From: a virus
Taxonomy: Duplodnaviria > Heunggongvirae > Uroviricota > Caudoviricetes
Reading direction: 5' to 3' (one strand)
Length of the DNA stretch: 64,000 nucleotides
IMG/VR virus record: IMGVR_UViG_3300021400_001110
Part shown: positions 1 through 64,000 of the stretch, one piece after another
How positions within the stretch are numbered: position 1 is the stretch's first letter
How the letters are laid out: the number at the start of each line of letters is the position of its first letter
Notes under the pieces: generated by a model
What the model was told of the DNA's origin: nothing
Seen by the model: only the letters and a program-made list of their open reading frames with translations
The model's database searches: none
Made by a program: the position numbers and the translations under genes

Positions 1-115
1 GAAACAGATAAACATATTACTATTGCTCAAAACTACGGTATAAAACCTGAGCAAGTATGTAATCTTATAACTATTCCTAAGTGTAGTATAAGAAATATAA
101 GGGAAATCAAAGAAT
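1..115 (+). CDS. 3' end of an upstream gene (HTH-like C-terminus, partial)
   Basis: Open frame from base 1 to TGA 113-115; '..ITIAQNYGIKPEQVCNLI..' is HTH-like. Confidence 0.3.
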
Positions 116-121
116 GAAGTT

Positions 122-355
122 ATGAAAGCAAACGAAGCACCAGAGAAGATTTATGTTCAGGTTAAAAAAGGCAGAATACTTAATACATGGAATAGTGAGT
201 GGATAGGTGTTAATGACATTGAATACACCCGAACTGATGCCTTTATTGAGAAGGCTTGTGAATACCTTATGGAATATGAGTTCAACGATAGTTCAACTAT
301 TGCTGATAGAAGAAAAAGAGTTGACGAATTTATAAAATATATGAAAGGAGAATAA
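122..355 (+). CDS. hypothetical protein
   Basis: 77-aa ORF, ATG start, TAA stop, tight packing. Confidence 0.45.
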   Translation: MKANEAPEKIYVQVKKGRILNTWNSEWIGVNDIEYTRTDAFIEKACEYLMEYEFNDSSTIADRRKRVDEFIKYMKGE

Positions 356-357
356 GT

Positions 358-645
358 ATGAATTATAAAGTAGAAGGCAATATTATCTATCCAGATATGC
401 GGATGCTAACATGGGGAGAATTTTATTACCATTCAAGGGATAAGGCTGTTAAAAAGTCAGAAGAAATTCTGAAAGATATTACTGAATGGTGTAATGAAAA
501 AGATCCATCATTAAAGATCGAACCAAAAAATGTAAAAAGGTTGGATAAACGAATTATCTTTGAGATACAAGCATGGAAGAATGATGATAATCTTGAAAAT
601 TGTGATGGTATAATAACAGTTGAAGAAATTCATTTTGAAGATTAG
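358..645 (+). CDS. hypothetical protein
   Basis: 95-aa ORF; ends in TAG (643-645). Confidence 0.45.
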   Translation: MNYKVEGNIIYPDMRMLTWGEFYYHSRDKAVKKSEEILKDITEWCNEKDPSLKIEPKNVKRLDKRIIFEIQAWKNDDNLENCDGIITVEEIHFED

Positions 646-649
646 AGTT

Positions 650-1186
650 ATGGTCCAATACATACCAAAATCCGTTGTAGTTGCAAAGATATATAAGTTA
701 AAAAAATCTCATGATAATTGGTCTTGTATGGGGAAATGCTTTCATCAAGAATATGAAAACCTTTTATCTTTCATCGACACCCTTGAAGTAGTAGACCCAT
801 ACGAACAGTGTGTTCAATATCCAAGTATAGAAGATGGTATTAAAGCTCATGCTGAAGTTTATTCTTTCAACATAGAAAGTGAGCTGTTTAATCAACTGAC
901 AAAAGAACAGCAAGCGTTATGGAGAAAGGAAATAGAACAGGCTTGTATTAGTGGTGGTAATGCTGGTGTTGGACTTGCAAGAGATATTCGTTACAAAGAA
1001 AAAGTTGAAACGAAAGAGGTGGACTTGGAGAAACATCTGAAGGAAGATATTGGAGACGTTCTTTTTGACCTTAATGGAGTTGCCGTTAAAGGTGCGACAT
1101 ATTATCTTACTGTTGAAGATGTTAAAGATATTGCCAGACATTTTTTTGAACTTGGACTTAAAGCACAGAAAGGAGAAGGTGTATGA
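650..1186 (+). CDS. hypothetical protein
   Basis: Track start 620 is TTG; first ATG is 650-652, just after the previous stop; TGA stop. Confidence 0.45.
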   Translation: MVQYIPKSVVVAKIYKLKKSHDNWSCMGKCFHQEYENLLSFIDTLEVVDPYEQCVQYPSIEDGIKAHAEVYSFNIESELFNQLTKEQQALWRKEIEQACISGGNAGVGLARDIRYKEKVETKEVDLEKHLKEDIGDVLFDLNGVAVKGATYYLTVEDVKDIARHFFELGLKAQKGEGV

Positions 1187-1306
1187 TTTGGCTTACATTA
1201 TCTTGTCTTATGATAGCCCTTACAGTAGGAGGTTTGTTTTATATAATAGAACAAAATAATAAAATACAGAAGAATTATAAAAATACCAAAAAATGTATTT
1301 AGATTA

Positions 1307-1501
1307 ATGATTATAAATTTATCACCAGAACTAGTTATACATAAACTAGTAAATAAATTAGATGAAAAAGCTAAACAGTATGCTTATAGCACAGGGTCTT
1401 CTAATGATGATATAGTAAATGCCTATAAAGCAGGAACATTAAAAACATTAGAAGATGTTATAGATTTATTAAAAGAATACGCAGATTTACATGAATCCTA
1501 A
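1307..1501 (+). CDS. hypothetical protein
   Basis: 64-aa ORF after an AT-rich intergenic region. Confidence 0.35.
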   Translation: MIINLSPELVIHKLVNKLDEKAKQYAYSTGSSNDDIVNAYKAGTLKTLEDVIDLLKEYADLHES

Positions 1502-1632
1502 AATTATTTAATTATGAAGTACAAAAAAAGACTTAAAAATCTAGATGCACGTATTAAAGCGTGGGAAGCACGAGGAGGAAAGAATAAAGAGAGTGGACAT
1601 TTACACATGAAACCAGGATCTGAGAAAAAGTA

Positions 1633-2067
1633 ATGGTAACCAGAAAACTTAGCACTATTACTCCTGGATTTGATGTCAATTCTAAAAGTACTTTTCCTTA
1701 TTGGTTTGCTCATTGGTGTGCATTTCAAATGACTGCTCTTAATCTTGGTATTTGGAAACCAAAGTATTTATTTCATGATTGGGAAAAGCCTTGGTTACGA
1801 CTATTCTTACCTTATGAGAAAGTACAAAAATGGCATCGAGAGCATAGAAGACATCATGTTAATTATGGAGAAATTCACGGTTGGGATAAGGTTGACTGGG
1901 AAGAAATGTTAATTGACTGGGAATGTTGTCATTATACTAAGATAGCACAGCCTCTTAATGCTCCCGAAACTTTAGTAGAATTATTTTCAAGTAAACCTTA
2001 CTTTAGAATAATGCAAGATAATATATTACCTTTATTACAAAGAATTATAAAGCATGAAAATCGTTAA
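1633..2067 (+). CDS. hypothetical protein
   Basis: 144-aa ORF, ATG start. Confidence 0.45.
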   Translation: MVTRKLSTITPGFDVNSKSTFPYWFAHWCAFQMTALNLGIWKPKYLFHDWEKPWLRLFLPYEKVQKWHREHRRHHVNYGEIHGWDKVDWEEMLIDWECCHYTKIAQPLNAPETLVELFSSKPYFRIMQDNILPLLQRIIKHENR

Positions 2068-2284
2068 AAGTATTATTATATTTCTTTTAATAAGTATTTT
2101 ATGTGCTTGTTCTACTACTGATGATACTAATACTTGTCCACCAGAAATTGTAGAAAAAAGTACGTATATAGAAGTAAAACCCTTAATTTATAAAGGTCAT
2201 ACTTTTCTATGGTTTAGATCAAAACACGGAAAAGGATTTGGGGGAGTTTCTCACGATCCAGAATGTAAAAAATGTAACAAATGA
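2054..2284 (+). CDS. small putative lipoprotein
   Basis: N-terminal signal peptide with lipobox-like LISILCAC; Cys-rich C-terminus. Confidence 0.4.
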   Translation: MKIVKSIIIFLLISILCACSTTDDTNTCPPEIVEKSTYIEVKPLIYKGHTFLWFRSKHGKGFGGVSHDPECKKCNK

Positions 2285-2472
2285 CTTGGAAAAAAACTTT
2301 CTGTGTTCTAGGATGGTTAATATTATTCATTCTAGGACTTGACTTAGCCTTTGGATGGCTTAACTTAGCTAATACTGTAGCTAACATCGCTGGAGCATTT
2401 CTAGCATTATTCATAATTTTTATTTCTTTTAAAACAAAATGTTTCACTAATTTAAAATTTTGGAAAAAATGA
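2281..2472 (+). CDS. small membrane protein
   Basis: 63 aa, two hydrophobic helices; ATGA overlap with upstream gene. Confidence 0.4.
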   Translation: MTWKKTFCVLGWLILFILGLDLAFGWLNLANTVANIAGAFLALFIIFISFKTKCFTNLKFWKK

Positions 2473-3257
2473 AAAAACTTTTAGGAATTTTATTTGTTGC
2501 TCTACTTACTTTAATGAGTGTAACAAGTTGTGAGCGTATTGACGCAGGCTGTGAAGGTATTGAAGTCTCTTTATATGGAGACAATCGTGGTATTGGCGAA
2601 GTTAACCTGGTAACAGGTTGGGTATGGTATAATCCTTGGACAAAACAGATATATGAGTATCCTACTTATGTCCAGACTGTTGACTATGAACCATTTACAA
2701 TCAATGCAAAGGATGGTCCGCTCTTTACTATTGATCCTAATGTAAATATTAAGGTAGCTGATGGTAAGGCTCCACAAGTATTTAAGAAATATAGAAAAGA
2801 ACTAAATGATGTAATTCATGGTCCAGTTCTTAAATATATTAAGGATGCTTGTCGTATTGAAATTAATAAATTTACAACTGACCAAATTGTTTCTAATCGA
2901 GAGGCTGTTGAAAATGCTATCGAGAAACGTTTAACTGCTTCCCTTGCTAAAGAAGGATTTATATTGGATCAATTTACGTCTGGACTTACTTATCCAGAAT
3001 CTATTGTAGAATCCATTAATGCTAAAACAAAAGCAATTCAAGAAGCACAACGTGTAGAAAATGAAGTAGCTAAGACTAAGGCTGAAGCTGAAAAGAAACT
3101 TATTGCTGCTAGAGCAGAAAAAGAAGCTAATGAACTTAGAACTCAAGCTTTGACTCCTGCTATTCTACAACAAATGTGGATTGAAAAATGGGATGGTAAA
3201 CTTCCTGTTACAATGGCAGGAGGAGATTCTAAACTCCTTTTGAATTTACCTAAGTAA
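2469..3257 (+). CDS. SPFH (band-7/prohibitin/HflKC-like) domain lipoprotein
   Basis: Track start 2460 is TTG; first ATG is 2469. Signal peptide + lipobox LTLMSVTSC. Long SPFH-like core with a coiled-coil Ala/Glu/Lys-rich tail. Confidence 0.55.
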   Translation: MKKLLGILFVALLTLMSVTSCERIDAGCEGIEVSLYGDNRGIGEVNLVTGWVWYNPWTKQIYEYPTYVQTVDYEPFTINAKDGPLFTIDPNVNIKVADGKAPQVFKKYRKELNDVIHGPVLKYIKDACRIEINKFTTDQIVSNREAVENAIEKRLTASLAKEGFILDQFTSGLTYPESIVESINAKTKAIQEAQRVENEVAKTKAEAEKKLIAARAEKEANELRTQALTPAILQQMWIEKWDGKLPVTMAGGDSKLLLNLPK

Positions 3258-3262
3258 AAATT

Positions 3263-3502
3263 ATGATGCTAGGAATGTTAGTAAGTATTATTATCACTGC
3301 ATTATTGCTATATGTAGCATTTAATACAAAGTTCAATAATGAACGTTTACCTGTATGGACTTATTATGTAATTGCTTTACTTACTTTAGCTAGTTGGAAA
3401 TCTGCTATTGTTATGCTAGGTCTTTGCATATATAGTCTTTATAAAGGTATTAAGTCTGGAGATGTTGATACATTATCATGGATTGAGGACTTGTTTGATT
3501 AA
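3263..3502 (+). CDS. small membrane protein
   Basis: 79 aa, two predicted TM helices. Confidence 0.4.
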   Translation: MMLGMLVSIIITALLLYVAFNTKFNNERLPVWTYYVIALLTLASWKSAIVMLGLCIYSLYKGIKSGDVDTLSWIEDLFD

Positions 3503-3933
3503 TGTCAGATGAAGTTTATAGGTTTTTGAATTTTGAAGAAGCTGAAGTCTATAAAAATGAAGATTGGTTTTTTAAAGAAGCTAAACTTCTTCCAGATTTT
3601 GGCTGGGCAATTCCAGAAAAAAGATTACTCAAGGTGGTAGATAAGAAAAAGTTTTATAGGCAGAAATTACAAGAACTTATAGATGAGTTTGAATTCTGGA
3701 AGGTAGAAAATGTCATGGAAGTCTTAGAATGGACATGGGCTATTGGCTATCCGAAAAAAGATGACATGATAACAGTAGTTTGGGGTCTTTATGATAGTAT
3801 AGAAAATAGAATTCTAAGGGGAGAATATTGTTTTTGTGCTACAGGAGGTTTTAAACTTACTTTTAATCCAGATGAGGATAACGAACTATCTCTTGTATTT
3901 GAAGCTGTAACCAATTCTGTTTATGGTAATTGA
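3502..3933 (+). CDS. hypothetical protein
   Basis: 143-aa ORF, ATGA overlap upstream. Confidence 0.45.
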   Translation: MSDEVYRFLNFEEAEVYKNEDWFFKEAKLLPDFGWAIPEKRLLKVVDKKKFYRQKLQELIDEFEFWKVENVMEVLEWTWAIGYPKKDDMITVVWGLYDSIENRILRGEYCFCATGGFKLTFNPDEDNELSLVFEAVTNSVYGN

Positions 3934-4234
3934 GGAAAAAGACTTTCGAATGACACAAATTAGTCCTAGTTCACCTTTTTGGGATTTAGATTTATTAAAA
4001 ACTATTAAACCAAAAGGTGGAGAAGCTAGACAGGAATTTACTAATGTTGGTTACGGAATGACATTAGGGCACTGTCTTAAATCTATAGTGAATTTTAGAA
4101 TAGCTAACAGGCATCCAGAATCTGTACAACTTATACAGTATTTAAAAGAACTAATAGCTGAACTAAAAGAAGTTAAAGGTTATATTGATGAAGCAATCTT
4201 GGAAGACCAAAAAATTAAAGACAGAGCTGAATAG
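3923..4234 (+). CDS. hypothetical protein
   Basis: 103-aa ORF ending in TAG. Confidence 0.4.
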   Translation: MVIEEKDFRMTQISPSSPFWDLDLLKTIKPKGGEARQEFTNVGYGMTLGHCLKSIVNFRIANRHPESVQLIQYLKELIAELKEVKGYIDEAILEDQKIKDRAE

Positions 4235-4667
4235 GCTTTTTGCTTTTTTAGACAAGAACTACAACATTAATTGGGGTGGTTGTTGTTGGCTTACATACTG
4301 CTTAGCAAGTAACTTAGAGAGATTAAATATTCCATTTTCTTTAGTAATATATGATGAAGATAGAGATGCAGAGGAAGCTCGTAATAATATTATTGAGCGT
4401 AATTGTGCTTTCCCTACTGGAAGTGAAACCGCTTCTCATTATACTTTAAAAGTTAAAGGTCTTGGTATTCTTAATAAGAGTAAAGGAGATCCTTTTATAC
4501 TTGTTAAAGATATAGATTCAGAAGATATTCTTTGGATATATGAAGAAGGAGATTGGAATGATTGTTATAATTCTAGATTAAATTATGAAATTAAAAACTT
4601 AATAGACATCGTTTTTCAAATTTATGAAAAAGAAATCTATGCAACCGAAAGTAATAGAGGATATTAG
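4185..4667 (+). CDS. hypothetical protein
   Basis: 160-aa ORF; overlaps the upstream gene by ~50 nt; ends in TAG. Confidence 0.4.
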   Translation: MMKQSWKTKKLKTELNRLFAFLDKNYNINWGGCCWLTYCLASNLERLNIPFSLVIYDEDRDAEEARNNIIERNCAFPTGSETASHYTLKVKGLGILNKSKGDPFILVKDIDSEDILWIYEEGDWNDCYNSRLNYEIKNLIDIVFQIYEKEIYATESNRGY

Positions 4668-4884
4668 ATGTCCTAAATGTGGGAGAGTAACTCACCATTA
4701 TCTTAACAAAGAAACTGGCGAATACAGATGCGTAGTTTGTCAGAGTGTTAATTTAACAATTAAAGTGAAGCCCAAGATGGAGGTTGTTTTTGAGGCTGAC
4801 CCAGAATTAGAAGCTTCACTTAACCCTGATCCAATAGAAGAGACTCCAAGTACATCAAGTGAGAGTCCAGTATTGAATGATTAA
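4624..4884 (+). CDS. zinc-ribbon protein
   Basis: CPKCG...CVVCQ four-Cys ribbon; acidic C-terminal tail. Confidence 0.4.
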   Translation: MKKKSMQPKVIEDIRCPKCGRVTHHYLNKETGEYRCVVCQSVNLTIKVKPKMEVVFEADPELEASLNPDPIEETPSTSSESPVLND

Positions 4885-4920
4885 GGAAACCCAGTTTGAA
4901 ACTATAAAATTATTTACAAA

Positions 4921-5391
4921 ATGAAAGATTTAAAAGACAACCTTCCTCAAATTGAGGACGACATTTGGGTTGATGTGCATGACCATGATTTAATGGTGGA
5001 ACTTGGATTACGCAACCCTTTTTACAAGGGACGTGATCCAAAAGTGTGGAGCAAAACAGCTGCTGAGAAAAAACTTCTTAAGCAACTAAAGTACAGATGT
5101 ACTACTATTCTTCCTAAAGGATGGCCTGATACTCCTGTACGCTCTCACTTCTTCTCGGATCTTATTGTTAGAATCCGTCCTAGCAATAAGTTTAAATTTA
5201 AGGACAAGCATGGTAATGAGCAGAAGAAAACTTACTTCTCTCATAAAAATGTTTGTGAGTCTGATATTCCTAACATACTAGCTAAATACTATGTATGGAA
5301 GGATAAAGCACGTCAGACTTTGGTAATCTCGTATGTATGGAATGGAAAAACATACCTCTCCAACGAGTTACCTAACATCAGACGGAAGTAG
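4921..5391 (+). CDS. hypothetical protein
   Basis: 156-aa ORF; ends in TAG. Confidence 0.45.
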   Translation: MKDLKDNLPQIEDDIWVDVHDHDLMVELGLRNPFYKGRDPKVWSKTAAEKKLLKQLKYRCTTILPKGWPDTPVRSHFFSDLIVRIRPSNKFKFKDKHGNEQKKTYFSHKNVCESDIPNILAKYYVWKDKARQTLVISYVWNGKTYLSNELPNIRRK

Positions 5392-5692
5392 AATTTGTCC
5401 AGCTCCGTACTTTCTTTATGAAGTAACAACATATAAATTGTATAATGCTAAACAAGCTTTTCCTTCTAAGGGAAGAGCGGAGCTGATAAATTCCAAATTC
5501 TTTAAATCTTCCAAGCCTCTAAAAACTTTAGATTATAAGATTTTAAGAACACCAGATTATACATTGGAGCAATCAGTGACTTGGTTGGGAGCTCCAATAG
5601 AATATATAATAGATAACCATTTACCAATTTACGATCCTAAGAAAAAGAATGAAAAAAGACATCGTAATGTACAAAAACGGAAGCTTCGTTGA
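5333..5692 (+). CDS. hypothetical protein
   Basis: 119-aa ORF overlapping neighbours; basic C-terminus; uncertain. Confidence 0.25.
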   Translation: MYGMEKHTSPTSYLTSDGSRICPAPYFLYEVTTYKLYNAKQAFPSKGRAELINSKFFKSSKPLKTLDYKILRTPDYTLEQSVTWLGAPIEYIIDNHLPIYDPKKKNEKRHRNVQKRKLR

Positions 5693-6212
5693 CTTCCAAG
5701 GCGTAACACGTCAATTTATCGTTTGTGCTTTAAGCACTAGTTCTTTTAACAATGAATCTGATTACACTGAACTAACTTGTTCCACTAATGGAATATTAGA
5801 AGGTGCTATGATTCTTCCTAGAGCCGTATTTATAGGAGTTTCAGTATGTAATCCTATAGATGAGTGGGATGAGGAGAAAGGCAAGATGATTGCTCTATCT
5901 AAAGCTAAAGGATTTAAGCTCACTGCTCCAGAAAAGTCAGCTGCTTTATTTGCAACTCGTGCAGGACTTATAAGTGAGATTATGGTCCAAGCACTTCTTG
6001 TTAAAGAGGTAGAACATGTAGCAGCAGATCCTGGGAGTGTAATTAAGGGCTATAATCAAATGAAAGCCCGTTGGGAAAAAGAGCAAGCTGAAAAGAAGTT
6101 TTTAGAAGAAACTCCCCAAGAGCTTATGGAACTAGGAAGCAGACTTGCGACCCTCAAGGAAGAAGAAATAGGACGTGTTATTAGTGTCGCTTTAATCAAG
6201 GCTAATGAATAA
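5649..6212 (+). CDS. hypothetical protein
   Basis: 187-aa ORF. Confidence 0.45.
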   Translation: MKKDIVMYKNGSFVDFQGVTRQFIVCALSTSSFNNESDYTELTCSTNGILEGAMILPRAVFIGVSVCNPIDEWDEEKGKMIALSKAKGFKLTAPEKSAALFATRAGLISEIMVQALLVKEVEHVAADPGSVIKGYNQMKARWEKEQAEKKFLEETPQELMELGSRLATLKEEEIGRVISVALIKANE

Positions 6213-6561
6213 AACTTATATAGGTGCCCTACTTTGCTCTTTAGCAATTGTAGGGTGCCTTTGTTATTGGGGACTTTCCTTTTCTAATAGAGGTATTTCT
6301 ACAGAAGAAAAACTTTTAAAAGAGATGGAGGTTATCAGTAATAAAGTTGATTCTATTAAGAGAGCTAATGACAGTTTAAAAGTAATTATAGACACTACTG
6401 AAGTAGAAATAGAACATGTTTATGAAAACTATATACAAGTTCGCGAGCATATTATTACTCAGTCTATTGATTCCGACTGTGTGTTCTTCTCAAACTATCT
6501 ATCCGAGGATAACAGAAGATTCATTGATACTATTGACTTCAAAACAATTGAAACACACTAA
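6205..6561 (+). CDS. membrane-anchored coiled-coil protein
   Basis: N-terminal hydrophobic or lipoprotein-like segment (..LAIVGCLC..). Confidence 0.4.
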   Translation: MNKTYIGALLCSLAIVGCLCYWGLSFSNRGISTEEKLLKEMEVISNKVDSIKRANDSLKVIIDTTEVEIEHVYENYIQVREHIITQSIDSDCVFFSNYLSEDNRRFIDTIDFKTIETH

Positions 6562-6829
6562 CTTAATATTCGCCGAGCATCAAATGCTGTTGAAAAAAGT
6601 TGACCTATTAGAAAGTCAAACTCGGCAATATAAGTTGATGATTCATAATTATGAAGAAACTGATTCTTTGAATCAAAAGTTTGTTGAAGCCCAAGAGTCT
6701 TACTATATTAGTAGACTGTCTTCTCTTAATGAAAGTCTTAATAAAGAAAAAAAGAAAAAAACTCTTTATAAAGCTGGTTTATTTGGGACTATAGGTGCAG
6801 CGATACTTGCCCTAATAGTTATTAAATGA
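6416..6829 (+). CDS. hypothetical protein with C-terminal TM helix (start uncertain)
   Basis: Overlaps 6205..6561 in another frame; an alternative ATG near 6584 lies just after the upstream stop; C-terminal TM segment. Confidence 0.3.
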   Translation: MFMKTIYKFASILLLSLLIPTVCSSQTIYPRITEDSLILLTSKQLKHTNLIFAEHQMLLKKVDLLESQTRQYKLMIHNYEETDSLNQKFVEAQESYYISRLSSLNESLNKEKKKKTLYKAGLFGTIGAAILALIVIK

Positions 6830-6978
6830 AGCACGCAAGACTTGATAAAGATTCGGCTGGAGTTAAATACAAGTACTTAAATAGAACTTGTAAAGAGTGT
6901 AAAAGGTTTCCCTGTTTTGAAGGAATCGAGATTTGCTTATGTGATTTTGCTAAATATGGCTGTAAACTTTATATTTAA
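6826..6978 (+). CDS. small Cys-rich protein (zinc-finger-like)
   Basis: 50-aa ORF absent from the track (<60 aa); ATGA overlap upstream, TAATG overlap downstream; CKECKRFPC..C.C..C. Confidence 0.3.
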   Translation: MKHARLDKDSAGVKYKYLNRTCKECKRFPCFEGIEICLCDFAKYGCKLYI

Positions 6979-7283
6979 TGACAACCATCTTTTCCAGATT
7001 AGAAGCTAAGGTTGATGAAGGTCTTGGCTATACCACTTATGTTTTTGTAAACTTAGAGGAATCTAAATGGGATACAAAGTATAAAATGGTAACTAGGTGT
7101 CCCAACTGGGATCATAGAAATATTAATGTTGGAGAAGAAGGTTTTCTTACTTATGAAGATCATATAGCTGGTAATTCACAATGGTTTGACGGTAAACAAA
7201 TGCAATTTTACCGTTATACTATGTCTCAATTCATGAAATTCGTAGCTAAACCAAAAGAAATTAAAGAAGATTTTATTATGTAA
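6978..7283 (+). CDS. hypothetical protein
   Basis: 101-aa ORF. Confidence 0.45.
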   Translation: MTTIFSRLEAKVDEGLGYTTYVFVNLEESKWDTKYKMVTRCPNWDHRNINVGEEGFLTYEDHIAGNSQWFDGKQMQFYRYTMSQFMKFVAKPKEIKEDFIM

Positions 7284-7323
7284 CAGATTATTTTAGAAAA
7301 TTTATAAGTAAAACAATTATTTA

Positions 7324-8214
7324 ATGGGAATATTAGGTGAAAAAATCGCAGCAGCACAGGAAGCAAAGAGTAATGACATTAACACTTTCGTATGGAAAGG
7401 TCCAAAGAAAGAAGTAAATGGCAAAATAGTACAAGAAGAAATCTTATTAAAGGATGCTTCAGAAGAGCAACTTAAGCACTTCCTAGCCCACTGTAACTCA
7501 ATGCTTTATAGTAAGGATAAGGATAATCCTGGAAGATATCCACTTCTTAAAATCATCAAAGAGCAGCGTGACAAATGTAATGCTGAACTTTATATAAGAT
7601 GGTTAGAAAATAAGTATAAAAAGGATTCTCCAGCTCCTAGAAAGGAATATCCTCGTTATCTTTACCAACAAGACATCAGAACCATATTAACTAATAACCG
7701 TGAAATGTTCGAAAAGGACAAACTTGACCAATATCCCATTGAGCAGATTACTAGTGGAGTTCCTACAGAATTCCGTGATGTAACTATAGCTCTTGCACAG
7801 GATGCTTGTCTTGGAACTTTAGGAGATTTTAATAAGAAACATCTATCTCTTAACTTTATCACCAAACTCGGACTTTGGTTTACTCCTGCAGAAATAAAGG
7901 ATTTAACTGAAAAAGATGAAAATGGTAAAAACAAAGATAGATTAGATGTAATTCGTGAACGTCACGGATTGAAGCCCAATGTAGGTCTTTATGTAAATCC
8001 GAAAGGATTAACCTATACAGAGCTTCGTGCTATGTTAAATCTTAAAAGTAAGAGTCGCAAATATTCTGATTTGACTACAGATCAACTTACTACTTTGCGT
8101 GATCGTGTACTTTTCTTCTTCGAAGAAGAGGTAGAGAAACACATTAAGCAGTGGGAAGAAAGAAAGAGTCAAATAATGAAAGTTGCTGAATCTAGAGGTA
8201 TCGATGTTCAGTAA
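7324..8214 (+). CDS. hypothetical protein
   Basis: 296-aa ORF. Confidence 0.5.
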   Translation: MGILGEKIAAAQEAKSNDINTFVWKGPKKEVNGKIVQEEILLKDASEEQLKHFLAHCNSMLYSKDKDNPGRYPLLKIIKEQRDKCNAELYIRWLENKYKKDSPAPRKEYPRYLYQQDIRTILTNNREMFEKDKLDQYPIEQITSGVPTEFRDVTIALAQDACLGTLGDFNKKHLSLNFITKLGLWFTPAEIKDLTEKDENGKNKDRLDVIRERHGLKPNVGLYVNPKGLTYTELRAMLNLKSKSRKYSDLTTDQLTTLRDRVLFFFEEEVEKHIKQWEERKSQIMKVAESRGIDVQ

Positions 8215-8297
8215 TTTACTTTACACAGTTGGGGAGGTATTAATTATCTTCCCAATTGTTTTGCTTGAGTCTCTTACCTATCTAATATGTGGGATAG

Positions 8298-9581
8298 TTG
8301 AGGGAATTGGAATTATTTAAAGCAGTTGATAGGACAACTAGACAAGAAGAATGTAGAAAAACTTGGATTAAAAATAAATGTGTTGGGACAATAGTAGCAG
8401 CAACAGGATTTGGAAAGACTAGAGTTGGACTTAATTGTGCTGAGACTATAGTTAAACATTATCCTAATTTTAGGCTATTAGTAGTAGTTCCAACTGATAC
8501 CTTACAAAAACAATGGAAAAAGCAACTGGATGAAAGAGGTCTTGGACTTAATTGTGATGTAATGGTAATTAACACTGCCGTAAAAGAAAGACGGCAGTAC
8601 CATATGATAATACTAGATGAAATTCATAGATATGCTTCTGATGTATTTTCTCTCATATTTAAAAATGTAGGTTATAAGTATATTCTAGGACTTACAGCTA
8701 CATTTGAGAGATTAGATGGTAAAGAAGTATTCATATCTAAGCATTGCCCCGTTATTGATACTATTACTCTTGAAGATGCACTAGCTAATGGTTGGGTATC
8801 TCCTTACGTAGAGTATGAGGTACTTATTGATGTTGATAACATAGAAGAATGGAACAATATGAATAAAGAATTTACAGAGCATTATGAATTCTTTAACTAT
8901 GATTGGAACCTCATAAATACTATGACAGGTCCAACTGGTTGGAAGAATAGACAGGCATATCGTGATAGAATATGTCCTGCTGATGCTTCTGAATCTGTTC
9001 GTAAACAAATTCTTACTAATATTACATATCATGCTATGGGGTTTATGAGATTAATGCAAGCTCGTAAGAAATTTATTACAGAGCATCCTAAAAAAGTAGA
9101 ACTTGCTCGTAAGATAATAGAAGCTCGACTTGATAAAAAGATAGTTACATTCTCTAAAAAAGTATCTATTGCTGAACAAATAGGTTATGGAGATGTATAT
9201 ACAGGAAAGGTTTCTAAAAAGAGAGGAGCTAATATTCTAGAAAACTTTAATAATCAGGTAGCAGGAGTTCTCAATTCCTGTGAAAAGATTAATGAAGGTC
9301 TAGATGTAAAAGGATTATCTGTAGCTATTATACTTGGTCTTGATTCAGCTAAATTAAAGGCTGTTCAGAGAGTTGGAAGAGTAATTCGATATGAGCCTGG
9401 TAAACAAGCAGAAATATTTAATCTTATCCTTAACAATACTGTTGAAACTAAGTGGTTTTCAACTTCCCATCCTGATGGAAATTATAAAGTCATCGATGAG
9501 ACTGGCCTAGATAAAGTATTAAGAGGAGAAGACCCAGGAGAATATGTCAAACCAGCAGCAAAGTTTGTATTCAGATTCTAA
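8298..9581 (+). CDS. SF2 (DEAD/DEAH-box) helicase
   Basis: Motif I AATGFGKT, motif II DEIH, motif III TAT, motif VI QRVGRVIR; TTG start directly after an in-frame TAG. Confidence 0.65.
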   Translation: MRELELFKAVDRTTRQEECRKTWIKNKCVGTIVAATGFGKTRVGLNCAETIVKHYPNFRLLVVVPTDTLQKQWKKQLDERGLGLNCDVMVINTAVKERRQYHMIILDEIHRYASDVFSLIFKNVGYKYILGLTATFERLDGKEVFISKHCPVIDTITLEDALANGWVSPYVEYEVLIDVDNIEEWNNMNKEFTEHYEFFNYDWNLINTMTGPTGWKNRQAYRDRICPADASESVRKQILTNITYHAMGFMRLMQARKKFITEHPKKVELARKIIEARLDKKIVTFSKKVSIAEQIGYGDVYTGKVSKKRGANILENFNNQVAGVLNSCEKINEGLDVKGLSVAIILGLDSAKLKAVQRVGRVIRYEPGKQAEIFNLILNNTVETKWFSTSHPDGNYKVIDETGLDKVLRGEDPGEYVKPAAKFVFRF

Positions 9582-9786
9582 CTTTTGGAAGAAAGCTAGA
9601 GAATTATTTACAACGGAAGTTGGTATAAAAGTAGATGTAAATGGAAATTGGTATTGGATATGCGAACGTCCTAAAAAGGATCATGAAGGATTTCATTGGT
9701 CTCCCAATAGTTTTCCAACAGCTAAAGATGCAGAACAAGATTTAATAACTTTTCTCAAGAATTATGAAGGGTTCAGAAATGGTTGA
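9544..9786 (+). CDS. hypothetical protein
   Basis: 80-aa ORF. Confidence 0.35.
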   Translation: MSNQQQSLYSDSNFWKKARELFTTEVGIKVDVNGNWYWICERPKKDHEGFHWSPNSFPTAKDAEQDLITFLKNYEGFRNG

Positions 9787-9946
9787 GTTGCTCATATTGG
9801 AGCAAATAGTATCTACATATCAAGACAAAAGATTTAAAGATTTGTATAATAAGATGTATAACATGGAGAAGTTATTAATTAGATATAATGAGCTATCTAA
9901 GCTCTTTATGGAACCGTATGTAAGAAATTCCGACTCGGAAGAGTAA
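9764..9946 (+). CDS. hypothetical protein
   Basis: 60-aa ORF. Confidence 0.3.
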   Translation: MKGSEMVELLILEQIVSTYQDKRFKDLYNKMYNMEKLLIRYNELSKLFMEPYVRNSDSEE

Positions 9947-9998
9947 TCTCTTTTTACAGTAAAAGATTAGACTGTGATAATTTTAATCTTTAACTGTT

Positions 9999-10616
9999 TT
10001 GAATAAATACAATTTAAATATTGATGAGGAGATAGCAGTACTTGAAAAGTATCAACTTACTCCTGATGAACTTTTTATAGTTAGATTAATCTTTGTTACT
10101 AAAGAAGGTTACCCAGAAAATTATCTGTTTAAGTTCTTACAAATAAGTGATAACAAGTCAAACTTTAGAAATAATCTTGAATCTTTACAAGAAAAAGGTA
10201 TTATTTTAAAGTCTTATAAGATACCAGCTAAAGGAGAAAGATTTGATCCTGCAGCTATTCCTTTTAGTAAGAATTTTGAAAATGCTTTGTATAGAAGTGC
10301 TTTTGATATGGGACAAGAACTTTATGAGGCTTATCCAATGTTTGCTACAATAAATGGAGCAACTGTTTCTATAAGAGGAGTATCTAAAAAGTTTGATACT
10401 TTAGAAGATGCTTTTCGTTATTATGGCAAACAAATACGTTGGAACCAAGAAACTCATAAACATATTCTTGAATTATTAGATTGGGCACAGAATAATACTA
10501 CATTTATAAACTTCTCTCTTGCTACATTCCTTATAGATAGGAAATGGGAGGAAATAGAAGCTTTAAAGAACGGAGAATTGACGGATATTAACTATAACTC
10601 TATGCGCTCTATATGA
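9999..10616 (+). CDS. hypothetical protein
   Basis: 205-aa ORF; TTG start; no in-frame ATG near the N-terminus. Confidence 0.4.
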   Translation: MNKYNLNIDEEIAVLEKYQLTPDELFIVRLIFVTKEGYPENYLFKFLQISDNKSNFRNNLESLQEKGIILKSYKIPAKGERFDPAAIPFSKNFENALYRSAFDMGQELYEAYPMFATINGATVSIRGVSKKFDTLEDAFRYYGKQIRWNQETHKHILELLDWAQNNTTFINFSLATFLIDRKWEEIEALKNGELTDINYNSMRSI

Positions 10617-11701
10617 TTACAGAATCGGTATTAGAGCTTATACGACGTGGACGTGACGGTAATAACCAAGGTATATCCATAGGTATGCCTAAGCTTGAGA
10701 GCATAATAGATGGACTAACTAGAGAAACCTATTATCTTCTATTTGGAGGTACTGGCAGCGGTAAGACTACTTTTGCTCTTTATTCGTTTGTTTATAAACC
10801 TCTTGTTCAACATTTAGATGATGATGATTTTAGAGTTATTTATTATTCATTAGAGATGTCTGCTAATATGTTATTCTTAAAACTCCTGTGTATGCATATA
10901 TGGGATGAATATCATATTGAAGTATCTCCTAAAGAATTAATGTCTCGTAAAAAGAACTATATTCTTGACGATGATCTTTATCATATTGTTTTAGAATGTC
11001 AACCTTGGCTTACTAAGATAGAACAAAAGATTACTGTTTATGATAGAGCTTTGAATGCTCAAGTTCTTTATGCTAATCTTCATTCTGAACTAGAAAAAGA
11101 AGGGGAGTTTATAAATACTGACAAACGAATTTTATTTAAACCCAAGAATCCAAAGAAAATTATTCTTGTAATTATGGACCATATAGGCTTGGTTCGACCA
11201 GGTCAAGGCTCTACACTTAAGAATGAGATTGATTTGTGTAGTAAATATCTCTTAACCTTTAGAAATATATGTGGTATCAGCCCACTGGTTTTGATGCAGA
11301 TTAATAGAGATAGTACTTCCACTGATAGAAGAAAGCTAGATATGATTGATCTTAAACTTAGTGATATTAAGGATAGTGGCAATCCATCACAGGATGCTGA
11401 GGTTATTCTTGGAATATTATCTCCTCATAGAGAACAACTTAATAAATATAAAAAGTATGATATAGGCCAACTAGAAGATAAGTTCAGAAGTATTTCTGTT
11501 CTTAAGTCTAGATATGGTGAATCTGAAATTCAGATTGGCTCTGCTTTCTATGGTAAAGCAGGTCTATTTAAAGAGTTACCTAAAGGAGATCAAATTACCT
11601 GTTATGATCCATATATGGACGTTAGTTATATGTTACAAGATGAAATAAATCAAAATGAAAGAATAGATGAAAACGTAGTTAATATAAATTTTACAATGTA
11701 A
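10613..11701 (+). CDS. DnaB-like replicative helicase (RecA-fold ATPase)
   Basis: Walker A GGTGSGKTT, Walker B ILVIMDHIG, Q of H3 in LMQINRDS; ATGA overlap. Confidence 0.6.
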   Translation: MITESVLELIRRGRDGNNQGISIGMPKLESIIDGLTRETYYLLFGGTGSGKTTFALYSFVYKPLVQHLDDDDFRVIYYSLEMSANMLFLKLLCMHIWDEYHIEVSPKELMSRKKNYILDDDLYHIVLECQPWLTKIEQKITVYDRALNAQVLYANLHSELEKEGEFINTDKRILFKPKNPKKIILVIMDHIGLVRPGQGSTLKNEIDLCSKYLLTFRNICGISPLVLMQINRDSTSTDRRKLDMIDLKLSDIKDSGNPSQDAEVILGILSPHREQLNKYKKYDIGQLEDKFRSISVLKSRYGESEIQIGSAFYGKAGLFKELPKGDQITCYDPYMDVSYMLQDEINQNERIDENVVNINFTM

Positions 11702-12400
11702 ATGGCTGAAATGATAGCAATTGTTGGTGAAAGTGGTTCAGGAAAAACCACATCTATTAGAAATTTGAATCCCGAAGAAACATTTATTATATCTACAACA
11801 GGTAAGAGACCTGGAATTAAGGGTGCTAAAAAGAAGTATCCAGATTTCAAGGTCAATAAGGAAACAAAGGAAATGTCTGGTAACTTCTATACTTCTTCTA
11901 ATATCGAGGCTATTAAGCAGATGATGAAGATAGTGAACTTGAAGATGCCTAATGTTAAAGTACTGATTATTGATGATTTTCAGTATCTTCAAGCATTTGA
12001 GGCTATGGCTAGAGTAGATGAAAAAGGCTATGGAAAGTTTACTGATATGGCTAAGCATGCATATGAGGCTTTAAAGACTGGTATGGATATGCGCGATGAT
12101 TTATTCATTGTAGTATCTACTCATAGTGAAAATACTGGAGACAACCTTAATCCTTATTATAAAATTAAGACACAAGGAAAAATGTTGGATAGTGTTATTA
12201 CACTTGAAGGATTATTTACTTATGTATTATTTACCAAAGTAATTAAAGATGATTCTGATTCGGTTCAATATAAGTTCTTAACAAACTCTGATGGAACCTG
12301 CACAGCTAAATCCCCAATGGGACTATTTGAAGATTTACTTATTGATAATGATTTAGATTATGTCATTAAGAAAATTAAAGAATATAACGAAGGAGAATGA
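11702..12400 (+). CDS. AAA/RecA-like ATPase (Sak4-like)
   Basis: Walker A GESGSGKTT, Walker B VLIIDDF. Confidence 0.45.
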   Translation: MAEMIAIVGESGSGKTTSIRNLNPEETFIISTTGKRPGIKGAKKKYPDFKVNKETKEMSGNFYTSSNIEAIKQMMKIVNLKMPNVKVLIIDDFQYLQAFEAMARVDEKGYGKFTDMAKHAYEALKTGMDMRDDLFIVVSTHSENTGDNLNPYYKIKTQGKMLDSVITLEGLFTYVLFTKVIKDDSDSVQYKFLTNSDGTCTAKSPMGLFEDLLIDNDLDYVIKKIKEYNEGE

Positions 12401-12990
12401 TTCAGCAATTTAAGGTAATGTTCACCTATGAACAAGACGATGAGACCGGAGAGGTTAAAGTAATCAATAGGGAAGTTATCAATGATGACCTCCCTAAAGC
12501 AAAGAAGACAAGCAGTTCTAAAAAGACTGCTAAGAAAGCAGATGAAAATCCAGAACCAGAATTGATTCTTGAAGACAATAAATATAGCCTCAATACTGCG
12601 GCTATAGAATTGTTAGGAGTCGAAGCTGATGATAGAATCGATATCAAGTTCGAGAAGAGAGATAAGGTTCGAGTACCTGTTATAGGTTGTAATACAGCCT
12701 TTGGTACACAGGGAGGTAATAGATTAACCAAATCCAATACAGTGAGTTGTAGAGGTAAAAATCATGACACACTTGAGGAATATGGAACAGTCTTCTCTTT
12801 TAAAGAGACAGATAAAGAAGGAATTTTCGAATTAATCGGAGATAAACCCATTCCAGAAGAAAAAGAAGATGAAAATGTCAAGATTGTAGATGAAGAAGTA
12901 GAGGAAATCGGTCGTCCAGAAGATCTTATAGGTATTGTGGATGGAGATGCTACTGAAATAAATTCAGATGAACTTGATTTTAATTTCTAA
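12397..12990 (+). CDS. acidic hypothetical protein
   Basis: 197-aa ORF with Lys-rich stretch and acidic tail. Confidence 0.45.
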   Translation: MIQQFKVMFTYEQDDETGEVKVINREVINDDLPKAKKTSSSKKTAKKADENPEPELILEDNKYSLNTAAIELLGVEADDRIDIKFEKRDKVRVPVIGCNTAFGTQGGNRLTKSNTVSCRGKNHDTLEEYGTVFSFKETDKEGIFELIGDKPIPEEKEDENVKIVDEEVEEIGRPEDLIGIVDGDATEINSDELDFNF

Positions 12991-13003
12991 AATGTGTTAA
13001 TTT

Positions 13004-13738
13004 ATGGCAGGATTTGTTTTTGGTCCAATTGATAAAGTACAAGCAACAGCTGGTGGTAATCGTCGTCTTCGTCCTTGGGATATTTATGAAGTAAAGTTTG
13101 TAGAAGCTAGGTATGAAACATTTGAAGGTAAGAAAGAAGATAATAAAGGTCAGATTTATGAGGCATTAACTGTTCGTTTTGAAAATGACGAGGGTTATTA
13201 TGAGGAGAGAGTCTTCAATCCCGGTGAAAAGGGAAATGAGAGATTCAAGAATAAGAATGCTGAGGGTCATGAGTATGAATCTGCATCTCCAATGGAGAAG
13301 CTTCGTATTTTCATTGCTCAGTTGCTTACTGTTCTAGCTCCTGAGAAGATGCCTAAGATGGTAGAACTTGCTCCTAAAGTACAAAGCTTTAAACAGCTTG
13401 TTGATGTAGTTATAAAACTACTTGAAGGAGCTAAAGGTAAAACCACTCATCTGAAGCTGGCCGGTAAGACTGATTCTAAGACTAATAGAATTGTCCCATG
13501 TCTTCCTAAATTCGCAGGTGTTTCTAAGAAGGGAGAATTGTTTACTGCAGATAACTTTATTGGTGACAAGTTGTTCTTCTCTCCTTATGAGGAAGGTAAG
13601 CAAAAAGAATATCGTGAAGCTAAGCCAACTGATATGGAGAAGAAAGAGGCTCCAGTAGAGGCTTCTATAGACGATCTTCCTGATACTGCAGCTCCTCAGG
13701 AGGAAATTGACGATTTCGATGGACTTCTGAATAACTAA
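13004..13738 (+). CDS. hypothetical protein (possible ssDNA-binding protein)
   Basis: 244-aa ORF with acidic C-terminal tail after an OB-like region; position in replication module. Confidence 0.3.
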   Translation: MAGFVFGPIDKVQATAGGNRRLRPWDIYEVKFVEARYETFEGKKEDNKGQIYEALTVRFENDEGYYEERVFNPGEKGNERFKNKNAEGHEYESASPMEKLRIFIAQLLTVLAPEKMPKMVELAPKVQSFKQLVDVVIKLLEGAKGKTTHLKLAGKTDSKTNRIVPCLPKFAGVSKKGELFTADNFIGDKLFFSPYEEGKQKEYREAKPTDMEKKEAPVEASIDDLPDTAAPQEEIDDFDGLLNN

Positions 13739-13749
13739 CGTTTTTATCT

Positions 13750-13787
13750 GGCGGAAGGCTCAAAAGAGCCTCTCCGCCTTTCATTTT
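13750..13787 (+). terminator. rho-independent terminator
   Basis: ggcggaaggctc-aaaa-gagcctctccgcc hairpin followed by a T-run. Confidence 0.55.
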
Positions 13788-13818
13788 ATAAAAAAAGTCC
13801 TTATATTTAGGTTCATTA

Positions 13819-14823
13819 ATGGACAAATTTAATTTTTATATTGAACCGAAAATCACTAAGGATTTTCTACTTTCTTATAATAAAGAAGAAACCTATATGT
13901 CCTTTTATTTAGGTATTCCAGTTAAAAAAGGTTTGTTTTGTTCACCACTTAGAAAAGATAATACTCCAACCTGTTCCTTTTATAGAAATAAGCAAGGAGA
14001 ACTTATCTTTAAAGACTTTAATGGATCATTCTATGGAAATTTTATTTCTGTTGTAATGTATAAGTATGGACTTAATTATGGAGAAGCTCTACGTACTATT
14101 GCTAATGACTTTAATATTATCAAAACTCCAGGATATACAAAACATCCCGGTATAGTAAGACAAAATATTAAACACTTTGAAGCTCCAGAGACTTCTCTTA
14201 TAAGAGTTGAAGTACAAGATTTTCTTCCTAAAGAACTAGAATGGTGGAAAAGTTATGGAATAACAGAAAAAATACTTAAAAAATATCATGTATATTCCTG
14301 TAAAAACATTTTTTTAAATGGAAGTTATTTTATGGCTTCCACATCTGGATGTCCTGCATATGGTTATTATGGAGGAAAAGAGGACAATATAGAACTTTGG
14401 AGAATTTACTTTCCAAAGAAAAAACAATATAGATTTTTAACTAATTGGAAAGCAAAACAAGTACAGGGATATAAACAATTACCCAAAGAAGGAAAGTTAG
14501 TAGTTATCACTAAATCAATGAAAGATGTGATGTGTCTATATAGTTTAGGCATTAAAGCTATTGCTCCAAATAGTGAAAATTTATTTATTACAGATAAAAT
14601 GTTAGAAAATTTAAAGTCAAGATTTACTTATATAGCAGTTCTATATGATAATGATTTACCTGGGATATCTAATATGAATAAGATTAAGAAGGAACATCCT
14701 GAACTTTTTTATACTTGGATTCCACGTAAGTATAATGCTAAAGATATATCTGACTTTAGAAAGATGTATGGTGAAAAGAAAACTAAGCAATTTATTAAAG
14801 ATTTAATTCTAAAATTTAAATGA
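13819..14823 (+). CDS. DNA primase (TOPRIM domain)
   Basis: Cys cluster near the N-terminus; TOPRIM-like E....YDNDLPG (DxD) motif. Confidence 0.5.
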   Translation: MDKFNFYIEPKITKDFLLSYNKEETYMSFYLGIPVKKGLFCSPLRKDNTPTCSFYRNKQGELIFKDFNGSFYGNFISVVMYKYGLNYGEALRTIANDFNIIKTPGYTKHPGIVRQNIKHFEAPETSLIRVEVQDFLPKELEWWKSYGITEKILKKYHVYSCKNIFLNGSYFMASTSGCPAYGYYGGKEDNIELWRIYFPKKKQYRFLTNWKAKQVQGYKQLPKEGKLVVITKSMKDVMCLYSLGIKAIAPNSENLFITDKMLENLKSRFTYIAVLYDNDLPGISNMNKIKKEHPELFYTWIPRKYNAKDISDFRKMYGEKKTKQFIKDLILKFK

Positions 14824-14834
14824 AAAAGTAGGAA

Positions 14835-15371
14835 TTGAATACTTCATGTAAAGCTATTTTTAAAGATGGCAGTACTAAAGAATTTGCTTCCATTGAAGAA
14901 GCGTCGAAAGAAACAGGAATCACTGTTGCCGCAATCAAAATCAGATGTAATAAGCCAGGATGCGGAGGAAAAGAAAAAATCTGTTTTGAATGGTTAGATG
15001 AACATACTAAACGTTCTTACCAAGCTAAAAAATCGAGAAGCAAAGGTGCTTCTTGGGAAAGAGAAGTTATTAATAAGTTAAAGGAAATTGGATTTACTGG
15101 ATGTGTTACCTCTAGAGGAGAATCAAAGAAAGTTGATAATAACAAGATTGATATTATAGATACTGAAGGAAAATTACCTATCAATATTCAATGTAAACAG
15201 TATCAAAATACTCCTTCTTATTTTACAATAAGAGATGCATGTACAGATAAGTCTAAACCTTTTACTGTATTTTGGAAAAAATCTCCAGAAGGAGGAGAAA
15301 ACAGTAAAGGTTCTATAGTAATGGTAGATGTAGATTATTTCCTTGAATTATTAGCTTTAACTTTAAAATGA
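14835..15371 (+). CDS. putative PD-(D/E)xK nuclease with N-terminal HTH (resolvase-like)
   Basis: HTH-like IEEASKETGITVAAIKIR; D..E.K pattern DIIDTEGK; TTG start. Confidence 0.3.
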   Translation: MNTSCKAIFKDGSTKEFASIEEASKETGITVAAIKIRCNKPGCGGKEKICFEWLDEHTKRSYQAKKSRSKGASWEREVINKLKEIGFTGCVTSRGESKKVDNNKIDIIDTEGKLPINIQCKQYQNTPSYFTIRDACTDKSKPFTVFWKKSPEGGENSKGSIVMVDVDYFLELLALTLK

Positions 15372-15592
15372 CAACTTACATATACGCAGTTTGTGATCAA
15401 GATTGTCACAATCAAATAAGGACTATAAGTGCAAGGTCTTTAAAAGATGCACAAGAAAAGATTATAGAAAGATTTAGAGATAGCCTAGAACTAGATGAAG
15501 AATTTGATAATTGGCATGAGTTTATAAAGTTTATATCGAATGAATTTGATATAGATATAACTCCTACTATCCAAGATGTAGAAACATTATAA
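15368..15592 (+). CDS. hypothetical protein
   Basis: 74-aa ORF, ATGA overlap. Confidence 0.4.
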   Translation: MTTYIYAVCDQDCHNQIRTISARSLKDAQEKIIERFRDSLELDEEFDNWHEFIKFISNEFDIDITPTIQDVETL

Positions 15593-15879
15593 TGAGAATT
15601 TATAAAGTAGTTAAAAAAGAAGAAAATCCTACCATTCCCCTTAATAAAGTAAGAATGGAAGATGGATTCTTAATTGTTATGTCTAATGGTGAGGTAGTCG
15701 GTATAATTGTATATGATAGTAGTGATACCCAGTATATAATGATTACTAACTTTCGGGATTATTTCGCTACTGGAATTGATCCTGAATATCATAACGAAAG
15801 TCTTGAGAAATTATTGGAGGAAATCAAAAGTGATTATATAAATCCAGTAGAATTTAACTTTGTAAGAGTTGAGCAATGA
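15592..15879 (+). CDS. hypothetical protein
   Basis: 95-aa ORF. Confidence 0.4.
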   Translation: MRIYKVVKKEENPTIPLNKVRMEDGFLIVMSNGEVVGIIVYDSSDTQYIMITNFRDYFATGIDPEYHNESLEKLLEEIKSDYINPVEFNFVRVEQ

Positions 15880-16391
15880 GAATAGGACTTGATCTTGATG
15901 GAACTTTGGATGATTTTTGGAATCCGTATTTAGAAAGATTTGGAAAACCTAAAAAGGATTCTGAAATAACTAAGAATGTAGCGCAGGTACTTAGTAAAGA
16001 TAGAAATTTCTGGCTTTCATTGCCAGTTCTTAGATATATAGATTTTATTCCTGAATTGTATTGTACTAAACGAGTAAATCCAAAGCAATGGACTCGTAAA
16101 TGGTTAATAGAAAATGGTTTTCCTAATCGTCCTATTTATCAGATGTACTATCAGCAAGGAAATAAAGCTACTATGATTAAGGGAAGAGTTGACGTATTTA
16201 TTGACGATTCCATTTCTAATTTTATAAAGTTGAATTTATCTGGAGTTCCATGTCTTCTTATTGATCAGCCAGATAACCAATCTTGGGGACCAGTAGGAAG
16301 AATTTATACCCTTAACAAACAAGAAATAATAGATACATATAATTTATTTATAGATACAGGTATGTTTGATAACTTTAAGAACCTGTTATGA
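15876..16391 (+). CDS. HAD-superfamily hydrolase (5'(3')-deoxyribonucleotidase-like)
   Basis: Motif I DLDGTL, motif IV FIDDS. Confidence 0.5.
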   Translation: MRIGLDLDGTLDDFWNPYLERFGKPKKDSEITKNVAQVLSKDRNFWLSLPVLRYIDFIPELYCTKRVNPKQWTRKWLIENGFPNRPIYQMYYQQGNKATMIKGRVDVFIDDSISNFIKLNLSGVPCLLIDQPDNQSWGPVGRIYTLNKQEIIDTYNLFIDTGMFDNFKNLL

Positions 16392-17461
16392 TTGATGTTT
16401 ATAAAACAGTACAATTAAAGCCCTTAACAGAAACTGTCCATATAAAGGATATATCGGATGAAGTCTATTTTTCTAAAGAATATGGTAATTACATAAGTAA
16501 TTCCAGACTCAAACTTATTAATCCTGATGAAGGAGGAAGTCCATCTAAATTCTTTGAGGGATTAGGAAATAATAAAATCTATTCTGATGCACTTATATTT
16601 GGAAGTGCTGTGCATGAACTTACCCTTCAGCCAGAAGCATTTATGCTTACAGAAATAGATAGACCCACTGCGAAAGCAGGATTTATGGCTGACTATATAT
16701 TTGATAATTATATAGGACCTTGTGGAGATAATGCAGGAGAAATAATAGCAGCTCTTGAAGATTCTATTTTTATAGAAGCTTCTAATGAGATTGACTATTA
16801 CAAAGGAAAGATGAATGAAGAAAAGATAAAAGCTCTTAAAGATAAGTGTGAACAATACTGGATTGACAGAGCAATATTTGAAGAGGATTATACAGGACCA
16901 ACTCCTATATATCTTCCACAGAAAATGAGAGAACAACTCAGTGCAGTTCTTGATTCTTTTAATAAGAATAAGAAATTTGCAGAGTTACTACATCCAAAAG
17001 GACTCCTTGAAGATCCTATTTCTATGAATGAAACTACTATTCTAATGGATATGGAATATACAGTAGATCTTCCAGAAGGAAAGAAAGAAGGAGTTCTTCA
17101 TTTGAAATCTAAATTAGATAATTTCTCTATAGATAATGAAAATAATACTATTACTGTAAATGATGTTAAAACTACTGGTAAGTATGTAACAGAATTTGCA
17201 AGTGGAGCATTTAATTTCTTTCATTATTATAGAGAATTAGGTATGTACACATGGCTACTTAGACATGCTGCTGCCAAACATTATGACATCCATAATCCTA
17301 CTATAAAGAGTAATTGTCTTGTAGTAGAAACCTTTCCTGGTTATTTTACTAAGACTTATGAACTTACTAAAACAGACCTATTAAAGGGAATGCAAGAATT
17401 TGGATGGCTATTACGACAAGTAGCCTATTTTAAAGCTGTAAATGACTTACAAAGAACTTGA
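16388..17461 (+). CDS. hypothetical protein (possible PD-(D/E)xK exonuclease)
   Basis: 357-aa ORF; weak nuclease-like D..(V)ND.K pattern. Confidence 0.3.
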   Translation: MIDVYKTVQLKPLTETVHIKDISDEVYFSKEYGNYISNSRLKLINPDEGGSPSKFFEGLGNNKIYSDALIFGSAVHELTLQPEAFMLTEIDRPTAKAGFMADYIFDNYIGPCGDNAGEIIAALEDSIFIEASNEIDYYKGKMNEEKIKALKDKCEQYWIDRAIFEEDYTGPTPIYLPQKMREQLSAVLDSFNKNKKFAELLHPKGLLEDPISMNETTILMDMEYTVDLPEGKKEGVLHLKSKLDNFSIDNENNTITVNDVKTTGKYVTEFASGAFNFFHYYRELGMYTWLLRHAAAKHYDIHNPTIKSNCLVVETFPGYFTKTYELTKTDLLKGMQEFGWLLRQVAYFKAVNDLQRT

Positions 17462-17768
17462 GGCAATCTTTAATCAGTATTTCAGCTTAGGAAACTTGAA
17501 TATAAATATCAACAACAAGTTTGCACTTATATCTTTAATCTGTTATATTACCACTTCCATGAAGAAAAAGCAACCTGATGTTACATATTATCAGGTAGTT
17601 TATAAGATTTGTGTTAATGAAGGTATGACAGAAGACTTTATAAAAGGTCTTGCAATAATGTGTGAAAGTTTCGGTTATGGCTGTACTGACTTTCCAACCT
17701 TTGGAATTGCTCCAAAAGATATGGTAAAGACTTGTCGAGATATAATAAAATCTTATATGCCTTTCTAA
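17442..17768 (+). CDS. hypothetical protein
   Basis: 108-aa ORF. Confidence 0.35.
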   Translation: MTYKELEAIFNQYFSLGNLNININNKFALISLICYITTSMKKKQPDVTYYQVVYKICVNEGMTEDFIKGLAIMCESFGYGCTDFPTFGIAPKDMVKTCRDIIKSYMPF

Positions 17769-17892
17769 ATTGAGTGTTAAAAAATGTAAATTTTAAAACA
17801 TTCGTTTGGATTTAGATTATGAAGTTATTAGATTTGTTTCAGTTCCTCTTGGGAGAGAGGGATTCAGATTAAAATTATATTTTAGATTATTT

Positions 17893-17935
17893 AACATTCA
17901 TTTAGTTGTCCATAAGGACAGTCAAATGTATATTT
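17893..17935 (+). promoter_or_regulatory. candidate Bacteroidota-type promoter (-7 TAnnTTTG)
   Basis: gTATATTTGg at 17926-17933 in the 216-bp AT-rich gap upstream of 17985. Confidence 0.3.
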
Positions 17936-17984
17936 GGTAAGATGAAGATGAATAATACGAAAAATGTTAAAAACTATTTGAATT

Positions 17985-18533
17985 ATGGAAACAAAAATTA
18001 TTAATTTCAAGAAATTAGAAGTTACAGGTGCTACTAAAGAAGAGGCTCTAGCAAAGGCTCCATTCCAGATTATCGGTGATGCTACACAAGCTTTCAAGAA
18101 TTGGAAGAAAAAGCAGATTGATGGTGTAACAGACGCTAAGATTAAGGAATTTGCTCTCGACTATATCCAGAAGAAGACTAAGTCTGCAGCTGGTGTAGGT
18201 TTCTCAATTACAGTTGATGCTGCAGTTGCTGATACAAGAGAACGTCCTTATAAGATTAACGATGTTAAGAATGAGAAAGGTAAGAGAAAGTACGTTACTA
18301 CATATGAACTTGTAGATGCAACTACAGGTGAGGTAGTTGGTATGACTCAGGAGACCAAAGCAGTTGCTAGGGAGATGGCTAAGGAACTTTACAAGAATGG
18401 ATTTAAACATCCTATTACTTGTAAGTATACTAAGCAGGTACTTGATGGTGAACCCATTGCTTTCACCGCAGAGTATACTCCTTCAAAGAGTTCTAAGGTA
18501 GGTACCTATATGGTCTTTGGTGTAGAGGCCTAA
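17985..18533 (+). CDS. hypothetical protein (stand-alone, terminator-flanked; possibly highly expressed)
   Basis: 182-aa ORF with a long upstream leader and a strong terminator just downstream. Confidence 0.45.
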   Translation: METKIINFKKLEVTGATKEEALAKAPFQIIGDATQAFKNWKKKQIDGVTDAKIKEFALDYIQKKTKSAAGVGFSITVDAAVADTRERPYKINDVKNEKGKRKYVTTYELVDATTGEVVGMTQETKAVAREMAKELYKNGFKHPITCKYTKQVLDGEPIAFTAEYTPSKSSKVGTYMVFGVEA

Positions 18534-18556
18534 TTAACTTCTAGCATATAAGTGTT

Positions 18557-18596
18557 GGGAGGCTGTACGTAAGTATGGTCTCCCATTTTTTTTTTC
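18557..18596 (+). terminator. rho-independent terminator
   Basis: tgggag...ctccca hairpin plus T11. Confidence 0.55.
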
Positions 18597-18621
18597 TAAT
18601 CCAACAGTGGAAACTGTATAA

Positions 18622-19194
18622 ATGAAAAGTAAATTTATTCCTGTTAGTGGTCTTGAAATACTTGACCAAATATATGATGAAGAGCATAATGATTTTGAAT
18701 TGGAAGAGGTCATTGAAGATGTATATAAGATGATGACTTATAAAGCAAGTAATATGCAAGTATTTACTGTAAAGAAAGGATTTTATAAGTCCAGAGAAAA
18801 GACTGATGGATATATGACCTTTTCTTCAAATGGAAATGAAAAGTTCTATGGAATTCAGGAGGTAAAGAGAAAGGTATGTAATTCGGTTAATCAATATAAA
18901 AGACAATTATTACAAGCTCTTAGATATTTATGGTTATATGGGAATAATCCATCTGTAAAGGTATTTATACTTAATTCAGAGAAATTTTATGTATATGTAC
19001 TTAGAGAAGATATAGAGGATTTAATAAATACTCTATCTCCCTTATTTTCTAAATCTGATAAATCTGCCTGTAAATCATGGAATGATTCCGATTTAAGAAG
19101 AACTATTCAAAGTTATAATATCAAATTCCATACCACTTTATTAAGAGATTTGGAATTAAATAAAACTCTAGAAGAAATTTATAAACTAGTATGA
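18622..19194 (+). CDS. hypothetical protein
   Basis: 190-aa ORF. Confidence 0.45.
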   Translation: MKSKFIPVSGLEILDQIYDEEHNDFELEEVIEDVYKMMTYKASNMQVFTVKKGFYKSREKTDGYMTFSSNGNEKFYGIQEVKRKVCNSVNQYKRQLLQALRYLWLYGNNPSVKVFILNSEKFYVYVLREDIEDLINTLSPLFSKSDKSACKSWNDSDLRRTIQSYNIKFHTTLLRDLELNKTLEEIYKLV

Positions 19195-19871
19195 CTAGAC
19201 ATAAAGTATTAGAAATGGCATCTATGGCATGCTTGAAAGAACTTTATAGTAAAGTTCAACCAGCTGTTGATTGGGATGACTTTATGGAAGAAAATAGACT
19301 TTATTCAAAGGCTTACAAACAGTGGGAATCTTTATATAAGGAATCTCCAGAAAAAGCTGGAAAAGTTATAGATTTCTGTGGACCTCATCCTTATGAGTTC
19401 TATTATCTTCCTAGAGATGTTATGAAAGAAATTGCAGATTCCTATGTAAAGGCATATAATATAGATGCACATCAGGAATTACTAGATATTATAGATATAC
19501 TTAAAAATTATTGTGAAGCTCCAATAGTTGATGCTTGGATAACAGAATCTGATGGGCAAGAACGTCGTGGTTATAGTCATCCAGATCCACTTAAAGAGGA
19601 TATAGCTACCTTACTAAGGGGATACGTAGAACAAGACGACTTTGATGCAGTTACTGTAGCTAATGAAATAGTAGAGAATTTCTATGAATTCTTAGATATG
19701 GCTGGACAATTCTATTCCTGGAATACAGATTTAAATGCATTTAATACCACAGTATATCTAGGACCGAGTCCTAATACTAATAAAGAAGCTGTCATAGAGA
19801 ATTGGAAGAAATATAGAAATAAAGATATAACTATTAATGATTTACTTTATATAGAGGATGAAGAAAATTGA
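19191..19871 (+). CDS. hypothetical protein
   Basis: 226-aa ORF, ATGA overlap. Confidence 0.45.
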   Translation: MTRHKVLEMASMACLKELYSKVQPAVDWDDFMEENRLYSKAYKQWESLYKESPEKAGKVIDFCGPHPYEFYYLPRDVMKEIADSYVKAYNIDAHQELLDIIDILKNYCEAPIVDAWITESDGQERRGYSHPDPLKEDIATLLRGYVEQDDFDAVTVANEIVENFYEFLDMAGQFYSWNTDLNAFNTTVYLGPSPNTNKEAVIENWKKYRNKDITINDLLYIEDEEN

Positions 19872-20178
19872 AGTATCAACAATTATAGACTTCTTAAGAA
19901 GAATCTCTGAAACAACTAATGATAAACTTCAAGTTAGAGATGAGAAGTATCATAAGTGTATTTATTTTATGTTTTCAGAAGATAATTATATAGGTATTTA
20001 TATAAGTGATGATCATTTATCTATTACAGGTGCATATTTTGGAAAGGAAATGGAAATCACTGAAGCTGAAAGATGTGAACTTCTCTTTTATTTTAATAAA
20101 ATACTTAGTAAAAAAGAAGACGAAGTTTTTTATTTAATAGATAAGGCTTGTCGTTATAAAGATTCAATTGACTTTTAA
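19858..20178 (+). CDS. hypothetical protein
   Basis: 106-aa ORF. Confidence 0.4.
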   Translation: MKKIEVSTIIDFLRRISETTNDKLQVRDEKYHKCIYFMFSEDNYIGIYISDDHLSITGAYFGKEMEITEAERCELLFYFNKILSKKEDEVFYLIDKACRYKDSIDF

Positions 20179-20957
20179 TGGAAGTAACTCTTGAACAACT
20201 TATGCAGGGTAAAGGAACCCTTATTAAAAATAAAGAATATTGGCCAACTGAAGCTTATGTATCTCCTTTTATAAGGAGACTTGAGGCTATTGTAGAGAGA
20301 TTTGAAATTAAGGTGGAAACTCCATCTCAAATTACTCTTACTAAGGATGGGCAAATAAATACACAAGATATTACATATAATAGAGTATGGATTCAAGGAG
20401 TACTACCACAAGAATATAGAGTAGATAATCATGACGATGTAATTGGTATGGTATATGGATTAGATGTTCGTAAACCAATTGTAAAGTTCTACAGAGGGGG
20501 ACTGAATAGAGCTTGTACTAACTTATGTGTATTTAGTCCAGATTCTCTTAGTGCTAGAGAACTTAATCCCGAAGAAGCCATTGATTATCGTCCTTTAGAT
20601 ACTATGATTAAACAAGCTAACACTATTAAAGAATTCTTAGAGTCTTTACATAAAACTCAATTCTCTAGAGAAGCATCCAATCTTAATGAACATTTAGGAA
20701 TGTGGATGCGTAGGTCCTGGGCAATGGAATATGATAATGGAGTAACTAAAGCATCCATAGCAGCAAGTGTTGTAGAAGGAGCTTTCAAACTTCTTTTTGA
20801 AAAAGAGAGTTCTTCTTATTTCGTTCCTCGTGACCAAAATACTGATATGTTTAATGTGTATAATGCATTTACTGAACTTATCTCTAATGATAAGGATAAA
20901 GATATAATGAATAAAGTAGAAAAAACACTTCTGTTAAAAAGAATACTTGATGTATGA
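20178..20957 (+). CDS. hypothetical protein
   Basis: 259-aa ORF. Confidence 0.45.
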   Translation: MEVTLEQLMQGKGTLIKNKEYWPTEAYVSPFIRRLEAIVERFEIKVETPSQITLTKDGQINTQDITYNRVWIQGVLPQEYRVDNHDDVIGMVYGLDVRKPIVKFYRGGLNRACTNLCVFSPDSLSARELNPEEAIDYRPLDTMIKQANTIKEFLESLHKTQFSREASNLNEHLGMWMRRSWAMEYDNGVTKASIAASVVEGAFKLLFEKESSSYFVPRDQNTDMFNVYNAFTELISNDKDKDIMNKVEKTLLLKRILDV

Positions 20958-21274
20958 TAAACTTTATTATACTATACTTTTGTAATTTAGTACTTGATTA
21001 TCCATTACAAGGAGCATTTTTAGCAGAATATAAAGCAAAAAATAACTATATTTTATTTGTACACTCTGCTATTTGGGGACTAGGGTTGTCTATAGTTCTT
21101 ATGCTTATTGGGTTATTTGCATGGTGGAAGTTAATTATGCTTTTATTTGGGCATATGATTATAGATTATTGGAAGTGTAGAGGTATATATAAAAAATGGA
21201 AAATTAAGGATTGGACTTCATTATATATTGACCAAATGCTACATGTTGGACAAGTTATATTGTGCTTATTCTGA
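20954..21274 (+). CDS. small membrane protein
   Basis: 106 aa, 3 predicted TM helices. Confidence 0.4.
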   Translation: MINFIILYFCNLVLDYPLQGAFLAEYKAKNNYILFVHSAIWGLGLSIVLMLIGLFAWWKLIMLLFGHMIIDYWKCRGIYKKWKIKDWTSLYIDQMLHVGQVILCLF

Positions 21275-21323
21275 TCTTGCAGATTACTAAAAAATTAACT
21301 ATATTTAAAATTCATGCTTAAAT

Positions 21324-23033
21324 ATGGAAATAATGAAAGTAACTAATCGAGACGGAATTTTAGTAGAGTTTAACTCTGAAAAAGTAAAAGCAGCTATAGA
21401 AGCTGCATTTAAAGAAGCAGATGAAGAAGTTAATAAACTTATAATTGGAAAGATTTATAGTGATATATCATTCTGGGATGAAATGAATATTGAAGATATT
21501 CAAGACCAGATTGTTGAAGTTTTAACTAATTGGGGATATGATAATGTAGCAAGAGAATTTTTGTTCTATAGATGGAGCCATGAAAAAGCAAGAGAACTTG
21601 CACGTTCTAAGCAAGCCTTTATAAATAGATATAAGAATTCTTCCAATACTGCTAATGCAACTATTGATGATAATAGTAATGTTGGCACAAAGAATATTGG
21701 AGTATTAAATGCTGAAGGACATAAACAAGAAAATATTCTTGTCAGTCGAGTAATGATAAAAGACAAGTTAAAAGAACTTTATCCAGATTTTGATGCTAAA
21801 CAATATGTAAGAGACCTAAAAAGTCATATTATATATAAGCATGATGAATCTGGATTTATGGGAGCAATTGCACCTTATTGTTGTTCTATCAGTATGTATC
21901 CATTCTTACAAGGTGGAATCAAAGGAATAGGTGGTTTATCTGCTAAGCCTGAGAATATTGACAGTTATTGTGGAATGTATATTAATCTTATATTTGCAGT
22001 ATCTTCTCAATTTGCTGGAGCTGTAGCTACTCCAGAATTCTTATTATACTTTGACTATTTTGCACGTAAGCAATGGAAGGATGATTATTATTTGCATCCA
22101 GATGCTGTTACTACTACTGATATAGTAGCAAGAAAGATGACTATACGTAAGCAAATTCATCAGTATTTCCAACAGGTCATATATTCTATAAATCAACCTG
22201 CTGCAGCAAGAGGTATGCAAAGTGCTTTTGTCAATTTTGCTTATTTTGATAAACCTTTCTTTGAAAGTATGTTTAGCAATTTTATGTTTCCAGATATGAC
22301 TTCTCCTAAATGGGAAAGTCTAAACTGGTTGCAAAAAGAATTTATGCAATGGTTTAATAAAGAAAGAGAAAGATGTATTCTTACTTTCCCTGTAGAATCA
22401 TTTGCCCTAATTTATAAAGACGGAGAATTTGTTGATAAAGAAAATGCTGAATTTGTTGCTCAAGAGTATGCGAGGGGCCATAGCTTCTTTACTTACATCT
22501 CAGATACTGCGGACAGTCTATCCTCATGCTGTAGACTTAAGAATAAGGTGGATACTAAGGAGTTTAATTTCACTAATGGAAACATGGGTGTGGAGACAGG
22601 CTCAAAGAGTGTTATCACGCTTAACCTAAATAGAATTATTCAAGATTATAAAGTAGAATATTGTCAGAAATATGGAGCAGAAATTTATAAAACTGATCCA
22701 AAACAAAAGGAATATTTGAAAAATTATTTAAATAAAATTCTTGAAAGAGTATATAAATATCATATAGCGTATAATGAATGTCTATGGGATATGTATGAAG
22801 CTGGACTACTTCCAGTTTATTCTAATGGATTTATTTCTTTAAATAAGCAATATCTCACTATAGGTTTAAACGGACTTAATCAAGCCGCTGAATTTTTAGG
22901 AATTAAGTGTAACGTTAATCAAGATTATCAAGACTTCTGTCAAACTATCTTTGGTATCATAAAAGAGTCCAACACTAAAGCTAATGGTAAGTATTTTGGA
23001 CATAAAGTAACATTTAATACTGAATGTGTCCCT
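21324..23033 (+). CDS. nrdD: anaerobic ribonucleoside-triphosphate reductase NrdD, exon 1
   Basis: Class III RNR-like core (..GSKSVITLNLNRI.., ..FNTECVP..). Exon predicted to end at the T of the P codon at 23033; the track ORF reads on into the intron to TGA at 23130. Confidence 0.7.
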
Positions 23034-24063
23034 AGACTCAGTGGGGACGTTAAACCTCTATTGATTGACTTGGAAATCCCTAAGGGACAACAAGGCGCAA
23101 GCAGAAACATTTGTACGTTTCGTGCAGCGTGAACGACTAAGTATAGAGGCTCCTTAAGTTATTGTAGTGATACAATTCTTTTGGAAGGTGCGATAGTCTG
23201 AACTCTATGGTAACATAGAGAGGAAATTTGAAGAAATTTCCCATCCAAACTTGCTTTCTCGTAAAACACTTATTAAATTTGTTCTATGTAATAAATGAAA
23301 ATGTTATTTATAATTTTTATGAAAATGGAACAAGAAGTACGTAAGTGTTGTATTTGTGGAGCGTCAGTAGGAAATGGAACTGACAAAGTTTATAAATTTT
23401 CAGATGGAAATATGTATTGCAAGAAACATTATCTTCAGATGTATAGACATGGGCATATAATAGAGAGAACTATATATGATCCGAATGAATATATAGAATA
23501 TGAAGATTACGCTGAATGTATATGTTATGATAAATCTGGAAATGAGAAAGGAAGAGTAAAAATAGATCTAGATAAAGTTTCTTTACTAAAAAAGCATAAA
23601 GTGTACATAAGAAAGCAAAATGATAAAATTTATGCAGCAATTTCTATTGATAGTAAAAAAGTAATGCTTCATAGATATTTAATGGAAATAATTAATGAAG
23701 AATATTCTATTAATAAAGTTGTCGACCATATAAATGGAGATTCTTTAGATAATAGGATTTCTAATTTAAGAATTTGTACACATAAACAGAATATGCAAAA
23801 TATAAGAAAGAAAAATAAAATAGTAGGAGTATCTAAAAGTCCTAATAAAAATAATAGATGGATTGCAAGAATAATGCATGATTATAAAACTATTAATTTA
23901 GGATACTTTGATACCTATGCAGAGGCTGCTTTAGCTCGTATACAAAAAGAAAAAGAAATTTGTGGAGAGTATGGGCCTAACAAGGATTTATTTTACGTTT
24001 TGGATCTCCCTTCTCCATTGGAAGAATTACAAAAATTCGTTCCAGAAGGGGTGTAACAGAATG
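23034..24063 (+). mobile_element. group I-type self-splicing intron in nrdD carrying a homing endonuclease
   Basis: Interrupts NrdD between conserved ..FNTECVP and AESLAAKNY.. (gapless match to the E. coli block FSLYSTPSENLCDRF). Exon ends in U, intron ends in G (24063). Length 1030 = 1 mod 3, which restores the frame. Contains an independent HNH ORF. Confidence 0.6.
23295..24056 (+). CDS. HNH homing endonuclease with AP2-type DNA-binding domain (intron-encoded)
   Basis: HNH motif DHINGDSLDNRISNLRICTHKQN; AP2-like YKTINLGYFDTYAEAALA; Cys-rich N-terminus. Confidence 0.65.
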   Translation: MKMLFIIFMKMEQEVRKCCICGASVGNGTDKVYKFSDGNMYCKKHYLQMYRHGHIIERTIYDPNEYIEYEDYAECICYDKSGNEKGRVKIDLDKVSLLKKHKVYIRKQNDKIYAAISIDSKKVMLHRYLMEIINEEYSINKVVDHINGDSLDNRISNLRICTHKQNMQNIRKKNKIVGVSKSPNKNNRWIARIMHDYKTINLGYFDTYAEAALARIQKEKEICGEYGPNKDLFYVLDLPSPLEELQKFVPEGV

Positions 24064-24528
24064 GCTGAAAGTTTAGCTGCTAAGAATTATAATTGGGATA
24101 AAGCAGATGGATATTGGGTGCCTGATGATACCAATTTGTATGCATCTTATATATTTAAACCAAATGATAAATCTATAAGTATTCTTGACAAATTTGTATT
24201 ACATGGTAGAAATTATATAGGAGACTTCTTAGATGGAGGTAGTGCAGCTCACATTAATCTTGCTGACCATCCCAGCTATGAACAATGCAAGAAACTTATG
24301 AAGTTTGCTGCAGAAGAGGGATGTCAATATTTTACCTTTAATATTCCTAACTCTGAATGTCAAGATTGTGGATGGATTGGTAAACGTCCTACAGATACTT
24401 GTCCAAAGTGTGGTTCTCATCATATAGATCAATATGATAGAATTATTGGATATTTAACTAGAATAAAAAACTGGGCAGATGCTAGAAAAATAGAACAAAC
24501 AACTAGAGTATATAGTAAGGTCGACTAA
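24064..24528 (+). CDS. nrdD: anaerobic ribonucleotide reductase NrdD, exon 2 (Zn ribbon + glycyl-radical domain)
   Basis: CQDCGW...CPKCGS zinc ribbon; glycyl radical motif RIIGYL near the C-terminus. Confidence 0.75.
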   Translation, partial: AESLAAKNYNWDKADGYWVPDDTNLYASYIFKPNDKSISILDKFVLHGRNYIGDFLDGGSAAHINLADHPSYEQCKKLMKFAAEEGCQYFTFNIPNSECQDCGWIGKRPTDTCPKCGSHHIDQYDRIIGYLTRIKNWADARKIEQTTRVYSKVD

Positions 24529-24545
24529 TAGTCGGCCTTTTTTAT
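24519..24545 (+). terminator. rho-independent terminator
   Basis: ggtcgac-taata-gtcggcc hairpin plus T7, overlapping the nrdD stop. Confidence 0.5.
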
Positions 24546-24546
24546 T

Positions 24547-24801
24547 ATGTTAACAGCAAATAATGCACGATTAATAGCTACTGGAGAGATTTCTATAATA
24601 CTTCATAAGATAGAGGAGGCTGCTTATAATAGACAATTTGAACTATATCTTAATAAGCCTTTAAATGCTAGTATTGTAGAAACATTAAAAAATTTAGGTT
24701 ATAATGTAGAATATAAAGTAACTCCAGTATATTTAGAAACTCCCTATGGAATTGAAGATACACCTTCAAGTAACAAAGAAGAAACTAAAATATCTTGGTA
24801 A
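24547..24801 (+). CDS. hypothetical protein
   Basis: 84-aa ORF. Confidence 0.4.
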   Translation: MLTANNARLIATGEISIILHKIEEAAYNRQFELYLNKPLNASIVETLKNLGYNVEYKVTPVYLETPYGIEDTPSSNKEETKISW

Positions 24802-25202
24802 TGAAAATTGAAATATTAGAAACACAATCTTGTACTCCATATTACACGCTAACTGTGTATTATATGATAGGTGATGCCAATGGTAATATGCAGTTTAATA
24901 TAGATTTCGATGAATTAAATCCTTCATTAGAAAGATTATTAACAGCCTTAGTTAAATTAGGAGATTATCATCCTAAAGGACATTGGGGATGGATATTTGA
25001 TTTAGAACATTATGAATTAGCTATAGAAGATGGGGTTCTTACTAAGGAAGATGTTGAAGCTTTTAAAATAGAAAATGAAGAACTTGAATCTTGGGAAGTA
25101 ATAAGAAGTGAAGGAGAAGGATATTGGTTGTGTTATAAAGGTTATGGAGTAACCTATACAGATGAAACAGGACTAGAACATCCTTGTAATGTGATATTAT
25201 GA
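24795..25202 (+). CDS. hypothetical protein
   Basis: 135-aa ORF. Confidence 0.4.
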   Translation: MVMKIEILETQSCTPYYTLTVYYMIGDANGNMQFNIDFDELNPSLERLLTALVKLGDYHPKGHWGWIFDLEHYELAIEDGVLTKEDVEAFKIENEELESWEVIRSEGEGYWLCYKGYGVTYTDETGLEHPCNVIL

Positions 25203-25927
25203 AAATACTAATAATTCCTGATGTACATGGTAGGGCTTTTTGGAGGAAGCCTTGTGAAAAAGATTGGGACAAGATAGTTTTTCTTGGGGATTATGTAGAT
25301 CCATACCCAGGAGAAGCAGAACAATCTGATGTAATGTTCGAACTTATAGATATAGTAGAATTTAAAAGACAGAATCCAGATAAGGTAGTATTATTATGGG
25401 GAAATCATGATTGCTTTTATTGGTGTGATCCTTATAGGAGACACTTAGACTACTGGAGCAGACATGATAATTTACGACATAATGATATACAAGCCTTCTT
25501 TAGAGAAAATTTAGATAAGTTTCAATGGGCATATGAGCAAGATGGATTTTTATTTACACATGCTGGAGTTAATAATTCTATGGGTAAATTACTTGTAGAA
25601 GAATATGATACACTTAACGCAGATGTAATAAATGATTTCTTTAATAAGGAACAAAATCAAATGCTTCTTGCTATGATATCTTATTATAGAGGAGGTCCAG
25701 ATGACTTCAGTAGTATTATATGGGCAGATGTAAGAGAGCATTATGGAAAAACTCCTATAGACGCTCTTAAGGATTATTATCAAATATTTGGACATACATA
25801 TCTTATAAGAAATATAGTAACTAAGTGGTTTGCTATGCTAGATACTGGAGGTGGACTAGCTTATATAGAGGATGGAACACTTAAAGATTTGAATGGTAAT
25901 AAACTTAAAATTGAAAAATATGATTAA
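25199..25927 (+). CDS. calcineurin-like metallophosphoesterase (Ser/Thr phosphatase-like)
   Basis: PDVHGR, GDYVD, GNHD, GHT motifs. Confidence 0.65.
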   Translation: MKILIIPDVHGRAFWRKPCEKDWDKIVFLGDYVDPYPGEAEQSDVMFELIDIVEFKRQNPDKVVLLWGNHDCFYWCDPYRRHLDYWSRHDNLRHNDIQAFFRENLDKFQWAYEQDGFLFTHAGVNNSMGKLLVEEYDTLNADVINDFFNKEQNQMLLAMISYYRGGPDDFSSIIWADVREHYGKTPIDALKDYYQIFGHTYLIRNIVTKWFAMLDTGGGLAYIEDGTLKDLNGNKLKIEKYD

Positions 25928-26291
25928 AGGAATTGAAAGTTTTGAATCTAAACTACAGAAAGCTATTTTAGAATTTATAGCTACTAATGTAGATATGTCT
26001 GAAGATGTAGAAATTGAAGAAATAGATGATCATGTAATTAGTATAAATGATATAAATTTTTATGTAATTACAGACGCGGAGGAAAAAGGTATTTTAGCTG
26101 AATATAATAAAGAAAGATTTGATGCTTTCTTTGATAATCTTAATACCACACAACTTCAATATGTAAATGAAGATTTATGGGATGAAGATTATGCCTTTAC
26201 AGATTTTGAAGAGTGGTTACAAGAAGAAACTCAATGGACCGTAGATGATAAAGATTATTATGGTAATTATAATTTCTATGAAATTCACTGA
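25893..26291 (+). CDS. acidic hypothetical protein
   Basis: 132-aa ORF (alternative ATG at 25920). Confidence 0.4.
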   Translation: MVINLKLKNMIKGIESFESKLQKAILEFIATNVDMSEDVEIEEIDDHVISINDINFYVITDAEEKGILAEYNKERFDAFFDNLNTTQLQYVNEDLWDEDYAFTDFEEWLQEETQWTVDDKDYYGNYNFYEIH

Positions 26292-26748
26292 TTATGAAGT
26301 AGTTTTATCAGAAATACCTGATGAAATTACTCTTGCCATAAATATAAGTAACTGTCCTTATCATTGTCCAGGTTGTCATAGTCCTCATCTATGGAAAGAT
26401 ATTGGAACAGAAATGACTATAGGAAATCTTAAGGAGCTTATAGACAGAAATAAAGGAATTACTTGCGTAGCATTTATGGGAGGCCCTATAATGGAAGTGG
26501 CTACTGCTTCTTTTATTATACATTATTATTATCCCAAATTAAAAACTGCTTGGTATACTGGATCTTCTACACTTCCTATAGATTGGCATGATCTCGACTA
26601 TATAAAGATAGGTAGATATATAAAGGAACAAGGACCTCTAAATAATCCTAAAACTAACCAACGTTTATATAAAATAGATAAACTTACTTATCCAGGATTT
26701 AAAGGTATGGAAAATATAACTCCAAAATTATGGAAAAACATAAAATAA
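26278..26748 (+). CDS. nrdG: anaerobic RNR activating protein NrdG (radical SAM)
   Basis: CPYHCPGCHSPHLW (Cx3Cx2C) about 26 aa from the start; 157 aa, typical NrdG size. Start moved to ATG 26278 from track 26245. Confidence 0.6.
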   Translation: MKFTDYEVVLSEIPDEITLAINISNCPYHCPGCHSPHLWKDIGTEMTIGNLKELIDRNKGITCVAFMGGPIMEVATASFIIHYYYPKLKTAWYTGSSTLPIDWHDLDYIKIGRYIKEQGPLNNPKTNQRLYKIDKLTYPGFKGMENITPKLWKNIK

Positions 26749-27050
26749 TATACCCTATATATTTAGATGGAAGATATGAACCTCATATGCTTATTCCATT
26801 TACAAATAAGTGGGACGGACTAGGAGGTGAAGAATTACGTCCAGATCAACAAGAATTTATGTTTCCTGAATCTTATTACAGGGCTATAGGAAATGATCAT
26901 GACTTCCCTGATACTATAGATCCAGATGGAGGACCATTTATGTCTATAGGATATGAATTTAAAGATTTATATTCAGAGAAGAGATATAGAATAGATAAAT
27001 TTGATTGTCGTGGTAAATATCCAATACTCACATGCAGCAAATTGCAGTAA
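26730..27050 (+). CDS. hypothetical protein
   Basis: 106-aa ORF. Confidence 0.4.
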   Translation: MEKHKIIYPIYLDGRYEPHMLIPFTNKWDGLGGEELRPDQQEFMFPESYYRAIGNDHDFPDTIDPDGGPFMSIGYEFKDLYSEKRYRIDKFDCRGKYPILTCSKLQ

Positions 27051-27167
27051 TTGATTATGTGTTAGGATGTATAGATGTGTATACCATTTCAAAAGAGGAA
27101 GATCCTCAAGAATGGTTAGACAAGAATGAAAAAAGGAATCCTAATAGCTGTGAATGGATAGCAAGCG

Positions 27168-28595
27168 ATGGTATTTTACCTATTACTATTCATGCTTGAT
27201 TTTAGTAATTTATCAGTTAATAAGCCTAAGAAAAGGGATTTTGAGCTTGGAGAAGAACAACTCCAAGCTCTTTCTCTTATTAAGGACTTTATAAAGAACA
27301 GTAATGATACTGCTTTTTCTTTATGTGGTTCTGCTGGTACTGGTAAGACTACATTAGAAAAAGAAATAATAGATTATTTAAATGATGAATGGCTTGATTA
27401 TTCTTTATGTGCTCCAACTCATAAAGCTGCTCTAGTTATGCGCCAAACTACTAGAGAGGATGCTATTACTTTACACAAGTTACTATCTCTTTCACCAAAC
27501 GTGGAAATATTAGATCTTGACTTTAGAGAATTACAATTCAAAACTTCTAGAGTTGTAAATGCAATTATCCCAAAAAGTGTTATTATATGTGATGAGGCTT
27601 CTATGATAAATGATGATTTATTTGAACTTCTTATTCAGAAATGTAAAGATAAGAAAGCTAAAATTATCTTTTTAAGTGATAGTAAACAGCTTAATCCAGT
27701 AAAGAGTAGAAGATGTTCAAAAGTATATGATTTACCAAATCAGTTTGAACTGACTCATATATATAGACAAGACAAAGAAAGTGCCCTTACAGACCTCTTA
27801 CAGGCTCTTAGAGACCATAAACTTGGTCACTTGGACAGTAAGATTGCTGAGGCTGGAAGTCTTATTGTGACACCTAATATGACTGAATTTTTAGAAGCAG
27901 CTAAAGTCCAATTTTTAAAGGCTATAGATGAAAGGAATATTCTTCAAACCAAGATAGCTGCTTATACTAATACTCGAGTAGCATTATTTAATCAAGCTGT
28001 AAGGAAGTTCTTATGGAAAGATAATGCACCCTATCATAAAGGAGAGTTTCTAACTTCATATGAAAATGCAGATTTTGAAGGAACTATGTTCTATAATTCA
28101 ATGGATTATATTATAGATAATGATCCAGAAGAATCTGAATTTGATCTTCCACATTTCTGCTGTAAAGTAAAAGGATACTTGCTTGATTTATATGATTCTT
28201 ATGATAAATATTCTAAAGAGGTAATGATTCTTTCTAAGAATAATTCACAAGAACTATTTGAAAATTTAGCAGGTACTCTGGAGGCTATAAGATTTAAAGC
28301 TATAGAAGCTAAGCAATATAGTTCTTTTAAAGCTTCACTTTATTGGAAACAATATTATGAATTACTTCACAGTTTTGTAACTCCTCAAGCACTAGTTTAT
28401 GATGGAAGAGTAGTAAGAAAAAAATCTTTTGATTACGGATATGCTTCTACATCTCATAAGTTACAAGGTAGTTCGTATGAAAATATATTTGTAGACTTAC
28501 GTAATATAAATACCTGTTCTGATGAAGTTGTAAAAAGACAATTACAATATGTAGCTCTTTCAAGAACTAGACATGATGCTTATGTATTACAATGA
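27168..28595 (+). CDS. Dda/RecD-like SF1B DNA helicase
   Basis: Motif I GSAGTGKTT, motif II ICDEASM, motif V/VI TSHKLQGSSYENIFV. Confidence 0.7.
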   Translation: MVFYLLLFMLDFSNLSVNKPKKRDFELGEEQLQALSLIKDFIKNSNDTAFSLCGSAGTGKTTLEKEIIDYLNDEWLDYSLCAPTHKAALVMRQTTREDAITLHKLLSLSPNVEILDLDFRELQFKTSRVVNAIIPKSVIICDEASMINDDLFELLIQKCKDKKAKIIFLSDSKQLNPVKSRRCSKVYDLPNQFELTHIYRQDKESALTDLLQALRDHKLGHLDSKIAEAGSLIVTPNMTEFLEAAKVQFLKAIDERNILQTKIAAYTNTRVALFNQAVRKFLWKDNAPYHKGEFLTSYENADFEGTMFYNSMDYIIDNDPEESEFDLPHFCCKVKGYLLDLYDSYDKYSKEVMILSKNNSQELFENLAGTLEAIRFKAIEAKQYSSFKASLYWKQYYELLHSFVTPQALVYDGRVVRKKSFDYGYASTSHKLQGSSYENIFVDLRNINTCSDEVVKRQLQYVALSRTRHDAYVLQ

Positions 28596-28780
28596 TTGAA
28601 ATATTTACTCTTAATGTAAGTAAAGAAATATTAAATAAGTTTAAGGATTTGGAAATTCACTCATATTATGATAACTTTTGTACGCCAACAGCTATGATAT
28701 ATAAGAATAATAAGTTTATTAAATTAATAAATGAAGCTAATTATGCTAGAATTAACTCTTGTGTCCTCGAACTTAAATGA
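28592..28780 (+). CDS. hypothetical protein
   Basis: 62-aa ORF, ATGA overlap. Confidence 0.3.
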   Translation: MIEIFTLNVSKEILNKFKDLEIHSYYDNFCTPTAMIYKNNKFIKLINEANYARINSCVLELK

Positions 28781-29024
28781 TGAAAAACATGTACTAGAAT
28801 CGCAAATAATTGATAAATTTTATTTTGATTTTATTGATTCTAATAGTGCTTACACAAAGAAAAAAGCTTATACAATAAAAACAGATTGGGGAGCTAAAAA
28901 GGAACCTTTTTGTCTCGTAAAAATTGGAGATAAAGTACTTAGAAGTTTTTATTCAGAAGATTCAAATAAAGTTATAGATGATGCATTAGAGTTTATAAAG
29001 AGTTTAAAAGAAACTTATGATTGA
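28731..29024 (+). CDS. hypothetical protein
   Basis: 97-aa ORF. Confidence 0.35.
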
Positions 29025-29451
29025 TGTAAAAGTATTAAAAACGGGAGGTTATACAGAACTTCCAAAATATGAGACACCTAATAGTGCAGGTCTAGATTTA
29101 AGAAGTACAAAAATGGTAATACTTAAGCCCCATAGTAGAGCTCTTATTCCAACTGGATTGTTTATAGCTCTTCCTGAAGGTTATGAAGCCCAGATTAGGC
29201 CTCGTAGTGGACTTGCTCTTAAGAAAGGAATTACTGTACTTAATACTCCTGGCACTGTAGATGCTGATTACAGGGGAGAAGTGGGAGTTATTTTATTTAA
29301 TACTACTAATGAAGACTTTATAGTTAATACAGGTGATAGAATAGCTCAAATGGTTATAAATAAAGTTGAACAGCTTAATTGGGTAGAAGTAGAAGAGTTA
29401 GATGAGACAGAGCGTGGAGATGGTGGATTTGGACATACTCAAGTAAAATGA
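29017..29451 (+). CDS. dut: dUTP diphosphatase (trimeric dUTPase)
   Basis: Motifs [30 protein letters not shown]. Confidence 0.85.
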
Positions 29452-29753
29452 GTACTTTAGAAGAATATAAGGAAGATTATCTAAAATGTTATAAAGAACA
29501 AGGATGTAAGTTCATTGTCCTTAAAATGGAGGACTTAATGAAAAGTATTAATGATTGGTCCCAATGGGATCAGTTACAAAATATACTAATTAATTATAAT
29601 AACTTTAGAGAATCAATAGGTAAAGGTATTAATAAATACTACGTAATTAATAGAGATGAATGTCCTAACATAAAAAGTGGAGATGATTTTGTTAATCTTT
29701 TACATAAAATAAATGATAATTATGAAGAAATTTCAAGAACTTATTTCGGATAA
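29448..29753 (+). CDS. hypothetical protein
   Basis: 101-aa ORF, ATGA overlap. Confidence 0.4.
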
Positions 29754-30045
29754 TACAAGTGCTTCATTGAAGCGTCGTGCAGCTCAAATTGCAACAAGTG
29801 CAGAAATTGCTCAACAGAATTTAGTTAATGCTCTTAAACAAGAAAAGACTAATGTAGAATTAAAGATCGCAGCTCTTACTGACTTAGCTCCAGATTCTAC
29901 AGAGTCACTTCGTCCTGGTAGTAAGGATTGGGATGCAGTAAATTGGGTAAAGGACTTACAAAATGCTAAACAAGAGCTATATCAAATTGAAATTCAATTA
30001 AAGTTAGCACAGGAAACCTTTGACGAATATTTTAGTGAGCAATGA
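29713..30045 (+). CDS. hypothetical coiled-coil protein
   Basis: 110-aa ORF. Confidence 0.4.
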   Translation: MIIMKKFQELISDNTSASLKRRAAQIATSAEIAQQNLVNALKQEKTNVELKIAALTDLAPDSTESLRPGSKDWDAVNWVKDLQNAKQELYQIEIQLKLAQETFDEYFSEQ

Positions 30046-30464
30046 ACTGTATAAGTTGTGATAAAGAATATATAACTGCCCGATATGAATATCTAAGAGA
30101 TCATATGAAGGGAACTCCCAGACTAAATATTTTTGGAATCGATAGTTGGGCAGAACCTTGGGGATTTGGTAGACAATTTAAATCAGAAGTTGATAAGATA
30201 TATAAAGAAGCTTTTAAAATAATATTTGATGATGAAACAAATTCTATTTCAGATGATGAATACTCAGATGCTATTATAATTGCTTTAAAAACCGATACAG
30301 AGACGGGAATAATATGGATATCTGAAGATGAAGAGTTACTTAAAGAGAATATGGAAGATTTATTTAATGCAGAAGTAATAAGTAAGAAATCTCCAGTTAA
30401 TATTCCAGCTTCTCCAAAGAAACCAGATAATCTTGTTATTAATAGAATGAATTTATTTAAGTAA
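30042..30464 (+). CDS. hypothetical protein
   Basis: 140-aa ORF. Confidence 0.4.
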   Translation: MNCISCDKEYITARYEYLRDHMKGTPRLNIFGIDSWAEPWGFGRQFKSEVDKIYKEAFKIIFDDETNSISDDEYSDAIIIALKTDTETGIIWISEDEELLKENMEDLFNAEVISKKSPVNIPASPKKPDNLVINRMNLFK

Positions 30465-30763
30465 TGGACAAAAATTTATTTGTAACTGGATTAAATACTT
30501 ATATTAAAGGTATAAAATTCTTAGAAGACTTGGATGATATAGGATTGGACTTGTATGAATCTCCATTATCTACAAGCAATGATTCTTTATTTGATATATG
30601 GATTAATACATTTGTAACCGAGGATGGATCAGATTTAATTTACTGGTGGTTATTTGAAGACGTAGATAAGGTAATATATAAAGATGATAAAATAATAGCT
30701 ACCTTAGAAACGGTAGAAGATTTATTTGATTATATGTTATCTAATAACTATTTTATAGCATGA
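30464..30763 (+). CDS. hypothetical protein
   Basis: 99-aa acidic ORF. Confidence 0.4.
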   Translation: MDKNLFVTGLNTYIKGIKFLEDLDDIGLDLYESPLSTSNDSLFDIWINTFVTEDGSDLIYWWLFEDVDKVIYKDDKIIATLETVEDLFDYMLSNNYFIA

Positions 30764-31248
30764 ATATTAAAGATTTACATATAGACCTAGACTTAGTTCT
30801 TTCTAAAAGAACTAGTCTGGGTTCTTTAATGACAAAGAATGAAATTGAAGCTATAGAAAGTAAAGCTTTAAAGAATCATTGGGATAAAGATACAATTATA
30901 GAATATGTATATAGGCATATTAAAGAAAATATTACAGATTATTTAGATAATTATGACTTTCTTGATGCTAATGTAATTGTTGAATCCGATCCTTATATAG
31001 TCAAAGCTATGCAACTTATGGATATGAGTCAAAAAGATGCAGGAGTATTATTACTTGATAAGGAGTATAAATATCCAGGATGTTGGGTAAATGCTATAGC
31101 TGATGCTTTAAGAAGTTTAGAATGTCCATGGTGGAAATATGATCAACTTGTACTAGAAGCCTATTATAAAAACTATAAAGATAATGAGTGTGTTCCTGGA
31201 TGGGAACATTTAGCTGATGTTCTTGAAGACTATTATGATACTTTATGA
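30760..31248 (+). CDS. hypothetical protein
   Basis: 162-aa ORF. Confidence 0.4.
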   Translation: MNIKDLHIDLDLVLSKRTSLGSLMTKNEIEAIESKALKNHWDKDTIIEYVYRHIKENITDYLDNYDFLDANVIVESDPYIVKAMQLMDMSQKDAGVLLLDKEYKYPGCWVNAIADALRSLECPWWKYDQLVLEAYYKNYKDNECVPGWEHLADVLEDYYDTL

Positions 31249-32453
31249 CTTTAGTAACTAGAGACAGTAAAGGAAAAATAAGAGTTGTTGATTTATGGTC
31301 TGAAATTGATGAAGAAGGATACACTTTATGTAGAGAAACTTATCAACTTGGAGGAAAACATACAAGACAACCTGATATTTATATAGATGACGGTAAAGCG
31401 GGACGTGATTTTAGAGCACAAGGAGAGCTAAGATTTATGTCCAAATTAAAAGAGTATAAAGATAAAGGTTATAAAGAACTTGAAAAGGAACTTAATGAGT
31501 ATACTGAACAGGAACTAAATGAAATAGTAGGAGATGCAGTTACTAATCAACATGGGGTACTTAAACCTATGTTGGCTAAACAAGCAGATAAAGTTTCTCA
31601 AAAAACTATTGATAAAGTCCCTTATTGGTATGCAAGTAGAAAGATAGATGGAGTAAGATGTTCTTTTTATTATAATGGATCAGAAATACATACTTCTAGT
31701 AGAGGTGGCGAGCATTATGATTACGCCTGTAGCCATTTTATCGAGAATCCTAAATTGGTTGAATTCTTTGAAAGACATCCAAATGTAGTATTGGATGGAG
31801 AACTTTATAAGCATGGAAAGAGTCTGCAACAAATAAGTGGTGCTGCTAGAATGGAAAAGAATGCTTATGATTGTGACTGGCTTGAATACTATATTTATGA
31901 TATAGTAGATTTAGAAAGAACATTTGAAGAAAGACTTAAAGTTCTTGGAGCAATTAAGAAGGAACTTGGTCTTGGATTTAATCCAGAAAGAGAGTGGAAA
32001 GAAGGAGAACTTCAATTCCAAATGGTTCCACAACAAAAAGTTTCTGGATATAAAAATATTAATATACTACATGATATATATGTAGCAGAAGGATGGGAGG
32101 GTGTTGTAATACGAGATCCTTCTAAGGTATATAGGCCCAATGGGCGTACTAATGATATGATAAAGATTAAAAGATATAAAGATGCTGAGTTTATAGTTAT
32201 TGATTATGAACTTGGGCTTAGAGGTACGGAAGATATGACTTTTATATGTACTACTCCAGCAGGACTAGAATTTAAAGCTAAACCTTGGGGAGATAGGGCA
32301 ATTAAAGAAGAATATGTTCGTAATTTTAAGACTAAGTATCAATATAAAATGGCTAAGATTAAATTCTTTTATTATTCGAACGGAAATAATGAAAAGACGG
32401 GAGTTCCACTTCAACCTTCACTCATTTGCTTCCGGGATAAAGCGGATATGTAA
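31245..32453 (+). CDS. ATP-dependent DNA ligase
   Basis: Motif I KIDGVR, III VLDGELY, IV EGVVIRD, V MIKIKR. Confidence 0.8.
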   Translation: MTLVTRDSKGKIRVVDLWSEIDEEGYTLCRETYQLGGKHTRQPDIYIDDGKAGRDFRAQGELRFMSKLKEYKDKGYKELEKELNEYTEQELNEIVGDAVTNQHGVLKPMLAKQADKVSQKTIDKVPYWYASRKIDGVRCSFYYNGSEIHTSSRGGEHYDYACSHFIENPKLVEFFERHPNVVLDGELYKHGKSLQQISGAARMEKNAYDCDWLEYYIYDIVDLERTFEERLKVLGAIKKELGLGFNPEREWKEGELQFQMVPQQKVSGYKNINILHDIYVAEGWEGVVIRDPSKVYRPNGRTNDMIKIKRYKDAEFIVIDYELGLRGTEDMTFICTTPAGLEFKAKPWGDRAIKEEYVRNFKTKYQYKMAKIKFFYYSNGNNEKTGVPLQPSLICFRDKADM

Positions 32454-32454
32454 T

Positions 32455-32751
32455 ATGATTGACTATCTAGAATTCATACCTAAATCTTTCCGTATTGGAG
32501 CCCAAGACTATGAAGTAATATTTGTAGATCATTTAGATGATGATGTCTATGGAGATTATAGTTATACTCCTCCACAAATAAGACTTGCAAGATATAGTGG
32601 AGATGAAAGAATACCAGATAAACAAATATTAGCTACATTTTATCATGAATTAGGACATTGTATGGACTATATGTTTGATTGTACTACAAGTGAAGCTCAT
32701 GCTCAATGTTTCTCTAATTTTATGATGGAATTCTTAGAATCTAAGAAATGA
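32455..32751 (+). CDS. small HExxH-motif protein (putative zincin-like)
   Basis: Start moved to ATG 32455, just after the ligase stop; FYHELGHCMDY contains HELGH. Confidence 0.35.
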   Translation: MIDYLEFIPKSFRIGAQDYEVIFVDHLDDDVYGDYSYTPPQIRLARYSGDERIPDKQILATFYHELGHCMDYMFDCTTSEAHAQCFSNFMMEFLESKK

Positions 32752-34130
32752 AATTACAAATAAGTAAAAACGCAAATATTAACTATTTAAGTAAAATAGT
32801 AGAAATAAAGGATTTTATTAAACATCCTGATCCTAAAGTAGAAAGAATTAAATGTGCCGTAGTAGATGGATTTATTATTACAGTAGGAATAGATAGTGAA
32901 CCTGGATTATATATTTATTTCCCTGTCTTATCTCAAATAAATGGACGTTTATTACAGTATCTTAATTTATATAGAAATAAAAATTTGAATGATAACTCAG
33001 AAAAGACAGGATATTTTGAAGATAAAGGAATTGTAAAAGCTATAAACCTTAGAGGAGTCAAATCAGAAGGCTTTTTAATGCCGTTAATAGATTTACAAAA
33101 TTTTATAGTAGATCAAGTTAATGTAGAACTTCCTACTCCTGAGCCAAATACAGAATTTGATGAAATTGAACATGATGGTAAAACTTTCTGGATTTCTAGA
33201 AAGTATGTAGCTCCAATTCAAAGAACTCCAGGGACTCCAGGCAGTTCTAAAGAAAAGAAAAAACATAAAGGACTTGATAAGATTATTGATGAACAATTTA
33301 GATTTCATTACGATACTACACTTATAAAGAAATGTCCTCATGTTATTAAACCCGATGATATTATTCATATCAGCAGTAAGTGGCATGGTACTTCTGGAAT
33401 TAGTGCTTATGTCCTTTGTCATAAGAAACTTAATTGGAAAGAACGAATAGCTAAATGGTTAACAGGAAATTCTTTTGATGTATATGATTATGTATATTCC
33501 TCTAGAACCGTAATTAAGAATCGTTTTTATAATAAAAACGTTACAGACGGATTCTATGGTTGTGATGTATGGAAGTATGCAGATGATTATATCAAGCCTT
33601 TCCTTATTAAAGGAATGACTATTTATTATGAGATAGTAGGTTATCTTCCAAATGGTGGGTGGATTCAAAAGAACTATGATTATGGATGTGTTCCTCCAAC
33701 TACATTTGAAAATGGGCAAGTACAATATATCCAAGGCAAAAACTTTAAAGTTCTTGTATATCGTATAACTCTTACTAATGTGGATGGGCAAGTACATGAA
33801 TTCTCAGCACATGAAGTACAAACTTGGTGTAAGCAAAGAAATATACTATGTGCTATTGAATATTATTATGGATATGCATTTGGATTATATCCAGATATAG
33901 AAATAGATGATAATTGGACTGCTAACTTTATGACTGCTCTTGCTAATGATAAATCATTTAATATGGAACAAGATTCTCCAGAGTGCAATAATAAGGTTCC
34001 ACATGAAGGACTTGTTATTAAGATAGAAAATATGAAGAGTGAAGCTTTTAAATTGAAATGTTTCAAGTTCTTAGGAATTGAACAAGATGCTGCTCTTGCA
34101 GGAGAAGCCAATATTGAGGATCAATCATAA
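32748..34130 (+). CDS. ATP-dependent RNA ligase (Rnl family nucleotidyltransferase)
   Basis: Motif I SKWHGTSG (cf. T4 Rnl2 KIHGTN), motif IV HEGLVIK, motif V FKLK. Confidence 0.55.
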   Translation: MKLQISKNANINYLSKIVEIKDFIKHPDPKVERIKCAVVDGFIITVGIDSEPGLYIYFPVLSQINGRLLQYLNLYRNKNLNDNSEKTGYFEDKGIVKAINLRGVKSEGFLMPLIDLQNFIVDQVNVELPTPEPNTEFDEIEHDGKTFWISRKYVAPIQRTPGTPGSSKEKKKHKGLDKIIDEQFRFHYDTTLIKKCPHVIKPDDIIHISSKWHGTSGISAYVLCHKKLNWKERIAKWLTGNSFDVYDYVYSSRTVIKNRFYNKNVTDGFYGCDVWKYADDYIKPFLIKGMTIYYEIVGYLPNGGWIQKNYDYGCVPPTTFENGQVQYIQGKNFKVLVYRITLTNVDGQVHEFSAHEVQTWCKQRNILCAIEYYYGYAFGLYPDIEIDDNWTANFMTALANDKSFNMEQDSPECNNKVPHEGLVIKIENMKSEAFKLKCFKFLGIEQDAALAGEANIEDQS

Positions 34131-34199
34131 TGTTTTGGACAATTGCTTTTTGTATATACGGTGTAGCTGCAGGAATTTGTTTAGGAGAATACTTATCCG

Positions 34200-34499
34200 A
34201 TGATAACAACAAACTTATCAGAAAAAGAGAAGAAACTTCGTAAGAAGTTAAGAATTAAAGAAGTGTGTACTAGAGAAGGAGAGCATGTATTTTATCCACA
34301 ACAGAAGTTATTGGGAATGTGGGTTGGATTTGAACAAGAGTATGGAGGATTATTCCCTCCATTTGATTACTTCTTTGATTGTACTAGCGCACATTTCCAA
34401 TCCTTAGATAGAGCAAAAGAGTTTATAGACGAAAAAGTTAGATATAAATTAAGTAAAAAGAAAGTAATTTATCATAATGTTAACTATTTAACATCTTGA
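34200..34499 (+). CDS. hypothetical protein
   Basis: 99-aa ORF. Confidence 0.4.
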   Translation: MITTNLSEKEKKLRKKLRIKEVCTREGEHVFYPQQKLLGMWVGFEQEYGGLFPPFDYFFDCTSAHFQSLDRAKEFIDEKVRYKLSKKKVIYHNVNYLTS

Positions 34500-35341
34500 A
34501 AAATATAACTATTAAACAAAGTATAACTAATAGAGATAGAGATTCTGTAAATCTTTATCTTAAAGACATTAGTCATATTAAACTTCTAACTCCAGAAGAA
34601 GAAAAAGAAATAGCTACTAAAGCTAAGAATGGAGATAAAAGAGCTAGGGATAAACTTATAGCTGCCAATACTAGATTTGTTGTATCTGTAGCTAAACAAT
34701 ATCAAGGACAAGGTCTTGATTTCGAAGACTTGATAGCAGAAGGTAATGCTGGACTTATAAAAGCTGCTGATAAATTTGATCCAGATAGAGGTTATAAATT
34801 TATTTCTTATGCTGTATGGTGGATTAGACAATCTATTATGCAAGCTCTTTCTGATAAATCTAGAATTATAAGGCTTCCATTGAGTCAAGTAGCCCTATAT
34901 AACAAAATAAAAAAGATTACCTCTGAATTTATAGCTAAAAATGAAAGAGAACCTTCTCTTTCAGAATTAGAAGAACTTACAGGTATTCAAGAATCTAAGA
35001 TAATAGCAATATTAAATTCTAGTTCTAGAATGGTTTCTGTAGATTCCCCTTTAAAAGATGAGGAAGATAGTACTTTTATTGATATAATTCCAAACAAAAA
35101 TATTCCAAAGACTGATGCAAATGTATTATCAGAATCTAAAGAAAAGGAAATAAAAGAGATTCTTAAAGATCTTAGCCCTAGAAGTCATGATATAATTAGA
35201 ATGTATTTTGGGCTTGGATGTATTTCTCTTACCCTTGAACAAATATCTGACAGATTTGGAATACATAGTGAAAGAGTTAGGCAAATAAAAGAAGAAAGTC
35301 TTAGCATTATAAAGGATAAAGTAAAAAAGTATTTAAAATGA
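34496..35341 (+). CDS. sigma-70 family RNA polymerase sigma factor
   Basis: Region 2 DLIAEGNAGLIKAADKFDPDRGYKFISYAVWWIRQSI; region 4 HTH ..LEQISDRFGIHSERVRQIKE; TTG start overlapping the upstream TGA. Confidence 0.8.
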   Translation: MKNITIKQSITNRDRDSVNLYLKDISHIKLLTPEEEKEIATKAKNGDKRARDKLIAANTRFVVSVAKQYQGQGLDFEDLIAEGNAGLIKAADKFDPDRGYKFISYAVWWIRQSIMQALSDKSRIIRLPLSQVALYNKIKKITSEFIAKNEREPSLSELEELTGIQESKIIAILNSSSRMVSVDSPLKDEEDSTFIDIIPNKNIPKTDANVLSESKEKEIKEILKDLSPRSHDIIRMYFGLGCISLTLEQISDRFGIHSERVRQIKEESLSIIKDKVKKYLK

Positions 35342-35697
35342 AAAGTTGGTTAATATGTACTAGTGCCCCTTTCTGTGGAACGGACCAATATTATGGTGCT
35401 TATGCAGAAGATGAAGATTCTTTACTAGACTGGTTATATGAAAATTGGTTTGATCAAGAGTGTCAGAATCTATGGGACGGCTATAGTTATCTCGCTCATT
35501 ATGAAGACGAATGGGAAGAATTATCAGAAGAAGAAAAAGAAGAATTCTATGATAATGATTATGACAATTTTATAGATAATAAATATGAAGAATGGTGTTC
35601 AGATTGTGGATTATCTGTATCAGAATGCCATGAAGATAAATTTGATGATCCTGATGGAACACATTTAGAAATCGTATATGACGATAGACAACATTGA
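35338..35697 (+). CDS. acidic Cys-containing hypothetical protein
   Basis: 119-aa ORF. Confidence 0.4.
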   Translation: MKSWLICTSAPFCGTDQYYGAYAEDEDSLLDWLYENWFDQECQNLWDGYSYLAHYEDEWEELSEEEKEEFYDNDYDNFIDNKYEEWCSDCGLSVSECHEDKFDDPDGTHLEIVYDDRQH

Positions 35698-36259
35698 GTT
35701 AATAAGAAAAACATTAGAGTTCGATAAATTTGGAGAATTCTATTATATTTCTATTATGCAACGCAATAAAGATGGAGTAAAGGTTGCTAGTTCTCACGAT
35801 AATTGCCGTAGAATTAGAACTTTTTACGTCTTTAGTTTAGAAGAGTTTGATAGAGTTACTCCCTTTATAAAGGAGATTTGTAGTAAAATCAATGCTCGTT
35901 GTTATATAGAAATGAATAGAAAAGATATATTCCAGTGTCAACTTGAATGTATAAAAAGACTAGTAGAATGTATTGAGCATCAAACAACTAAATCTCGTGC
36001 TATTATGGATTCTGTAGTAGCAGGAGCTCCATCTAGAGACAAACTTTGGATGATTGATGTTGATGGACATGCTCCTGGTGATTCTATAATTACTGATATT
36101 ATAGAGTATGTAGAGAAAAATAGAGGAAGACATTATGCAGTAATTCCAACAGTAAATGGCTGTCATATCATTACAGGTAGATTTGATCCTAGATTCTTTA
36201 GTTTTGAAAATTGCGAAATCAAACGTAACGCATTTACATTATTATATTATGAAAAGTAA
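35678..36259 (+). CDS. hypothetical protein
   Basis: 193-aa ORF. Confidence 0.4.
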   Translation: MTIDNIELIRKTLEFDKFGEFYYISIMQRNKDGVKVASSHDNCRRIRTFYVFSLEEFDRVTPFIKEICSKINARCYIEMNRKDIFQCQLECIKRLVECIEHQTTKSRAIMDSVVAGAPSRDKLWMIDVDGHAPGDSIITDIIEYVEKNRGRHYAVIPTVNGCHIITGRFDPRFFSFENCEIKRNAFTLLYYEK

Positions 36260-36929
36260 TTTTATTCATGTTTGTTTTATTATTGATGAGAGTTCATCAA
36301 TGTGGACATCAGTTTCTGATGTAAAGGGAGGATTTCAAAAAATTATAGATGAACAAAAAGCTAATGAAAATGGGACTTGTGCAATTTCTATATTTAGGTT
36401 TGCAACAACTCCTAAAGAGGCTGATTTTATAATGAAAGATGTTAGAGAAGTTGAAAATACACTTAATTATAATCCTTCTGGATGTACTGCTATGTATGAC
36501 GGAATTGGAGTAGCTATTGATGAAATAGGAGAGAGACTTGCAGCAATGCCTGAAGAGGAACGTCCCGAAAAGAATCTTATAGTTATTATGACTGATGGGG
36601 AAGAAAATTCTTCTCACGCTTATCAACCATCTAAAATTAAAGAAATGATTAAACATCAAGAAGATAAGTATAATTGGACATTCCTTTATATAGGTACTGA
36701 TATTTCTAATACACAAGATGCTGATAGAGTAGGAATTGTTCGTAGATTTGCCACTACTAGAGATAAAATGTATAAGGGCTATGACACTATAAATAGTGCT
36801 GTATCATGTTACAGATCCTTTGCAGGAGATGCCTCTGCTAAAGCAGCTACTATGGACATGTGTATAGAAAGTGAGATTACTGCTAATAATGCAGAATATA
36901 AAGCTGATACCGGTATAAGTATTAATTAA
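36249..36929 (+). CDS. von Willebrand factor A (vWA) domain protein
   Basis: MIDAS motifs DESSS (DxSxS), ..T.. and MTDGEEN; start moved to ATG 36249. Confidence 0.6.
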   Translation: MKSNFIHVCFIIDESSSMWTSVSDVKGGFQKIIDEQKANENGTCAISIFRFATTPKEADFIMKDVREVENTLNYNPSGCTAMYDGIGVAIDEIGERLAAMPEEERPEKNLIVIMTDGEENSSHAYQPSKIKEMIKHQEDKYNWTFLYIGTDISNTQDADRVGIVRRFATTRDKMYKGYDTINSAVSCYRSFAGDASAKAATMDMCIESEITANNAEYKADTGISIN

Positions 36930-36930
36930 T

Positions 36931-37827
36931 ATGTCAAAATTAATATTATGTCAAGGAATACAAGGTTCTGGGAAGTCTACTTTCGCAAGAAAGTGGGCTT
37001 CTGAAGACCCAGAACACAGAGTAAGACTTAATTATGATGACCTTCGTAATATGATGGGAGTTTATTGGGTACCCTCTAGAGAAGGAATGCTTAAGGAGTT
37101 GGAGGAAGCCTTTTTAAAGAAATCAATATTAAAGGGTTATGATATTATTATAGATAATATGAATCTTAACCCAAAAACTATAGAGAAATATGAAAAATGG
37201 GCAGAAGAAAATAATTATGAACTTGAAAAAGTCTTATTCGATACTCCAGTTGAAGAATGTATTAGAAGAGATAGTATGCGTCCCAATCCTATTGGAGAAG
37301 TAGTTATTAAACGTACTTGGAACACTTATAGAAACTATATAATACAAGAAAGTATCAAGAAAATGAAGGAAAAGGAAATGAAACAGAATTCTAATCTTCC
37401 CCATTGTATTCTTGTAGACATGGATGCTACACTCTTTCTAAATACCAATGGTCGTCCTTTCTATGGTGATGACCTTGAACCTACTGATATTCTAAAGGAT
37501 GAACCTATATTATCGACTATTACTTTGGTTAAGGCTTACCAAAATACTGGCAATTTGGTTATTGGTCTTAGTGGAAGAGAAGATAAACCCCAAATACGAG
37601 CTTGTACAATTAAACAATGTGAGAATCAGGGTATACATTTAGATGCTTTAATTCTTAGACCAATAGGTTCTCGTAAAAAAGGAGATGTCTCTAAGAAAGA
37701 ATTATTTGAAGAAAATATCAAGGATAAATACTTTGTAGATTTTGTTTTAGATGATTCTTCTAAAGTAGTTAAGATGTATAGAGACTTAGGTCTTACTTGT
37801 TTACAACCTAATGAAGGAAAATTTTGA
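36931..37827 (+). CDS. pnk: polynucleotide 5'-kinase/3'-phosphatase (T4 Pnkp-like)
   Basis: N-terminal P-loop LCQGIQGSGKSTFA; C-terminal HAD phosphatase motif ILVDMDATLF (DxDxT). Confidence 0.75.
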   Translation: MSKLILCQGIQGSGKSTFARKWASEDPEHRVRLNYDDLRNMMGVYWVPSREGMLKELEEAFLKKSILKGYDIIIDNMNLNPKTIEKYEKWAEENNYELEKVLFDTPVEECIRRDSMRPNPIGEVVIKRTWNTYRNYIIQESIKKMKEKEMKQNSNLPHCILVDMDATLFLNTNGRPFYGDDLEPTDILKDEPILSTITLVKAYQNTGNLVIGLSGREDKPQIRACTIKQCENQGIHLDALILRPIGSRKKGDVSKKELFEENIKDKYFVDFVLDDSSKVVKMYRDLGLTCLQPNEGKF

Positions 37828-38023
37828 TAAGCTTATTAAAATTATAGCTTCAATACTCCCAGTATGTAGAGGAGTTTCTGGAAACACTATAATGTTCGGT
37901 CCACTTGATTCAATTATTCTTAGTCATTTAATCAAGGAACTTACAGAAAATGGAGTAGATGTTGTAGAACTAGATAATAAGTATAAATTTACCTATATGA
38001 ATAATTATTTTGTTATATGGTAA
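37811..38023 (+). CDS. hypothetical protein
   Basis: 70-aa ORF. Confidence 0.3.
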   Translation: MKENFDKLIKIIASILPVCRGVSGNTIMFGPLDSIILSHLIKELTENGVDVVELDNKYKFTYMNNYFVIW

Positions 38024-38598
38024 AAATTAAGACACAACGTTCCGGACCATTTGATAATGGTGCTTGTGATATGGCTCTTAATCTCCTTTATATAGCACAG
38101 GGAGGCTGGGAGAATAAAGAAAATCTTATCCTAGATTTTAGAGAAAGAAATTATGAAACCGAAGAATGGGAACAAGGTGAATGGTTTGTTAGAGAGCCAT
38201 ATTCAGTAGAACATACTGATGAACCTTTAGTTCCAGAGCACGACCTTAGTCTAAAGTACTTTACTATAGAGCAACTTAAGAAATGGGACGAAGATAATTA
38301 TATTATCTATCCTCTATTTAATATTAAATCTGTAAAGTTCTATCCCGATACTTATACAACTAAGTGGCATAAAGAGCCTAGAGAGTGTATGACTATAGAA
38401 ATAGAATCTGAAAGAGATGATATTGTTAGAGAAATCTTCATTCTTCTGGCAGGACTCGCTAATGGCGGGCACATGTGTGGTGGAAATATTAGAATCCGAA
38501 AGGAAGCTCTTGAAAATGGTGAATGGGTAGCAAGATTTGGATTAGATGGAGATGGTTCAGATAGAATTTATTATGTAGACGATGAATATTTAGACTAA
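38017..38598 (+). CDS. hypothetical protein
   Basis: 193-aa ORF. Confidence 0.4.
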   Translation: MVKIKTQRSGPFDNGACDMALNLLYIAQGGWENKENLILDFRERNYETEEWEQGEWFVREPYSVEHTDEPLVPEHDLSLKYFTIEQLKKWDEDNYIIYPLFNIKSVKFYPDTYTTKWHKEPRECMTIEIESERDDIVREIFILLAGLANGGHMCGGNIRIRKEALENGEWVARFGLDGDGSDRIYYVDDEYLD

Positions 38599-38876
38599 TG
38601 AATAAAAATACAGTAACTATTGAGCAAGTAAAGGAAAATATGCAAGATGTAATAGTACGCACTTTAGATGATTTTGGTAAACCTTGCACATATGTAACAG
38701 TACGTATGAAAAATGGCTTTACTCTTAGAGAGTCTACTACTTGCGTTGATCCTGCAAACTATAATGAAGATATAGGCAAAGAAATTTGTCTAAAGAGAAT
38801 AGAGAATCAAATATGGTTCTTACTTGGTTATCAGCTTCAAGAAGACCTGTTTAGAAGTGGTGAATTAGTATTATGA
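38598..38876 (+). CDS. hypothetical protein
   Basis: 92-aa ORF. Confidence 0.4.
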   Translation: MNKNTVTIEQVKENMQDVIVRTLDDFGKPCTYVTVRMKNGFTLRESTTCVDPANYNEDIGKEICLKRIENQIWFLLGYQLQEDLFRSGELVL

Positions 38877-38978
38877 GAATAAGAAATTGTTTTGGATGTG
38901 GATATCATAGATTAATAAAGGATTCTAAAGGAATTCCTTTTCATTATTGTTCAGATAGAGATTGTAGAGTAGACCCTC

Positions 38979-39203
38979 ATGAACCTGAATGTAATTATGG
39001 ATAAAATATATGTACAGCGTAAAGTAGAAGTTTGGATAGAAGATATTTATAGAGTGAAAGAAATAAATGATGAAGTTATTGAATCAGCTATAAATTATAA
39101 TTTAGATCCAGACGACAGTGAAGTACTATGGGAAACTCAAGTAGATTTAGGTCCTGTTAGAGTGTTTAATCATAATAATGAAATTCTAAAGAATTATGAC
39201 TGA
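38979..39203 (+). CDS. hypothetical protein
   Basis: 74-aa ORF. Confidence 0.35.
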   Translation: MNLNVIMDKIYVQRKVEVWIEDIYRVKEINDEVIESAINYNLDPDDSEVLWETQVDLGPVRVFNHNNEILKNYD

Positions 39204-39546
39204 ACAAGAATTTTTACAAAAACGAAAGCCTGTATTTGTAGATCCAGAATCTGGACTTGCTACCATAGTAAGTAATCAAAATTTAAAAGATAAGAATTTT
39301 GCGGAAATATTCTCTAATCAAAAGATTTATTGGTTAAATACTATTAGAGGATTTATATGGGAAGATCATTTAATATTATACATAAATGATTATGAGATTC
39401 CAAACTTTGCTATAGGTACCTGTATTTATTTCTTTAATTTCTTTCCAGATATAAAGTGGATTGGACTAGGATGTAATAAGGGATGTCCTGGAGATTTATG
39501 GGAACCTAAATTAAAAGTATATAAATGTGATTTATGTAGTAAGTAA
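39196..39546 (+). CDS. hypothetical protein
   Basis: 116-aa ORF. Confidence 0.4.
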   Translation: MTEQEFLQKRKPVFVDPESGLATIVSNQNLKDKNFAEIFSNQKIYWLNTIRGFIWEDHLILYINDYEIPNFAIGTCIYFFNFFPDIKWIGLGCNKGCPGDLWEPKLKVYKCDLCSK

Positions 39547-41800
39547 TCAAACTTCATTCTTTTCTAAATATACAAGAATCTCTATACAAGAGTCTCTTGA
39601 TATTATAGAGCAATGGGGAAGTATTCAATATGACTCAGAAACTCTTGGTAAAGATGCACATGTAGGTAAACCTCTTTCTGCACAATTTGGCTCTCCTAAG
39701 AAAGATACTCAAATTGTAGTAGATTGGACTACTGTTGATATACGAAACTATAAAAAGGTACTTGAAGAAAAACTTATTGTTGGTCAAAATTTAAAGTTTG
39801 ATTTACAGTGGTTATATAACTATGGAATAATACCTCTAAAGGTATATGATACTATGATAGCTGAGCAACTTATTTATCTAGGATTTCCTCCAGCTGGTAA
39901 GCCAGGAGGAATTTCCTATGCTCTTAATGAAATTGCTATGCGCTATCTTGGAAAGTATATTGACAAGTCTATACGAGGACAAATTATATATAGAGGTCTT
40001 GATGATGAAGTTATAGAGTATGCTGCAAATGATGTTGTAGACTTAGTAGATATAGCTAAGAAACAAATTGAAATTTGTAAGAAACGTAATTGTATGCGTG
40101 CTTTACAAATTGAAATGGATTTCGTTCCAGTTATTGCTTATCTAGAATGGTGTGGAATCAAACTAGATGTTGATAAATGGAAAGCTAAAATGACTAAAGA
40201 TGAAAACAATAGAAGAGAAAGACTTGAAAAGTTAAATCAATTCCTTATTAAATGGTATCAAGATAGAAATGGTAAGGACAATATGATAGGGGTTCCTTAT
40301 GTAATATCATCTTTTAATAATTCTCATATACAAGAACCTCCTCCATCTGCTAAACCTATGTCTCGTCCATATAAGAAAGAAGGAAATATAGATGATTTAT
40401 TTCAAGACTTTTCTATTCCATTCTATATTACAAATAAAAGTGGAAAGATAGTACCATTTATAAAGGTAGACTTACAAGGAGATTTATTTTCTGGATTTAA
40501 TACAAAACCTCAATGTATACTTAATTGGGATAGTTCTGATCAAGTTATTTATTTCTGTCAGTTATTAGGATTTAATACTAAAGTAGAAGATAAGGCTACA
40601 GGAGAAGATAAAGACTCTGTAGTGGAAAAAGCACTCAAAGTACAAAAAGGAATCAATGATGAATTTCTAAAATTGTATTTTGATTATAAGGAAGCATCTA
40701 AAGTGTGTAGCACTTATGGACAAACTTATTTAAATGCTATAAATCCAAATACTGGAAGAATACATACTAACTTTAAACAACTTGGAGCTTCATCAGGTAG
40801 AATGGCTTGTGGAAGTAAACAAAATAATGAAGATTTAGCTAAGCTCAAACACGCAGAGTTATCTAAACTTCCTACTAAACTTAGAAAATGTGGGTATCCA
40901 CAATTACAAAATCTTCCTGCTGACCATGATACTAGAGGAGCATTTGTGCCAGAGAAAGGAAATTTAATGTGCAGTTGTGATTATTCTGCCCTAGAGAGTA
41001 GACTTGGTGCTGATATTTATAATGAACAATCAATGATTGACGAGTATTTATATGGCACTGGAGATATTCATTCCCTTACTGCTAAACATTGTTTTCCTAT
41101 AGAACTGGCTGGTATAGAAGTTAAAGATATTAAAGAAAAAAGACCTGATCTTAGAAGTAGAGCTAAGCCTGTGGAATTTAGTCAACAATTTGGGGGAAGT
41201 GCTAAAGCAATTCAAAATGCTCTTGCTTGTACTAAAGCTGAAGCAGAAGCAATAGCTGAAGCTTATAATAAAGGTTTTTCTGGCATATCCCAATTTAAGG
41301 ATAGAGGATTTAAAGCTGTATGTCAAACTGGATATGTACTTATATGTAAATATACTGGACATAGAACTTATATGCCAGATTGGAAAGAATGGAGAGAAGC
41401 AATGGATGATGAAGAATTCTGGACAAGATATGATTATCTACATGATACTCTCCCTTATAAAGAATTCCTTAAAACCTATGAAGCTCGTAAAGCTTCTGAG
41501 CTTCGTAAAACCTCTTCTAAATGGTCTAGATTAGCCCTCAATTCTCCTACTCAAGGTAGTGGTATTATAATCTTAAAAGATGCTATGGCTAATTTCTTTA
41601 AATGGATTATAGAAAATGGATATTTTAATATTATAAAGATTTGTGATTTAGTTCATGATGAAGCTGTAATTGAATATCCAGAAACTATGCCTGAAGTAGC
41701 TAACATCCTTAAAAATTTTATGGAAGAATCTTCTGCTAAGTTCTGTAAGAAACTGCCTATTCCTGCTGTTCCTGAAGTTGGAGATCATTGGATTCATTAA
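39527..41800 (+). CDS. family-A DNA polymerase with 3'-5' exonuclease domain
   Basis: Exo I YDSETLG, Exo II NLKFDLQWL, Exo III YAANDVVDL; pol motif A DYSALESRL, B RSRAKPVEFSQQFG, C VHDEAV; GTG start. Confidence 0.85.
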   Translation: MIYVVSNQTSFFSKYTRISIQESLDIIEQWGSIQYDSETLGKDAHVGKPLSAQFGSPKKDTQIVVDWTTVDIRNYKKVLEEKLIVGQNLKFDLQWLYNYGIIPLKVYDTMIAEQLIYLGFPPAGKPGGISYALNEIAMRYLGKYIDKSIRGQIIYRGLDDEVIEYAANDVVDLVDIAKKQIEICKKRNCMRALQIEMDFVPVIAYLEWCGIKLDVDKWKAKMTKDENNRRERLEKLNQFLIKWYQDRNGKDNMIGVPYVISSFNNSHIQEPPPSAKPMSRPYKKEGNIDDLFQDFSIPFYITNKSGKIVPFIKVDLQGDLFSGFNTKPQCILNWDSSDQVIYFCQLLGFNTKVEDKATGEDKDSVVEKALKVQKGINDEFLKLYFDYKEASKVCSTYGQTYLNAINPNTGRIHTNFKQLGASSGRMACGSKQNNEDLAKLKHAELSKLPTKLRKCGYPQLQNLPADHDTRGAFVPEKGNLMCSCDYSALESRLGADIYNEQSMIDEYLYGTGDIHSLTAKHCFPIELAGIEVKDIKEKRPDLRSRAKPVEFSQQFGGSAKAIQNALACTKAEAEAIAEAYNKGFSGISQFKDRGFKAVCQTGYVLICKYTGHRTYMPDWKEWREAMDDEEFWTRYDYLHDTLPYKEFLKTYEARKASELRKTSSKWSRLALNSPTQGSGIIILKDAMANFFKWIIENGYFNIIKICDLVHDEAVIEYPETMPEVANILKNFMEESSAKFCKKLPIPAVPEVGDHWIH

Positions 41801-42068
41801 TATGGATATAGCTAAAGCTAAAGAATTTATGTATATACCCTACGAAGGTACAGTTATATATATTTCTAAAGACTTATGGAAACTTATAGAAATGTGTGGC
41901 AGAAAAGGAATGCATTGTAATATGTATGCCATAGTAGAAACTGAAAGTGGGGATACAATGATGTTTTTGGATTGGTCTTATAGTGATGAACCTATTATTA
42001 TGGGTAGATTCATTCATTTAAGCTATTTTTTAGATTATTATTCAAATAAAGAAATTATAAAACTATGA
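41778..42068 (+). CDS. hypothetical protein
   Basis: 96-aa ORF. Confidence 0.4.
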   Translation: MEIIGFINMDIAKAKEFMYIPYEGTVIYISKDLWKLIEMCGRKGMHCNMYAIVETESGDTMMFLDWSYSDEPIIMGRFIHLSYFLDYYSNKEIIKL

Positions 42069-42655
42069 ATAAAAGATGTAGATTATTACTAACAGCTAGA
42101 TGCCCAAATAATTGTCCATTATGCTGTAATAAACAATTTGATTTGCTTAAAGATGTTCCTATTATAGATAGATGGAACTATGATGAATTTATTCTAACTG
42201 GAGGAGAACCCCTTATGAATAATATTGCATTATTAAATTTTATATATAATTTAACTGCTATTCATAAATATATGGGAATTTCTCCAAAAATCTATTTATA
42301 TACTTCTATATGTAATCCACATATATGGGATAAAATAATCCCTTTCTTTGATGGAATTACATATACAGTACATACACAGCAAAATGCTAAGGAATTAATT
42401 ACACTTATTACAGTACTTACTAATCCAGAAATGGGTTATGACTCTATATTTCAAAATTTACAAGATATAAGTCGAAAGTCTATATGGCTTAATTTATTTC
42501 CTGAAGCTAAAACTTTAATAGATACTGAACTGGCTAATACTAATCTTAGTTGGGACAATATAGGTAGATTCTTTAAGATAAGACAAATGGAATGGAAAGA
42601 AAATTGTCCAGTTCCAGAAGGTGAAGACTTTAGAAGACTCAATAGTCCTTGGTAA
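42065..42655 (+). CDS. small radical SAM (activase-like) protein
   Basis: CPNNCPLC (Cx3Cx2C) plus LTGGEPL. Confidence 0.5.
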   Translation: MNKRCRLLLTARCPNNCPLCCNKQFDLLKDVPIIDRWNYDEFILTGGEPLMNNIALLNFIYNLTAIHKYMGISPKIYLYTSICNPHIWDKIIPFFDGITYTVHTQQNAKELITLITVLTNPEMGYDSIFQNLQDISRKSIWLNLFPEAKTLIDTELANTNLSWDNIGRFFKIRQMEWKENCPVPEGEDFRRLNSPW

Positions 42656-42658
42656 AAT

Positions 42659-42862
42659 ATGTGGATAACTACTGACACTTATGGTGATAAATTAATCTGG
42701 GAAAATAAGCCAGAAAGAGCTAAGAACGGTAAAGAGTGGATAAATGGAGGAAGTGTAGGTAGATTGGGAGAATTTCCTTTTACTGACCTTCCTTCTTTTA
42801 TTCAGCAACAACAATGGAAAGATGCACCAATTCAAGTTAAATTTGAAATTAAAAAGAAATGA
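42659..42862 (+). CDS. hypothetical protein
   Basis: 67-aa ORF. Confidence 0.3.
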   Translation: MWITTDTYGDKLIWENKPERAKNGKEWINGGSVGRLGEFPFTDLPSFIQQQQWKDAPIQVKFEIKKK

Positions 42863-43056
42863 AGAAAGTCAAAGTTTGTGTAAGTCTTTGTATTAGCAAA
42901 GAAGTAGAAATAGAGGTTGAAGATGAATATAATGAGAATGATCTGTATTATGCTTTTACTGAGCAAGAAAGTTTACCTATGGGAGTATATGATTACGATA
43001 CAAATGATTCCGATGATTGGCTTGTTGATGATTTAACAGTAGTTGAAGTAAAATGA
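42859..43056 (+). CDS. acidic hypothetical protein
   Basis: 65-aa ORF, ATGA overlap. Confidence 0.3.
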   Translation: MKKVKVCVSLCISKEVEIEVEDEYNENDLYYAFTEQESLPMGVYDYDTNDSDDWLVDDLTVVEVK

Positions 43057-43195
43057 AGTATTATTTTAGACTTTACCAATGTGGCGATGAAGATGGAGAT
43101 ACTATATGGGAAAAAGCTTCTTCTTGGGATGAAGCAGAAAGGCAAGTATACCAAGATTATCATTCAATTAATCGATTAGACAGACTTTATTGTAG

Positions 43196-43546
43196 ATGAA
43201 ATTAACTAGGTATTTATATAACCTCTTAGTTAAATGGGAAATTGATTGGGATATGGATCCTGAGGAATACCCATTTGAAGTAAAAGAAGAAGATACTTAT
43301 CAAGAACTTGAAGATAAAGCAGAGGCCTGGGAAAAAGAACATGGTCTTGAAAGAATAGAAGATGAAGAAGTTATAGATTATGATTTAGAGAAGTCATATA
43401 TAACTAAGAGAATAGTATTTAAATTAGATAATCATTATTATACATTTGAATATGATTATTCTTATTATTGGGATGACGATTCTGTAATAGGTAAAGAACT
43501 TAAAGAAGTGCATCCTGTAGAAAAAACTATAACTGTTTACGAATGA
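43196..43546 (+). CDS. acidic hypothetical protein
   Basis: 116-aa ORF. Confidence 0.4.
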   Translation: MKLTRYLYNLLVKWEIDWDMDPEEYPFEVKEEDTYQELEDKAEAWEKEHGLERIEDEEVIDYDLEKSYITKRIVFKLDNHYYTFEYDYSYYWDDDSVIGKELKEVHPVEKTITVYE

Positions 43547-44520
43547 AATTTATTGAACCTTCTGTAGAAATTATCAGGCAGGAACCTGGAATTGACGGAA
43601 TGATGAAGATAATAGAACTAGCTGGTAGAACAGCTTATAAATCAGAAGATCACATAACAGAAGATTCAGCAAATAAGTTTGTAAAGATGCTTAAAAATAG
43701 AAATCATGGTGCTGCATTAGAGCATGGTACTTGTTATCTTGCTATTCCACGTAAAGTTTGGAATGAAATTGTAGATGATCATGATTTTAACTTCATGGAT
43801 TGTCCATATCAATTTTATGGCTTTGATTATAGATGCAATTCTGATGGACAAGACTTTATATATTTAACTACTAACTATAGAGTTCTTGTAGAGTATGGTT
43901 ATGAACAACTTCTTGATTATATGGTTACTCCTACTGAAGACGAGTTCCAATATAATAAGGGCTCTTATCAACACTATTATCGTCGTATTACTGTGAAATT
44001 CATCTGTGATAGAGGAGTAAGCCATGAATTTGTAAGGCATAGAGTCTTTAGTTTTTTACAAGAGAGTACAAGATATTGTAACTATAGTAAGAATAAGTTT
44101 GGAGGGGAAATAACATTTATTATTCCAAGATGGATACATGATATTCAAAATGATATAGTTAAAACTGTAGATTCTCTTACTAAAGATTATAGAATTGAAT
44201 ATGCATTTTATAAGGGAACTGACCTTATGAATATGTTATCTGTAGTAGATAGAACTGTATCTGAATATATGGATACTTTAGAAAAAATAGAAAGATGTTA
44301 TTTAGATATGATTAATCTTGATGATGGAACTAAATTAATTCCACAACAAGCGAGACAAATACTTCCCAATTGTTTAAAGACCGAGTTAATTATGACTGGT
44401 ACAATAGGACAATGGAAGCATTTCTTTGAACTTAGATGTGCTCCATCTGCACATCCTGATGCTAAATATCTTGCTACTCAATTAGAAGAAAAATTCCGCA
44501 ATGCGGGTTATTTAAACTAA
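43543..44520 (+). CDS. thyX: flavin-dependent thymidylate synthase ThyX
   Basis: ThyX signature RHRVFSFLQES (RHRx7S); 325 aa. Confidence 0.8.
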   Translation: MKFIEPSVEIIRQEPGIDGMMKIIELAGRTAYKSEDHITEDSANKFVKMLKNRNHGAALEHGTCYLAIPRKVWNEIVDDHDFNFMDCPYQFYGFDYRCNSDGQDFIYLTTNYRVLVEYGYEQLLDYMVTPTEDEFQYNKGSYQHYYRRITVKFICDRGVSHEFVRHRVFSFLQESTRYCNYSKNKFGGEITFIIPRWIHDIQNDIVKTVDSLTKDYRIEYAFYKGTDLMNMLSVVDRTVSEYMDTLEKIERCYLDMINLDDGTKLIPQQARQILPNCLKTELIMTGTIGQWKHFFELRCAPSAHPDAKYLATQLEEKFRNAGYLN

Positions 44521-44530
44521 TAAAAAATTT

Positions 44531-44767
44531 ATGCTTAAATTCATTTTTAAACTTATTTTCGGTGATTATAATCACCGTATTGCTAGGTCTATGTCGGCCT
44601 TTACTAAGATTATCGAGAAATGTCAGAAACTCAATGAGGAGATGCATTCCGATATCCAGAAAAAGAATGAAAAGATTAATAATCTTAATTCACAAATTGA
44701 TGATATTCAAAAGAGTATCTCAAGAAATGAACGCTTTATAGAAAATGTTCGAAAAATTACAGAATAA
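44531..44767 (+). CDS. small coiled-coil protein
   Basis: 78-aa ORF followed by a terminator. Confidence 0.35.
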   Translation: MLKFIFKLIFGDYNHRIARSMSAFTKIIEKCQKLNEEMHSDIQKKNEKINNLNSQIDDIQKSISRNERFIENVRKITE

Positions 44768-44777
44768 GACTAAAAAA

Positions 44778-44804
44778 GCCCTGACAAAAGTCGGGGCTTT
44801 TATT
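44778..44804 (+). terminator. rho-independent terminator
   Basis: gccctgac-aaaa-gtcggggc hairpin plus ttttatt. Confidence 0.55.
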
Positions 44805-44838
44805 GAAGCCTCTATAGAGGTAATAGGAGAATTAGTAG

Positions 44839-45099
44839 ATGACATTTCAGATACTGACTTCGATTAAAAGATGGTGGAAAAACCATAAATGGGTAAATAT
44901 AAGAGATAATTATATTATACCTCATAAAAATACTACATTCTGGCTTAATGATTATGAAATGGAACAAGCCAATAAGTTTAAGAAAGATAATCCTTCCAAC
45001 TTCTATCAGTATTACTTTACACCTGGACCTATAGGTGTTTACACAAGAATAAAAGGGGGAGAAAAAGAACAAGATATTACTGATTATAATGCTTGGTAA
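44839..45099 (+). CDS. hypothetical protein
   Basis: 86-aa ORF. Confidence 0.35.
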
Positions 45100-45368
45100 A
45101 TTTAAATGTTATGGAAGACTTAAATAAAAAAGAAAATCTAAGTAAAAAAGAAAAACTTGAAGGAATTAAAGGAATTTTAGAAAATGAAGATTTTGGAAGA
45201 ATGTGGATGAAAATGCATACTCCTTGGGTACTTAGAAGTCGTAAAGTAGGACGTAATGAGCTTTGTCCATGTGGTTCTGGAAAGAAGTATAAGAATTGCG
45301 AGTGCTATGCAAAGAAAGATATAGCTAAATACACTTTAGATGAAAAACATACTAAAGGATGGAGATAA
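45093..45368 (+). CDS. SEC-C motif protein
   Basis: C-terminal [14 protein letters not shown] metal-binding motif. Confidence 0.45.
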
Positions 45369-45964
45369 TTAAAAAATATAGTGCCGATATTCCCATTTTC
45401 TTTACTTCTGATACTCATTTTTGCCATTCCAACATTATTAAGTTCTGTGGACGCCCATTTAAAGATGTAAAAGAGATGAATGAGGTTCTTATCAGTAACT
45501 GGAACGAAGTAGTGGGTCCAACTGATATTGTATACCATCTTGGAGATTTTTGTTTTGCGGGTTCTGCTGAATGGCATTCTGTTCTAGGACAACTTAATGG
45601 ACGTATACATCTTATAATTGGAAATCATGATGAAAAGAATTTACGTCAAGGTTATATGAATTTATTTGAAAGTGTTAGTTATCAACAGCATATAGTTATT
45701 GGTCCTAATAATTTCTATTTAAATCATTACCCTTATTTATGTTATCCTGGACATCATTCCCATACATATCAATTGTTTGGGCATGTGCATAGTAGTCCCT
45801 TTAAATTTGAGGGTATAGACTCTGGAAGGATGCAAAATAATATTACTCCAACTCAATATGATGTAGGAGTAGATTGGAACAACTTTAAACCTATAAGTTA
45901 TGAGAAACTTATAAATCGTTTAGAGTATCAAGTTAAAAACAACAAAACTATGTATGAAAAATGA
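45359..45964 (+). CDS. metallophosphoesterase
   Basis: DTHFCH, GDFCF, GNHDE, GHVH motifs. Confidence 0.65.
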
Positions 45965-46109
45965 ATACTTTTTGCGCTTGGGTAGCACTACCTATATTTA
46001 TAAGTGCTGTAGGTTGGTTTATAAGTAAAGAAAATATAGATTATTTAATTGAATTTTTATTAGGAGTGGCTTTCGCTATATTAATATGGATAGCAATAAC
46101 ACTATAACT
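45963..46109 (+). CDS. small membrane protein
   Basis: 48-aa hydrophobic ORF (below the track cutoff), ATGA overlap. Confidence 0.25.
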
Positions 46110-46225
46110 GAAGGGTTTAAACTAGGTTATATAAGAGCCTTAGCTGATGTATTCCATGTATTAATGGATAATATGGATAATGAAGTTCAAGATAAATTAT
46201 TAACAGAATTAAAACTTAAAAAATT

Positions 46226-46798
46226 ATGAATAAAACACTAATTATTGTTGATGCACAGTATGACTTTATGGAGGGAGGAAAGCTTCCTGTAGAAGGAGCA
46301 ACTCAAGCTCTTAATAACATTGTGGAGCTTATTAATACTGGAGAGTATTCTACTATTATCACTACCCAAGATTGGCATAATGGTAAACATTGCTCATTTA
46401 AAGAACAAGGTGGAGATTTTCCAGAACATTGTGTACAGGGTACTTATGGTGCAGATATTTATAAGCCAATAGCTGATGCTATTAAGTTTAAATATCTTAC
46501 TTTTAGTCTTAGAAAGGGACAATGTTTAGAGGAATTCTCAGCATTTAAATCTCCCACTAAAGGTTACAACCATTGGAAAGAATATTATACTACAGACGAT
46601 AATACTCCTTTTATTCAATTCCATGATGAAGAAGTAATTCACATTTGTGGACTTGCAGGGGATATTTGTGTGATGAATACTGCGATAGCATTAAAGGATT
46701 TGCGTCCAGCTATTATAGACAACTGTACAGCATCTCTTAGTGATGATAACTTTAGAAAGTTAGCGGATTTAAATGGTATTAATATTATTGAAGTATGA
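46226..46798 (+). CDS. pncA: nicotinamidase / isochorismatase-family hydrolase (PncA-like)
   Basis: N-terminal IIVDAQYDF; catalytic Cys in ICGLAGDICV; adjacent to pncB. Confidence 0.6.
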   Translation: MNKTLIIVDAQYDFMEGGKLPVEGATQALNNIVELINTGEYSTIITTQDWHNGKHCSFKEQGGDFPEHCVQGTYGADIYKPIADAIKFKYLTFSLRKGQCLEEFSAFKSPTKGYNHWKEYYTTDDNTPFIQFHDEEVIHICGLAGDICVMNTAIALKDLRPAIIDNCTASLSDDNFRKLADLNGINIIEV

Positions 46799-47613
46799 TT
46801 AGAAATCCAGTTTTAGGTTCAATCGCAGGGGACATGATAGGTGTTCCCTACGAGTTTTTAAGACATGGAGTTGCTATTGCTCCTACATTTCCATTATGGT
46901 CAAAAGACTCTCATTTTTCTGATGATTCAGTGATGACTCTTGCAGTAGCTAAATGGTTATTAGAAAGTGAGGATTTTAATTATGAAGTCCTTATTAAATG
47001 TATGCAAGAACTGGGACGTAAGTATCGAGACAGAGGATATGGTAGTAACTTTGGACAATGGTTAGATACTGATAATCCTCAACCTTATGGCTCTTGGGGA
47101 AATGGTGCTGCTATGAGAGTTAGTCCTGTAGGAGTTGCCTTTACAAGAGAAGAAGATGTATCTAAATATGCAGAACTTCAAGCATCTGTATCTCATAACA
47201 GTAAAGAAGGTTATGAAGGAGCAAGAGCTATAGCATTAGCTGTTAGAGCTGCTCTTAGTAACTATAATAAGGATGCTATTTACTCTTTAATTCATGAGAG
47301 GATTCCTTCTTATAGCATAGATCGATCTGCCAAGTTCATTATGGATTCTGGATATACTTTTAAAGTAAGTTGCCAAGAATCTGTACCTGAAGCTCTTTGT
47401 TGCTTCTTCGATAGTAGTTCTTATGAAGAAACTATTCGTAAAGCAATACTCTTAAGAGGGGATACCGATACCCAAGCTGCAATGGCTGGTGGTATTGCTG
47501 CTGCATATTGGGGAATATCTGAAGAAATAGCAGAAGAAGCTAAAAACAGATTACCCCAGGATTTATATGTAATTTTATCTAAATTTAGTAAAAAATATAA
47601 TTTACCACTATGA
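46795..47613 (+). CDS. ADP-ribosylglycohydrolase (ARH/DraG family)
   Basis: N-terminal GSIAGDMIGVPYEF; C-terminal GDTDT metal-site motif. Confidence 0.7.
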   Translation: MIRNPVLGSIAGDMIGVPYEFLRHGVAIAPTFPLWSKDSHFSDDSVMTLAVAKWLLESEDFNYEVLIKCMQELGRKYRDRGYGSNFGQWLDTDNPQPYGSWGNGAAMRVSPVGVAFTREEDVSKYAELQASVSHNSKEGYEGARAIALAVRAALSNYNKDAIYSLIHERIPSYSIDRSAKFIMDSGYTFKVSCQESVPEALCCFFDSSSYEETIRKAILLRGDTDTQAAMAGGIAAAYWGISEEIAEEAKNRLPQDLYVILSKFSKKYNLPL

Positions 47614-48785
47614 TTTTAAGTATCTTAGACACTGATTTATACAAGTTTACAACTTCGTACGCTTATCAAAAACTGTATCCAAATGCGCTTGGAACTTTCG
47701 AATATGTAGACAGAAATAATACTGTCTATGATGAATCTTTCTTAGAATATCTTGAATATGAAATTTCTAAGTTAGGTAATGTTTTTCTTACTACTGAGGA
47801 ATTTTCTAAAGTAGTTTGCAACCCTTGGCTATCTAGATTTATTCCTATTTCTTACTGGGAATGGCTTGGAAGTTTTCGATTTAATCCAGGTCTTATAAGG
47901 ATATGGCTTGATGAAAATGGACATTTACATATTAGAGTTACAGATTATCTTTATAAGGTAACTCTTTATGAAGTTCCAATACTTTATACAGTATCTGAAT
48001 GTTATTATAAATTCTTTAATATACAAGCAGATATAAATTTAATGTATAAGAATTTAGCAGAAAAGATAGAATTTGCTAATAAAGAAAATCTTATTTTCTC
48101 CGAATTTGGAACTAGAAGAAGATACTCTTCTAACATACACGAATTAGTAGTTCAATACTTAAAAGAACACTCAAAGACTTGTGTAGGAACTTCTAATGTT
48201 TATTTTGCTATTAAATACAATATGATGCCTTGTGGTACTTTCCCACATGAATGGGTAATGTTCCATGGGGCAATCTGGGGATATCAACAGGCTAATGAAC
48301 TTGCAATGCGAGATTGGGTACGTTGCTATGATGGGGATTTAGGAACTGTATTGTGTGACACCTATACAACTAAGTTCTTCATTAAACAGTTTTCACGTAA
48401 ATACAGTAAACTATTTGATGGTCCACGTATAGACTCAGGTGATGAAAAGGAATTAGGAGATTTATTTATAGAGCATTATAAGTCTATGAATATTAATCCT
48501 ATGACTAAAACTCTTGTTATGAGTAATGCTCTTGATTTTCCTAAGTTTAAGGAAATTAGAGATTATTTCAAAAATAGAATTAATGTAGTTGCTGGCATTG
48601 GCACTAACCTTACTAATGATTGTGGAGTAATTCCTCTTAATGAGGTAATGAAACTTATTGAAGTTCAAGCTACTATTAATAGTTCTAAGCTTCCTTGTAT
48701 TAAACGTTCAGACGATAAAGGTAAGAGATTAGGTAGTGCTATACAGCAAGATATTTTAGACCACGTTTTATTAGATGCCTCGTAA
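47610..48785 (+). CDS. pncB: nicotinate phosphoribosyltransferase (PncB)
   Basis: N-terminal ILDTDLYKFT signature of NAPRTase; 391 aa. Confidence 0.65.
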   Translation: MILSILDTDLYKFTTSYAYQKLYPNALGTFEYVDRNNTVYDESFLEYLEYEISKLGNVFLTTEEFSKVVCNPWLSRFIPISYWEWLGSFRFNPGLIRIWLDENGHLHIRVTDYLYKVTLYEVPILYTVSECYYKFFNIQADINLMYKNLAEKIEFANKENLIFSEFGTRRRYSSNIHELVVQYLKEHSKTCVGTSNVYFAIKYNMMPCGTFPHEWVMFHGAIWGYQQANELAMRDWVRCYDGDLGTVLCDTYTTKFFIKQFSRKYSKLFDGPRIDSGDEKELGDLFIEHYKSMNINPMTKTLVMSNALDFPKFKEIRDYFKNRINVVAGIGTNLTNDCGVIPLNEVMKLIEVQATINSSKLPCIKRSDDKGKRLGSAIQQDILDHVLLDAS

Positions 48786-49041
48786 AACAATAAAAAAGGT
48801 AGAAAAGGTGGAAATTCCAAAAGGAATTCCACCTAAACCTCGTGAGAAACTAACATCTGGGCAAGAACTTTATTGTTGGTACCCTCCCAATAACACTTAT
48901 CACAAACGTGTTTATATAAAGGATGGAAAAGATCCAGATTGGGTTGTAACACAAGATGAGTCAGGTCAGAAATGGTTAGTTAATATAGAACATTTACATA
49001 ATACAATTTTAACAAAAGAAGAATATGAAAAATTGGGATAA
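48775..49041 (+). CDS. hypothetical protein
   Basis: 88-aa ORF. Confidence 0.35.
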   Translation: MPRKTIKKVEKVEIPKGIPPKPREKLTSGQELYCWYPPNNTYHKRVYIKDGKDPDWVVTQDESGQKWLVNIEHLHNTILTKEEYEKLG

Positions 49042-49849
49042 GTGGATAAATGATGCTGTAACATGTCTACAGGATTATATAAAACAGAATCATTTAAAAA
49101 GTGTAGTTCTTGGACTAAGTGGAGGTATAGATAGCACTGTATCTGCAGTTATATGCCATCTAGCTACTAAGAATATGCCTGATGTAACATTTATTGGTAG
49201 AAGTCTTCCAATTATGAACCCATCTAATGAAAAGAGTATTTCCAAGAAATTGGGAGAAATTCTTTGTGATGATTTTGCAGAGATTGATATGAGAGAATTT
49301 TATCATCCTTGGAGACTTCTTTTTTATGAAGAAGAGGAAGAATCTAAGGCTACTAACATTTCTGATGGCAATCTTATGGCTCGCATGAGAATGATGTATC
49401 TTTATCAATTAGCACATCATTATAAAGGTATAGTTATAGATACAGATAATATGACTGAACATGAACTTGGTTTCTATACTATACATGGTGATGTAGGAGA
49501 CTATAATGTAGGAATCCGTTATCTATGGAAACATGAGATTTGGGACTTAGCCAAAATGCTTAAGGATTATGTTCCAAAAGCCAAAGAAGTTATTCAAGAA
49601 TCTATAAATATGCAACCAACTGATGGTAATTGTGGAGGTACTGACATGGATCAAATAGCTCCTGGAGCTACATATGGAGATGTAGACCTAATTCTTGATT
49701 CTCTTGATAGTAGACTAAAATACAGAGAAGCTATTGATGTTTGTGGATTTGATTTAGTTAAGAGAGTAGAAGACAGAAGTGCTAGAAATGCTTATAAAGA
49801 CAAGCTTCCTATAACTCCTAATATAATGAAGAATTGGTTTAATAAATAA
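49025..49849 (+). CDS. nadE: NH3-dependent NAD+ synthetase NadE
   Basis: PP-loop LGLSGGIDST; 274 aa. Confidence 0.8.
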   Translation: MKNWDKWINDAVTCLQDYIKQNHLKSVVLGLSGGIDSTVSAVICHLATKNMPDVTFIGRSLPIMNPSNEKSISKKLGEILCDDFAEIDMREFYHPWRLLFYEEEEESKATNISDGNLMARMRMMYLYQLAHHYKGIVIDTDNMTEHELGFYTIHGDVGDYNVGIRYLWKHEIWDLAKMLKDYVPKAKEVIQESINMQPTDGNCGGTDMDQIAPGATYGDVDLILDSLDSRLKYREAIDVCGFDLVKRVEDRSARNAYKDKLPITPNIMKNWFNK

Positions 49850-49855
49850 TAAAAT

Positions 49856-50380
49856 ATGAAAGTAGCTTTTTATCTAGGTTCATTTAATCCTCCACATTAT
49901 GGACATCTTACTGTTATAAATGATGGGGTACATCAATTTGGGATGGATAAGGTAGTAGTAGTTCCTGCTATGCATAATCCTACTAAAAAAGAAAAACCTG
50001 CACCGTTTGATATTAGATGTAGTTGGATGGAAAGAATCGCAAAACAATTTGGAGACAATGTAGAAGTGGATAGAATTGAGGAATTAATGATTCCTCCTTT
50101 CTATTCCTATGCTACATTACATGCTCTAAGAACAAAGTATTGTAATGATGAGACTTATCTTCTTGTTGGAGAAGACTTAGTAAAAGAAATAGAAGATTGG
50201 ATGAATGGTGGGCAAATTCTAAAAGATTGGGATCTTCTAGTTGTAAATAGGCCTGATGGAGCATTATCATCAAGCTTATATAGAAAATGTCCAACTTTAT
50301 TTAATATGTTTATTCCCGAAATTATTAGGGACGAAGTTTATTATTATTTTAATGAACATGGAAAAGAATTGGAGTTATAA
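49856..50380 (+). CDS. nadD: nicotinate/nicotinamide-nucleotide adenylyltransferase (NadD/NMNAT)
   Basis: GSFNPPHYGH ((H/T)xGH nucleotidyltransferase motif). Confidence 0.75.
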   Translation: MKVAFYLGSFNPPHYGHLTVINDGVHQFGMDKVVVVPAMHNPTKKEKPAPFDIRCSWMERIAKQFGDNVEVDRIEELMIPPFYSYATLHALRTKYCNDETYLLVGEDLVKEIEDWMNGGQILKDWDLLVVNRPDGALSSSLYRKCPTLFNMFIPEIIRDEVYYYFNEHGKELEL

Positions 50381-51017
50381 AATTCCTGACGGTCCTCACG
50401 CAGGGACTACATTATGGAGTGGAAGATACTGTGCTGTAGCAGCATTTGTGTTTAGGCGTATAGATGGTATATGGTCAGTTCTAGCCAATCTTCGTGGTTC
50501 TGGTACACCAGACTATCAAGGTTGTTGGAACGCAGTGTGTGGCTTCCTAGAGGCCAATGAGACTGCTCAACAAGGTTGTTCACGAGAAATTTTTGAAGAA
50601 ACTGGATATGAAATAAAACCAGAAAAATTTTTACAAGTTTATACTCAGACCGATCCAGAGACTTCAAATAACGGTAATGTTACTTTAAGACATATTGCTA
50701 TATTCTTTGAACATGAGTTGGGTACTCCAAAGAATCCTGAGGGAGGAGAAGAACATGAAGTGGATGCAATTAAATGGATTCCTATTGATCAAATTCATAT
50801 GTATAAATGGGCATTTAATCATGAGCTAACTTTAAAAATCCTATTTAATGATTATATAGTTCCTTTGTGTAGTAGTCGTCCACTTAGTAAAGGAGAATTC
50901 TTTATGTTATCTCAAACTGAATGGTTAAATAATAATCCTATGGTTAAATACCTTCTTAAAAATAAAATTCTTAATACATTTGAAATAAATGATTTATATC
51001 GACAATCTTATCGCTGA
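50352..51017 (+). CDS. Nudix hydrolase
   Basis: Nudix box GFLEANETAQQGCSREIFEETGY; start moved to ATG 50352 from track 50256. Confidence 0.75.
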   Translation: MNMEKNWSYKIPDGPHAGTTLWSGRYCAVAAFVFRRIDGIWSVLANLRGSGTPDYQGCWNAVCGFLEANETAQQGCSREIFEETGYEIKPEKFLQVYTQTDPETSNNGNVTLRHIAIFFEHELGTPKNPEGGEEHEVDAIKWIPIDQIHMYKWAFNHELTLKILFNDYIVPLCSSRPLSKGEFFMLSQTEWLNNNPMVKYLLKNKILNTFEINDLYRQSYR

Positions 51018-51426
51018 GGCTCGTAAAGAGCAGAATCCAATCAAGTTAGAAGCTTATAAACAAGTTAAGCAGGAATTTGTCCTTAGAAAAACTAAGGGTG
51101 AAGACATTAACTCTAATACAGAAGTTGCAGTACTAAAGAAACTTGTTGGACATTATTCAGATCAAGCACAGCTATATCAAATTAATGGAAGAGAAGAAAT
51201 AGCAAATGAGTATAAAGCATATGCTAATGAACTCAAGAAACTTCTTCCAGAAATGATGTCTGTACAGGAGATAGAAACTCATGTTGATTATATTATTGCT
51301 AAGAATTTCAATGGCATGCCCACAAAGAAAGACATGGGTAAAATTATTAAGATGTTTAAAGAGAGCTACTCTAATGCAGATGGAGCTGCTTTAGCTAATG
51401 TTGTTAAAAGTCATATATTTGTATGA
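50989..51426 (+). CDS. GatB/YqeY domain protein
   Basis: C-terminal KDMGKIIKMFKE...ADGAALANVVKSHI matches the YqeY domain. Confidence 0.55.
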   Translation: MIYIDNLIAEARKEQNPIKLEAYKQVKQEFVLRKTKGEDINSNTEVAVLKKLVGHYSDQAQLYQINGREEIANEYKAYANELKKLLPEMMSVQEIETHVDYIIAKNFNGMPTKKDMGKIIKMFKESYSNADGAALANVVKSHIFV

Positions 51427-51995
51427 TTATAGGAATAGCTGGCAAAGCACAGGCAGGTAAAGATACTACTGCTATGATGCTGCAAACTTTACTTACTAAT
51501 CCTAACATTACATGGGATATGTATTGGCACTCTGATCATCCATTTGAATGGGATCATTTTGTCGTGCATTATGCCGATTTACTGAAAGAAGTATCTAAGG
51601 AAATGCTTGATATGCCTTTTGATAACTTTAATAGTCAAGAGGTTAAACAAATGCATCTTGATTGGCTTGGAATGACTGTCAGAGAATTTTTACAAAAGTT
51701 AGGTACTGCAGTTAGAAAGGAGATAGATCCAGAATTTTGGGTAAAAGCACTATTTAATACTTATCAAAATGGTAATATTATAATAGCTGATGTGCGTTTC
51801 CCAAATGAAGCTGAAGCTATAAAAGCTAGAGGTGGAAAATTAATTAGGATAGAACGTCCTGGTGCAGGAGCAGGAAATCATATCAGTGAAACTGCACTTG
51901 ATGATTATCATGGATGGGATATAGTTATTGATAATGTTGGTACATTGGAAGATCTATTTAATGTAGTCAAATTTCATGTACATAACAGTTTATAA
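51423..51995 (+). CDS. deoxynucleoside monophosphate kinase (T4 gp1-like)
   Basis: P-loop IGIAGKAQAGKDT; 190 aa. Confidence 0.5.
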   Translation: MIIGIAGKAQAGKDTTAMMLQTLLTNPNITWDMYWHSDHPFEWDHFVVHYADLLKEVSKEMLDMPFDNFNSQEVKQMHLDWLGMTVREFLQKLGTAVRKEIDPEFWVKALFNTYQNGNIIIADVRFPNEAEAIKARGGKLIRIERPGAGAGNHISETALDDYHGWDIVIDNVGTLEDLFNVVKFHVHNSL

Positions 51996-52041
51996 AAAGT
52001 ATAGGGGAGCTCGGTAATCGGGCTCCCCTATTTTTTTTTTA
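51995..52041. terminator. bidirectional rho-independent terminator between convergent modules
   Basis: ggggagc..gctcccc hairpin flanked by an A-run (5') and T10 (3'). Confidence 0.6.
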
Positions 52042-55000
52042 CTCTTGGGCTTTTTTCCAAGCATTGTAAGTATCTTTCCCAGCACGTGCAACTGCGAAAT
52101 TTCCCATAAATGCATCTGGTAAACTTTTTCTTCCTGTAGCTACTTTAAGAGCATCTTGAGCAACTTTAAGATTAACTTCATACATTGGAGAAGCTGTATT
52201 ATCTCCAAGCCAATCTTTAAAGTTAAGTGGACCTCTGAATGAGTCATAAGAACGAGAACCAGCTTTATAAAATATTTCAGTAGCTAAATTAGCTAATACT
52301 GGATTATTTTTCATTTCTTTCTTATAATCTTTATAAGCAGGATCTAAAGCAAACTTAAATGCTATAAACATTAATAATGTAACTAACATATCACTAATTA
52401 ATTTAGCTAAATTAGCTCTTACTGTAGGATTAGCAGTTATATATTCTTTCATTGCCTGTAATCCTCCATCCTTCGTAATATAATATAAATCTCTCATAGT
52501 ATAAGCAATTCCTTGTACTATGGTTGGAACATTATGATAGAGAGGCATTCCAGTATCTACTGTGGTAATTCCTCCATTTTCATCTAAGAAAAGAAGATTA
52601 CCAGCCTCGTCTGTCTACTATTCCATATTAGAACGATTTGCTATATATTTACCAGGCTTCATAAAGTAATTATTCCAAATACCATTCATCCAAGTAGTAT
52701 ACATACCAAAGAACCACATAATAGTAGTGTGTTCTCCCATAGACTTAAGAGATTTATCATATGCACCGTAGATATTATCAGCTACTTCTTTTATAGCAAG
52801 AATTTCTCTATCTGAGTAAGGGGCAGGTAAGAAAGTTTCTGCTGTTTCAGGATTTAAATCTATTTGGCTTTCAGGGTGTTCAGCATTCCATTCACGAGCT
52901 TTAGACATATATAAAGCTTTCGCCTATTTATACTCAGTAGAATCCTTTGAAGTTCCATCTACCAAGGCTTTAAATCTCTTATCCTTTTTCCAATTATATG
53001 TAAGAATATCGTCATTAAGTTCCCATCCTTCCCAACATCCATCTTTCATACAACGAGCAACAAACAAAGTCATACGATTTAAAAAGTCTGGTCTACGAAG
53101 AGTTGCATATGCCCAATTTTTGTAATTAGCAATACCTCCTCTACCAATACGTAATGATTCCATACTAGCAAGGTCTATATTAGAAAGACGATATTTAGCT
53201 TGAAGAGCACTTAACATACTAATATTCATCGTATTAGTCATACCATGAGTTATAGTATAAGCATATGCTTGACTAAGAGTTTTAGCATCTATATCTGTAT
53301 TTAACTTAGTAACTGTTCTCATAAAGTTTTCTTCAAATCCTTGGAATACATCACGGAAGAAAGAGATCATATTACCTCCAAGATTCATAAGAGTAACTTT
53401 ACTTCTTACCCCTGCTAATGCTCCAGTAAGTACTTGTCCAGTTTCACTTTTTATAGTTGTATTAAATACATTAACTTTTAAAAAGTCTCTAATATACTGA
53501 ATTTCTCTTTTCATTATATCAGAATTACCAGATTCTTCTCCCATTAGAGTAAGTTGGAAAAGTAAAGAACGAGTACCTACCATAAAATCCTTTAATTTAG
53601 TACATTCTATATTCTTAGATAGATATTCAATAAGAATAGTTTCTACGTTTGTTTCAAAGAATTCCACTCCATTATCATCAATATATTTCTAACGAGTTCC
53701 AGCTTCTTTTCCTGTCTCATCTCCTATCTAGAACATATTAATTACTCTTCCTAACTTTTCCTTATCTGCAGCTAAGCCTTGATTTATAAGTTTTCTTTCT
53801 TCCTCTGTAAGATTCTCAATTTGGTCGTCATAATATTGCTTAGGATTTTGAATAATTTTCCACATACGAGCAGCCCTTCCCTTCCAAGTTGATGCTTCTA
53901 GGTTTTGCATAACTTTAGTAGAATTGGAAGCTCTCATAAGTGGACACCATAAATATTTATGTCCTCCAGCTCTATTCTATATAAAATCAAGTACTTTAGG
54001 ATCATTATAACTTCCTAAATTAAGAACATCCCCTCCATTCCTTATTATATAGAACTACCATAAAGCTTTCTTAAGAAATTCCTATTCAGCTGAATCAAGA
54101 CTTTCATCTGTCCAAGGATTTTTAAACTTCATTGTTCTTCTTCCTTGTTCATCAAGTTCAAATAGATTCTTAAATATATTTACTTCATCTCCAAGAGTTG
54201 CATTTCTAGTCATTCCATAACCCTTAGCATCTAAGAATTCTTTTATGAACTTTCTCATATTTTTAGCATGATATTGCTCAATTTCAGTTGCTATACTATT
54301 ATAAGTTTGAGCTAAATTATCAGTTACTATACGAATATTTTGATTAGGAATATGATTTGTAGTAGACATATGTCTGTATATGTCAGTTAGTTCTTTCTCA
54401 TAATTAAGAGTTTCTCCATTATAATGATGATAAGCTTCTGAAATAGCTCTATATAAACGACAAACTTGCTAGTCCCTTATAGAGCCTATCTAACCTCTAG
54501 CCATTCTTGCTATGTCTTCAAATTTATAAGATGGAAGGATACAAGCAAGTTCTGACTAAAAAGCTTCTAATAATTCTTTTAGAAGTTTTGTTTTCTCATA
54601 AGCTTTATCACTCTCCATAAGACTTGCTAACTAAGCAAATTTATCTGGAGAATATCTCATAATTTCGCTTTCACTTCTATTATTAACTAAAAGCCCATAT
54701 TCGTACATTACAGACTCTAATGGATCAACAAATTGTTCAGATTTAAGAGCTCTGAAATTATTAACAAAACCAAGTTCTTTATTAGCATCATTAACTGTTG
54801 TAATAACTTCTGGAAGTATATTTTTTGTAATACTGCTTATACTATAATTTCTAGAAGTACCTGTATGGCTAAGTACTTTAACTCTTCCAAGTTGTACATT
54901 ATCCATATCCTTCATAGTAGGTAATATCTGATTAAGTAGCACTACTGCTCTTATAACCTCAGCATTACCATAGTCACCTCTTAAGGTATTTGTCTGTACA

Positions 55001-56700
55001 TCGGTCTTATAAGCACCTAACAGATTATGTCTTCCTTTACCGAAGGGTATTTCAGCATTACAATCAAAAGCAGATAAAGAAATTATATCAAGCTATCCTG
55101 TATCATTGTTCTACATTAGAATAATATTATAATCGAGAAGTTCGTCACGCAGTTTCCATTTATATACAGGAGTTTTATTACCCTTTGTATCTATAGTCCA
55201 ATCAACATCATTAAAGTAAGTATCCAGCATAGTTTTAATAAAACTTCTTGATGAAGATAGTCCTTTTAATTTGTCTATTACATCAGATTCAGGAACAAAT
55301 ACTCCTTTTTCTCCTATTTGATTCATTTTATGAATGGCCTCTTTAAGAGTATGTACAGTTTGAAGAGTTTCGTCTTGTATTTCTCCTAAATGTTCTATCA
55401 CTATATCAAGTATATCCTAATTATTATTTTTATTTTTATTAGATTTAGGTCTGTAAGATTTCCCATCTATAATCACTTCCCATCGTCCTTTATCATCATT
55501 TACTTCTCTGATTACAAGAGGTTCAGCTTCTCCAGCTTCAGGAGCACGTTTAATCATTTCAATTGCAGAACGATGAGTTCCTTCACTTCTCATATTTAAT
55601 ATAGGGAAGATGTGCTGGAATATTTCATCAGCCTTGTCAAAAGTCTCTATAGTAACCTTAGGAATATTAACATTACTGCGAATAAAGTGTCTAGCATGTT
55701 TATCATACTATTCTAGTAAATAATTACCACTAGTACTTACAGAAATATTCTGAGGAGCCCCTACTGTTATCTTTTTAAGATCAGCACCATCATAGTCCAT
55801 TTTAACTGGAACTATATTAAGTTCTATATTTTTAATAGGAATACCATTATAAGCAAGCATTTGCTTAAGAAAAGCCATACCATAGTTATATTTCTTCCAC
55901 TTATCTTTAGACCATAGATTCATAGGTTTCTAAGATGCTTTGAAATTATATATATGTAAAGTACCTGATGAATCAACAGATAGATAATCAATATGACCTA
56001 CAAGTTCCTTTCCAAGGGCTTCTACTTGTGCTTTAAGTCCAACATTACCTATAATAACTGGATTTACCTAGGTACGATAAATATATTGGTCAACAAAGTG
56101 TTCCATCTATCCTTTAAAATCTTCAAGAAGGGCAGTTCGTCCATCAAATACAGTATCTTTAATAATTCCAGATATAGCATCTATATATTCAGAATTTTTA
56201 GTTTTAGTAGAAATTGCTCCATAGCCATCAGCAATTCTGTGAAGTATTACAGAATCTTTCTTAAATTGATCCATATTAGCTAAGTCTTTATCTACTTCAG
56301 TTGTTGCTTGTTCTTCTGAATAACCATTCTTTTTAAGATTCTCTATCTCATTTGCTCTAAATTCTTCTTTATTAAATGGACGTACTAAAGGAATTCCATC
56401 TATGAGACAAGCAGGATCCTCTATAAATTCTTGATAAGATAAAGTATTTCCATCTCCTCCCAATTCATCATCATATGTAGATACTGTACGTGCGGCAGTT
56501 ACTATATAATCATGTTTAATTTCTCCTATTTTAGTAATAATAGAATCTTTAAAGGGGTCTTTAGAATATACTATATCATTTATAGAGGCTTTTTCTTCAG
56601 TATCTAAAACTTCTGCAAACTACTTATCCACATATCTAAGCAGTTCCAGTAGAGAAAGCCCTGTTTCTCCATTTACTATATCATATGTACAATTTTTCAT
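52039..56700 (-). CDS. late gene L1, ~1553 aa, TAG read as a sense codon (function unassigned; probably virion/structural module)
   Basis: All minus-strand ORF fragments 52039..56463 share one frame and are separated only by TAG ('cta' on + strand at 52615-17, 52618-20, 52924-26, 53689-91, 53728-30, 54055-57, 54082-84, 56620-22). ATG 56698-700, TAA 52039-41; no in-frame TAA/TGA. Confidence 0.7.
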
Positions 56701-59261
56701 TCACAGTCTTCTATAATATTTCTTTTACTTATCTAATCTTTAATCCAGTTATCTTTCTGGCGCTATATTTGCAATGTTCCATCTTTTACAAAATTTATAT
56801 TATCTGACAACGTCTTAGCTACGTCAGAATTAAAGTGTCTCCATATGTTTTCCAAAGAACCTTTAAAATCAATGATAGCTTTTCCTTTATCCTTTCTATC
56901 AAAGATTGTATTTTGTAGTTCTTTAATTTTATCATTCATAGCAAACATCTATCCAAGTTCATATGGTAAGTTACCTTCCATATACTCTCCATATAAGTCT
57001 GCTACAGTTTCTTCCGCTAAGTCAAAATCACTAGAATTTGGAAATTTGGCTTTCTTTCTTTTGAAAGTTTTTTGACCTCTTTCAGTAGATAATATTTTAT
57101 CCACAAATTCTAAATAACTTTCCCTATATTCTGGATTAGCTTTTAAGGCTCCAAGGAATAAGTGGGCATACTCGTGAAAAGCGTCTGTAGGTTTAGCAAT
57201 AGCTGAGTTAATATAAATTTCCCCATCTTTTATAAATGCTTTTACAAGATTCATATCCTCAATACCCATTTCAGTAAGTTGCTATTCATTTACTATATTT
57301 ACTGGAACCCCGAATTTCTCCTTCATTGTTGTTGCTATACTATTTAATAACTGTAATATAGGAAATCTCTTGTTAGTTCTTTTATCAGTTACTGCAGATA
57401 TGTCGGTTTCTGTATATCTAATACGATACTTACCTTCATCCACTTTATAAGAATTGGTAACATAGTAATAAGTAACAGGCTTGGTATTTATTTCATTTAC
57501 TATAGCTTTTATCTTATCATTGTCTGCTCTTAAATAGTGTAATTTTCCAGTATCGTCTTTAGTGTTAAGTTGTCTATTTAATTCACTTAAAAATATAACA
57601 GCCTTTTCTGATGTATTTATTTTAGAGAGAATAAGACTTTTAGTAGAATCATTTAATTCTAAGGTTTCTATATAATTATAAAAATCCTATAAAGTTTTAT
57701 CTAATAAGTCATATTCTTCTTCTTTCATATTAGTAGAACGTATATCTAAAGGCATATCAATTGCAGAGAATATAGTTCCTTCTGGAATAAATTTATAACT
57801 TTCAAAAGTTCTACCTAGTCTCTAAGAAATTCCTCCATCAAGATAACGTTGTTTAAGATTTGTGAAAGAATTCTTTCTTAAATTCTACGTTATATAATGA
57901 CTATCAATCCATTCTTGAGCATCATTTAAGCTAGAAAATCTCTAAGCATTAAGTTTTTCATTTATAAAATAAGAGGTAACATAGTAATAAGTTATTACTT
58001 TATTATTAATCTCTTTGGCTTGACTATAAATATAATAACCATTTCTTTCTTCTTCCTTTGTAAAAGAAGCTACTGTTTCATAGCCAAATCCATATGCAGA
58101 TTCCAAAGAAGGAAATATATTTTCTAATATTAACTTATCCTTTTGCAAAGACATAGCTCTTAATGCCAAAGGATTTTCATCAACATCTAATAGCTGATTA
58201 ATAGTATTAAATAGCAAGGAAAATCCCCATATATCATTTTCACCTTTATAATTAGATCTTGTCTATTCTAATAATTGATAAAAATCTAATTCATTCTGTA
58301 ATTGAGATTTTCCTACTTCAGCTTTCTAACCCTTAGATTTTTCTAAGTTAGATTGTTTAGTATTTAAACGTGATTTAAGAATTTCTAATACTTCTTCACC
58401 TCTTTTGTTAAATACTTCTACTAAATCCTTCTAAGTTCCAAACAAATGAGGAAAAGATTGGGCAAGAATTGATGTTAATTCACTTATAGTTATTATTTGC
58501 TATCCATTTCTATTAGTAGTAAGACGTCTATTAAATTCATTAAGTATAGGATTTTTATATTTTTTCTTTGAGGGAGTACCTTTAATAGCTGAGGCTATAT
58601 AAGTCATCCATGTATAAATGGATGCTCCCTCTAATATTCCTTTTTCTTTTTGTTTTTCTTGTTTAGTATTATTTAAATATGATAATATAGTTTCTTCTGG
58701 TGATAATCCTTTCTTTTGAGCTATTTTACTTAACATATCAGAAAGTTCTTCATCTAGAGTTTGTTTATACTCACCACTAAGTACTTTTTCTCTTACTTGT
58801 AAATAATTAGCTAACTATACAAGAGAATCTTTATCATTTCTTACAACAAATATCTCTTTTCCTTTTTTATCTATAACCCTTCCTCTTACAGGAACTTTAG
58901 GAGATCCATCTATAATATTATCTAATAGTAGTATAGGAACATCAATAGAAGGGAAATCTATTTCTGGAAAAGTTTCTTGTATATATTTATAATTTACGTT
59001 TGGAACTAATCCATCCTGTCCACTTATTTTACTATAAGAAACCATTTGAGAGACTGAACTATTATCTTTTAAATATTGTATGATGTCTCTTTTTATTTCC
59101 TCCCACTTACCTTTATTTTTTGATAAGACCTACGCTAGTCTAGATTGAAAATCCCATGTGGATAGAGAGCGTTCACCCTCTATCCCATAGAATTCTTCTT
59201 CGGGAACTGTTATATTATGTTCAGTTTCCCCAAATTTAAAATGTATAGTACAAGTTTTCAT
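56697..59261 (-). CDS. late gene L2, ~854 aa, TAG read as a sense codon; contains an HExxH motif
   Basis: Single frame across fragments 56763..59045. ATG 59259-61 (MKTCTIHFKFGETE..), TGA 56697-99 overlapping the L1 ATG (ATGA). In-frame TAG at 56733-35, 56763-65, 59130-32. HEYAH encoded at 57162-57176. Confidence 0.65.
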
Positions 59262-61987
59262 ATACAATTAATGTCTAAGAATAATTTAGTCTATCTCATG
59301 AGTTCTGCTATTCCAACCATAGGAGAATTGTCTAATTGTTCTTTAACCCTAGTTATAATACTAGAATATGGCTTTCCTAATATAAAGTAGGCTCTATCTA
59401 AATAGAATCTATGAAGTTTCTATTCAGTTCCTTCTCCAGGAAGAGCGGGAAGAATATCATCCATTTTTTCATATTTATTAAATCCTAAATTCTTATAATA
59501 TACTGGGAGTTTATCTTCATACATAATTACTACGGGATCTTTCTAACCTTTTAAGCTAGATACTACTCTAGCCTAAGAAATAAATAAGTCCATAGCAGTA
59601 AACTCCATCATACTATTAATTTCTGCCTCAGAATAATCGTGTTCTCCTACATACTTTAAATATCTATTAATTATATTATCACTTTTATTATCAAATTCCT
59701 TTATAAATCCTTCAAATATCTTAGTAAGACGGTCAGAACCATATTGATTTTTATTAACTATTAAGTTATAAATAGCAAACCAATCAGATATTGATAAATT
59801 ACCTATTTTATAGTTAGATAACTGTTTTAGACCTTTACTAAATCTTGATAATTGAACTCTTGTATAAGAAGAATCCGAAGAAATATTTACATTAGTTTTC
59901 CAAATAGGAACATCTCTATCATTACCTCTCTATAAGGATTGAATAAAAGAATTTCTACGAATTGTTTCTTTAGTAGCATCATCCCAATCTCCATAAGTTC
60001 CAGCTTTTAGTCCTGGAATTACTACATTTTCAAAATAGTATTTAAATGAGGCTATTCCTTCTTCTGAATCTAATGTTAATATTCCGTTAGTCTTATTTAC
60101 TATAGTTCTGTTATGGTCTAATATAGAGCCTTTAATTGGGAATTTAAAGTTTCCATCCACAATAAACTGTTGCATCATTAAAGATGAAGCAAATCCTAAA
60201 ATTCTTGAATAATATTTATCATCAAGATAAAGTTTAGGACATTCTTTAGCTATTTTATTAAGACAAGCATCAAGAATTCTACTCTTTACAGAGAATTGAT
60301 TTACAGTGCATTCACCTCCAAGTAATGTAAACATACTTTTAAAATGAGGAAGTTTAGGAGCTATAGCAAATATATTTAGAGTAACTTTTAGCTTATTATA
60401 GTATTCAGCAACTCGTTCTTGATACTCTTCATCCTATAACCACCTAATTGGATCAAATGTTCCTCCTGCTATGTCTTGATATCTAGAATCAACAGCGTCT
60501 TTAAGATTTCCATCTGCATTAGTAATACCCATATCTTTTTCTCTTTTGGTTATGAGTTTCTTTATCTTCTATAAAGTGCCCATTAAATCTTCAGCTTTAC
60601 CTGGAAGACCTTGGTTAATACTTAGAAGACGTCCAAAAGAACTAAATTCATCAGAACCTTCTAATATATGTTTAAATTCCTAAATATCAGCTAAAGCTTC
60701 AGATCTCTATTGTGCTGTTAAGTTACTAGGAATAACATTCTTTAGTAAAGATAATTTATTTCTAGAGCCAGCTACTTCATATCCATCTTCATCCTCATAA
60801 TGGTCTACATCCTTATTAGTTTCATAGTTCTTTAGATATTTTTCTATAGCTTCAAGTGCTTCATCAACACGTAATTCTTGTCCTAAGAATATATTAGGAT
60901 CTGATAGAGAGTCTATCCATGAGATAGCATCACTAGTCATGAATTTAACTATATCATTAATATCATAACCAAGAGTCATCAAGAATAGATAACATTTAGC
61001 TAATTTACTACCTGCATTGATTTTAGCAAGAATAAGCTCTTTAGCGTTATCAGTAGCAGCACTAATCATCTAACTTATAAGAATATCAATAGGAATACCA
61101 GAATGTAATTTTCCAGCTTCTATGTAATTTATAAGATTTAAATCAGAAAGCTTTTCAGTATTAACATCTGGAAGTATAGTTGAAGTAACTTGTCTCATTT
61201 GTGGAATTTTATTTACTTCCTTACTTCTTCCAGCTATTCTACTTGTTGTAAATTCAAATCTACTATAATCAAAGTCTGTATTTTCTACAGGAGTTATTTC
61301 TCCCGTAGCATTTACTGTATAGTCAATACCTTCTTTAGCCTTATTTATAGTATCATTTAAATAATACATCCACATAAATGCTGCTTTCTAACCAGTAGCA
61401 GAAATAGCAATAACATTCTTACCAGTCATATTCTAATACTACATAGTATATACAGAAAGTGGATTCATAAGAGTAATTTCTAAAGCCTCAGCACCTTTTG
61501 GGGACTTATCTGCAGCTTTTCTTAAATCTTCCATATCTACAGGAACATAAGAATCAGCAGCATTTCTAACGTTCTATATAGTATTTTGGATATGCACAGA
61601 TATAAAGTTTCTAAGAGCTGCAGCTTTTAAATCTGCAGGTAATTTAGTAGCATTATGATTATTAAGTTTCTCAATTATTTCTGGAGTAGCTCCCTTTACG
61701 AATTTATTATCTCCTAGTTTATTAAGAATACGAGCATAAGCAAGTACTTCTTTAGCTCCCCATTCATTAATAAGCGCTGGTTCAGGACTATTATCTAAAA
61801 CCTCTCGCGCCTATTTAATAATATTTGCTTCTTCTGAAATATCTACTCCATTTTCAGATTCTTCAATAATTACTCCATTCTTTGGAAGAGGTAGATACTC
61901 AGATGCTTGTATAGTTTCTAAACTATTATAGTTAAATAAGCTAGACCATCCTATATATTGTCCATTATCATCAAATGCAAGTCCCAT
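59258..61987 (-). CDS. late gene L3, ~909 aa, TAG read as a sense codon (function unassigned)
   Basis: Single frame 59258..61987. ATG 61985-87 after in-frame TGA 62027-29; TGA 59258-60 overlaps the L2 ATG (ATGA). In-frame TAG at 59291, 59543, 59573, 59930, 61070, 61388, 61433, 61439, 61574, 61811. Confidence 0.65.
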
Positions 61988-62318
61988 TATATAAGCCTTA
62001 TCAATATCCGTTTTACCTTTTATTTTTCAATAAAAGACTGACTATATCATCACTCATTATTGAGTGCCTCCCACTTCGGAATTTTTTCCTACTCCCTTCC
62101 GGGATAGTCGATGAACTTTCGTCCTTATAAAATTATACATACTAGTTTATATGTAATAATTTTATCTAGGATGCTTAGCTGCGGATTGTCCAATTTCTTT
62201 ACCTTTTTACTTTACCTCAAATAGTTACTTTGAGCCTTTAGATGTATTTCTACTCTAAATTAGTAGTAAAGAACTCTAAGGAGTTTCCCGCAATTCAAGA
62301 GGTTTAATGACTACAATA
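61988..62318 (-). other. 331-bp non-coding gap inside the late operon (small hairpins; candidate promoter or small RNA)
   Basis: No frame is open under either the standard or TAG-as-sense code; cccGGAAggg and cUUCGg-type hairpins on the transcribed strand. Confidence 0.3.
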
Positions 62319-64000
62319 TTATTTATAGTCAGAACCTTGAAGCCAGGTCTGCCAATGGCTTACATAAGCTAAGTTACTTCCTTCAGCTGTATATCCTACT
62401 TGTCTCATATTCATAAATGATTGTAAGGTTTGAGCAGGAATACGTGAAGCTGTATAATATTGAGATCTTAAGAATGAATAATATTTCTTTTTATTAAGTC
62501 TATCCTTTAAAGCAACAGTTCTATCATTAAGAATCTTAGCTATAGAACCATTATCCTTCTATTTTATAAATTTGATAGTATCAGTATCTGCATCATAAGA
62601 AAGGTCAGGTCTTTTAAATTCCTTTGCTTCCGGAATCTTACTAAATTGTTCAGAAATTGCTTCCAAGTATCTAGTAAGATGCATATCATAACCAAAATAA
62701 ATGTATTTTCCATTCTTATTCTTATGTCCAAAGCCTTCTAATATTCTTTGAACTCTAGTTAAATTGGAACGTTTTACTTGTTGGTTATTAACTGTAAGAG
62801 TTTCATATGAATCTGCCTCATATATCTCTTTAAACAACTCCTATATATAGGTATTAGCATCTTGATCAATAGCTTGTTCTGGAGTTAGAGTATGTCCATT
62901 TTCTAAAGTAATATCTCTTGGAGTAATAGTTCTTTTTAGTTCTGGGATATTAACATTAAGAACTGTATGTCTACGTCCATGGTCTTTTACTTCATGCTTT
63001 GTAACAAATTCTACATACTCTACAACTTCTCCGTTTATAAACTAGAATCTTCCATCCTTTTCAATCTTTTCATGAGTATTTTTATCATAATAGTACTTAC
63101 CTTCCTAACTAAAAGCAAGATCTGGTCTTCTTATATCTCTACCAATTTTAAATAAAATCTTCTATTCTTTATTGGTAGCATATACTTCATTTACTATCAG
63201 AGGATCATTAACAGCTTTTCTATGTCTATCTTTCCAATAAGTCAATTTATATTGAATATCAGGAAGATTACCATCTTCATCAGCTACAGTAGATTCAAAA
63301 TGTCTATCTAAAGACAAATAGGTATGATGACCGTTAGCTTTAGTCATTATCATATCATAGAAATCTGGGTCTACACTTTGATGTACTTGTCTTATATTTC
63401 CAGCTTTTTTAGGACCATCTTTTATAACATCTATAATGGATTGATCTACATCTACCCCAAATCTAGACTAATAAATATTAGACATTATAAGTTCAGCAGG
63501 AGTATTATGTAATTTAATTGGAATTCCATCATATGTACCACTATCAAGTTCATCAAGAAGTTGCTAAGTGTTAGCATATTCTTTTACTCCTTGAGCTTGT
63601 AGTCTAGATATATAATTAAGTATTCTAGCTTGTTTCTCCCCTTTCTGAGATTCAGCAAATTTTCTAAGCATATGAATACTATTAAATATGTTGTTAGTTC
63701 TATCAACCATAACTTCTTTAATAGTTCCATCTTCCTATACCATAGGAGTCTTAGCTTTATATTCCCACCAAATTTTAGTTGGAGCTAAGTTACGAGCTAT
63801 ATGTAAGTTCTTTCTAAATTCTAATACTTTTACTGTAACGGGTACTCCATTATTCTTTGCAGTAAGTCTATCCTACATAAACGCTCTAGGATCAGCTTTA
63901 AATAGGTAATAGTCAGATATTGAATCAAGAGATATATTTTCCCAATGTTGCTTATTATTTACTTCTACAAGTACTCCAACATTATCTGTAGGCATGAATT
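62319..64000 (-). CDS. late gene L4 (3' part; continues beyond the window), TAG read as a sense codon
   Basis: Single frame from the window edge to TAA 62319-21 (..FMNMRQVGYTAEGSNLAYVSHWQTWLQGSDYK*). In-frame TAG at 62559-61, 62841-43, 63162-64. Confidence 0.6.

What the first reader, a model, noticed from the sequence alone, without database searches (positions are those of the whole stretch)
23034..24063. Self-splicing intron with an HNH-AP2 homing endonuclease splits the anaerobic RNR gene nrdD; junction predicted to the base
The class III RNR large subunit is split. Exon 1 is the ORF 21324.. . The C-terminal zinc-ribbon/glycyl-radical part (CQDCGW..CPKCGS, RIIGYL) lies 1 kb downstream in another frame. 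Aligning the conserved NrdD block (E. coli FSLYSTPSENLCDRF) gives a gapless match FNTECVP|AESLAAKNY across a junction at 23033|24064. Three independent features agree with that junction: the exon ends in U, the intron ends in G (24063), and the intron length of 1030 is 1 mod 3, exactly what is needed to restore the frame. The intron carries its own HNH+AP2 endonuclease gene (23295..24056), which ends 7 nt before the 3' splice site. The standard-code ORF of exon 1 runs 33 codons into the intron, which hides the split. T4 also has an intron in nrdD. Here the homing endonuclease is of the HNH-AP2 type.
Basis: partly seen in the sequence, partly recalled or inferred. Interest (0 to 1): 0.6.

Follow-up and report, generated by a model that had tools for sequence, protein, structure and literature searches.

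The report
Mobile self-splicing intron in phage nrdD

Summary
nrdD is split at 23033|24064. The joined 724-aa protein is a full-length NrdD (TIGR02827, 693.6 bits, one stretch). Intron-less relatives carry exactly the joined sequence.

The 1,030-nt insert has group I anatomy:
- P1 with a U·G pair at the 5' splice site, a 5-bp P10 and a terminal G.
- P3 to P9.1, including the P3/P7 pseudoknot with a bulged P7.

It belongs to a family found in 103 IMG/VR stretches. Covariation across 44 members is strong: 98% of cells paired, against 34-46% in shifted controls. At least 12 other phage nrdD genes carry the intron at the same codon, and their guide sequences covary with their exons.

The ORF at 23295-24056 is an intact HNH endonuclease. 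The AP2 domain is supported only at family level.

The intron is 95.5% identical to that of a phage whose exons are only 75-79% identical, which indicates recent mobility.

Caveats:
- Rfam's group I model detects neither this intron nor 17 relatives.
- The T4 nrdD intron sits at a different codon, has extra helices and carries a GIY-YIG enzyme.
- Splicing itself is not shown.

Verdict: real, a new member of a known kind, of modest interest.

The parts
21324..23033 (+). nrdD exon 1 (570 codons: ATP-cone plus most of the NrdD barrel). The last 6 nt, GUCCCU (23028-23033), form the 5' strand of P1.
   Evidence: Pfam ATP-cone and NRDD profile positions 10-414; tblastn to intron-less homologues; P1 pairing.
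23034..24063 (+). Group I-type intron, 1,030 nt. It begins AGAC and ends with the terminal G of ...GUAACAGAAUG.
23038..23048 (+). Internal guide sequence. UCAGU (23038-23042) pairs with exon 2 GCUGA (P10). GGGGAC (23043-23048) pairs with exon 1 GUCCCU (P1), with G23043·U23033 at the splice site.
   Evidence: Sequence. In 12 same-site introns the guide sequence changes together with the exon sequence.
23055..23241 (+). Ribozyme core. P3 is 23055-61/23143-49. P4 is 23069-72/23091-94. P5 is 23077-80/23084-87. P6 is 23095-98/23127-30, with P6a at 23101-08/23117-25. P7 is A23133 plus GACUA 23135-39, pairing with UAGUCU 23194-99, with C23134 bulged. P8 spans 23150-23187 with loop GUGA. P9 is 23203-09/23214-20 with loop GUAA. 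P9.1 is 23222-29/23234-41.
   Evidence: RNAalifold on a MAFFT alignment of 44 family members predicts P3, P4, P5, P6 and P8 on its own. Pair counts: 98.2% of cells paired against 34-46% in slid controls, and 278 double-change cells against 35-73. The outer P7 pair is A-U in 24 sequences and G-C in 20, with no exceptions. The MFE fold recovers P1, P3-P6, P8, P9 and P9.1. The family model R1 scores 139 bits here.
23295..24056 (+). Homing endonuclease gene (253 aa). From the N-terminus: a Cys-rich, LIM-like putative zinc module; an HNH_3 nuclease motif (aa 140-168); an AP2-like DNA-binding region (about aa 175-220). It lies 3' of the ribozyme core, in the peripheral P9 extension.
   Evidence: Pfam HNH_3 8.7e-11 and PHROG 99 3.4e-41. 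The family profile matches I-HmuI 1u3e (E=0.0019) and the AP2 domains 7wq5 (E=0.0041) and 7et4 (E=0.057). Pfam AP2 hits 28 of 47 homologues. The protein is 97-98% identical to the endonuclease in L007 and to P0001.
24008..24050 (+). 3'-terminal hairpin inside the last codons of the endonuclease gene. The stem is CCCUUCU (24008-14) with AGAAGGG (24044-50).
   Evidence: In 12 same-site introns, 5 of 8 pairs show compensatory double changes, and 90% of cells pair against 46-60% in slid controls. The hairpin is retained in the ORF-less derivatives L088, L112 and L163.
24053..24063 (+). Conserved 3' end GUAACAGAAUG. It contains the endonuclease stop codon UAA (24054-56) and the terminal G (24063).
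   Evidence: GUAACAG is invariant in the 12 same-site introns and is present at the 3' end of many ORF-less family members.
24064..24528 (+). nrdD exon 2 (154 codons plus stop), carrying the Zn-ribbon CQDCGW..CPKCGS and the glycyl-radical motif RIIGYL. Its first 5 nt, GCUGA, form P10.
   Evidence: Pfam NRDD profile positions 415-560; alignment to 4coi.
26245..26748 (+). nrdG, the activating enzyme of NrdD. This is context: the spliced NrdD has its partner nearby.
   Evidence: TIGR02826 1.3e-38, though below the curated cut-off (132 against 151.7 bits).

Best explanation
Bases 23034-24063 are a mobile group I intron in the nrdD gene of a crAss-like gut phage.

How splicing most likely works:
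1. In the pre-mRNA, the intron's guide sequence (23038-23048) pairs with the end of exon 1 (P1, with U23033·G23043) and with the start of exon 2 (P10).
2. The compact core directly downstream (P3-P9.1, 23055-23241, with no P2 and no P7.1/P7.2) forms the guanosine-binding P7 pocket.
3. An external guanosine attacks after U23033.
4. The terminal G24063 then docks, and the exons are ligated to give ...GUCCCU|GCUGAA... This restores a 724-aa NrdD whose glycyl-radical and Zn-ribbon domain lies entirely in exon 2.

The 253-codon HNH(-AP2-like) endonuclease gene sits in the 3' peripheral extension, between P9.1 and a conserved terminal hairpin. That hairpin is formed by the gene's own last codons, and its UAA stop is part of the conserved GUAACAG motif.

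The endonuclease presumably cuts intron-less nrdD alleles near TTTAATACTGAATGTGTCCCT|GCTGAA during co-infection. Repair then copies the intron in (homing).

Shown here: the anatomy, the covariation, the exact junction, presence/absence polymorphism, and horizontal transfer. Inferred: catalysis, endonuclease activity and the endonuclease's target.
For: Junction:
- The Pfam profile is contiguous across it, 414|415.
- The joined protein matches TIGR02827 in one stretch, 693.6 bits.
- It aligns without a gap to 4coi.
- Intron-less cr116_1 and L230 carry the joined sequence.

Splice-site rules:
- The U·G pair, the terminal G and P1/P10 are present in the window.
- They are present in all 12 same-site introns, with guide sequences that track their exons: GUCCCU/GGGGAC, ACACCGU/GCGGUGU, ACACCAU/GUGGUGU, GUGCCU/GGGCAC.

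Core:
- RNAalifold predicts P3-P6 and P8 independently.
- 98.2% of cells pair, with a covariation score of 0.528 against 0.085-0.14 in slid controls.
- P7 has a perfectly covarying outer pair next to a bulge.
- The terminal hairpin covaries.

Link to a proven ribozyme:
- In 37 kb of T4 DNA, the best hit of the family model is the nrdD (sunY) intron core (23.6 bits, E=0.002).
- The model also hits the 3' half of the Rfam-recognised intron at 62 kb.

Mobility:
- The intron is 95.5% identical to that of L007, while the exons are 75.1% and 79.4% identical.
- The intron is about 70% identical in L008 and L009, whose NrdD is only 38-51% identical at protein level.
- Endonuclease states range from intact to a C-terminal remnant.

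Precedent:
- Dense group I introns in crAss-like phages with 145-192 kb genomes (PMC7886860).
- nrdD genes split by group I introns, with metatranscriptome-supported splicing, in gut jumbo phages (PMC12880540).
Against: - Rfam RF00028 gives no hit on the intron at E<=10, even on a 281-nt slice.
- No RNA data were available, so splicing is not shown.
- The window copy has a C·A mismatch in the basal P8 helix (C23152/A23185) that L007 lacks.
- The exon 1 reading frame stays open for 32 codons into the core. Ribosomes could therefore interfere with folding.
- P7 (GACUA/UAGUC) and part of P6 are invariant partly because the family was collected with a pattern that includes them.
Confidence: 0.92

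Rival explanations
1. Genes in pieces. A free-standing HNH endonuclease has split nrdD into two separately translated genes whose products assemble, as in Aeromonas phage Aeh1, where the endonuclease gene mobE splits nrdA. No RNA splicing occurs.
For: The exon 1 frame ends at a stop (23130-23132). An in-frame ATG (24061-24063) directly precedes exon 2. A functional RNR split by an endonuclease gene without an intron is documented (PMC3653736).
Against: - A covarying ribozyme core and guide sequence flank the endonuclease gene.
- Homologues with only a 278-356-nt ORF-less insert at the same codon (L112, L088, L163) have no endonuclease to blame.
- In the phase-1 homologues, the NUG triplet before exon 2 is out of frame.
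Confidence: 0.03
2. Decayed intron. The element is a group I intron that no longer splices efficiently, so nrdD in this phage is a pseudogene or is poorly expressed.
For: There is a C·A mismatch in P8 relative to L007. The intron has no P2. There is no Rfam hit.
Against: - Both exons are intact and conserved, and nrdG is retained.
- Every other helix is intact.
- The near-identical L007 intron sits in a diverged but intact nrdD.
- The endonuclease ORF is intact.
Confidence: 0.04
3. Intein or group II intron.
For: Relatives have other insertions in nrdD, near aa 400. In L229 that insert is in frame and looks like an intein (by eye only). L002 and L003 also have inserts there, of unknown kind.
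Against: - The insert changes frame (1 mod 3) and has many stops in the exon frame.
- There is no Hint domain and no reverse transcriptase or maturase.
- The RNA architecture is P1-P10 with the P3/P7 pseudoknot.
Confidence: 0.005

Closest known systems
Phage T4 nrdD (sunY) group I intron with I-TevII
   Same: The host gene is the same, the size is almost the same (1,033 against 1,030 nt), and the endonuclease ORF is likewise placed 3' of the catalytic core. J8/7, the P7 3' strand, J7/9 and P9 are similar: AUAGUCUGAACUGCAUGGUGACAUGCAG against AUAGUCUGAACUCUAUGGUAACAUAGAG. It is the best hit of the family model in T4 DNA.
   Different: The insertion site is near codon 172-181 of 605, not 570|571 of 724. 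T4 has about 35 more nt between P3 5' and P3 3' than the family model. From my own knowledge these are the IA2 helices P7.1/P7.2; here only 3 nt separate P7 from P3'. The T4 endonuclease is GIY-YIG, not HNH.
Phage group I introns that encode HNH endonucleases: I-HmuI (SPO1 DNA polymerase), I-TevIII (RB3 nrdB), I-TwoI (Twort nrdE)
   Same: The design is the same: a group I intron in a nucleotide-metabolism or replication gene carrying an HNH enzyme. The family profile matches I-HmuI 1u3e over the HNH motif (E=0.0019). PMC3653736 and PMC1865063 describe these cases.
   Different: The host genes, sites and DNA-binding modules differ. This enzyme has an AP2-like module and an N-terminal Cys-rich module.
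Group I introns of crAss-like phages (Delta and Zeta groups) and of gut jumbo (Jug) phages
   Same: The ecological and host setting is the same. Contigs carrying this intron family include several of 165-195 kb, within the 145-192 kb reported for the intron-rich crAss family. Jug phage nrdD is split by group I introns with HNH genes, and splicing there was seen in metatranscriptomes (PMC7886860, PMC12880540).
   Different: In the passages read here, those papers locate introns through endonuclease domains or subtype covariance models. They do not describe this site, this structure or this family. I could not check whether any of their introns is the same one.
HNH-AP2 endonucleases of phages and cyanobacteria (Pfam HNH_3 plus AP2 architecture)
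   Same: HNH_3 is followed by an AP2-like beta-sheet/helix region (...VGVSKSPNKNNRWIARIMHDYKTINLGYFDTYAEAALAR...). 28 of 47 homologues hit Pfam AP2, and the family profile hits WRI1 and TEM1 AP2 domains.
   Different: The window protein itself is below detection for Pfam AP2. It has an additional N-terminal CxxC...C..H module (a weak LIM/eL24-like match).

Membership tests
Group I self-splicing intron | P1 helix between the 5' exon end and an internal guide sequence, with a U·G wobble pair at the splice site | tested here: met
   GUCCCU (23028-33) pairs with GGGGAC (23043-48), with U23033·G23043. All 12 same-site homologues keep the U·G pair, and their guide sequences covary with the exon.
Group I self-splicing intron | Terminal G at the 3' end of the intron, and P10 pairing of the 3' exon next to P1 | tested here: met
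   Base 24063 is G. GCUGA (24064-68) pairs with UCAGU (23038-42), 5 bp, directly next to P1. The terminal G is present in 12 of 12, with P10 of about 2-6 bp.
Group I self-splicing intron | Conserved core P3-P8 in the canonical order, with the P3/P7 pseudoknot | tested here: met
   RNAalifold predicts P3, P4, P5, P6 and P8. 98.2% of cells pair, and 17 of 32 pairs show double changes. P7 is GACUA/UAGUC plus a covarying A-U/G-C pair.
Group I self-splicing intron | Guanosine-binding P7 with a bulged nucleotide beside a G-C pair | tested here: met
   The arrangement is A23133-U23199, C23134 bulged, G23135-C23198. The bulge identity (C or A) changes together with the flanking pair in all 44 sequences. 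Guanosine binding itself was not tested.
Group I self-splicing intron | Match to the curated covariance model Rfam RF00028 | tested here: not met
   There is no hit at the gathering threshold, or at E<=10 on 1,301 nt and on 281 nt. Seventeen family loci also give no hit. The same model does find the other intron at 62018-62334. Subtype-specific models could not be run.
Group I self-splicing intron | Exon ligation restores an intact host gene | tested here: met
Group I self-splicing intron | GTP-dependent self-splicing | not testable with these tools
   No RNA data. The only precedents are from related gut phages (PMC12880540) and from T4.
Subgroup IA2 (T4-type phage introns) | Extra helices P7.1/P7.2 between P7 and P3', and a P2 helix (criteria from my own knowledge of the Michel-Westhof classification) | tested here: not met
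   Only 3 nt (AGU, 23140-42) separate P7 from P3', and only 6 nt separate P1 from P3. Other members of the family do appear, by eye, to have a P2 hairpin.
HNH (His-Me finger) homing endonuclease | HNH catalytic motif | tested here: met
   Pfam HNH_3 8.7e-11 at aa 140-168, VDHINGDSLDNRISNLRICTHKQNMQN. D144, H145, N157 and N166 are invariant in 47 homologues. The profile matches I-HmuI.
HNH (His-Me finger) homing endonuclease | Site-specific cleavage of the intron-less allele | not testable with these tools
   Indirect only: the intron is far more conserved than the exons between phages, and intron-less alleles exist.
AP2 DNA-binding domain | Match to Pfam PF00847 or to solved AP2 domains | tested here: inconclusive
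   The window protein gives no hit at E<=10. 28 of 47 homologues hit at E<=0.1, the best at 3.6e-6. The family profile hits 7wq5 at E=0.0041 and 7et4 at E=0.057.

The most novel reading that the evidence does not exclude
The intron may represent a compact structural type of phage group I intron that current curated models do not cover. Its features are:
- No P2 in this branch, and no P7.1/P7.2.
- An invariant P6 (GCGCAAGCA...UGCAGCGU).
- A 3'-terminal hairpin and a GUAACAG motif that also encode the C-terminus and stop codon of its endonuclease.

Rfam RF00028 misses it entirely, and a 2025 intron database was seeded from RF00028 hits (PMC11835236). The family has nevertheless reached the same nrdD codon in phages of Bacteroidota-associated gut communities and of a Desulfobacterota host. 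Its insertion register differs by one nucleotide between lineages.
Probability: 0.25. Interest if true: 0.45.

Novelty: new member of a known kind. Interest (0 to 1): 0.3.

Why it matters
For annotation, nrdD in this phage should be recorded as one spliced gene, join(21324..23033,24064..24528), not as a truncated ORF plus an orphan fragment.

More broadly, routine Rfam scanning misses a widespread phage intron family (103 IMG/VR stretches). Intron counts in crAss-like and other gut phages are therefore probably underestimates.

The set of same-site introns shows several stages of the homing cycle: intact, TGA-recoded, truncated and remnant endonuclease genes, alongside intron-less alleles. The copy in the cultured Nitratidesulfovibrio phage SRB7757 offers a system in which splicing and homing could be tested. 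None of this changes how group I introns are understood.

Tried and rejected
- **Rfam scans.** I scanned the whole window, then 22900-24200, then 23020-23300, then 17 related loci. None gave a group I hit on this family. I treat this as a limit of the model, because the structural and covariation evidence is strong.
- **Megablast against GenBank phages.** The nrdD region gave no match. Distant blastn of the 261-nt core found only unannotated Lak megaphage and Desulfovibrio phage records.
- **Pattern ATAGTCYGAACTCTAT in IMG/VR.** It returned 120 or more stretches. By my own estimate (not computed) a 16-mer is short enough for many of these to be chance matches, so I did not use them systematically.
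- **A wrong first reading, corrected.** I first took the endonuclease genes of L008 and L009 to be broken. Each has a single in-frame TGA at the conserved Trp position, which fits TGA=Trp recoding.
- **Partner for GUAACAG, or a P9.0 helix.** I looked by eye. UCUG/CAGA would pair in the window but not in L008-type sequences (UCCG). This stays unresolved.
- **Helix between the sequence just after P9.1 (CAUCC) and GGGGUG.** The register was not consistent between homologues, so I dropped it.
- **Host gene of the second intron.** PHROG search of the ORF fragments around 62 kb gave no hits.
- **Nature of JGI sample 3300041579 (DNA or RNA).** A literature search for the sample number found nothing. 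L230 therefore counts only as an uninterrupted allele, not as a spliced transcript.
- **Searches for further copies in the window.** An HMM of the endonuclease family run on the six-frame translation found no second copy. The family model R1 found no second intron of this family.

Full report
**What is in the sequence**

The ORF 21324-23132 encodes an ATP-cone plus the first roughly 410 profile positions of NrdD. The ORF ending at 24528 encodes the rest. If exon 1 is cut after 23033 (...GTC CCT) and exon 2 begins at 24064 (GCT GAA...), Pfam NRDD covers profile positions 10-414 and 415-560 with nothing missing or duplicated. The joined 724-aa protein passes the NCBIfam equivalog TIGR02827 in a single stretch, 693.6 bits against a cut-off of 568. 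It also aligns without a gap over the junction to the Thermotoga NrdD structure 4coi: FNTECVP|AESLAA against FNIEQVPAEKAA.

**The junction is exact**

The nearest annotated relative is the uncultured crAss-like phage cr116_1, with 65.6% NrdD identity. Its nrdD is uninterrupted and reads TTTAATACTGAATGTGTCCCT|GCTGAA, identical to the two window exons joined at 23033|24064. A closer relative (93% amino-acid identity, JGI contig L230) is also continuous there. The first base of the intron differs from the first base of exon 2, and the last base of exon 1 differs from the last base of the intron. No other pair of splice sites can therefore give this product.

**The RNA has group I anatomy**

- Nine nucleotides into the intron, GGGGAC (23043-48) pairs with the exon end GUCCCU. 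This places U23033 opposite G23043, the hallmark U·G pair.
- The five nucleotides just upstream, UCAGU (23038-42), pair with the first five bases of exon 2, GCUGA (P10).
- Downstream, in canonical order, come P3, P4, P5, P6/P6a, the P7 5' strand, P3', P8, the P7 3' strand, P9 (GUAA loop) and P9.1. All lie within 23055-23241, upstream of the ORF.
- The joining regions resemble the Rfam consensus shown for the other intron. This comparison was made by eye: AUUGA...GGAAA, CAA, GUGAACGACUA, GCGAUAGUC.
- There is no P2, and only 3 nt lie between P7 and P3'. The intron therefore lacks the P7.1/P7.2 helices of T4-type IA2 introns.

**Relatives and covariation**

The core motif GTGCAGCGTGARNGACTAA occurs in 103 IMG/VR stretches. 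I aligned 44 non-redundant cores with MAFFT (A1).

- RNAalifold, given no structure, predicted P3, P4, P5, P6 and P8. Seventeen of its 27 pairs show compensatory double changes.
- With P7 added as a pseudoknot, 98.2% of 1,406 cells form standard pairs, against 34-46% when the partners are slid by 1-3 columns. There are 278 double-change cells against 35-73, and the covariation score is 0.528 against 0.085-0.14.
- GACUA/UAGUC and part of P6 are invariant, partly because my fishing pattern contained them.
- The outer P7 pair was not constrained on its 3' side. It is A-U in 24 sequences and G-C in 20, with no exceptions, next to a bulged nucleotide. That is the classical arrangement of the guanosine-binding helix.

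**Link to proven ribozymes**

A covariance model of the family (R1) scores 139 bits on the window. It weakly hits the 3' half of the other intron in the window, the one Rfam recognises. With filters off, its best hit in 37 kb of T4 DNA is the core of the experimentally proven T4 nrdD (sunY) intron (23.6 bits, E=0.002).

**The same intron at the same codon elsewhere**

tblastn shows nrdD split at 570|571 by a member of this family in these loci:

- L007
- L008
- L009
- L010
- L016
- L035
- L062
- L088
- L095/L105
- L107
- L112
- L163
- the cultured Nitratidesulfovibrio phage SRB7757 (L229)

In the 12 introns whose ends I extracted, the exon always ends in U opposite a G, the intron always ends in G, and the guide sequence changes with the exon: GUCCCU/GGGGAC, GUGCCU/GGGCAC, ACACCGU/GCGGUGU, ACACCAU/GUGGUGU.

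In L010, L088 and L095 the Pro codon does not end in U. There the splice site lies one nucleotide further on, which would make the next codon UGY (Cys).

**The endonuclease**

The 253-aa ORF hits Pfam HNH_3 and PHROG HNH families. It has at least 256 homologues in metagenomes. The family profile matches the HNH homing endonuclease I-HmuI.

The window protein itself does not reach Pfam AP2. However, 28 of 47 homologues do, and the profile matches the plant AP2 domains of WRI1 and TEM1 at the expected place. The 'HNH-AP2' label is therefore reasonable at family level.

The last codons of the ORF form a hairpin (24008-14 with 24044-50) whose stem covaries in the 12 same-site introns. The stop codon lies inside the invariant GUAACAG motif, which also ends many ORF-less family members. 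The short derivatives L088, L112 and L163 (278-356 nt) have lost the ORF but keep its last 25-35 codons, exactly the part that forms this hairpin.

**Mobility**

Between the window and L007 the intron is 95.5% identical, while exon 1 and exon 2 are 75.1% and 79.4% identical. The first 60 nt of exon 2 are also highly similar. L008 and L009 have NrdD proteins only 38-51% identical to the window's, but introns about 70% identical in nucleotides. Intact, truncated and remnant endonuclease genes are all seen, and so are empty sites. Together this is the expected picture of a homing element moving among phage nrdD alleles.

**Rivals**

- *Intein.* Excluded by the frame shift and the stop codons.
- *Group II intron.* Excluded by the architecture and the lack of a reverse transcriptase.
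- *Genes in pieces.* This split-gene reading, as in the nrdA gene of Aeromonas phage Aeh1, deserves mention. Exon 1 runs to a stop at 23130-32, and an in-frame ATG (24061-63) happens to precede exon 2. It does not explain the covarying ribozyme and guide sequence, or the ORF-less inserts at the same codon.
- *Decayed intron.* A non-splicing copy is possible but unlikely. The only blemish is one C·A mismatch in P8.

**What is known**

- Group I introns with HNH genes in phage RNR genes are classical, and nrdD was the most often split RNR gene in a 2013 survey (PMC3653736).
- Jug phages have nrdD split by group I introns, with splicing seen in metatranscriptomes (PMC12880540).
It sits near codon 172-181, encodes the GIY-YIG enzyme I-TevII, and has extra sequence in its core.

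**What is mildly new**

- Rfam RF00028 is blind to this whole family. A recent intron database was seeded from RF00028 hits (PMC11835236).
- The 3' end serves both as RNA structure and as the endonuclease's C-terminal coding sequence.
- The insertion register differs by one nucleotide between lineages.
- The intron occurs at the same codon in phages of very different hosts.

**Verdict**

It is a new member of a known kind. Interest 0.3.

Noticed in passing
window 62018-62334 (-): A second group I intron, which Rfam does recognise (RF00028, 70.1 bits, E=9.8e-16). It lies between fragmentary minus-strand ORFs (62559-62837 and 61070-61375) that have no PHROG match. The host gene was not identified.
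   Followed up: partly
window 24061-24063: The last three intron bases form an ATG in frame with exon 2. In homologues the equivalent triplet is UUG or GUG, and in the phase-1 introns it is out of frame. This is probably a coincidence, but it could permit independent translation of the glycyl-radical fragment from unspliced RNA.
   Followed up: partly
window 23034-23132: The exon 1 reading frame continues 32 codons into the intron, through P1', P3, P4, P5 and P6, and stops at a UGA inside the conserved GCGUGAAC (J6/7). L016 and L107 stop at the same UGA. L010 and L095 have a stop spanning or just after the splice site. Translation running into the core could compete with folding.
   Followed up: no
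L008 (intron 2727-3716), L009 (intron 2732-3716), L095 (intron 1833-3032): intron-encoded endonuclease genes: Each endonuclease ORF has a single in-frame TGA at a conserved Trp position (KNKK[TGA]VARIM against NNRWIARIM; PNE[TGA]I against RNEWV). This indicates TGA=Trp recoding in those phages. The window copy uses TGG, and no tRNA gene was found in the window.
   Followed up: partly
L010 2769|3324, L088 2007|2333, L095 1832|3033: In these nrdD genes the same intron sits one nucleotide further 3' (after CCR-U, phase 1), supported by P1 and P10. The spliced codon 571 would be Cys (UGY) instead of Ala or Gly. This could reflect intron sliding, or an independent insertion with co-conversion.
   Followed up: partly
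L002, L003, L035, L095/L105, L112, L229 (near NrdD aa 400); L112 (near aa 298); L200, L208 (aa 586|588): Related nrdD genes carry further insertions at other positions. In L229 the insert near aa 400 is in frame and looks like an intein. nrdD is a hotspot for several mobile elements, but the window's gene has only the one insertion.
   Followed up: no
L229 (PV062637.1, Nitratidesulfovibrio phage SRB7757), about 2844-3769 of the locus: A phage whose record names a cultured host strain, Nitratidesulfovibrio vulgaris ATCC 7757 (Desulfobacterota), carries a member of this intron family at the same nrdD codon (P1 GUGCCU/GGGCAC). The record is unannotated. It could serve as an experimental system.
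   Followed up: partly
window 23152 / 23185: A C·A mismatch in the basal P8 helix of the window intron. L007 has a perfect CUCC/GGAG there. An alternative register, UCC/GGA, is possible.
   Followed up: no
window 23295-23330: The endonuclease ORF has three in-frame ATGs before the conserved CCICG motif (M1, M3/M9, M11), and homologues are variable at the N-terminus. The true start is uncertain.
   Followed up: no
IMG/VR contigs behind L006, L008, L009/L013, L015, L017, L026, L062, L066, L079, L088: Several contigs with this intron family are 165-195 kb long. That is within the genome size reported for the intron-rich crAss-like family, which suggests the window comes from that group. Its nearest annotated NrdD, however, belongs to the 101-kb Steigviridae phage cr116_1.
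   Followed up: no

What the first reader, a model, noticed from the sequence alone, without database searches (positions are those of the whole stretch)
46226..50380. Complete four-step Preiss-Handler NAD+ salvage pathway encoded as a tight phage gene cluster
Consecutive overlapping genes encode the full deamidated route from nicotinamide to NAD+. They are PncA-like nicotinamidase (catalytic Cys motif), PncB (LDTDLYKF), NadD (HxGH motif GSFNPPHYGH) and NadE (PP-loop SGGIDS). Known phage NAD-reconstitution systems use shorter amidated routes, namely Nampt+Nmnat or Adps+Namat. A phage carrying the whole PncA-PncB-NadD-NadE route would be a distinct third strategy. It would rebuild NAD+ from the nicotinamide released by NAD-depleting defences such as TIR, SIR2 and SEFIR effectors.
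Basis: partly seen in the sequence, partly recalled or inferred. Interest (0 to 1): 0.8.

Follow-up and report, generated by a model that had tools for sequence, protein, structure and literature searches.

The report
Phage-encoded four-step NAD+ salvage gene cluster
A large crAss-like gut phage carries apparently intact genes for all four enzymes that turn nicotinamide back into NAD+, plus two ADP-ribose-processing enzymes; the cluster is real and common in related phages, but similar clusters were already reported in gut phages in 2024 and its role in infection is untested.

Summary
Window 46226-50380 encodes PncA, PncB, NadE and NadD with intact catalytic motifs. The genes are under purifying selection and sit in the replication/nucleotide-metabolism block of a crAss-like phage that recodes TAG in its late genes.

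The gene order is PncA-ARH-PncB-orf88-NadE-NadD. An ARH3-like ADP-ribosylglycohydrolase (46795-47613) and an 88-aa lineage-specific protein (48775-49041) lie between the enzymes. A Nudix hydrolase of the ADP-ribose-binding NrtR/NadM clade follows directly (50358-51017).

PncA-PncB-NadE-NadD-Nudix recurs in the same order in 65 of the 80 best PncB-bearing IMG/VR loci. In Bacteroidota genomes, which hold the closest cellular PncB (51-56% identity), the genes are dispersed. The module therefore looks phage-assembled.

"A distinct third strategy" is outdated. NARP3 (PnuC+NadR) was published in 2026. A 2024 study described pncB-nadD-nadE clusters in gut jumbo phages of Bacteroidota and proposed counter-defence. 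A cultured Sinorhizobium jumbo phage carries an analogous cluster.

Enzymatic function is well supported. The anti-defence role is inferred only.

Verdict: a new member of a known, experimentally untested kind; moderate interest.

The parts
46226..46798 (+). PncA-type nicotinamidase, 190 aa (nicotinamide -> nicotinate + NH3)
   Evidence: Pfam Isochorismatase 1.5e-12. All top PDB sequence hits are nicotinamidases. D9/K97/C148 and D49/H51/H55/H68 align with Mtb PncA D8/K96/C138 and D49/H51/H57/H71; the triad and three of the four metal ligands are invariant among aligned residues, and H55 is kept in 51 of 56. The AF2 model has pLDDT 96.5, and its top 15 Foldseek PDB hits are nicotinamidases. dN/dS is 0.12-0.28.
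46795..47613 (+).
   Evidence: Pfam ADP_ribosyl_GH 4.7e-42. The best PDB hits are ARH3, E = 1.6e-20. Metal and catalytic motifs (D43 D44, GNG, S-H134, GDTDT 222-226) are invariant, apart from the middle T224, in 121 homologues. ATGA overlaps join it to both neighbours. It is absent from L001 and sits beside NrdD in a related phage.
47610..48785 (+). PncB nicotinate phosphoribosyltransferase, 391 aa (nicotinate + PRPP -> NaMN)
   Evidence: TIGR01514 scores 344 bits, above the 269.6 cut-off. Pfam NAPRTase_N and NAPRTase both match. Match to PDB 2IM5 (deposited as nicotinate phosphoribosyltransferase), E = 3.6e-93, full length. dN/dS is about 0.1. The nearest cellular homologues are Bacteroides/Phocaeicola at 51-56% identity.
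48775..49041 (+). orf88: conserved small protein of unknown function (basic tail plus SH3/Tudor-like beta-barrel)
   Evidence: No Pfam, NCBIfam or PHROG hit. Only close relatives exist (>=62% identity), all in this phage lineage. The AF2 model has pLDDT 65 and a 5-strand barrel; Foldseek hits are generic Tudor/SH3 domains. dN/dS is 0.08-0.28.
49025..49849 (+). NadE, NH3-dependent NAD+ synthetase, 274 aa (NaAD + NH3 + ATP -> NAD+)
   Evidence: TIGR00552 scores 115, above the 63.7 cut-off. The top PDB hits are NH3-dependent NAD synthetases, and there is no glutaminase domain. The SGGxDS PP-loop is invariant in 63 of 63.
49856..50380 (+). NadD-type nicotinate-mononucleotide adenylyltransferase, 174 aa (NaMN + ATP -> NaAD)
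   Evidence: TIGR00482 scores 102, below the 112.45 cut-off. The top PDB hits are NaMN adenylyltransferases, e.g. 1KAM at 3.9e-15. H14xGH17 is invariant in 52 of 52. The C-terminal SSSLYR (SxxxxR) motif is present.
50358..51017 (+). Nudix hydrolase, 219 aa; probably an ADP-ribose pyrophosphatase (NrtR/NadM-Nudix clade)
   Evidence: Pfam NUDIX 3.9e-15. The Nudix box GX5EX7REUXEEXGU is invariant in all 51 aligned sequences, and a Pro 16 residues downstream is kept in 52 of 53. The profile's best PDB hits are 2FML and 3GZ5/6/8, with NadM-Nudix 2QJT at 1.3e-8. It co-occurs with the four enzymes in 65 of 80 loci. The start at 50358 matches the gene call in the ENA record.
45359..46229 (+). Upstream translationally coupled genes: a metallophosphoesterase (45359-45964) and two mini-ORFs (45961-46107, a hydrophobic 48-aa peptide; 46086-46229, 47 aa)
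   Evidence: phrog_547 phosphoesterase 1e-52. The nearest PDB entry is a hypothetical protein. The mini-ORFs are listed and also called in the ENA record. The metallophosphoesterase is conserved upstream in 63 of 80 loci. Its function in the module is unknown.
50989..51995 (+). Downstream coupled genes: YqeY-like protein (50989-51426) and deoxynucleotide monophosphate kinase (51423-51995)
   Evidence: Pfam YqeY 3e-16 and DNMK 8.1e-19. They are conserved downstream in 64 and 39 of 80 loci respectively.
52001..52031 (.). Strong hairpin terminator ending the + strand transcription unit, where it converges with the - strand late genes
   Evidence: 14-bp stem with 8 GC pairs, followed by a T-run.

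Best explanation
The cluster is a working, phage-encoded deamidating NAD+ salvage pathway.

Pathway steps:
1. PncA hydrolyses nicotinamide to nicotinate and ammonia.
2. PncB joins nicotinate to PRPP to give NaMN.
3. NadD adenylates NaMN to NaAD.
4. The ammonia-dependent NadE amidates NaAD to NAD+.

The adjoining Nudix enzyme most likely splits ADP-ribose, the other product of NAD+ cleavage, into AMP and ribose-5-phosphate. Host PRPP synthetase can return the ribose-5-phosphate to PRPP. In this sub-lineage an ARH3-like glycohydrolase probably liberates free ADP-ribose from ADP-ribose conjugates or derivatives.

The genes are translationally coupled. They sit in the standard-code replication/nucleotide-metabolism block of a crAss-like phage of Bacteroidota, which I read as an early/middle block. 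Their products would therefore be made before the TAG-recoded late genes.

The net effect is to hold up or rebuild the NAD+ pool of the infected cell. The most likely selective benefit is tolerance of NAD+ depletion, whether caused by host NADase defences or by infection itself.

Shown here: gene presence, family membership, intact catalytic residues, purifying selection, conservation of the five-gene module, and its phage-specific assembly. Inferred: every enzymatic activity, the substrates of Nudix and ARH, the timing of expression, and the counter-defence benefit.
For: -
- PncA active-site and metal-site residues match M. tuberculosis PncA and are near-invariant. Its structure model has nicotinamidases as nearest neighbours.
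- HxGH, SGGxDS and the Nudix box are invariant across about 50-60 unique homologues. ARH motifs are invariant in 121 homologues.
- dN/dS is 0.08-0.36 for all seven genes against six related contigs.
- All four enzymes plus Nudix occur on one strand, in the same order, in 65 of the 80 best PncB-bearing IMG/VR loci.
- A human-gut phage scaffold, MT835470, has the same order at 31-54% identity.
- In the 80 closest bacterial PncB loci (mostly Bacteroidota), PncA lies within 8 kb in 4, NadD in 5 and NadE in 1. The module is therefore phage-assembled.
- An analogous NadE-PncB-Nudix-NMNAT-PncA-like cluster exists in the unrelated cultured Sinorhizobium phage Phosso.
- Overlapping start and stop codons and a single terminator after 51995 point to one transcription unit.
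- Precedent: phage NAD+ pathways NARP1/2 and NARP3 counter NADase defences. A counter-defence role was proposed for jumbo-phage NAD clusters.
Against: - There are no biochemical or genetic data for any of these proteins.
- NadD scores slightly below the NCBIfam equivalog cut-off, and PncA far below its own.
- NaMN versus NMN specificity of NadD, and NaAD versus NaMN specificity of NadE, cannot be read from sequence.
- The surrounding genes are ordinary nucleotide-metabolism genes (ThyX, dUTPase, NrdD, DNMK). No known anti-defence or ADP-ribosyltransferase domain was found in the + strand block. Context therefore does not favour defence evasion over a housekeeping boost.
- ARH is missing from one close relative (L001) and sits elsewhere in another phage. 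Its coupling to the pathway is loose.
- The route costs PRPP and up to three ATP per NAD+, which is more than the Nampt route.
- Clearing nicotinamide could relieve product inhibition of sirtuin-type NADases (general knowledge of yeast Pnc1/Sir2), which would work against the phage.
- No PRPP synthetase gene was found in the window.
Confidence: 0.6

Rival explanations
1. The cluster is a general auxiliary metabolic module with no specific role against defence. It raises NAD(P) supply for the phage's own heavy nucleotide and DNA metabolism in an anaerobic, nicotinate-rich gut environment, or it compensates for shut-off of host gene expression.
For: The cluster is embedded among ThyX, dUTPase, dCTP deaminase-like, NrdD, DNMK and PNKP genes in one long co-directional block. 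No anti-defence or ART/macro/TIR/SIR2 domain lies nearby. The module is stable across a large phage clade, as a core metabolic trait would be. The 2024 study also suggested complementarity with host NAD pathways.
Against: The phage ligase is ATP-dependent, and no obvious NAD+-consuming phage enzyme was found in the window. The linked ADP-ribose-clade Nudix, and ARH in this lineage, fit recycling of NAD+ cleavage products better than simple biosynthesis. All three experimentally tested phage NAD pathways turned out to counter NADase defences. The two roles are not mutually exclusive.
Confidence: 0.3
2. The same enzymes act in a different order, following the Francisella-type route. NadE would act as an NMN synthetase (NaMN -> NMN), and the NadD-like enzyme would adenylate NMN to NAD+.
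For: The NadE-family entry 3FIU is among the top PDB matches (3.7e-16, against 3.6e-18 for the best hit), so sequence does not discriminate. That 3FIU is the Francisella tularensis NMN synthetase is my recollection, not shown by the tool. In the genome nadE precedes nadD. NadD is short (174 aa) and below the NaMNAT equivalog cut-off.
Against: The best NadD matches are NaMN-preferring bacterial NadD enzymes. The best NadE matches are ordinary NaAD-using enzymes. The net pathway and its biological meaning would be unchanged.
Confidence: 0.1
3. The ARH3-like and Nudix proteins are not part of NAD+ salvage. Instead they reverse or detoxify host ADP-ribosylation of phage DNA, RNA or proteins, or they remove NAD caps, and they merely sit next to the salvage genes.
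For: ARH-family domains in phages are rare and have been argued to prefer macromolecular ADP-ribose adducts (PMC9503650). The position of ARH varies: it is beside NrdD in a relative and absent in L001. Nudix substrate range cannot be fixed from sequence.
Against: Nudix co-occurs with the four enzymes in every one of the 65 complete loci, and also in the unrelated phages Phosso and Atu_ph07. Its closest solved relatives are 2FML and 3GZ5/6/8, which I recall as ADP-ribose-binding NrtR-family regulators of NAD metabolism, and the NadM-Nudix fusion enzyme of NAD salvage.
Confidence: 0.2
4. The genes are decayed or inactive homologues, or the region is bacterial DNA misassembled with phage DNA.
For: PncA and NadD score below the NCBIfam equivalog cut-offs.
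Against: All ORFs are intact in every related contig, with dN/dS of 0.08-0.36. Catalytic residues are invariant. The same arrangement appears on an independent ENA contig and on dozens of viral contigs of 90-195 kb. GC content and strand skew are uniform across the region.
Confidence: 0.03

Closest known systems
Preiss-Handler NAD+ biosynthetic gene clusters of gut 'NAD-jumbo phages' (e.g. Kuafu_71: pncB-nadD-nadE; Microbiome 2024, PMC11662467)
   Same: PncB, NadD and NadE are phage-encoded and physically clustered. The predicted hosts are Bacteroidota and the habitat is the gut. A role against NAD+-depleting defence is proposed. All evidence is computational.
   Different: This window comes from a crAss-like lineage whose related contigs are 53-195 kb, below the 200-kb jumbo threshold. 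The cluster also includes PncA as the entry step from nicotinamide. The main text of that paper does not describe the conserved Nudix, the ARH3-like gene or orf88. I could not compare sequences, because that paper's genomes and supplements are not held.
NARP2 (Nampt + Nmnat; Vibrio phage KVP40 NadV/NatV type)
   Same: It starts from nicotinamide and uses PRPP and ATP to rebuild NAD+. A Nudix ADP-ribose pyrophosphatase domain is commonly associated, as in NadM-Nudix.
   Different: NARP2 is an amidated two-step route through NMN. Here the phosphoribosyltransferase is a nicotinate-specific PncB equivalog rather than Nampt. The route needs a nicotinamidase and a final amidation, making four steps, and its intermediates are nicotinate, NaMN and NaAD.
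NARP1 (Adps + Namat)
   Same: Both deal with the two NADase products, nicotinamide and ADP-ribose.
   Different: NARP1 pyrophosphorylates ADP-ribose and ligates nicotinamide to it directly. Here no PRPS-like Adps was found, and ADP-ribose is presumably broken down by Nudix rather than re-used intact.
NARP3 (PnuC-like transporter + NadR-like enzyme; Sci Adv 2026, PMC13464706)
   Same: It is a phage-encoded NAD+-restoring pathway built from host-type salvage genes.
   Different: NARP3 imports nicotinamide riboside and has two genes. No transporter or NadR homologue was found in this window.
Bacterial PncA-PncB-NadD-NadE deamidating salvage (Preiss-Handler pathway with nicotinamidase)
   Same: The four enzyme families and the catalytic residues are the same. 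PncB matches PDB entry 2IM5 at E = 3.6e-93 over its full length, and the nearest cellular PncB homologues are Bacteroidota at 51-56% identity.
   Different: In the 80 closest bacterial loci the genes are scattered. The phage has joined them into one overlapping operon together with a Nudix gene. Phage PncA forms a divergent clade seen almost only on phage-sized metagenomic contigs.
NadE-PncB-Nudix-NMNAT-'hydrolase' cluster of the cultured Sinorhizobium phage Phosso (PV764938) and the PncA-like/ADPR-pyrophosphatase/PncB neighbourhood of Agrobacterium phage Atu_ph07
   Same: The same five functions lie within about 5.6 kb of a phage genome.
   Different: The phage lineage and host phylum are unrelated, identity is only 23-27%, and the gene order differs. 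The genes are annotated one by one and no paper held in the library discusses them as a pathway.

Membership tests
Nicotinamidase (PncA) within the isochorismatase-like hydrolases | Asp-Lys-Cys catalytic triad, plus the Asp/His/His(/His) metal site that separates nicotinamidases from other family members | tested here: met
   D9/K97/C148 and D49/H51/H55/H68 align with Mtb D8/K96/C138 and D49/H51/H57/H71. The triad and three of the four metal ligands are invariant among aligned residues; H55 is kept in 51 of 56. The Zn ligands align with P. horikoshii 1ILW.
Nicotinamidase (PncA) within the isochorismatase-like hydrolases | Fold closest to solved nicotinamidases rather than to isochorismatases or carbamoylsarcosine amidases | tested here: met
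   AF2 pLDDT is 96.5. Foldseek PDB ranks 1-15 are all nicotinamidases/pyrazinamidases, and the first other enzyme appears at rank 16.
Nicotinamidase (PncA) within the isochorismatase-like hydrolases | Score above the curated equivalog cut-off (NF008623) | tested here: not met
   54.5 bits against a cut-off of 174. The protein is a divergent, phage-specific clade.
Nicotinate phosphoribosyltransferase (PncB) | Full-length match above the curated equivalog cut-off, with both NAPRTase domains | tested here: met
   TIGR01514 scores 344.1 against 269.55. Pfam NAPRTase_N and NAPRTase both match. Match to 2IM5 at E = 3.6e-93 over 375 residues, including the conserved PHEW segment.
NaMN adenylyltransferase (NadD) | (H/T)xGH motif and C-terminal SxxxxR motif of the nucleotidyltransferase superfamily; equivalog score | tested here: inconclusive
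   H14xGH17 is invariant and SSSLYR is present. The best PDB hits are NadD enzymes. TIGR00482 scores 102, below the 112.45 cut-off. NaMN versus NMN preference cannot be tested.
NH3-dependent NAD+ synthetase (NadE) | SGGxDS PP-loop, single synthetase domain without a glutaminase domain, score above the cut-off | tested here: met
   TIGR00552 scores 115.2 against 63.65. SGGIDS is invariant in 63 of 63. The 274-aa protein aligns end to end with NH3-dependent enzymes.
ADP-ribose pyrophosphatase-type Nudix hydrolase | Intact Nudix box, plus the downstream proline reported as common to ADP-ribose diphosphatases (Dunn 1999, cited in PMC5389931) | tested here: met
   The box is invariant in all 51 aligned sequences, and Pro at +16 is kept in 52 of 53. 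The nearest solved relatives are 2FML, 3GZ5/6/8 and NadM-Nudix. The marker is suggestive rather than decisive, and the substrate is untested.
ARH3-like ADP-ribosylglycohydrolase | Binuclear metal-site acidic residues (DD and GDTDT motifs) and the T/S-H motif | tested here: met
   D43 D44, S133-H134, D223, D225 and T226 are invariant in 121 sequences. The best PDB matches are ARH3.
Phage Preiss-Handler NAD+ cluster (as in PMC11662467) | pncB, nadD and nadE clustered on a phage genome | tested here: met
   All three lie within 2.8 kb on a phage contig. The same holds in 65 of 80 related viral loci.
NARP1 | PRPS-like Adps plus the nicotinamide ADP-ribose transferase Namat | tested here: not met
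   No PRPS-like domain was found among 92 + strand ORFs. The only PRTase is a PncB equivalog. Only this 64-kb window was examined.
NARP2 | Nampt (nicotinamide PRTase) plus an NMN adenylyltransferase | tested here: not met
   The PRTase matches only nicotinate-PRTase models. The presence of PncA and NadE indicates the deamidated route.
NARP3 | PnuC-like transporter plus bifunctional NadR-like enzyme | tested here: not met
   No such Pfam or NCBIfam hits occur in the window. The best NadR-model hit of NadD has E = 2.7e-6, far below the cut-off.
Anti-defence NAD+ reconstitution pathway (functional class) | Restores NAD+ and phage replication in cells with NADase defence systems | not testable with these tools
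   This needs expression and infection experiments.
Crassvirales / crAss-like phages (Zeta-like group) | Hallmark structural and transcription genes; large genome; stop-codon recoding in late genes; introns | tested here: inconclusive
   The best PolA hits are all Crassvirales, at up to 51% identity. TAG is recoded in the - strand genes. A group I intron is present. Related contigs of 163-195 kb match the 145-192 kb range given for the Zeta group. TerL and MCP are not in the window, and the large late proteins have no PHROG hit.

The most novel reading that the evidence does not exclude
The module would be a fourth, mechanistically distinct phage NAD+ reconstitution pathway. crAss-like phages would have assembled it from dispersed Bacteroidota genes, and it would counter NADase immunity by recycling both cleavage products. 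Nicotinamide would pass through the deamidated PncA-PncB-NadD-NadE route. ADP-ribose would pass through the Nudix enzyme to ribose-5-phosphate and PRPP. In this sub-lineage the ARH3-like glycohydrolase would add a second layer by cleaving ribose-ribose-linked cyclic ADP-ribose immune signals (2'cADPR, 3'cADPR) or other ADP-ribose derivatives to feed the same pathway. That would be analogous to the recently described RyDEP glycosidase, but with an unrelated fold.
Probability: 0.15. Interest if true: 0.8.

Novelty: new member of a known kind. Interest (0 to 1): 0.45.

Why it matters
NAD+ depletion is a common endpoint of bacterial antiviral immunity. Three phage pathways that rebuild NAD+ have been shown experimentally, and none uses the deamidated route.

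This cluster shows that a large, widespread group of crAss-like gut phages carries the whole nicotinamide-to-NAD+ route plus ADP-ribose-processing enzymes as one conserved operon. The phages assembled it themselves.

If it proves functional, it would extend the NAD+ arms race to Bacteroidota and their dominant phages. It would also supply a compact five-gene cassette for engineering, and it would bear on nicotinate/nicotinamide flux in the gut.

The idea is not new. A 2024 metagenomic survey reported pncB-nadD-nadE clusters in gut jumbo phages. The value added here is the complete anatomy, the evidence of conservation and phage-specific assembly, the ARH and Nudix partners, and a cultured phage (Phosso) in which the idea could be tested.

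Tried and rejected
- Megablast of the cluster against 50,697 phage records found nothing. Relatives appear only at protein level.
- PHROG searches of the large recoded late proteins gave no hits, so crAss membership rests mainly on PolA.
- orf88 has no family hit and only close lineage relatives. Its medium-confidence model gave generic SH3/Tudor matches, so no function is assigned.
I used the last job on PncA instead.
- The supplementary tables of the 2024 jumbo-phage paper are not held. I could not check whether pncA, Nudix or ARH are listed there, or whether this phage belongs to their 'Kuafu' clade.
- The sigma-70 promoter scan found fewer sites than shuffled controls (38 against 51.6). 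It is uninformative for a Bacteroidota phage.
- The Rfam scan found no riboswitch or regulatory RNA near the cluster.
- The upstream metallophosphoesterase was considered as an ADP-ribose-derivative phosphatase. Its only clear PDB relative is a hypothetical protein, so the idea was dropped.
- I considered that the Nudix protein might be an NrtR-like transcription factor. It keeps an intact catalytic box and most homologues lack any C-terminal DNA-binding domain. The roughly 50-aa tail in this sub-lineage has no Pfam hit. I rejected the idea as the main reading.
- I considered capture of a host operon. It was rejected because bacterial PncB loci lack the neighbouring genes.

Full report
**What is in the sequence**

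The interval 46226-50380 lies in a 52-kb block in which 92 + strand ORFs cover 98% of the DNA.

| Gene | Coordinates | Length |
|---|---|---|
| PncA-like | 46226-46798 | 190 aa |
| ADP-ribosylglycohydrolase (ARH) | 46795-47613 | 272 aa |
| PncB | 47610-48785 | 391 aa |
| orf88 (unknown) | 48775-49041 | 88 aa |
| NadE | 49025-49849 | 274 aa |
| NadD | 49856-50380 | 174 aa |
| Nudix hydrolase | 50358-51017 | 219 aa |
| YqeY-like | 50989-51426 | 145 aa |
| Deoxynucleotide monophosphate kinase (DNMK) | 51423-51995 | 190 aa |

- Neighbouring genes overlap by 4-29 nt or are 6 nt apart.
- Upstream, a metallophosphoesterase (45359-45964) and two mini-ORFs are joined to PncA by further overlaps.
- A 14-bp GC-rich hairpin with a T-run at 52001-52031 ends the unit where it meets the converging - strand genes.
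- An independent ENA contig carries the identical arrangement with the same gene calls.

**It is a phage**

- DNA polymerase A (39527-41800) has its best matches in Crassvirales phages of Bacteroides, at up to 51% identity.
- The block also encodes DnaB, primase, helicases, an ATP-dependent ligase, RNA ligase plus PNKP, NrdD, ThyX, dUTPase and a sigma-70 factor.
- The - strand genes at 52039-64000 are broken by 58 in-frame TAG codons and no other stops. They become ORFs of 1553, 922, 856 and more than 559 aa if TAG is read as sense.
- TAG ends only 4 of the 92 + strand genes.
- A group I intron lies at 62018-62334.
- Related IMG/VR contigs measure 53-195 kb. Contigs of 163-195 kb fit the 145-192 kb 'Zeta' group of crAss-like phages, which recode stops in late genes and are rich in introns (PMC7886860).
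- I could not test the hallmark structural genes, so I call the window 'crAss-like'.

**Are the enzymes real?**

- **PncB.** It passes the curated NAPRTase equivalog cut-off (344 against 269.6 bits). It matches PDB entry 2IM5 over its full length at E = 3.6e-93.
- **NadE.** It passes its cut-off (115 against 63.7). It aligns end to end with single-domain NH3-dependent synthetases.
- **NadD.** It falls just short of the cut-off (102 against 112.45). Its best solved relatives are all NaMN adenylyltransferases. It keeps HxGH and a C-terminal SSSLYR motif.
- **PncA.** This is the weakest by HMM score (54.5 against 174), so I tested it at residue and fold level.
  - D9/K97/C148 and D49/H51/H55/H68 align with the M. 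tuberculosis catalytic triad D8/K96/C138 and metal ligands D49/H51/H57/H71.
  - These residues are near-invariant across 56 unique phage homologues.
  - The same zinc ligands align with P. horikoshii PncA in the HMMER output.
  - An AlphaFold model built from 43 homologues has pLDDT 96.5.
  - Its 15 best PDB neighbours are all nicotinamidases, from archaea to yeast and Drosophila. Other isochorismatase-like hydrolases come only after these.

All seven genes are intact in six related contigs at 54-93% amino-acid identity. Their dN/dS against the window is 0.08-0.36.

**The two overlooked enzymes**

The ARH protein is closest to ARH3 (E = 1.6e-20). Its DD, GNG, S-H and GDTDT motifs are essentially invariant in 121 homologues. 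It is absent from the closest relative, L001. In another related phage a 59%-identical copy sits next to NrdD instead. ARH is therefore a common gene of this phage group whose link to the NAD cluster is lineage-specific.

The Nudix protein keeps a perfect Nudix box. A proline 16 residues downstream is conserved in 52 of 53 homologues. A downstream proline is the marker Dunn et al. associated with ADP-ribose diphosphatases (PMC5389931). A profile of 14 diverse homologues finds 2FML and 3GZ5/3GZ6/3GZ8 as best solved relatives, with the NadM-Nudix fusion 2QJT at 1.3e-8. I recall 2FML and 3GZ5/6/8 as NrtR-type, ADP-ribose-binding Nudix proteins that regulate NAD metabolism; the PDB labels say only 'MutT/nudix family protein'. 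The intact catalytic box, and the lack of a DNA-binding domain in most homologues, argue for an enzyme rather than a regulator. ADP-ribose is the most likely substrate, but this is inference.

**Distribution and origin**

- A scan of IMG/VR with a PncB alignment gave 268 confirmed stretches. I analysed the best 80.
- PncA lies within 10 kb in 76, NadE in 72, Nudix in 72 and NadD in 68.
- All four enzymes plus Nudix occur together in 65 of the 80, always on one strand and in the order PncA-PncB-NadE-NadD-Nudix. Most exceptions are short contigs, loci cut off at a contig end, or very large (about 400 kb) phages.
- ARH and orf88 occur only in the window's own sub-lineage.
- A human faecal phage scaffold (MT835470) has the same order at 31-54% identity. 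A 735-kb megaphage has PncB, NadE and PncA within 8 kb.
- The nearest cellular PncB sequences are all Bacteroidota (Bacteroides, Phocaeicola, Alistipes and MAGs labelled as rumen Bacteroidales) at 51-56% identity.
- In those 80 bacterial loci PncA is nearby in 4, NadD in 5 and NadE in 1.
- The operon therefore looks assembled in phages rather than captured whole.
- The cultured Sinorhizobium jumbo phage Phosso carries NadE, PncB, a Nudix, an NMN adenylyltransferase and a PncA-like 'hydrolase' within 5.6 kb. Agrobacterium phage Atu_ph07 has a PncA-like gene, an ADP-ribose pyrophosphatase and PncB together.
- The same functional set thus recurs in unrelated phages at 23-27% identity and in a different gene order, which suggests independent assembly.

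**How it most likely works**

Shown: the genes, their family membership, intact active sites, selection, and conservation of the module.

Inferred:
1. Nicotinamide is deamidated by PncA.
2. Nicotinate is phosphoribosylated by PncB using host PRPP.
3. NaMN is adenylated by NadD.
4. NaAD is amidated by NadE. The ammonia released in step 1 balances the ammonia consumed here.
5. Nudix would hydrolyse ADP-ribose to AMP and ribose-5-phosphate. This removes a reactive by-product and returns carbon to PRPP through host Prs.
6. ARH would release ADP-ribose from conjugates or derivatives.

The cluster uses the standard genetic code and lies in the replication block. It is presumably expressed before the TAG-recoded late genes.

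The benefit is either resistance to NAD+ depletion by host NADases or a general boost of NAD supply. The two are not exclusive. I lean towards the former for two reasons. The experimentally tested phage NAD+ pathways NARP1, NARP2 and NARP3 are all reported to counter NAD+-depleting defences. The linked ADP-ribose enzymes also fit recycling of cleavage products. The local context gives no independent support, however. No ART, macro, TIR or SIR2 domain was found in the window's + strand genes, and the neighbours are nucleotide-metabolism genes.

**Comparison with what is known**

That premise is out of date.

- NARP3 (PnuC-like transporter plus NadR-like enzyme) was published in August 2026 (PMC13464706).
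- A 2024 survey of animal-gut jumbo phages reported 174 phages with complete salvage or Preiss-Handler pathways. It named a pncB-nadD-nadE gene cluster in 'Kuafu_71' and placed the Kuafu clade on Bacteroidota hosts. It mentioned phage-encoded pncA and proposed that such clusters counter Sir2-type NAD+ depletion (PMC11662467).

On the other side, the NARP papers do not mention the deamidated route. The 2022 census of viral NAD+/ADP-ribose systems lists only NadV, NadM and NadR as phage NAD-synthesis enzymes. No held paper links crAss-like phages with nicotinate phosphoribosyltransferase.

The window is thus a further, better-resolved instance of a kind already noted computationally and never tested. 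It adds:
- the nicotinamidase entry step;
- the conserved Nudix partner;
- the ARH insertion;
- evidence that the operon is phage-assembled and widespread in crAss-like phages.

**Verdict**

Novelty: a new member of a known kind. Interest is moderate at 0.45. The finding is a solid lead for a fourth NAD+ reconstitution pathway in abundant gut phages, but it has been foreshadowed in print and rests on inference for function.

Noticed in passing
window 52039-64000, - strand: The late genes are readable only if TAG is a sense codon. There are 58 in-frame TAGs and no in-frame TAA or TGA. This gives ORFs of 1553, 922, 856 and more than 559 aa. No tRNA gene, and so no suppressor tRNA, is present in the window. 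TAG ends only 4 of the 92 + strand genes.
   Followed up: partly
window 62018-62334, - strand: A group I intron (Rfam RF00028, 70 bits) lies between the two large recoded ORFs 63998-62322 and 62026-59261. These are probably exons of one very large late gene, possibly the crAss-type virion RNA polymerase. They have no PHROG hit.
   Followed up: partly
window 21324-24528, + strand: The anaerobic ribonucleotide reductase NrdD is split. 21324-23132 covers Pfam NRDD positions 10-414 and 23962-24528 covers 415-560. An HNH homing-endonuclease ORF (23295-24056) lies between them. This looks like an intron-type insertion that Rfam did not detect.
   Followed up: partly
window 34496-35341, + strand: The phage encodes a full-length sigma-70 family factor, with regions 1.2, 2, 3 and 4 all matched.
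   Followed up: no
window 32748-34130 and 36931-37827, + strand: An RNA ligase (phrog_968) and a polynucleotide kinase-phosphatase lie close together. This is the classic tRNA-repair pair used against anticodon nucleases, and it is a possible counter-defence function unrelated to NAD.
   Followed up: no
window 45961-46229, + strand: Two mini-ORFs are translationally coupled between the metallophosphoesterase and PncA. One is a 48-aa hydrophobic, probably membrane-spanning peptide and the other is a 47-aa protein. Both are also called in an independent ENA assembly. Their function is unknown.
   Followed up: partly
window 52001-52031: A very strong hairpin (14-bp stem, 8 GC pairs) followed by a T-run sits exactly at the point where the + strand block and the - strand late block converge. 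It may act as a bidirectional terminator.
   Followed up: no
L174 (Sinorhizobium phage Phosso PV764938, 268773-274414) and L009 (Agrobacterium phage Atu_ph07): Cultured jumbo phages of Rhizobiaceae carry analogous NadE/PncB/Nudix/NMNAT/PncA-like gene sets. The genes are annotated one by one and no held paper discusses them as a pathway. These phages could serve as an experimental system.
   Followed up: partly
L112 (ONIZ01000001.1, 410-kb contig labelled 'uncultured Firmicutes bacterium RUG343'): This is the only 'bacterial' locus with PncA, PncB and NadE together. Its size and gene content resemble the roughly 400-kb IMG/VR phage contigs L078 and L080. It may be a megaphage contig binned as a bacterium.
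   Followed up: no
window 50358-51017, residues about 160-219 of the Nudix protein: The window's sub-lineage has a roughly 50-residue C-terminal extension after the conserved WAFNH motif. All other lineages lack it. It has no Pfam hit, and it overlaps the start of the YqeY gene by 29 nt.
   Followed up: partly

What the first reader, a model, noticed from the sequence alone, without database searches (positions are those of the whole stretch)
52039..64000. The late minus-strand block reads TAG as a sense codon
The claim is that about 19 short standard-code ORFs on the minus strand are really four long collinear genes in which TAG is translated.

What the sequence shows:
- The fragments fall into four runs, each with one constant frame: 52039-56463, 56763-59045, 59930-61375 and 62559-63353.
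- Every break between fragments is a TAG ('cta' on the given strand). There are tandem TAGs at 52615-52620.
- The peptide reads sensibly across each TAG, for example ..NMF-TAG-IGDETGKEAGTR-TAG-KYIDDNGVEFFETN.. around 53690-53730.
- The true gene ends are TAA 52039, TGA 56697, TGA 59258 and TAA 62319.
- L1/L2 and L2/L3 junctions are classic ATGA overlaps, as used throughout the + strand module.
- One frame runs 1553 codons with no TAA or TGA. In ~30% GC DNA that is effectively impossible by chance.

This matches the code-15 (TAG to Gln) late-gene recoding known from crAss-like, Lak and other gut phages. Standard-code annotation of this element would miss or pseudogenise its largest proteins.
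Basis: partly seen in the sequence, partly recalled or inferred. Interest (0 to 1): 0.9.

Follow-up and report, generated by a model that had tools for sequence, protein, structure and literature searches.

The report
Amber-recoded late genes of crAss-like phage
The minus-strand block of this gut-phage fragment really does read the TAG stop codon as glutamine, a known habit of crAss-like phages. The block holds three giant genes, not four, because one of them (a virion RNA polymerase homologue) is split by a self-splicing intron.

Summary
On the minus strand of 52039-64000, 58 in-frame stops break the reading frames, and all of them are TAG. Reading TAG as sense raises ORF coverage from 57% to 97.5%; table 4 changes nothing.

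The amino acid is glutamine.
- In relatives 58-86% identical, window TAGs align to CAA (48), CAG (10) or TAG (27) in 134 comparisons.
- In a family-wide substitution profile, Gln fits far better than any other residue.
- All 77 IMG/VR relatives examined carry 11-43 in-frame TAGs in the same gene. One relative, MT835470, encodes the whole block in standard code.

The plus strand is a standard-code, crAss-like replication module. The window has no suppressor tRNA. One relative carries a tRNA(CUA) in an array upstream of the homologue of the window's start.

This is a new member of a known kind, and public gene calls for relatives already use code 15.

The parts
52039..56700 (-). Gene L1: 1553 aa, 20 in-frame TAG (first at codon 27), stop TAA at 52039-52041. 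Function unknown. Conserved across more than 100 relatives.
   Evidence: frame and TAG positions; full-length homologues of 36-95% identity; TAG matches Gln; 77 of 77 IMG/VR homologues carry 11-43 TAG and no TGA or TAA. No Pfam, PHROG or PDB sequence match.
56697..59261 (-). Gene L2: 854 aa, 14 in-frame TAG. Its stop TGA overlaps the L1 start (ATGA). It carries a conserved HExxH motif (HEYAH, aa 695-699 of the 854-aa protein), which suggests a zincin-like metallopeptidase domain.
   Evidence: homologues; HExxH is conserved in 7 of 7 close and distant homologues, and an HExxH with a downstream G/A falls in the corresponding stretch of 71 of 80 IMG/VR loci.
59258..62008 (-). It begins with ..DIDKAYIMGLAF. 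Its stop TGA overlaps the L2 start (ATGA).
   Evidence: The exon junction is identical to the intronless relative L004.
62009..62324 (-). Group I self-splicing intron: 316 nt, no ORF. It sits between the Y codon and the second D codon of the DYDID (DxDxD) catalytic motif.
   Evidence: Rfam RF00028 scores 70.1 bits against a gathering score of 50, E 1e-17, full model 1-253. P1 pairs GACUAU with GUAGUC, with a U.G pair at the 5' splice site. The last intron base is G. Removing the intron restores the frame. The intron is present in relative L003 (63 bits) and absent in L004, L038, L049 and L050.
62325..64000 (-). Exon 1 (3' part only; the gene runs off the window end) of the same gene, with 9 in-frame TAG. 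It ends ..HWQTWLQGSDY.
52001..52040 (.). GC-rich hairpin with a T-run, in the 43-nt gap between the convergent plus and minus modules. It is a probable terminator and marks the boundary between the two codes.
   Evidence: 14-bp stem with 8 GC pairs, followed by T10. The GC skew changes sign here.
1..51995 (+). Context: a standard-code replication and nucleotide-metabolism module. It includes an SNF2-type helicase, DnaB, an AAA ATPase, primase, NrdD, a Dda-like helicase, DNA and RNA ligases, PNKP, a sigma-70 factor, PolA, ThyX, NAD-salvage genes, YqeY and a dNMP kinase. ORF coverage is 87% under table 11. Stops are TGA 36, TAA 30, TAG 4.

Best explanation
The window comes from a large (about 120-195 kb) divergent crAss-like phage that uses two genetic codes. 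The plus-strand replication module (1-51995) is written in the standard code, so the host's unmodified translation system can express it.

The convergent minus-strand block (52039 onward) is the promoter-distal end of the virion/late module. It encodes three giant proteins in which UAG is decoded as glutamine (code 15). UAG supplies 58 of about 162 Gln codons there.

Without amber suppression, translation of L1 and L2 would stop after 26 and 43 codons, so these proteins can only be made once a UAG decoder is present. The most likely decoder is a phage tRNA with anticodon CUA, encoded in a tRNA array just upstream of the window and charged by the host GlnRS. This step is inferred.

The most promoter-proximal of the three genes is a homologue of the crAss-like virion-packaged RNA polymerase. 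It needs a second RNA-level step. A 316-nt ORF-less group I intron (62009-62324) splits its catalytic DYDID motif and must splice out to join exon 1 (down to 62325) to exon 2 (from 62008).

Shown here: the in-frame TAGs, the match of TAG to Gln in homologues, the code boundary, the intron and its in-frame junction, and the RNA polymerase fold in the family. Inferred: late timing, the identity and location of the suppressor tRNA, and actual splicing.
For: 1. Only TAG interrupts the frames: 58 TAG against 0 TAA/TGA. ORF coverage is 57% under table 11, 97.5% under table 15 and 57% under table 4.
2. In relatives 58-86% identical, the window's TAGs align to CAA 48, CAG 10, TAG 27 and other codons 49 out of 134 (my tally). 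CAA is two substitutions from TAG, so mutational proximity does not explain this.
3. In a family alignment of 39 sequences, the non-TAG partners of TAG are Gln 50.8% of the time in pairs of 55-95% identity. Gln itself is conserved 63.7%, and every other residue checked is replaced by Gln at most 2.2% of the time. Mean log-likelihood per observation is -1.93 for Gln against -3.55 for the runner-up, Lys. In the 25-55% band, TAG aligns to Q 10.3% and Q to Q 9.9%.
4. The L1 TAG at aa 1361 falls in a column that is Q or TAG in all 23 homologues aligned, and Q in the standard-code MT835470.
5. MT835470 encodes the syntenic block with zero TAG. MT835492 has about 600 in-frame TAGs across its whole minus-strand virion half and essentially none in real genes of its plus-strand half.
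6. All 77 IMG/VR homologues of L1 examined carry 11-43 TAG and no TGA or TAA.
8. Intron.
9. Suppressor: a relative in the same family (L1 homologue 47% identical, 30 TAG) carries a tRNA(CUA) within a 22-tRNA array. The array lies 5-15 kb upstream of the homologue of window gene 1633-2067.
Against: - The window has no tRNA of any kind (ARAGORN, Rfam). It also has no release factor or aminoacyl-tRNA synthetase among the Pfam-annotated genes. The decoder is therefore not demonstrated for this genome.
- In the closest long relative, the tRNA at the suppressor's position has an aberrant 6-nt loop, CGCCAA, rather than a CUA anticodon.
- MT835492 has six tRNAs and none is CUA, although that record looks incomplete.
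- Late timing and virion packaging are inferred from homology only.
- The RNA polymerase fold was modelled on a 34%-identical family member, not on the window's own sequence.
- There is no proteomic or RNA evidence for this element.
Confidence: 0.9

Rival explanations
1. TAG is translated, but as a residue other than glutamine: pyrrolysine, or Lys, Glu, Tyr, Trp, Leu or Ser, which are one substitution away.
For: ARAGORN labels the relative's CUA tRNA 'tRNA-Pyl'. In distant homologues the TAG columns often hold K or E.
Against: The substitution profile favours Gln by 1.6 nats per observation over the next residue. CAA dominates the partners in close relatives, 48 of 107 non-TAG partners, whereas AAG, GAG, TAT, TGG, TTG and TCG are rare. 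K and E are simply the usual replacements for Gln at that divergence: TAG to Q is 10.3% and Q to Q is 9.9%. No pyl genes were seen among the annotated genes. ARAGORN's 'Pyl' label is only its name for any CUA anticodon.
Confidence: 0.03
2. The block is a decaying pseudogene region, or an assembly or sequencing artefact, and the TAGs are real stops.
For: Standard-code callers fragment the region into 62 pieces. No family model recognises the proteins.
Against: Decay would also introduce TAA, TGA and frameshifts, and none occurs in 3875 codons. Independent assemblies from many samples show the same pattern. Protein sequence is conserved on both sides of every TAG at 77-95% identity. TAG exchanges specifically with Gln codons.
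Confidence: 0.01
3. UAG is decoded as Gln, but not by a canonical phage tRNA(CUA). Candidates are a host near-cognate tRNA-Gln or a non-canonical phage tRNA, possibly helped by phage factors such as the YqeY (GatB-like) protein at 50989-51426, with RF1 neutralised.
For: The window has no suppressor. MT835492 has no CUA tRNA. The closest relative has a 6-nt-loop tRNA at the suppressor's position. A YqeY gene sits two genes from the recoded block. The literature reports suppressors in only about 40% of TAG-recoded phages (bioRxiv 10.1101/2021.08.26.457843; PMC7886860).
Against: The window covers only part of the genome and starts downstream of where relatives keep their tRNA array. One relative does have a tRNA(CUA). 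YqeY is also present in the standard-code MT835470 and was not found in the recoded MT835492, so it does not track recoding. Twenty TAGs per gene require near-complete suppression.
Confidence: 0.1

Closest known systems
TAG-to-Gln (code 15) recoding of late genes in crAss-like phages (Yutin et al. 2021, PMC7886860; Borges et al., bioRxiv 10.1101/2021.08.26.457843; proteomic validation by Peters et al. 2022, PMC9523058)
   Same: In-frame TAG is confined to the module co-oriented with the virion genes, while the replication module uses the standard code. TAG aligns with Gln. Code use switches between close relatives: MT835470 is standard and MT835492 is recoded. Suppressor tRNAs are patchy.
   Different: The sequences are very remote from the classical crAss families: capsid protein 22-24% identity, and no PHROG or Pfam hit for the giant proteins. 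Relatives have genomes of 120-195 kb with arrays of 20 or more tRNAs plus a tmRNA. There is no proteomic evidence for this lineage.
Virion-packaged RNA polymerase gp66 of Cellulophaga phage phi14:2 (PDB 6VR4)
   Different: Only 16% identity over the aligned part. The protein here is about 3290 aa against about 2170. The gene is amber-recoded and interrupted by a group I intron. Packaging and activity are untested.
Zeta group of crAss-like phages, proposed 'Echekviridae' (PMC7886860; PMC12386605)
   Same: Large genomes (145-192 kb), many tRNAs, and amber, opal or standard code in different branches. Introns are frequent, RNA polymerase ORFs are disrupted at the DxDxD motif, and a GatB/YqeY-type gene is present among the tRNA-related genes.
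   Different: Membership was not tested. The window has no TerL, portal or capsid gene, and no named Zeta genome was compared. The disruptions reported in that group were attributed to 'yet unknown expression mechanisms', whereas here a plain ORF-less group I intron accounts for it.
Mobile group I introns in phage genes (T4 td, nrdB and nrdD/sunY; Rfam RF00028)
   Same: The catalytic core is recognised by the Rfam model. There is a U.G pair at the 5' splice site and a terminal G. The intron is inserted at the most conserved catalytic site of an essential gene and shows presence/absence polymorphism among close relatives.
   Different: This copy has no homing endonuclease ORF. Relatives carry insertions of 1035-1084 nt at the same site; in MT835470 the insertion holds a 239-codon ORF. 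The host gene is a virion RNA polymerase written in code 15.

Membership tests
Code-15 (TAG to Gln) dual-coded phage | In-frame TAG, and only TAG, interrupts otherwise intact genes | tested here: met
   58 TAG against 0 TAA/TGA in 3875 codons. ORF coverage is 57% under table 11 and 97.5% under table 15; table 4 has no effect.
Code-15 (TAG to Gln) dual-coded phage | TAG positions correspond to Gln in homologues | tested here: met
   CAA or CAG at 58 of 107 non-TAG partners in relatives 58-86% identical. The substitution-profile likelihood is best for Gln by a wide margin. One column is Q or TAG in every homologue aligned, and Q in the standard-code relative.
Code-15 (TAG to Gln) dual-coded phage | The recoded codon is restricted to one module; early and replication genes are readable in standard code | tested here: met
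   The plus module is 87% covered under table 11 and gains only about 2 points under table 15. Four of its 70 ORFs end in TAG. The boundary coincides with the strand switch and a terminator hairpin at about 52000.
Code-15 (TAG to Gln) dual-coded phage | A phage-encoded suppressor tRNA with anticodon CUA | tested here: inconclusive
   None in the window. Present in one relative's tRNA array upstream of the homologous early region. Aberrant in the closest relative. Absent from MT835492. The rest of this genome is not available.
Code-15 (TAG to Gln) dual-coded phage | Peptides with Gln at TAG positions | not testable with these tools
   This needs metaproteomics of the kind done in PMC9523058.
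crAss-like phages (Crassvirales in the broad sense) | A replication block with DnaG-family primase, DnaB and SNF2 helicases and an AAA+ ATPase (PMC7886860) | tested here: met
   SNF2/ResIII helicase 8298-9581, DnaB 10613-11701, AAA_22/24 ATPase 11702-12400, primase 13819-14823.
crAss-like phages (Crassvirales in the broad sense) | A transcription block of giant multidomain proteins, one with the DxDxD motif of a two-barrel RNA polymerase | tested here: met
crAss-like phages (Crassvirales in the broad sense) | Capsid protein, TerL and portal group with crAss-like phages; IHF and signature structural genes are present | tested here: inconclusive
   These genes are not in the window. The capsid protein of relative MT835470 hits crAss-like capsid proteins at 22-24% identity, with E from 3e-9 to 3e-4. 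No phylogeny was made. IHF was not searched for.
Group I intron (RF00028) | The covariance model scores above the gathering threshold over the full core | tested here: met
   70.1 bits against 50, model positions 1-253 of 253.
Group I intron (RF00028) | U at the end of the 5' exon, paired with G in P1; G as the last intron base | tested here: met
   GACUAU|AAAUAAUAUUGUAGUC forms P1 with a U.G pair at the splice site. The intron ends ..AAAACG|GAU. This was read from the sequence.
Group I intron (RF00028) | Removing the intron restores a continuous ORF identical to intronless alleles | tested here: met
   The spliced product reads ..LQGSDY|DIDKAYIMGLAF.., as in L004, and gives 1474 codons without TAA or TGA.
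Group I intron (RF00028) | Self-splicing activity | not testable with these tools
   This needs an in vitro splicing assay, or RNA-seq across the junction.

The most novel reading that the evidence does not exclude
In this sub-lineage UAG may be read as Gln without a canonical CUA suppressor. No suppressor lies in the 64 kb seen here. The closest long relative carries a tRNA with a 6-nt loop (CGCCAA) at the exact position where a more distant relative has tRNA(CUA). A heavily recoded relative, MT835492, has no CUA tRNA at all. A non-canonical decoder, or a phage-modified host tRNA-Gln, would be a new route to code change.

A more modest point is separate from this. The ORF-less group I intron inside the DxDxD motif may account for at least some of the RNA-polymerase gene disruptions in large crAss-like phages that were attributed in 2021 to 'yet unknown expression mechanisms'.
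Probability: 0.1. Interest if true: 0.7.

Novelty: new member of a known kind. Interest (0 to 1): 0.3.

Why it matters
In practice, any standard-code annotation of this element would shatter its three largest genes into 62 fragments. It would also miss that one of them is the virion RNA polymerase. Correct annotation needs table 15 for the minus-strand module and removal of the intron at 62009-62324.

In concept, the finding adds nothing new to code-15 biology. That biology is already established for crAss-like phages, including by proteomics.

It does document two things. First, a large and abundant TAG-recoded lineage: at least 77 IMG/VR contigs of up to 195 kb. Second, a clean case in which a single gene needs both RNA splicing and stop-codon reassignment, with the intron inserted in the polymerase's catalytic metal-binding motif.

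Tried and rejected
Searches that found nothing:
- PHROGs and Pfam on the four joined proteins gave no significant hit.
- PDB sequence searches with the L1 profile, the spliced giant protein, and the MT835470 capsid and giant proteins gave nothing meaningful.
- Megablast of the block against phage genomes returned only a 166-nt match.
- A homology search with the exon 1 fragment returned one weak hit. A query spanning the splice junction worked instead.
- Rfam found nothing in the nrdD intervening sequence at 22900-24300, nor in the 1-kb ORF-containing insertions of relatives.

Steps that failed:
- Walking upstream of the window's own contig gained only 1.7 kb, with no tRNA.
- The tRNA array of the closest relative could not be extended beyond locus L125.
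- MFE folding of the two suppressor-position tRNAs did not give cloverleaves and was not used.

Readings considered and rejected:
- TGA or TAA reassignment.
- Genes on the plus strand under the block. Only three plus-strand ORFs of about 100 codons lie there, and the GC skew is reversed.
- YqeY as a marker of recoding. It is present in the standard-code relative and was not found in a recoded one.
Full report
**Observation.** The window is 31.5% G+C. Its GC skew is positive up to about 52 kb and negative from there to the end, which marks a switch of coding strand.

With TAG read as sense, the minus strand of 52039-64000 resolves into four long frames:
- 52039-56700: 1553 codons, 20 TAG.
- 56697-59261: 854 aa, 14 TAG.
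- 59258-62026: 15 TAG.
- 62319-63998: open at the window end, 9 TAG.

All 58 in-frame stops are TAG. TAA and TGA occur 718 times in the other two frames of the same genes, yet never in frame. Standard code yields 62 fragments, 19 of them at least 90 aa. A run of 1553 codons free of TAA and TGA has a probability of about 1e-47 at this composition. ORF coverage of the region is 57% under table 11, 97.5% under table 15 and 57% under table 4.

**Which amino acid.** tblastn against phage genomes found two long relatives from human faeces. MT835470 encodes the syntenic block in plain standard code, with ORFs of 1530, 810, 992, 239 and 2282 codons and no TAG. MT835492 has about 600 in-frame TAGs spread over its entire minus-strand half, which includes the capsid gene, and essentially none in the real genes of its plus-strand half. 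The window's proteins align to both relatives straight through the TAG positions.

The large protein database holds full-length homologues of L1 at 36-95% identity. Their genes do not translate to the stored proteins under table 11, and the closest of them (77-95% identity) have Q at most of the window's TAG columns. So the public gene calls were already made with code 15.

Three lines of evidence identify the residue:
- Codon-level alignment to relatives 58-86% identical pairs the window's TAGs with CAA 48 times, CAG 10, TAG 27 and other codons 49, out of 134 (tally). CAA is two substitutions from TAG, so this is not a mutational-neighbour effect.
- In a 39-sequence family alignment, the non-TAG partner of TAG is Gln in 50.8% of cases at 55-95% identity. 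Gln itself is conserved 63.7%, and every other residue checked is replaced by Gln at most 2.2% of the time. Mean log-likelihood per observation is -1.93 for Gln against -3.55 for Lys, the next best. At 25-55% identity TAG aligns to Q 10.3% and Q to Q 9.9%.
- The TAG at L1 residue 1361 sits in a column that is Q or TAG in every homologue aligned, and Q in the standard-code MT835470.

All 77 IMG/VR homologues of L1 that I examined carry 11-43 in-frame TAGs and no TGA or TAA. TAG therefore codes for Gln here. In the window it supplies 58 of about 162 Gln codons in the block.

**A correction: three genes, and an intron.** An Rfam scan of the whole window gave a single hit, a group I intron on the minus strand at 62018-62334 (70.1 bits against a gathering score of 50, full model).

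Relatives L004, L009 and MT835492 have one ORF of 3073-3402 codons across this place. Aligning the intronless L004 to the window fixes the junction:
- Exon 1 ends at 62325 with ..GGU UCU GAC UAU.
- The intron runs from 62324 to 62009. It is 316 nt and has no ORF.
- Exon 2 starts at 62008 with GAU AUU GAU AAG.

The last exon base U pairs with G in P1 (GACUAU with GUAGUC), and the intron ends in G. Both are as expected for group I introns. Splicing gives ..LQGSDY|DIDKAYIMGLAF.. in frame, identical to L004, and one continuous reading frame of 1474 codons in the window with 24 TAGs. The TAA at 62319 is therefore intronic.

The same intron is recognised in relative L003 (63 bits). Other close relatives lack it, and some carry insertions of 1035-1084 nt at the same site; in MT835470 the insertion holds a 239-codon ORF. 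That patchy distribution is typical of a mobile intron.

**What the genes are.** The intron splits DYDID, a DxDxD motif that is nearly invariant in the family as QGSD[YF]DIDK. An AlphaFold model was built for a family member spanning the motif. This was P0088, which is 34% identical to the window's junction region (E 3e-49). The model has mean pLDDT 78.8 and used 59 aligned sequences.

L2 carries an HExxH motif conserved throughout the family, including the standard-code relative, which suggests a metallopeptidase domain. L1 has no recognisable domain.

**Context.** The plus strand is a standard-code replication and nucleotide-metabolism module. It contains the four genes that Yutin et al. 2021 list as conserved in crAss-like replication blocks: an SNF2-type helicase, DnaB, an AAA ATPase and a DnaG-type primase. 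PolA's best hits are Crassvirales phages, and the capsid protein of the relatives weakly matches crAss-like capsid proteins.

The literature already describes the key features:
- TAG-to-Gln or TGA-to-Trp recoding of mostly late genes in 243 crAss-like genomes.
- Code switches between close relatives.
- Imperfect correlation between recoding and suppressor tRNAs.
- A block of giant proteins with a DxDxD polymerase.
- For the large-genome Zeta group, polymerase ORFs disrupted at the DxDxD motif by 'yet unknown expression mechanisms' (PMC7886860).

Code 15 in crAss-like phages has been validated by metaproteomics (PMC9523058). A regulatory model, with standard-code early genes and recoded late genes, has also been proposed (bioRxiv 10.1101/2021.08.26.457843).

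**Mechanism and its gaps.** The block is convergent with the replication module and separated from it by a strong hairpin with a T-run at 52001-52040. In relatives it is the far end of the long co-oriented virion module. The first TAGs fall at codon 27 of L1 and codon 44 of L2, so without suppression only short peptides would be made.

The window has no tRNA and no release factor or synthetase gene. In relatives, a tRNA array with a tmRNA lies 5-15 kb upstream of the homologue of window gene 1633-2067. In one relative (L1 homologue 47% identical, 30 TAG) the array includes a tRNA with anticodon CUA. The window probably just misses its own array.

Two observations keep this step inferred rather than shown:
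- The closest long relative has, at the suppressor's position, a tRNA with a 6-nt loop CGCCAA.
- MT835492 has six tRNAs, none of them CUA. That record looks incomplete.

**Verdict.** The finding is real, and its central interpretation is right with high confidence. It is a new member of a known kind, and public pipelines already translate its relatives with code 15. The added value of this check is fourfold:
- Identification of the amino acid from homologues.
- The re-annotation from four genes to three.
- The group I intron in the catalytic motif of a virion-RNA-polymerase homologue.
- The open question of the decoder.

Noticed in passing
window 62009-62324 (minus strand): An ORF-less group I intron is inserted inside the DYDID catalytic motif of the RNA-polymerase-like gene. 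Its presence is patchy among close relatives, and insertions of about 1 kb occupy the same site elsewhere (the one in MT835470 holds a 239-codon ORF). It may explain some of the 'frameshifts at DxDxD' reported for large crAss-like phages.
   Followed up: yes
window 21324-24528 (plus strand): The anaerobic ribonucleotide reductase gene nrdD is split. The N-terminal part is 21324-23132 and the C-terminal part roughly 24060-24528, with an HNH endonuclease ORF (23295-24056) between them. This looks like an intron with a homing endonuclease, but Rfam found no intron core there.
   Followed up: partly
window 50989-51426 (plus strand): A stand-alone YqeY (GatB-like, tRNA-Gln-related) domain protein lies two genes from the amber-recoded block (Pfam E 3e-16). 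A homologue exists in the standard-code MT835470, and none was found in the recoded MT835492. It therefore does not track recoding.
   Followed up: partly
window 34496-35341 (plus strand): A complete sigma-70 family factor (regions 1.2, 2, 3 and 4) is encoded in the standard-code module. MT835492 also has one. It is a candidate for redirecting host RNA polymerase to later phage genes.
   Followed up: no
window 32748-34130 and 36931-37827 (plus strand): An RNA ligase and a polynucleotide kinase-phosphatase (AAA_33 plus HAD_PNKP) occur together. This is the T4-type pair that repairs tRNAs cut by host anticodon nucleases. Both are 51% identical to their MT835470 homologues.
   Followed up: no
window 46226-51017 (plus strand): A cluster of NAD-related genes: isochorismatase-family (nicotinamidase-like), ADP-ribosylglycohydrolase, NAPRTase, NAD synthase, a cytidylyltransferase-like protein (NMNAT-like) and NUDIX. 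It looks like an NAD+ salvage or reconstitution pathway, possibly a counter to NAD-depleting host defences.
   Followed up: no
window 56697-59261 (minus strand), motif at aa 695-699 of the 854-aa protein: An HExxH motif (HEYAH) in L2 is conserved in all seven homologues examined, including the standard-code relative, and an HExxH with a downstream G/A falls in the corresponding stretch of 71 of 80 IMG/VR loci. This suggests a zincin-like metallopeptidase domain in a giant protein of the transcription block.
   Followed up: partly
window 358-645, 3923-4234, 4185-4667, 4921-5391 (plus strand): These are the only four plus-strand ORFs that end in TAG. All lie in the first 5.4 kb, and each has a TAA or TGA 3-17 codons further on. 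Amber suppression later in infection would therefore add only a short tail.
   Followed up: partly
L036 2739-12489, L125 2283-12674, L022 231-3417 (relatives, upstream of the window's homologous start): Relatives carry arrays of up to 22 tRNAs plus a phage-encoded tmRNA. One array holds a tRNA(CUA). The closest relative has, at the same position, a tRNA with a 6-nt loop CGCCAA that ARAGORN cannot assign.
   Followed up: partly
window 52001-52040: A 14-bp GC-rich hairpin followed by T10 fills the 43-nt gap between the convergent modules. It is the only terminator-like site in 51500-64000.
   Followed up: yes
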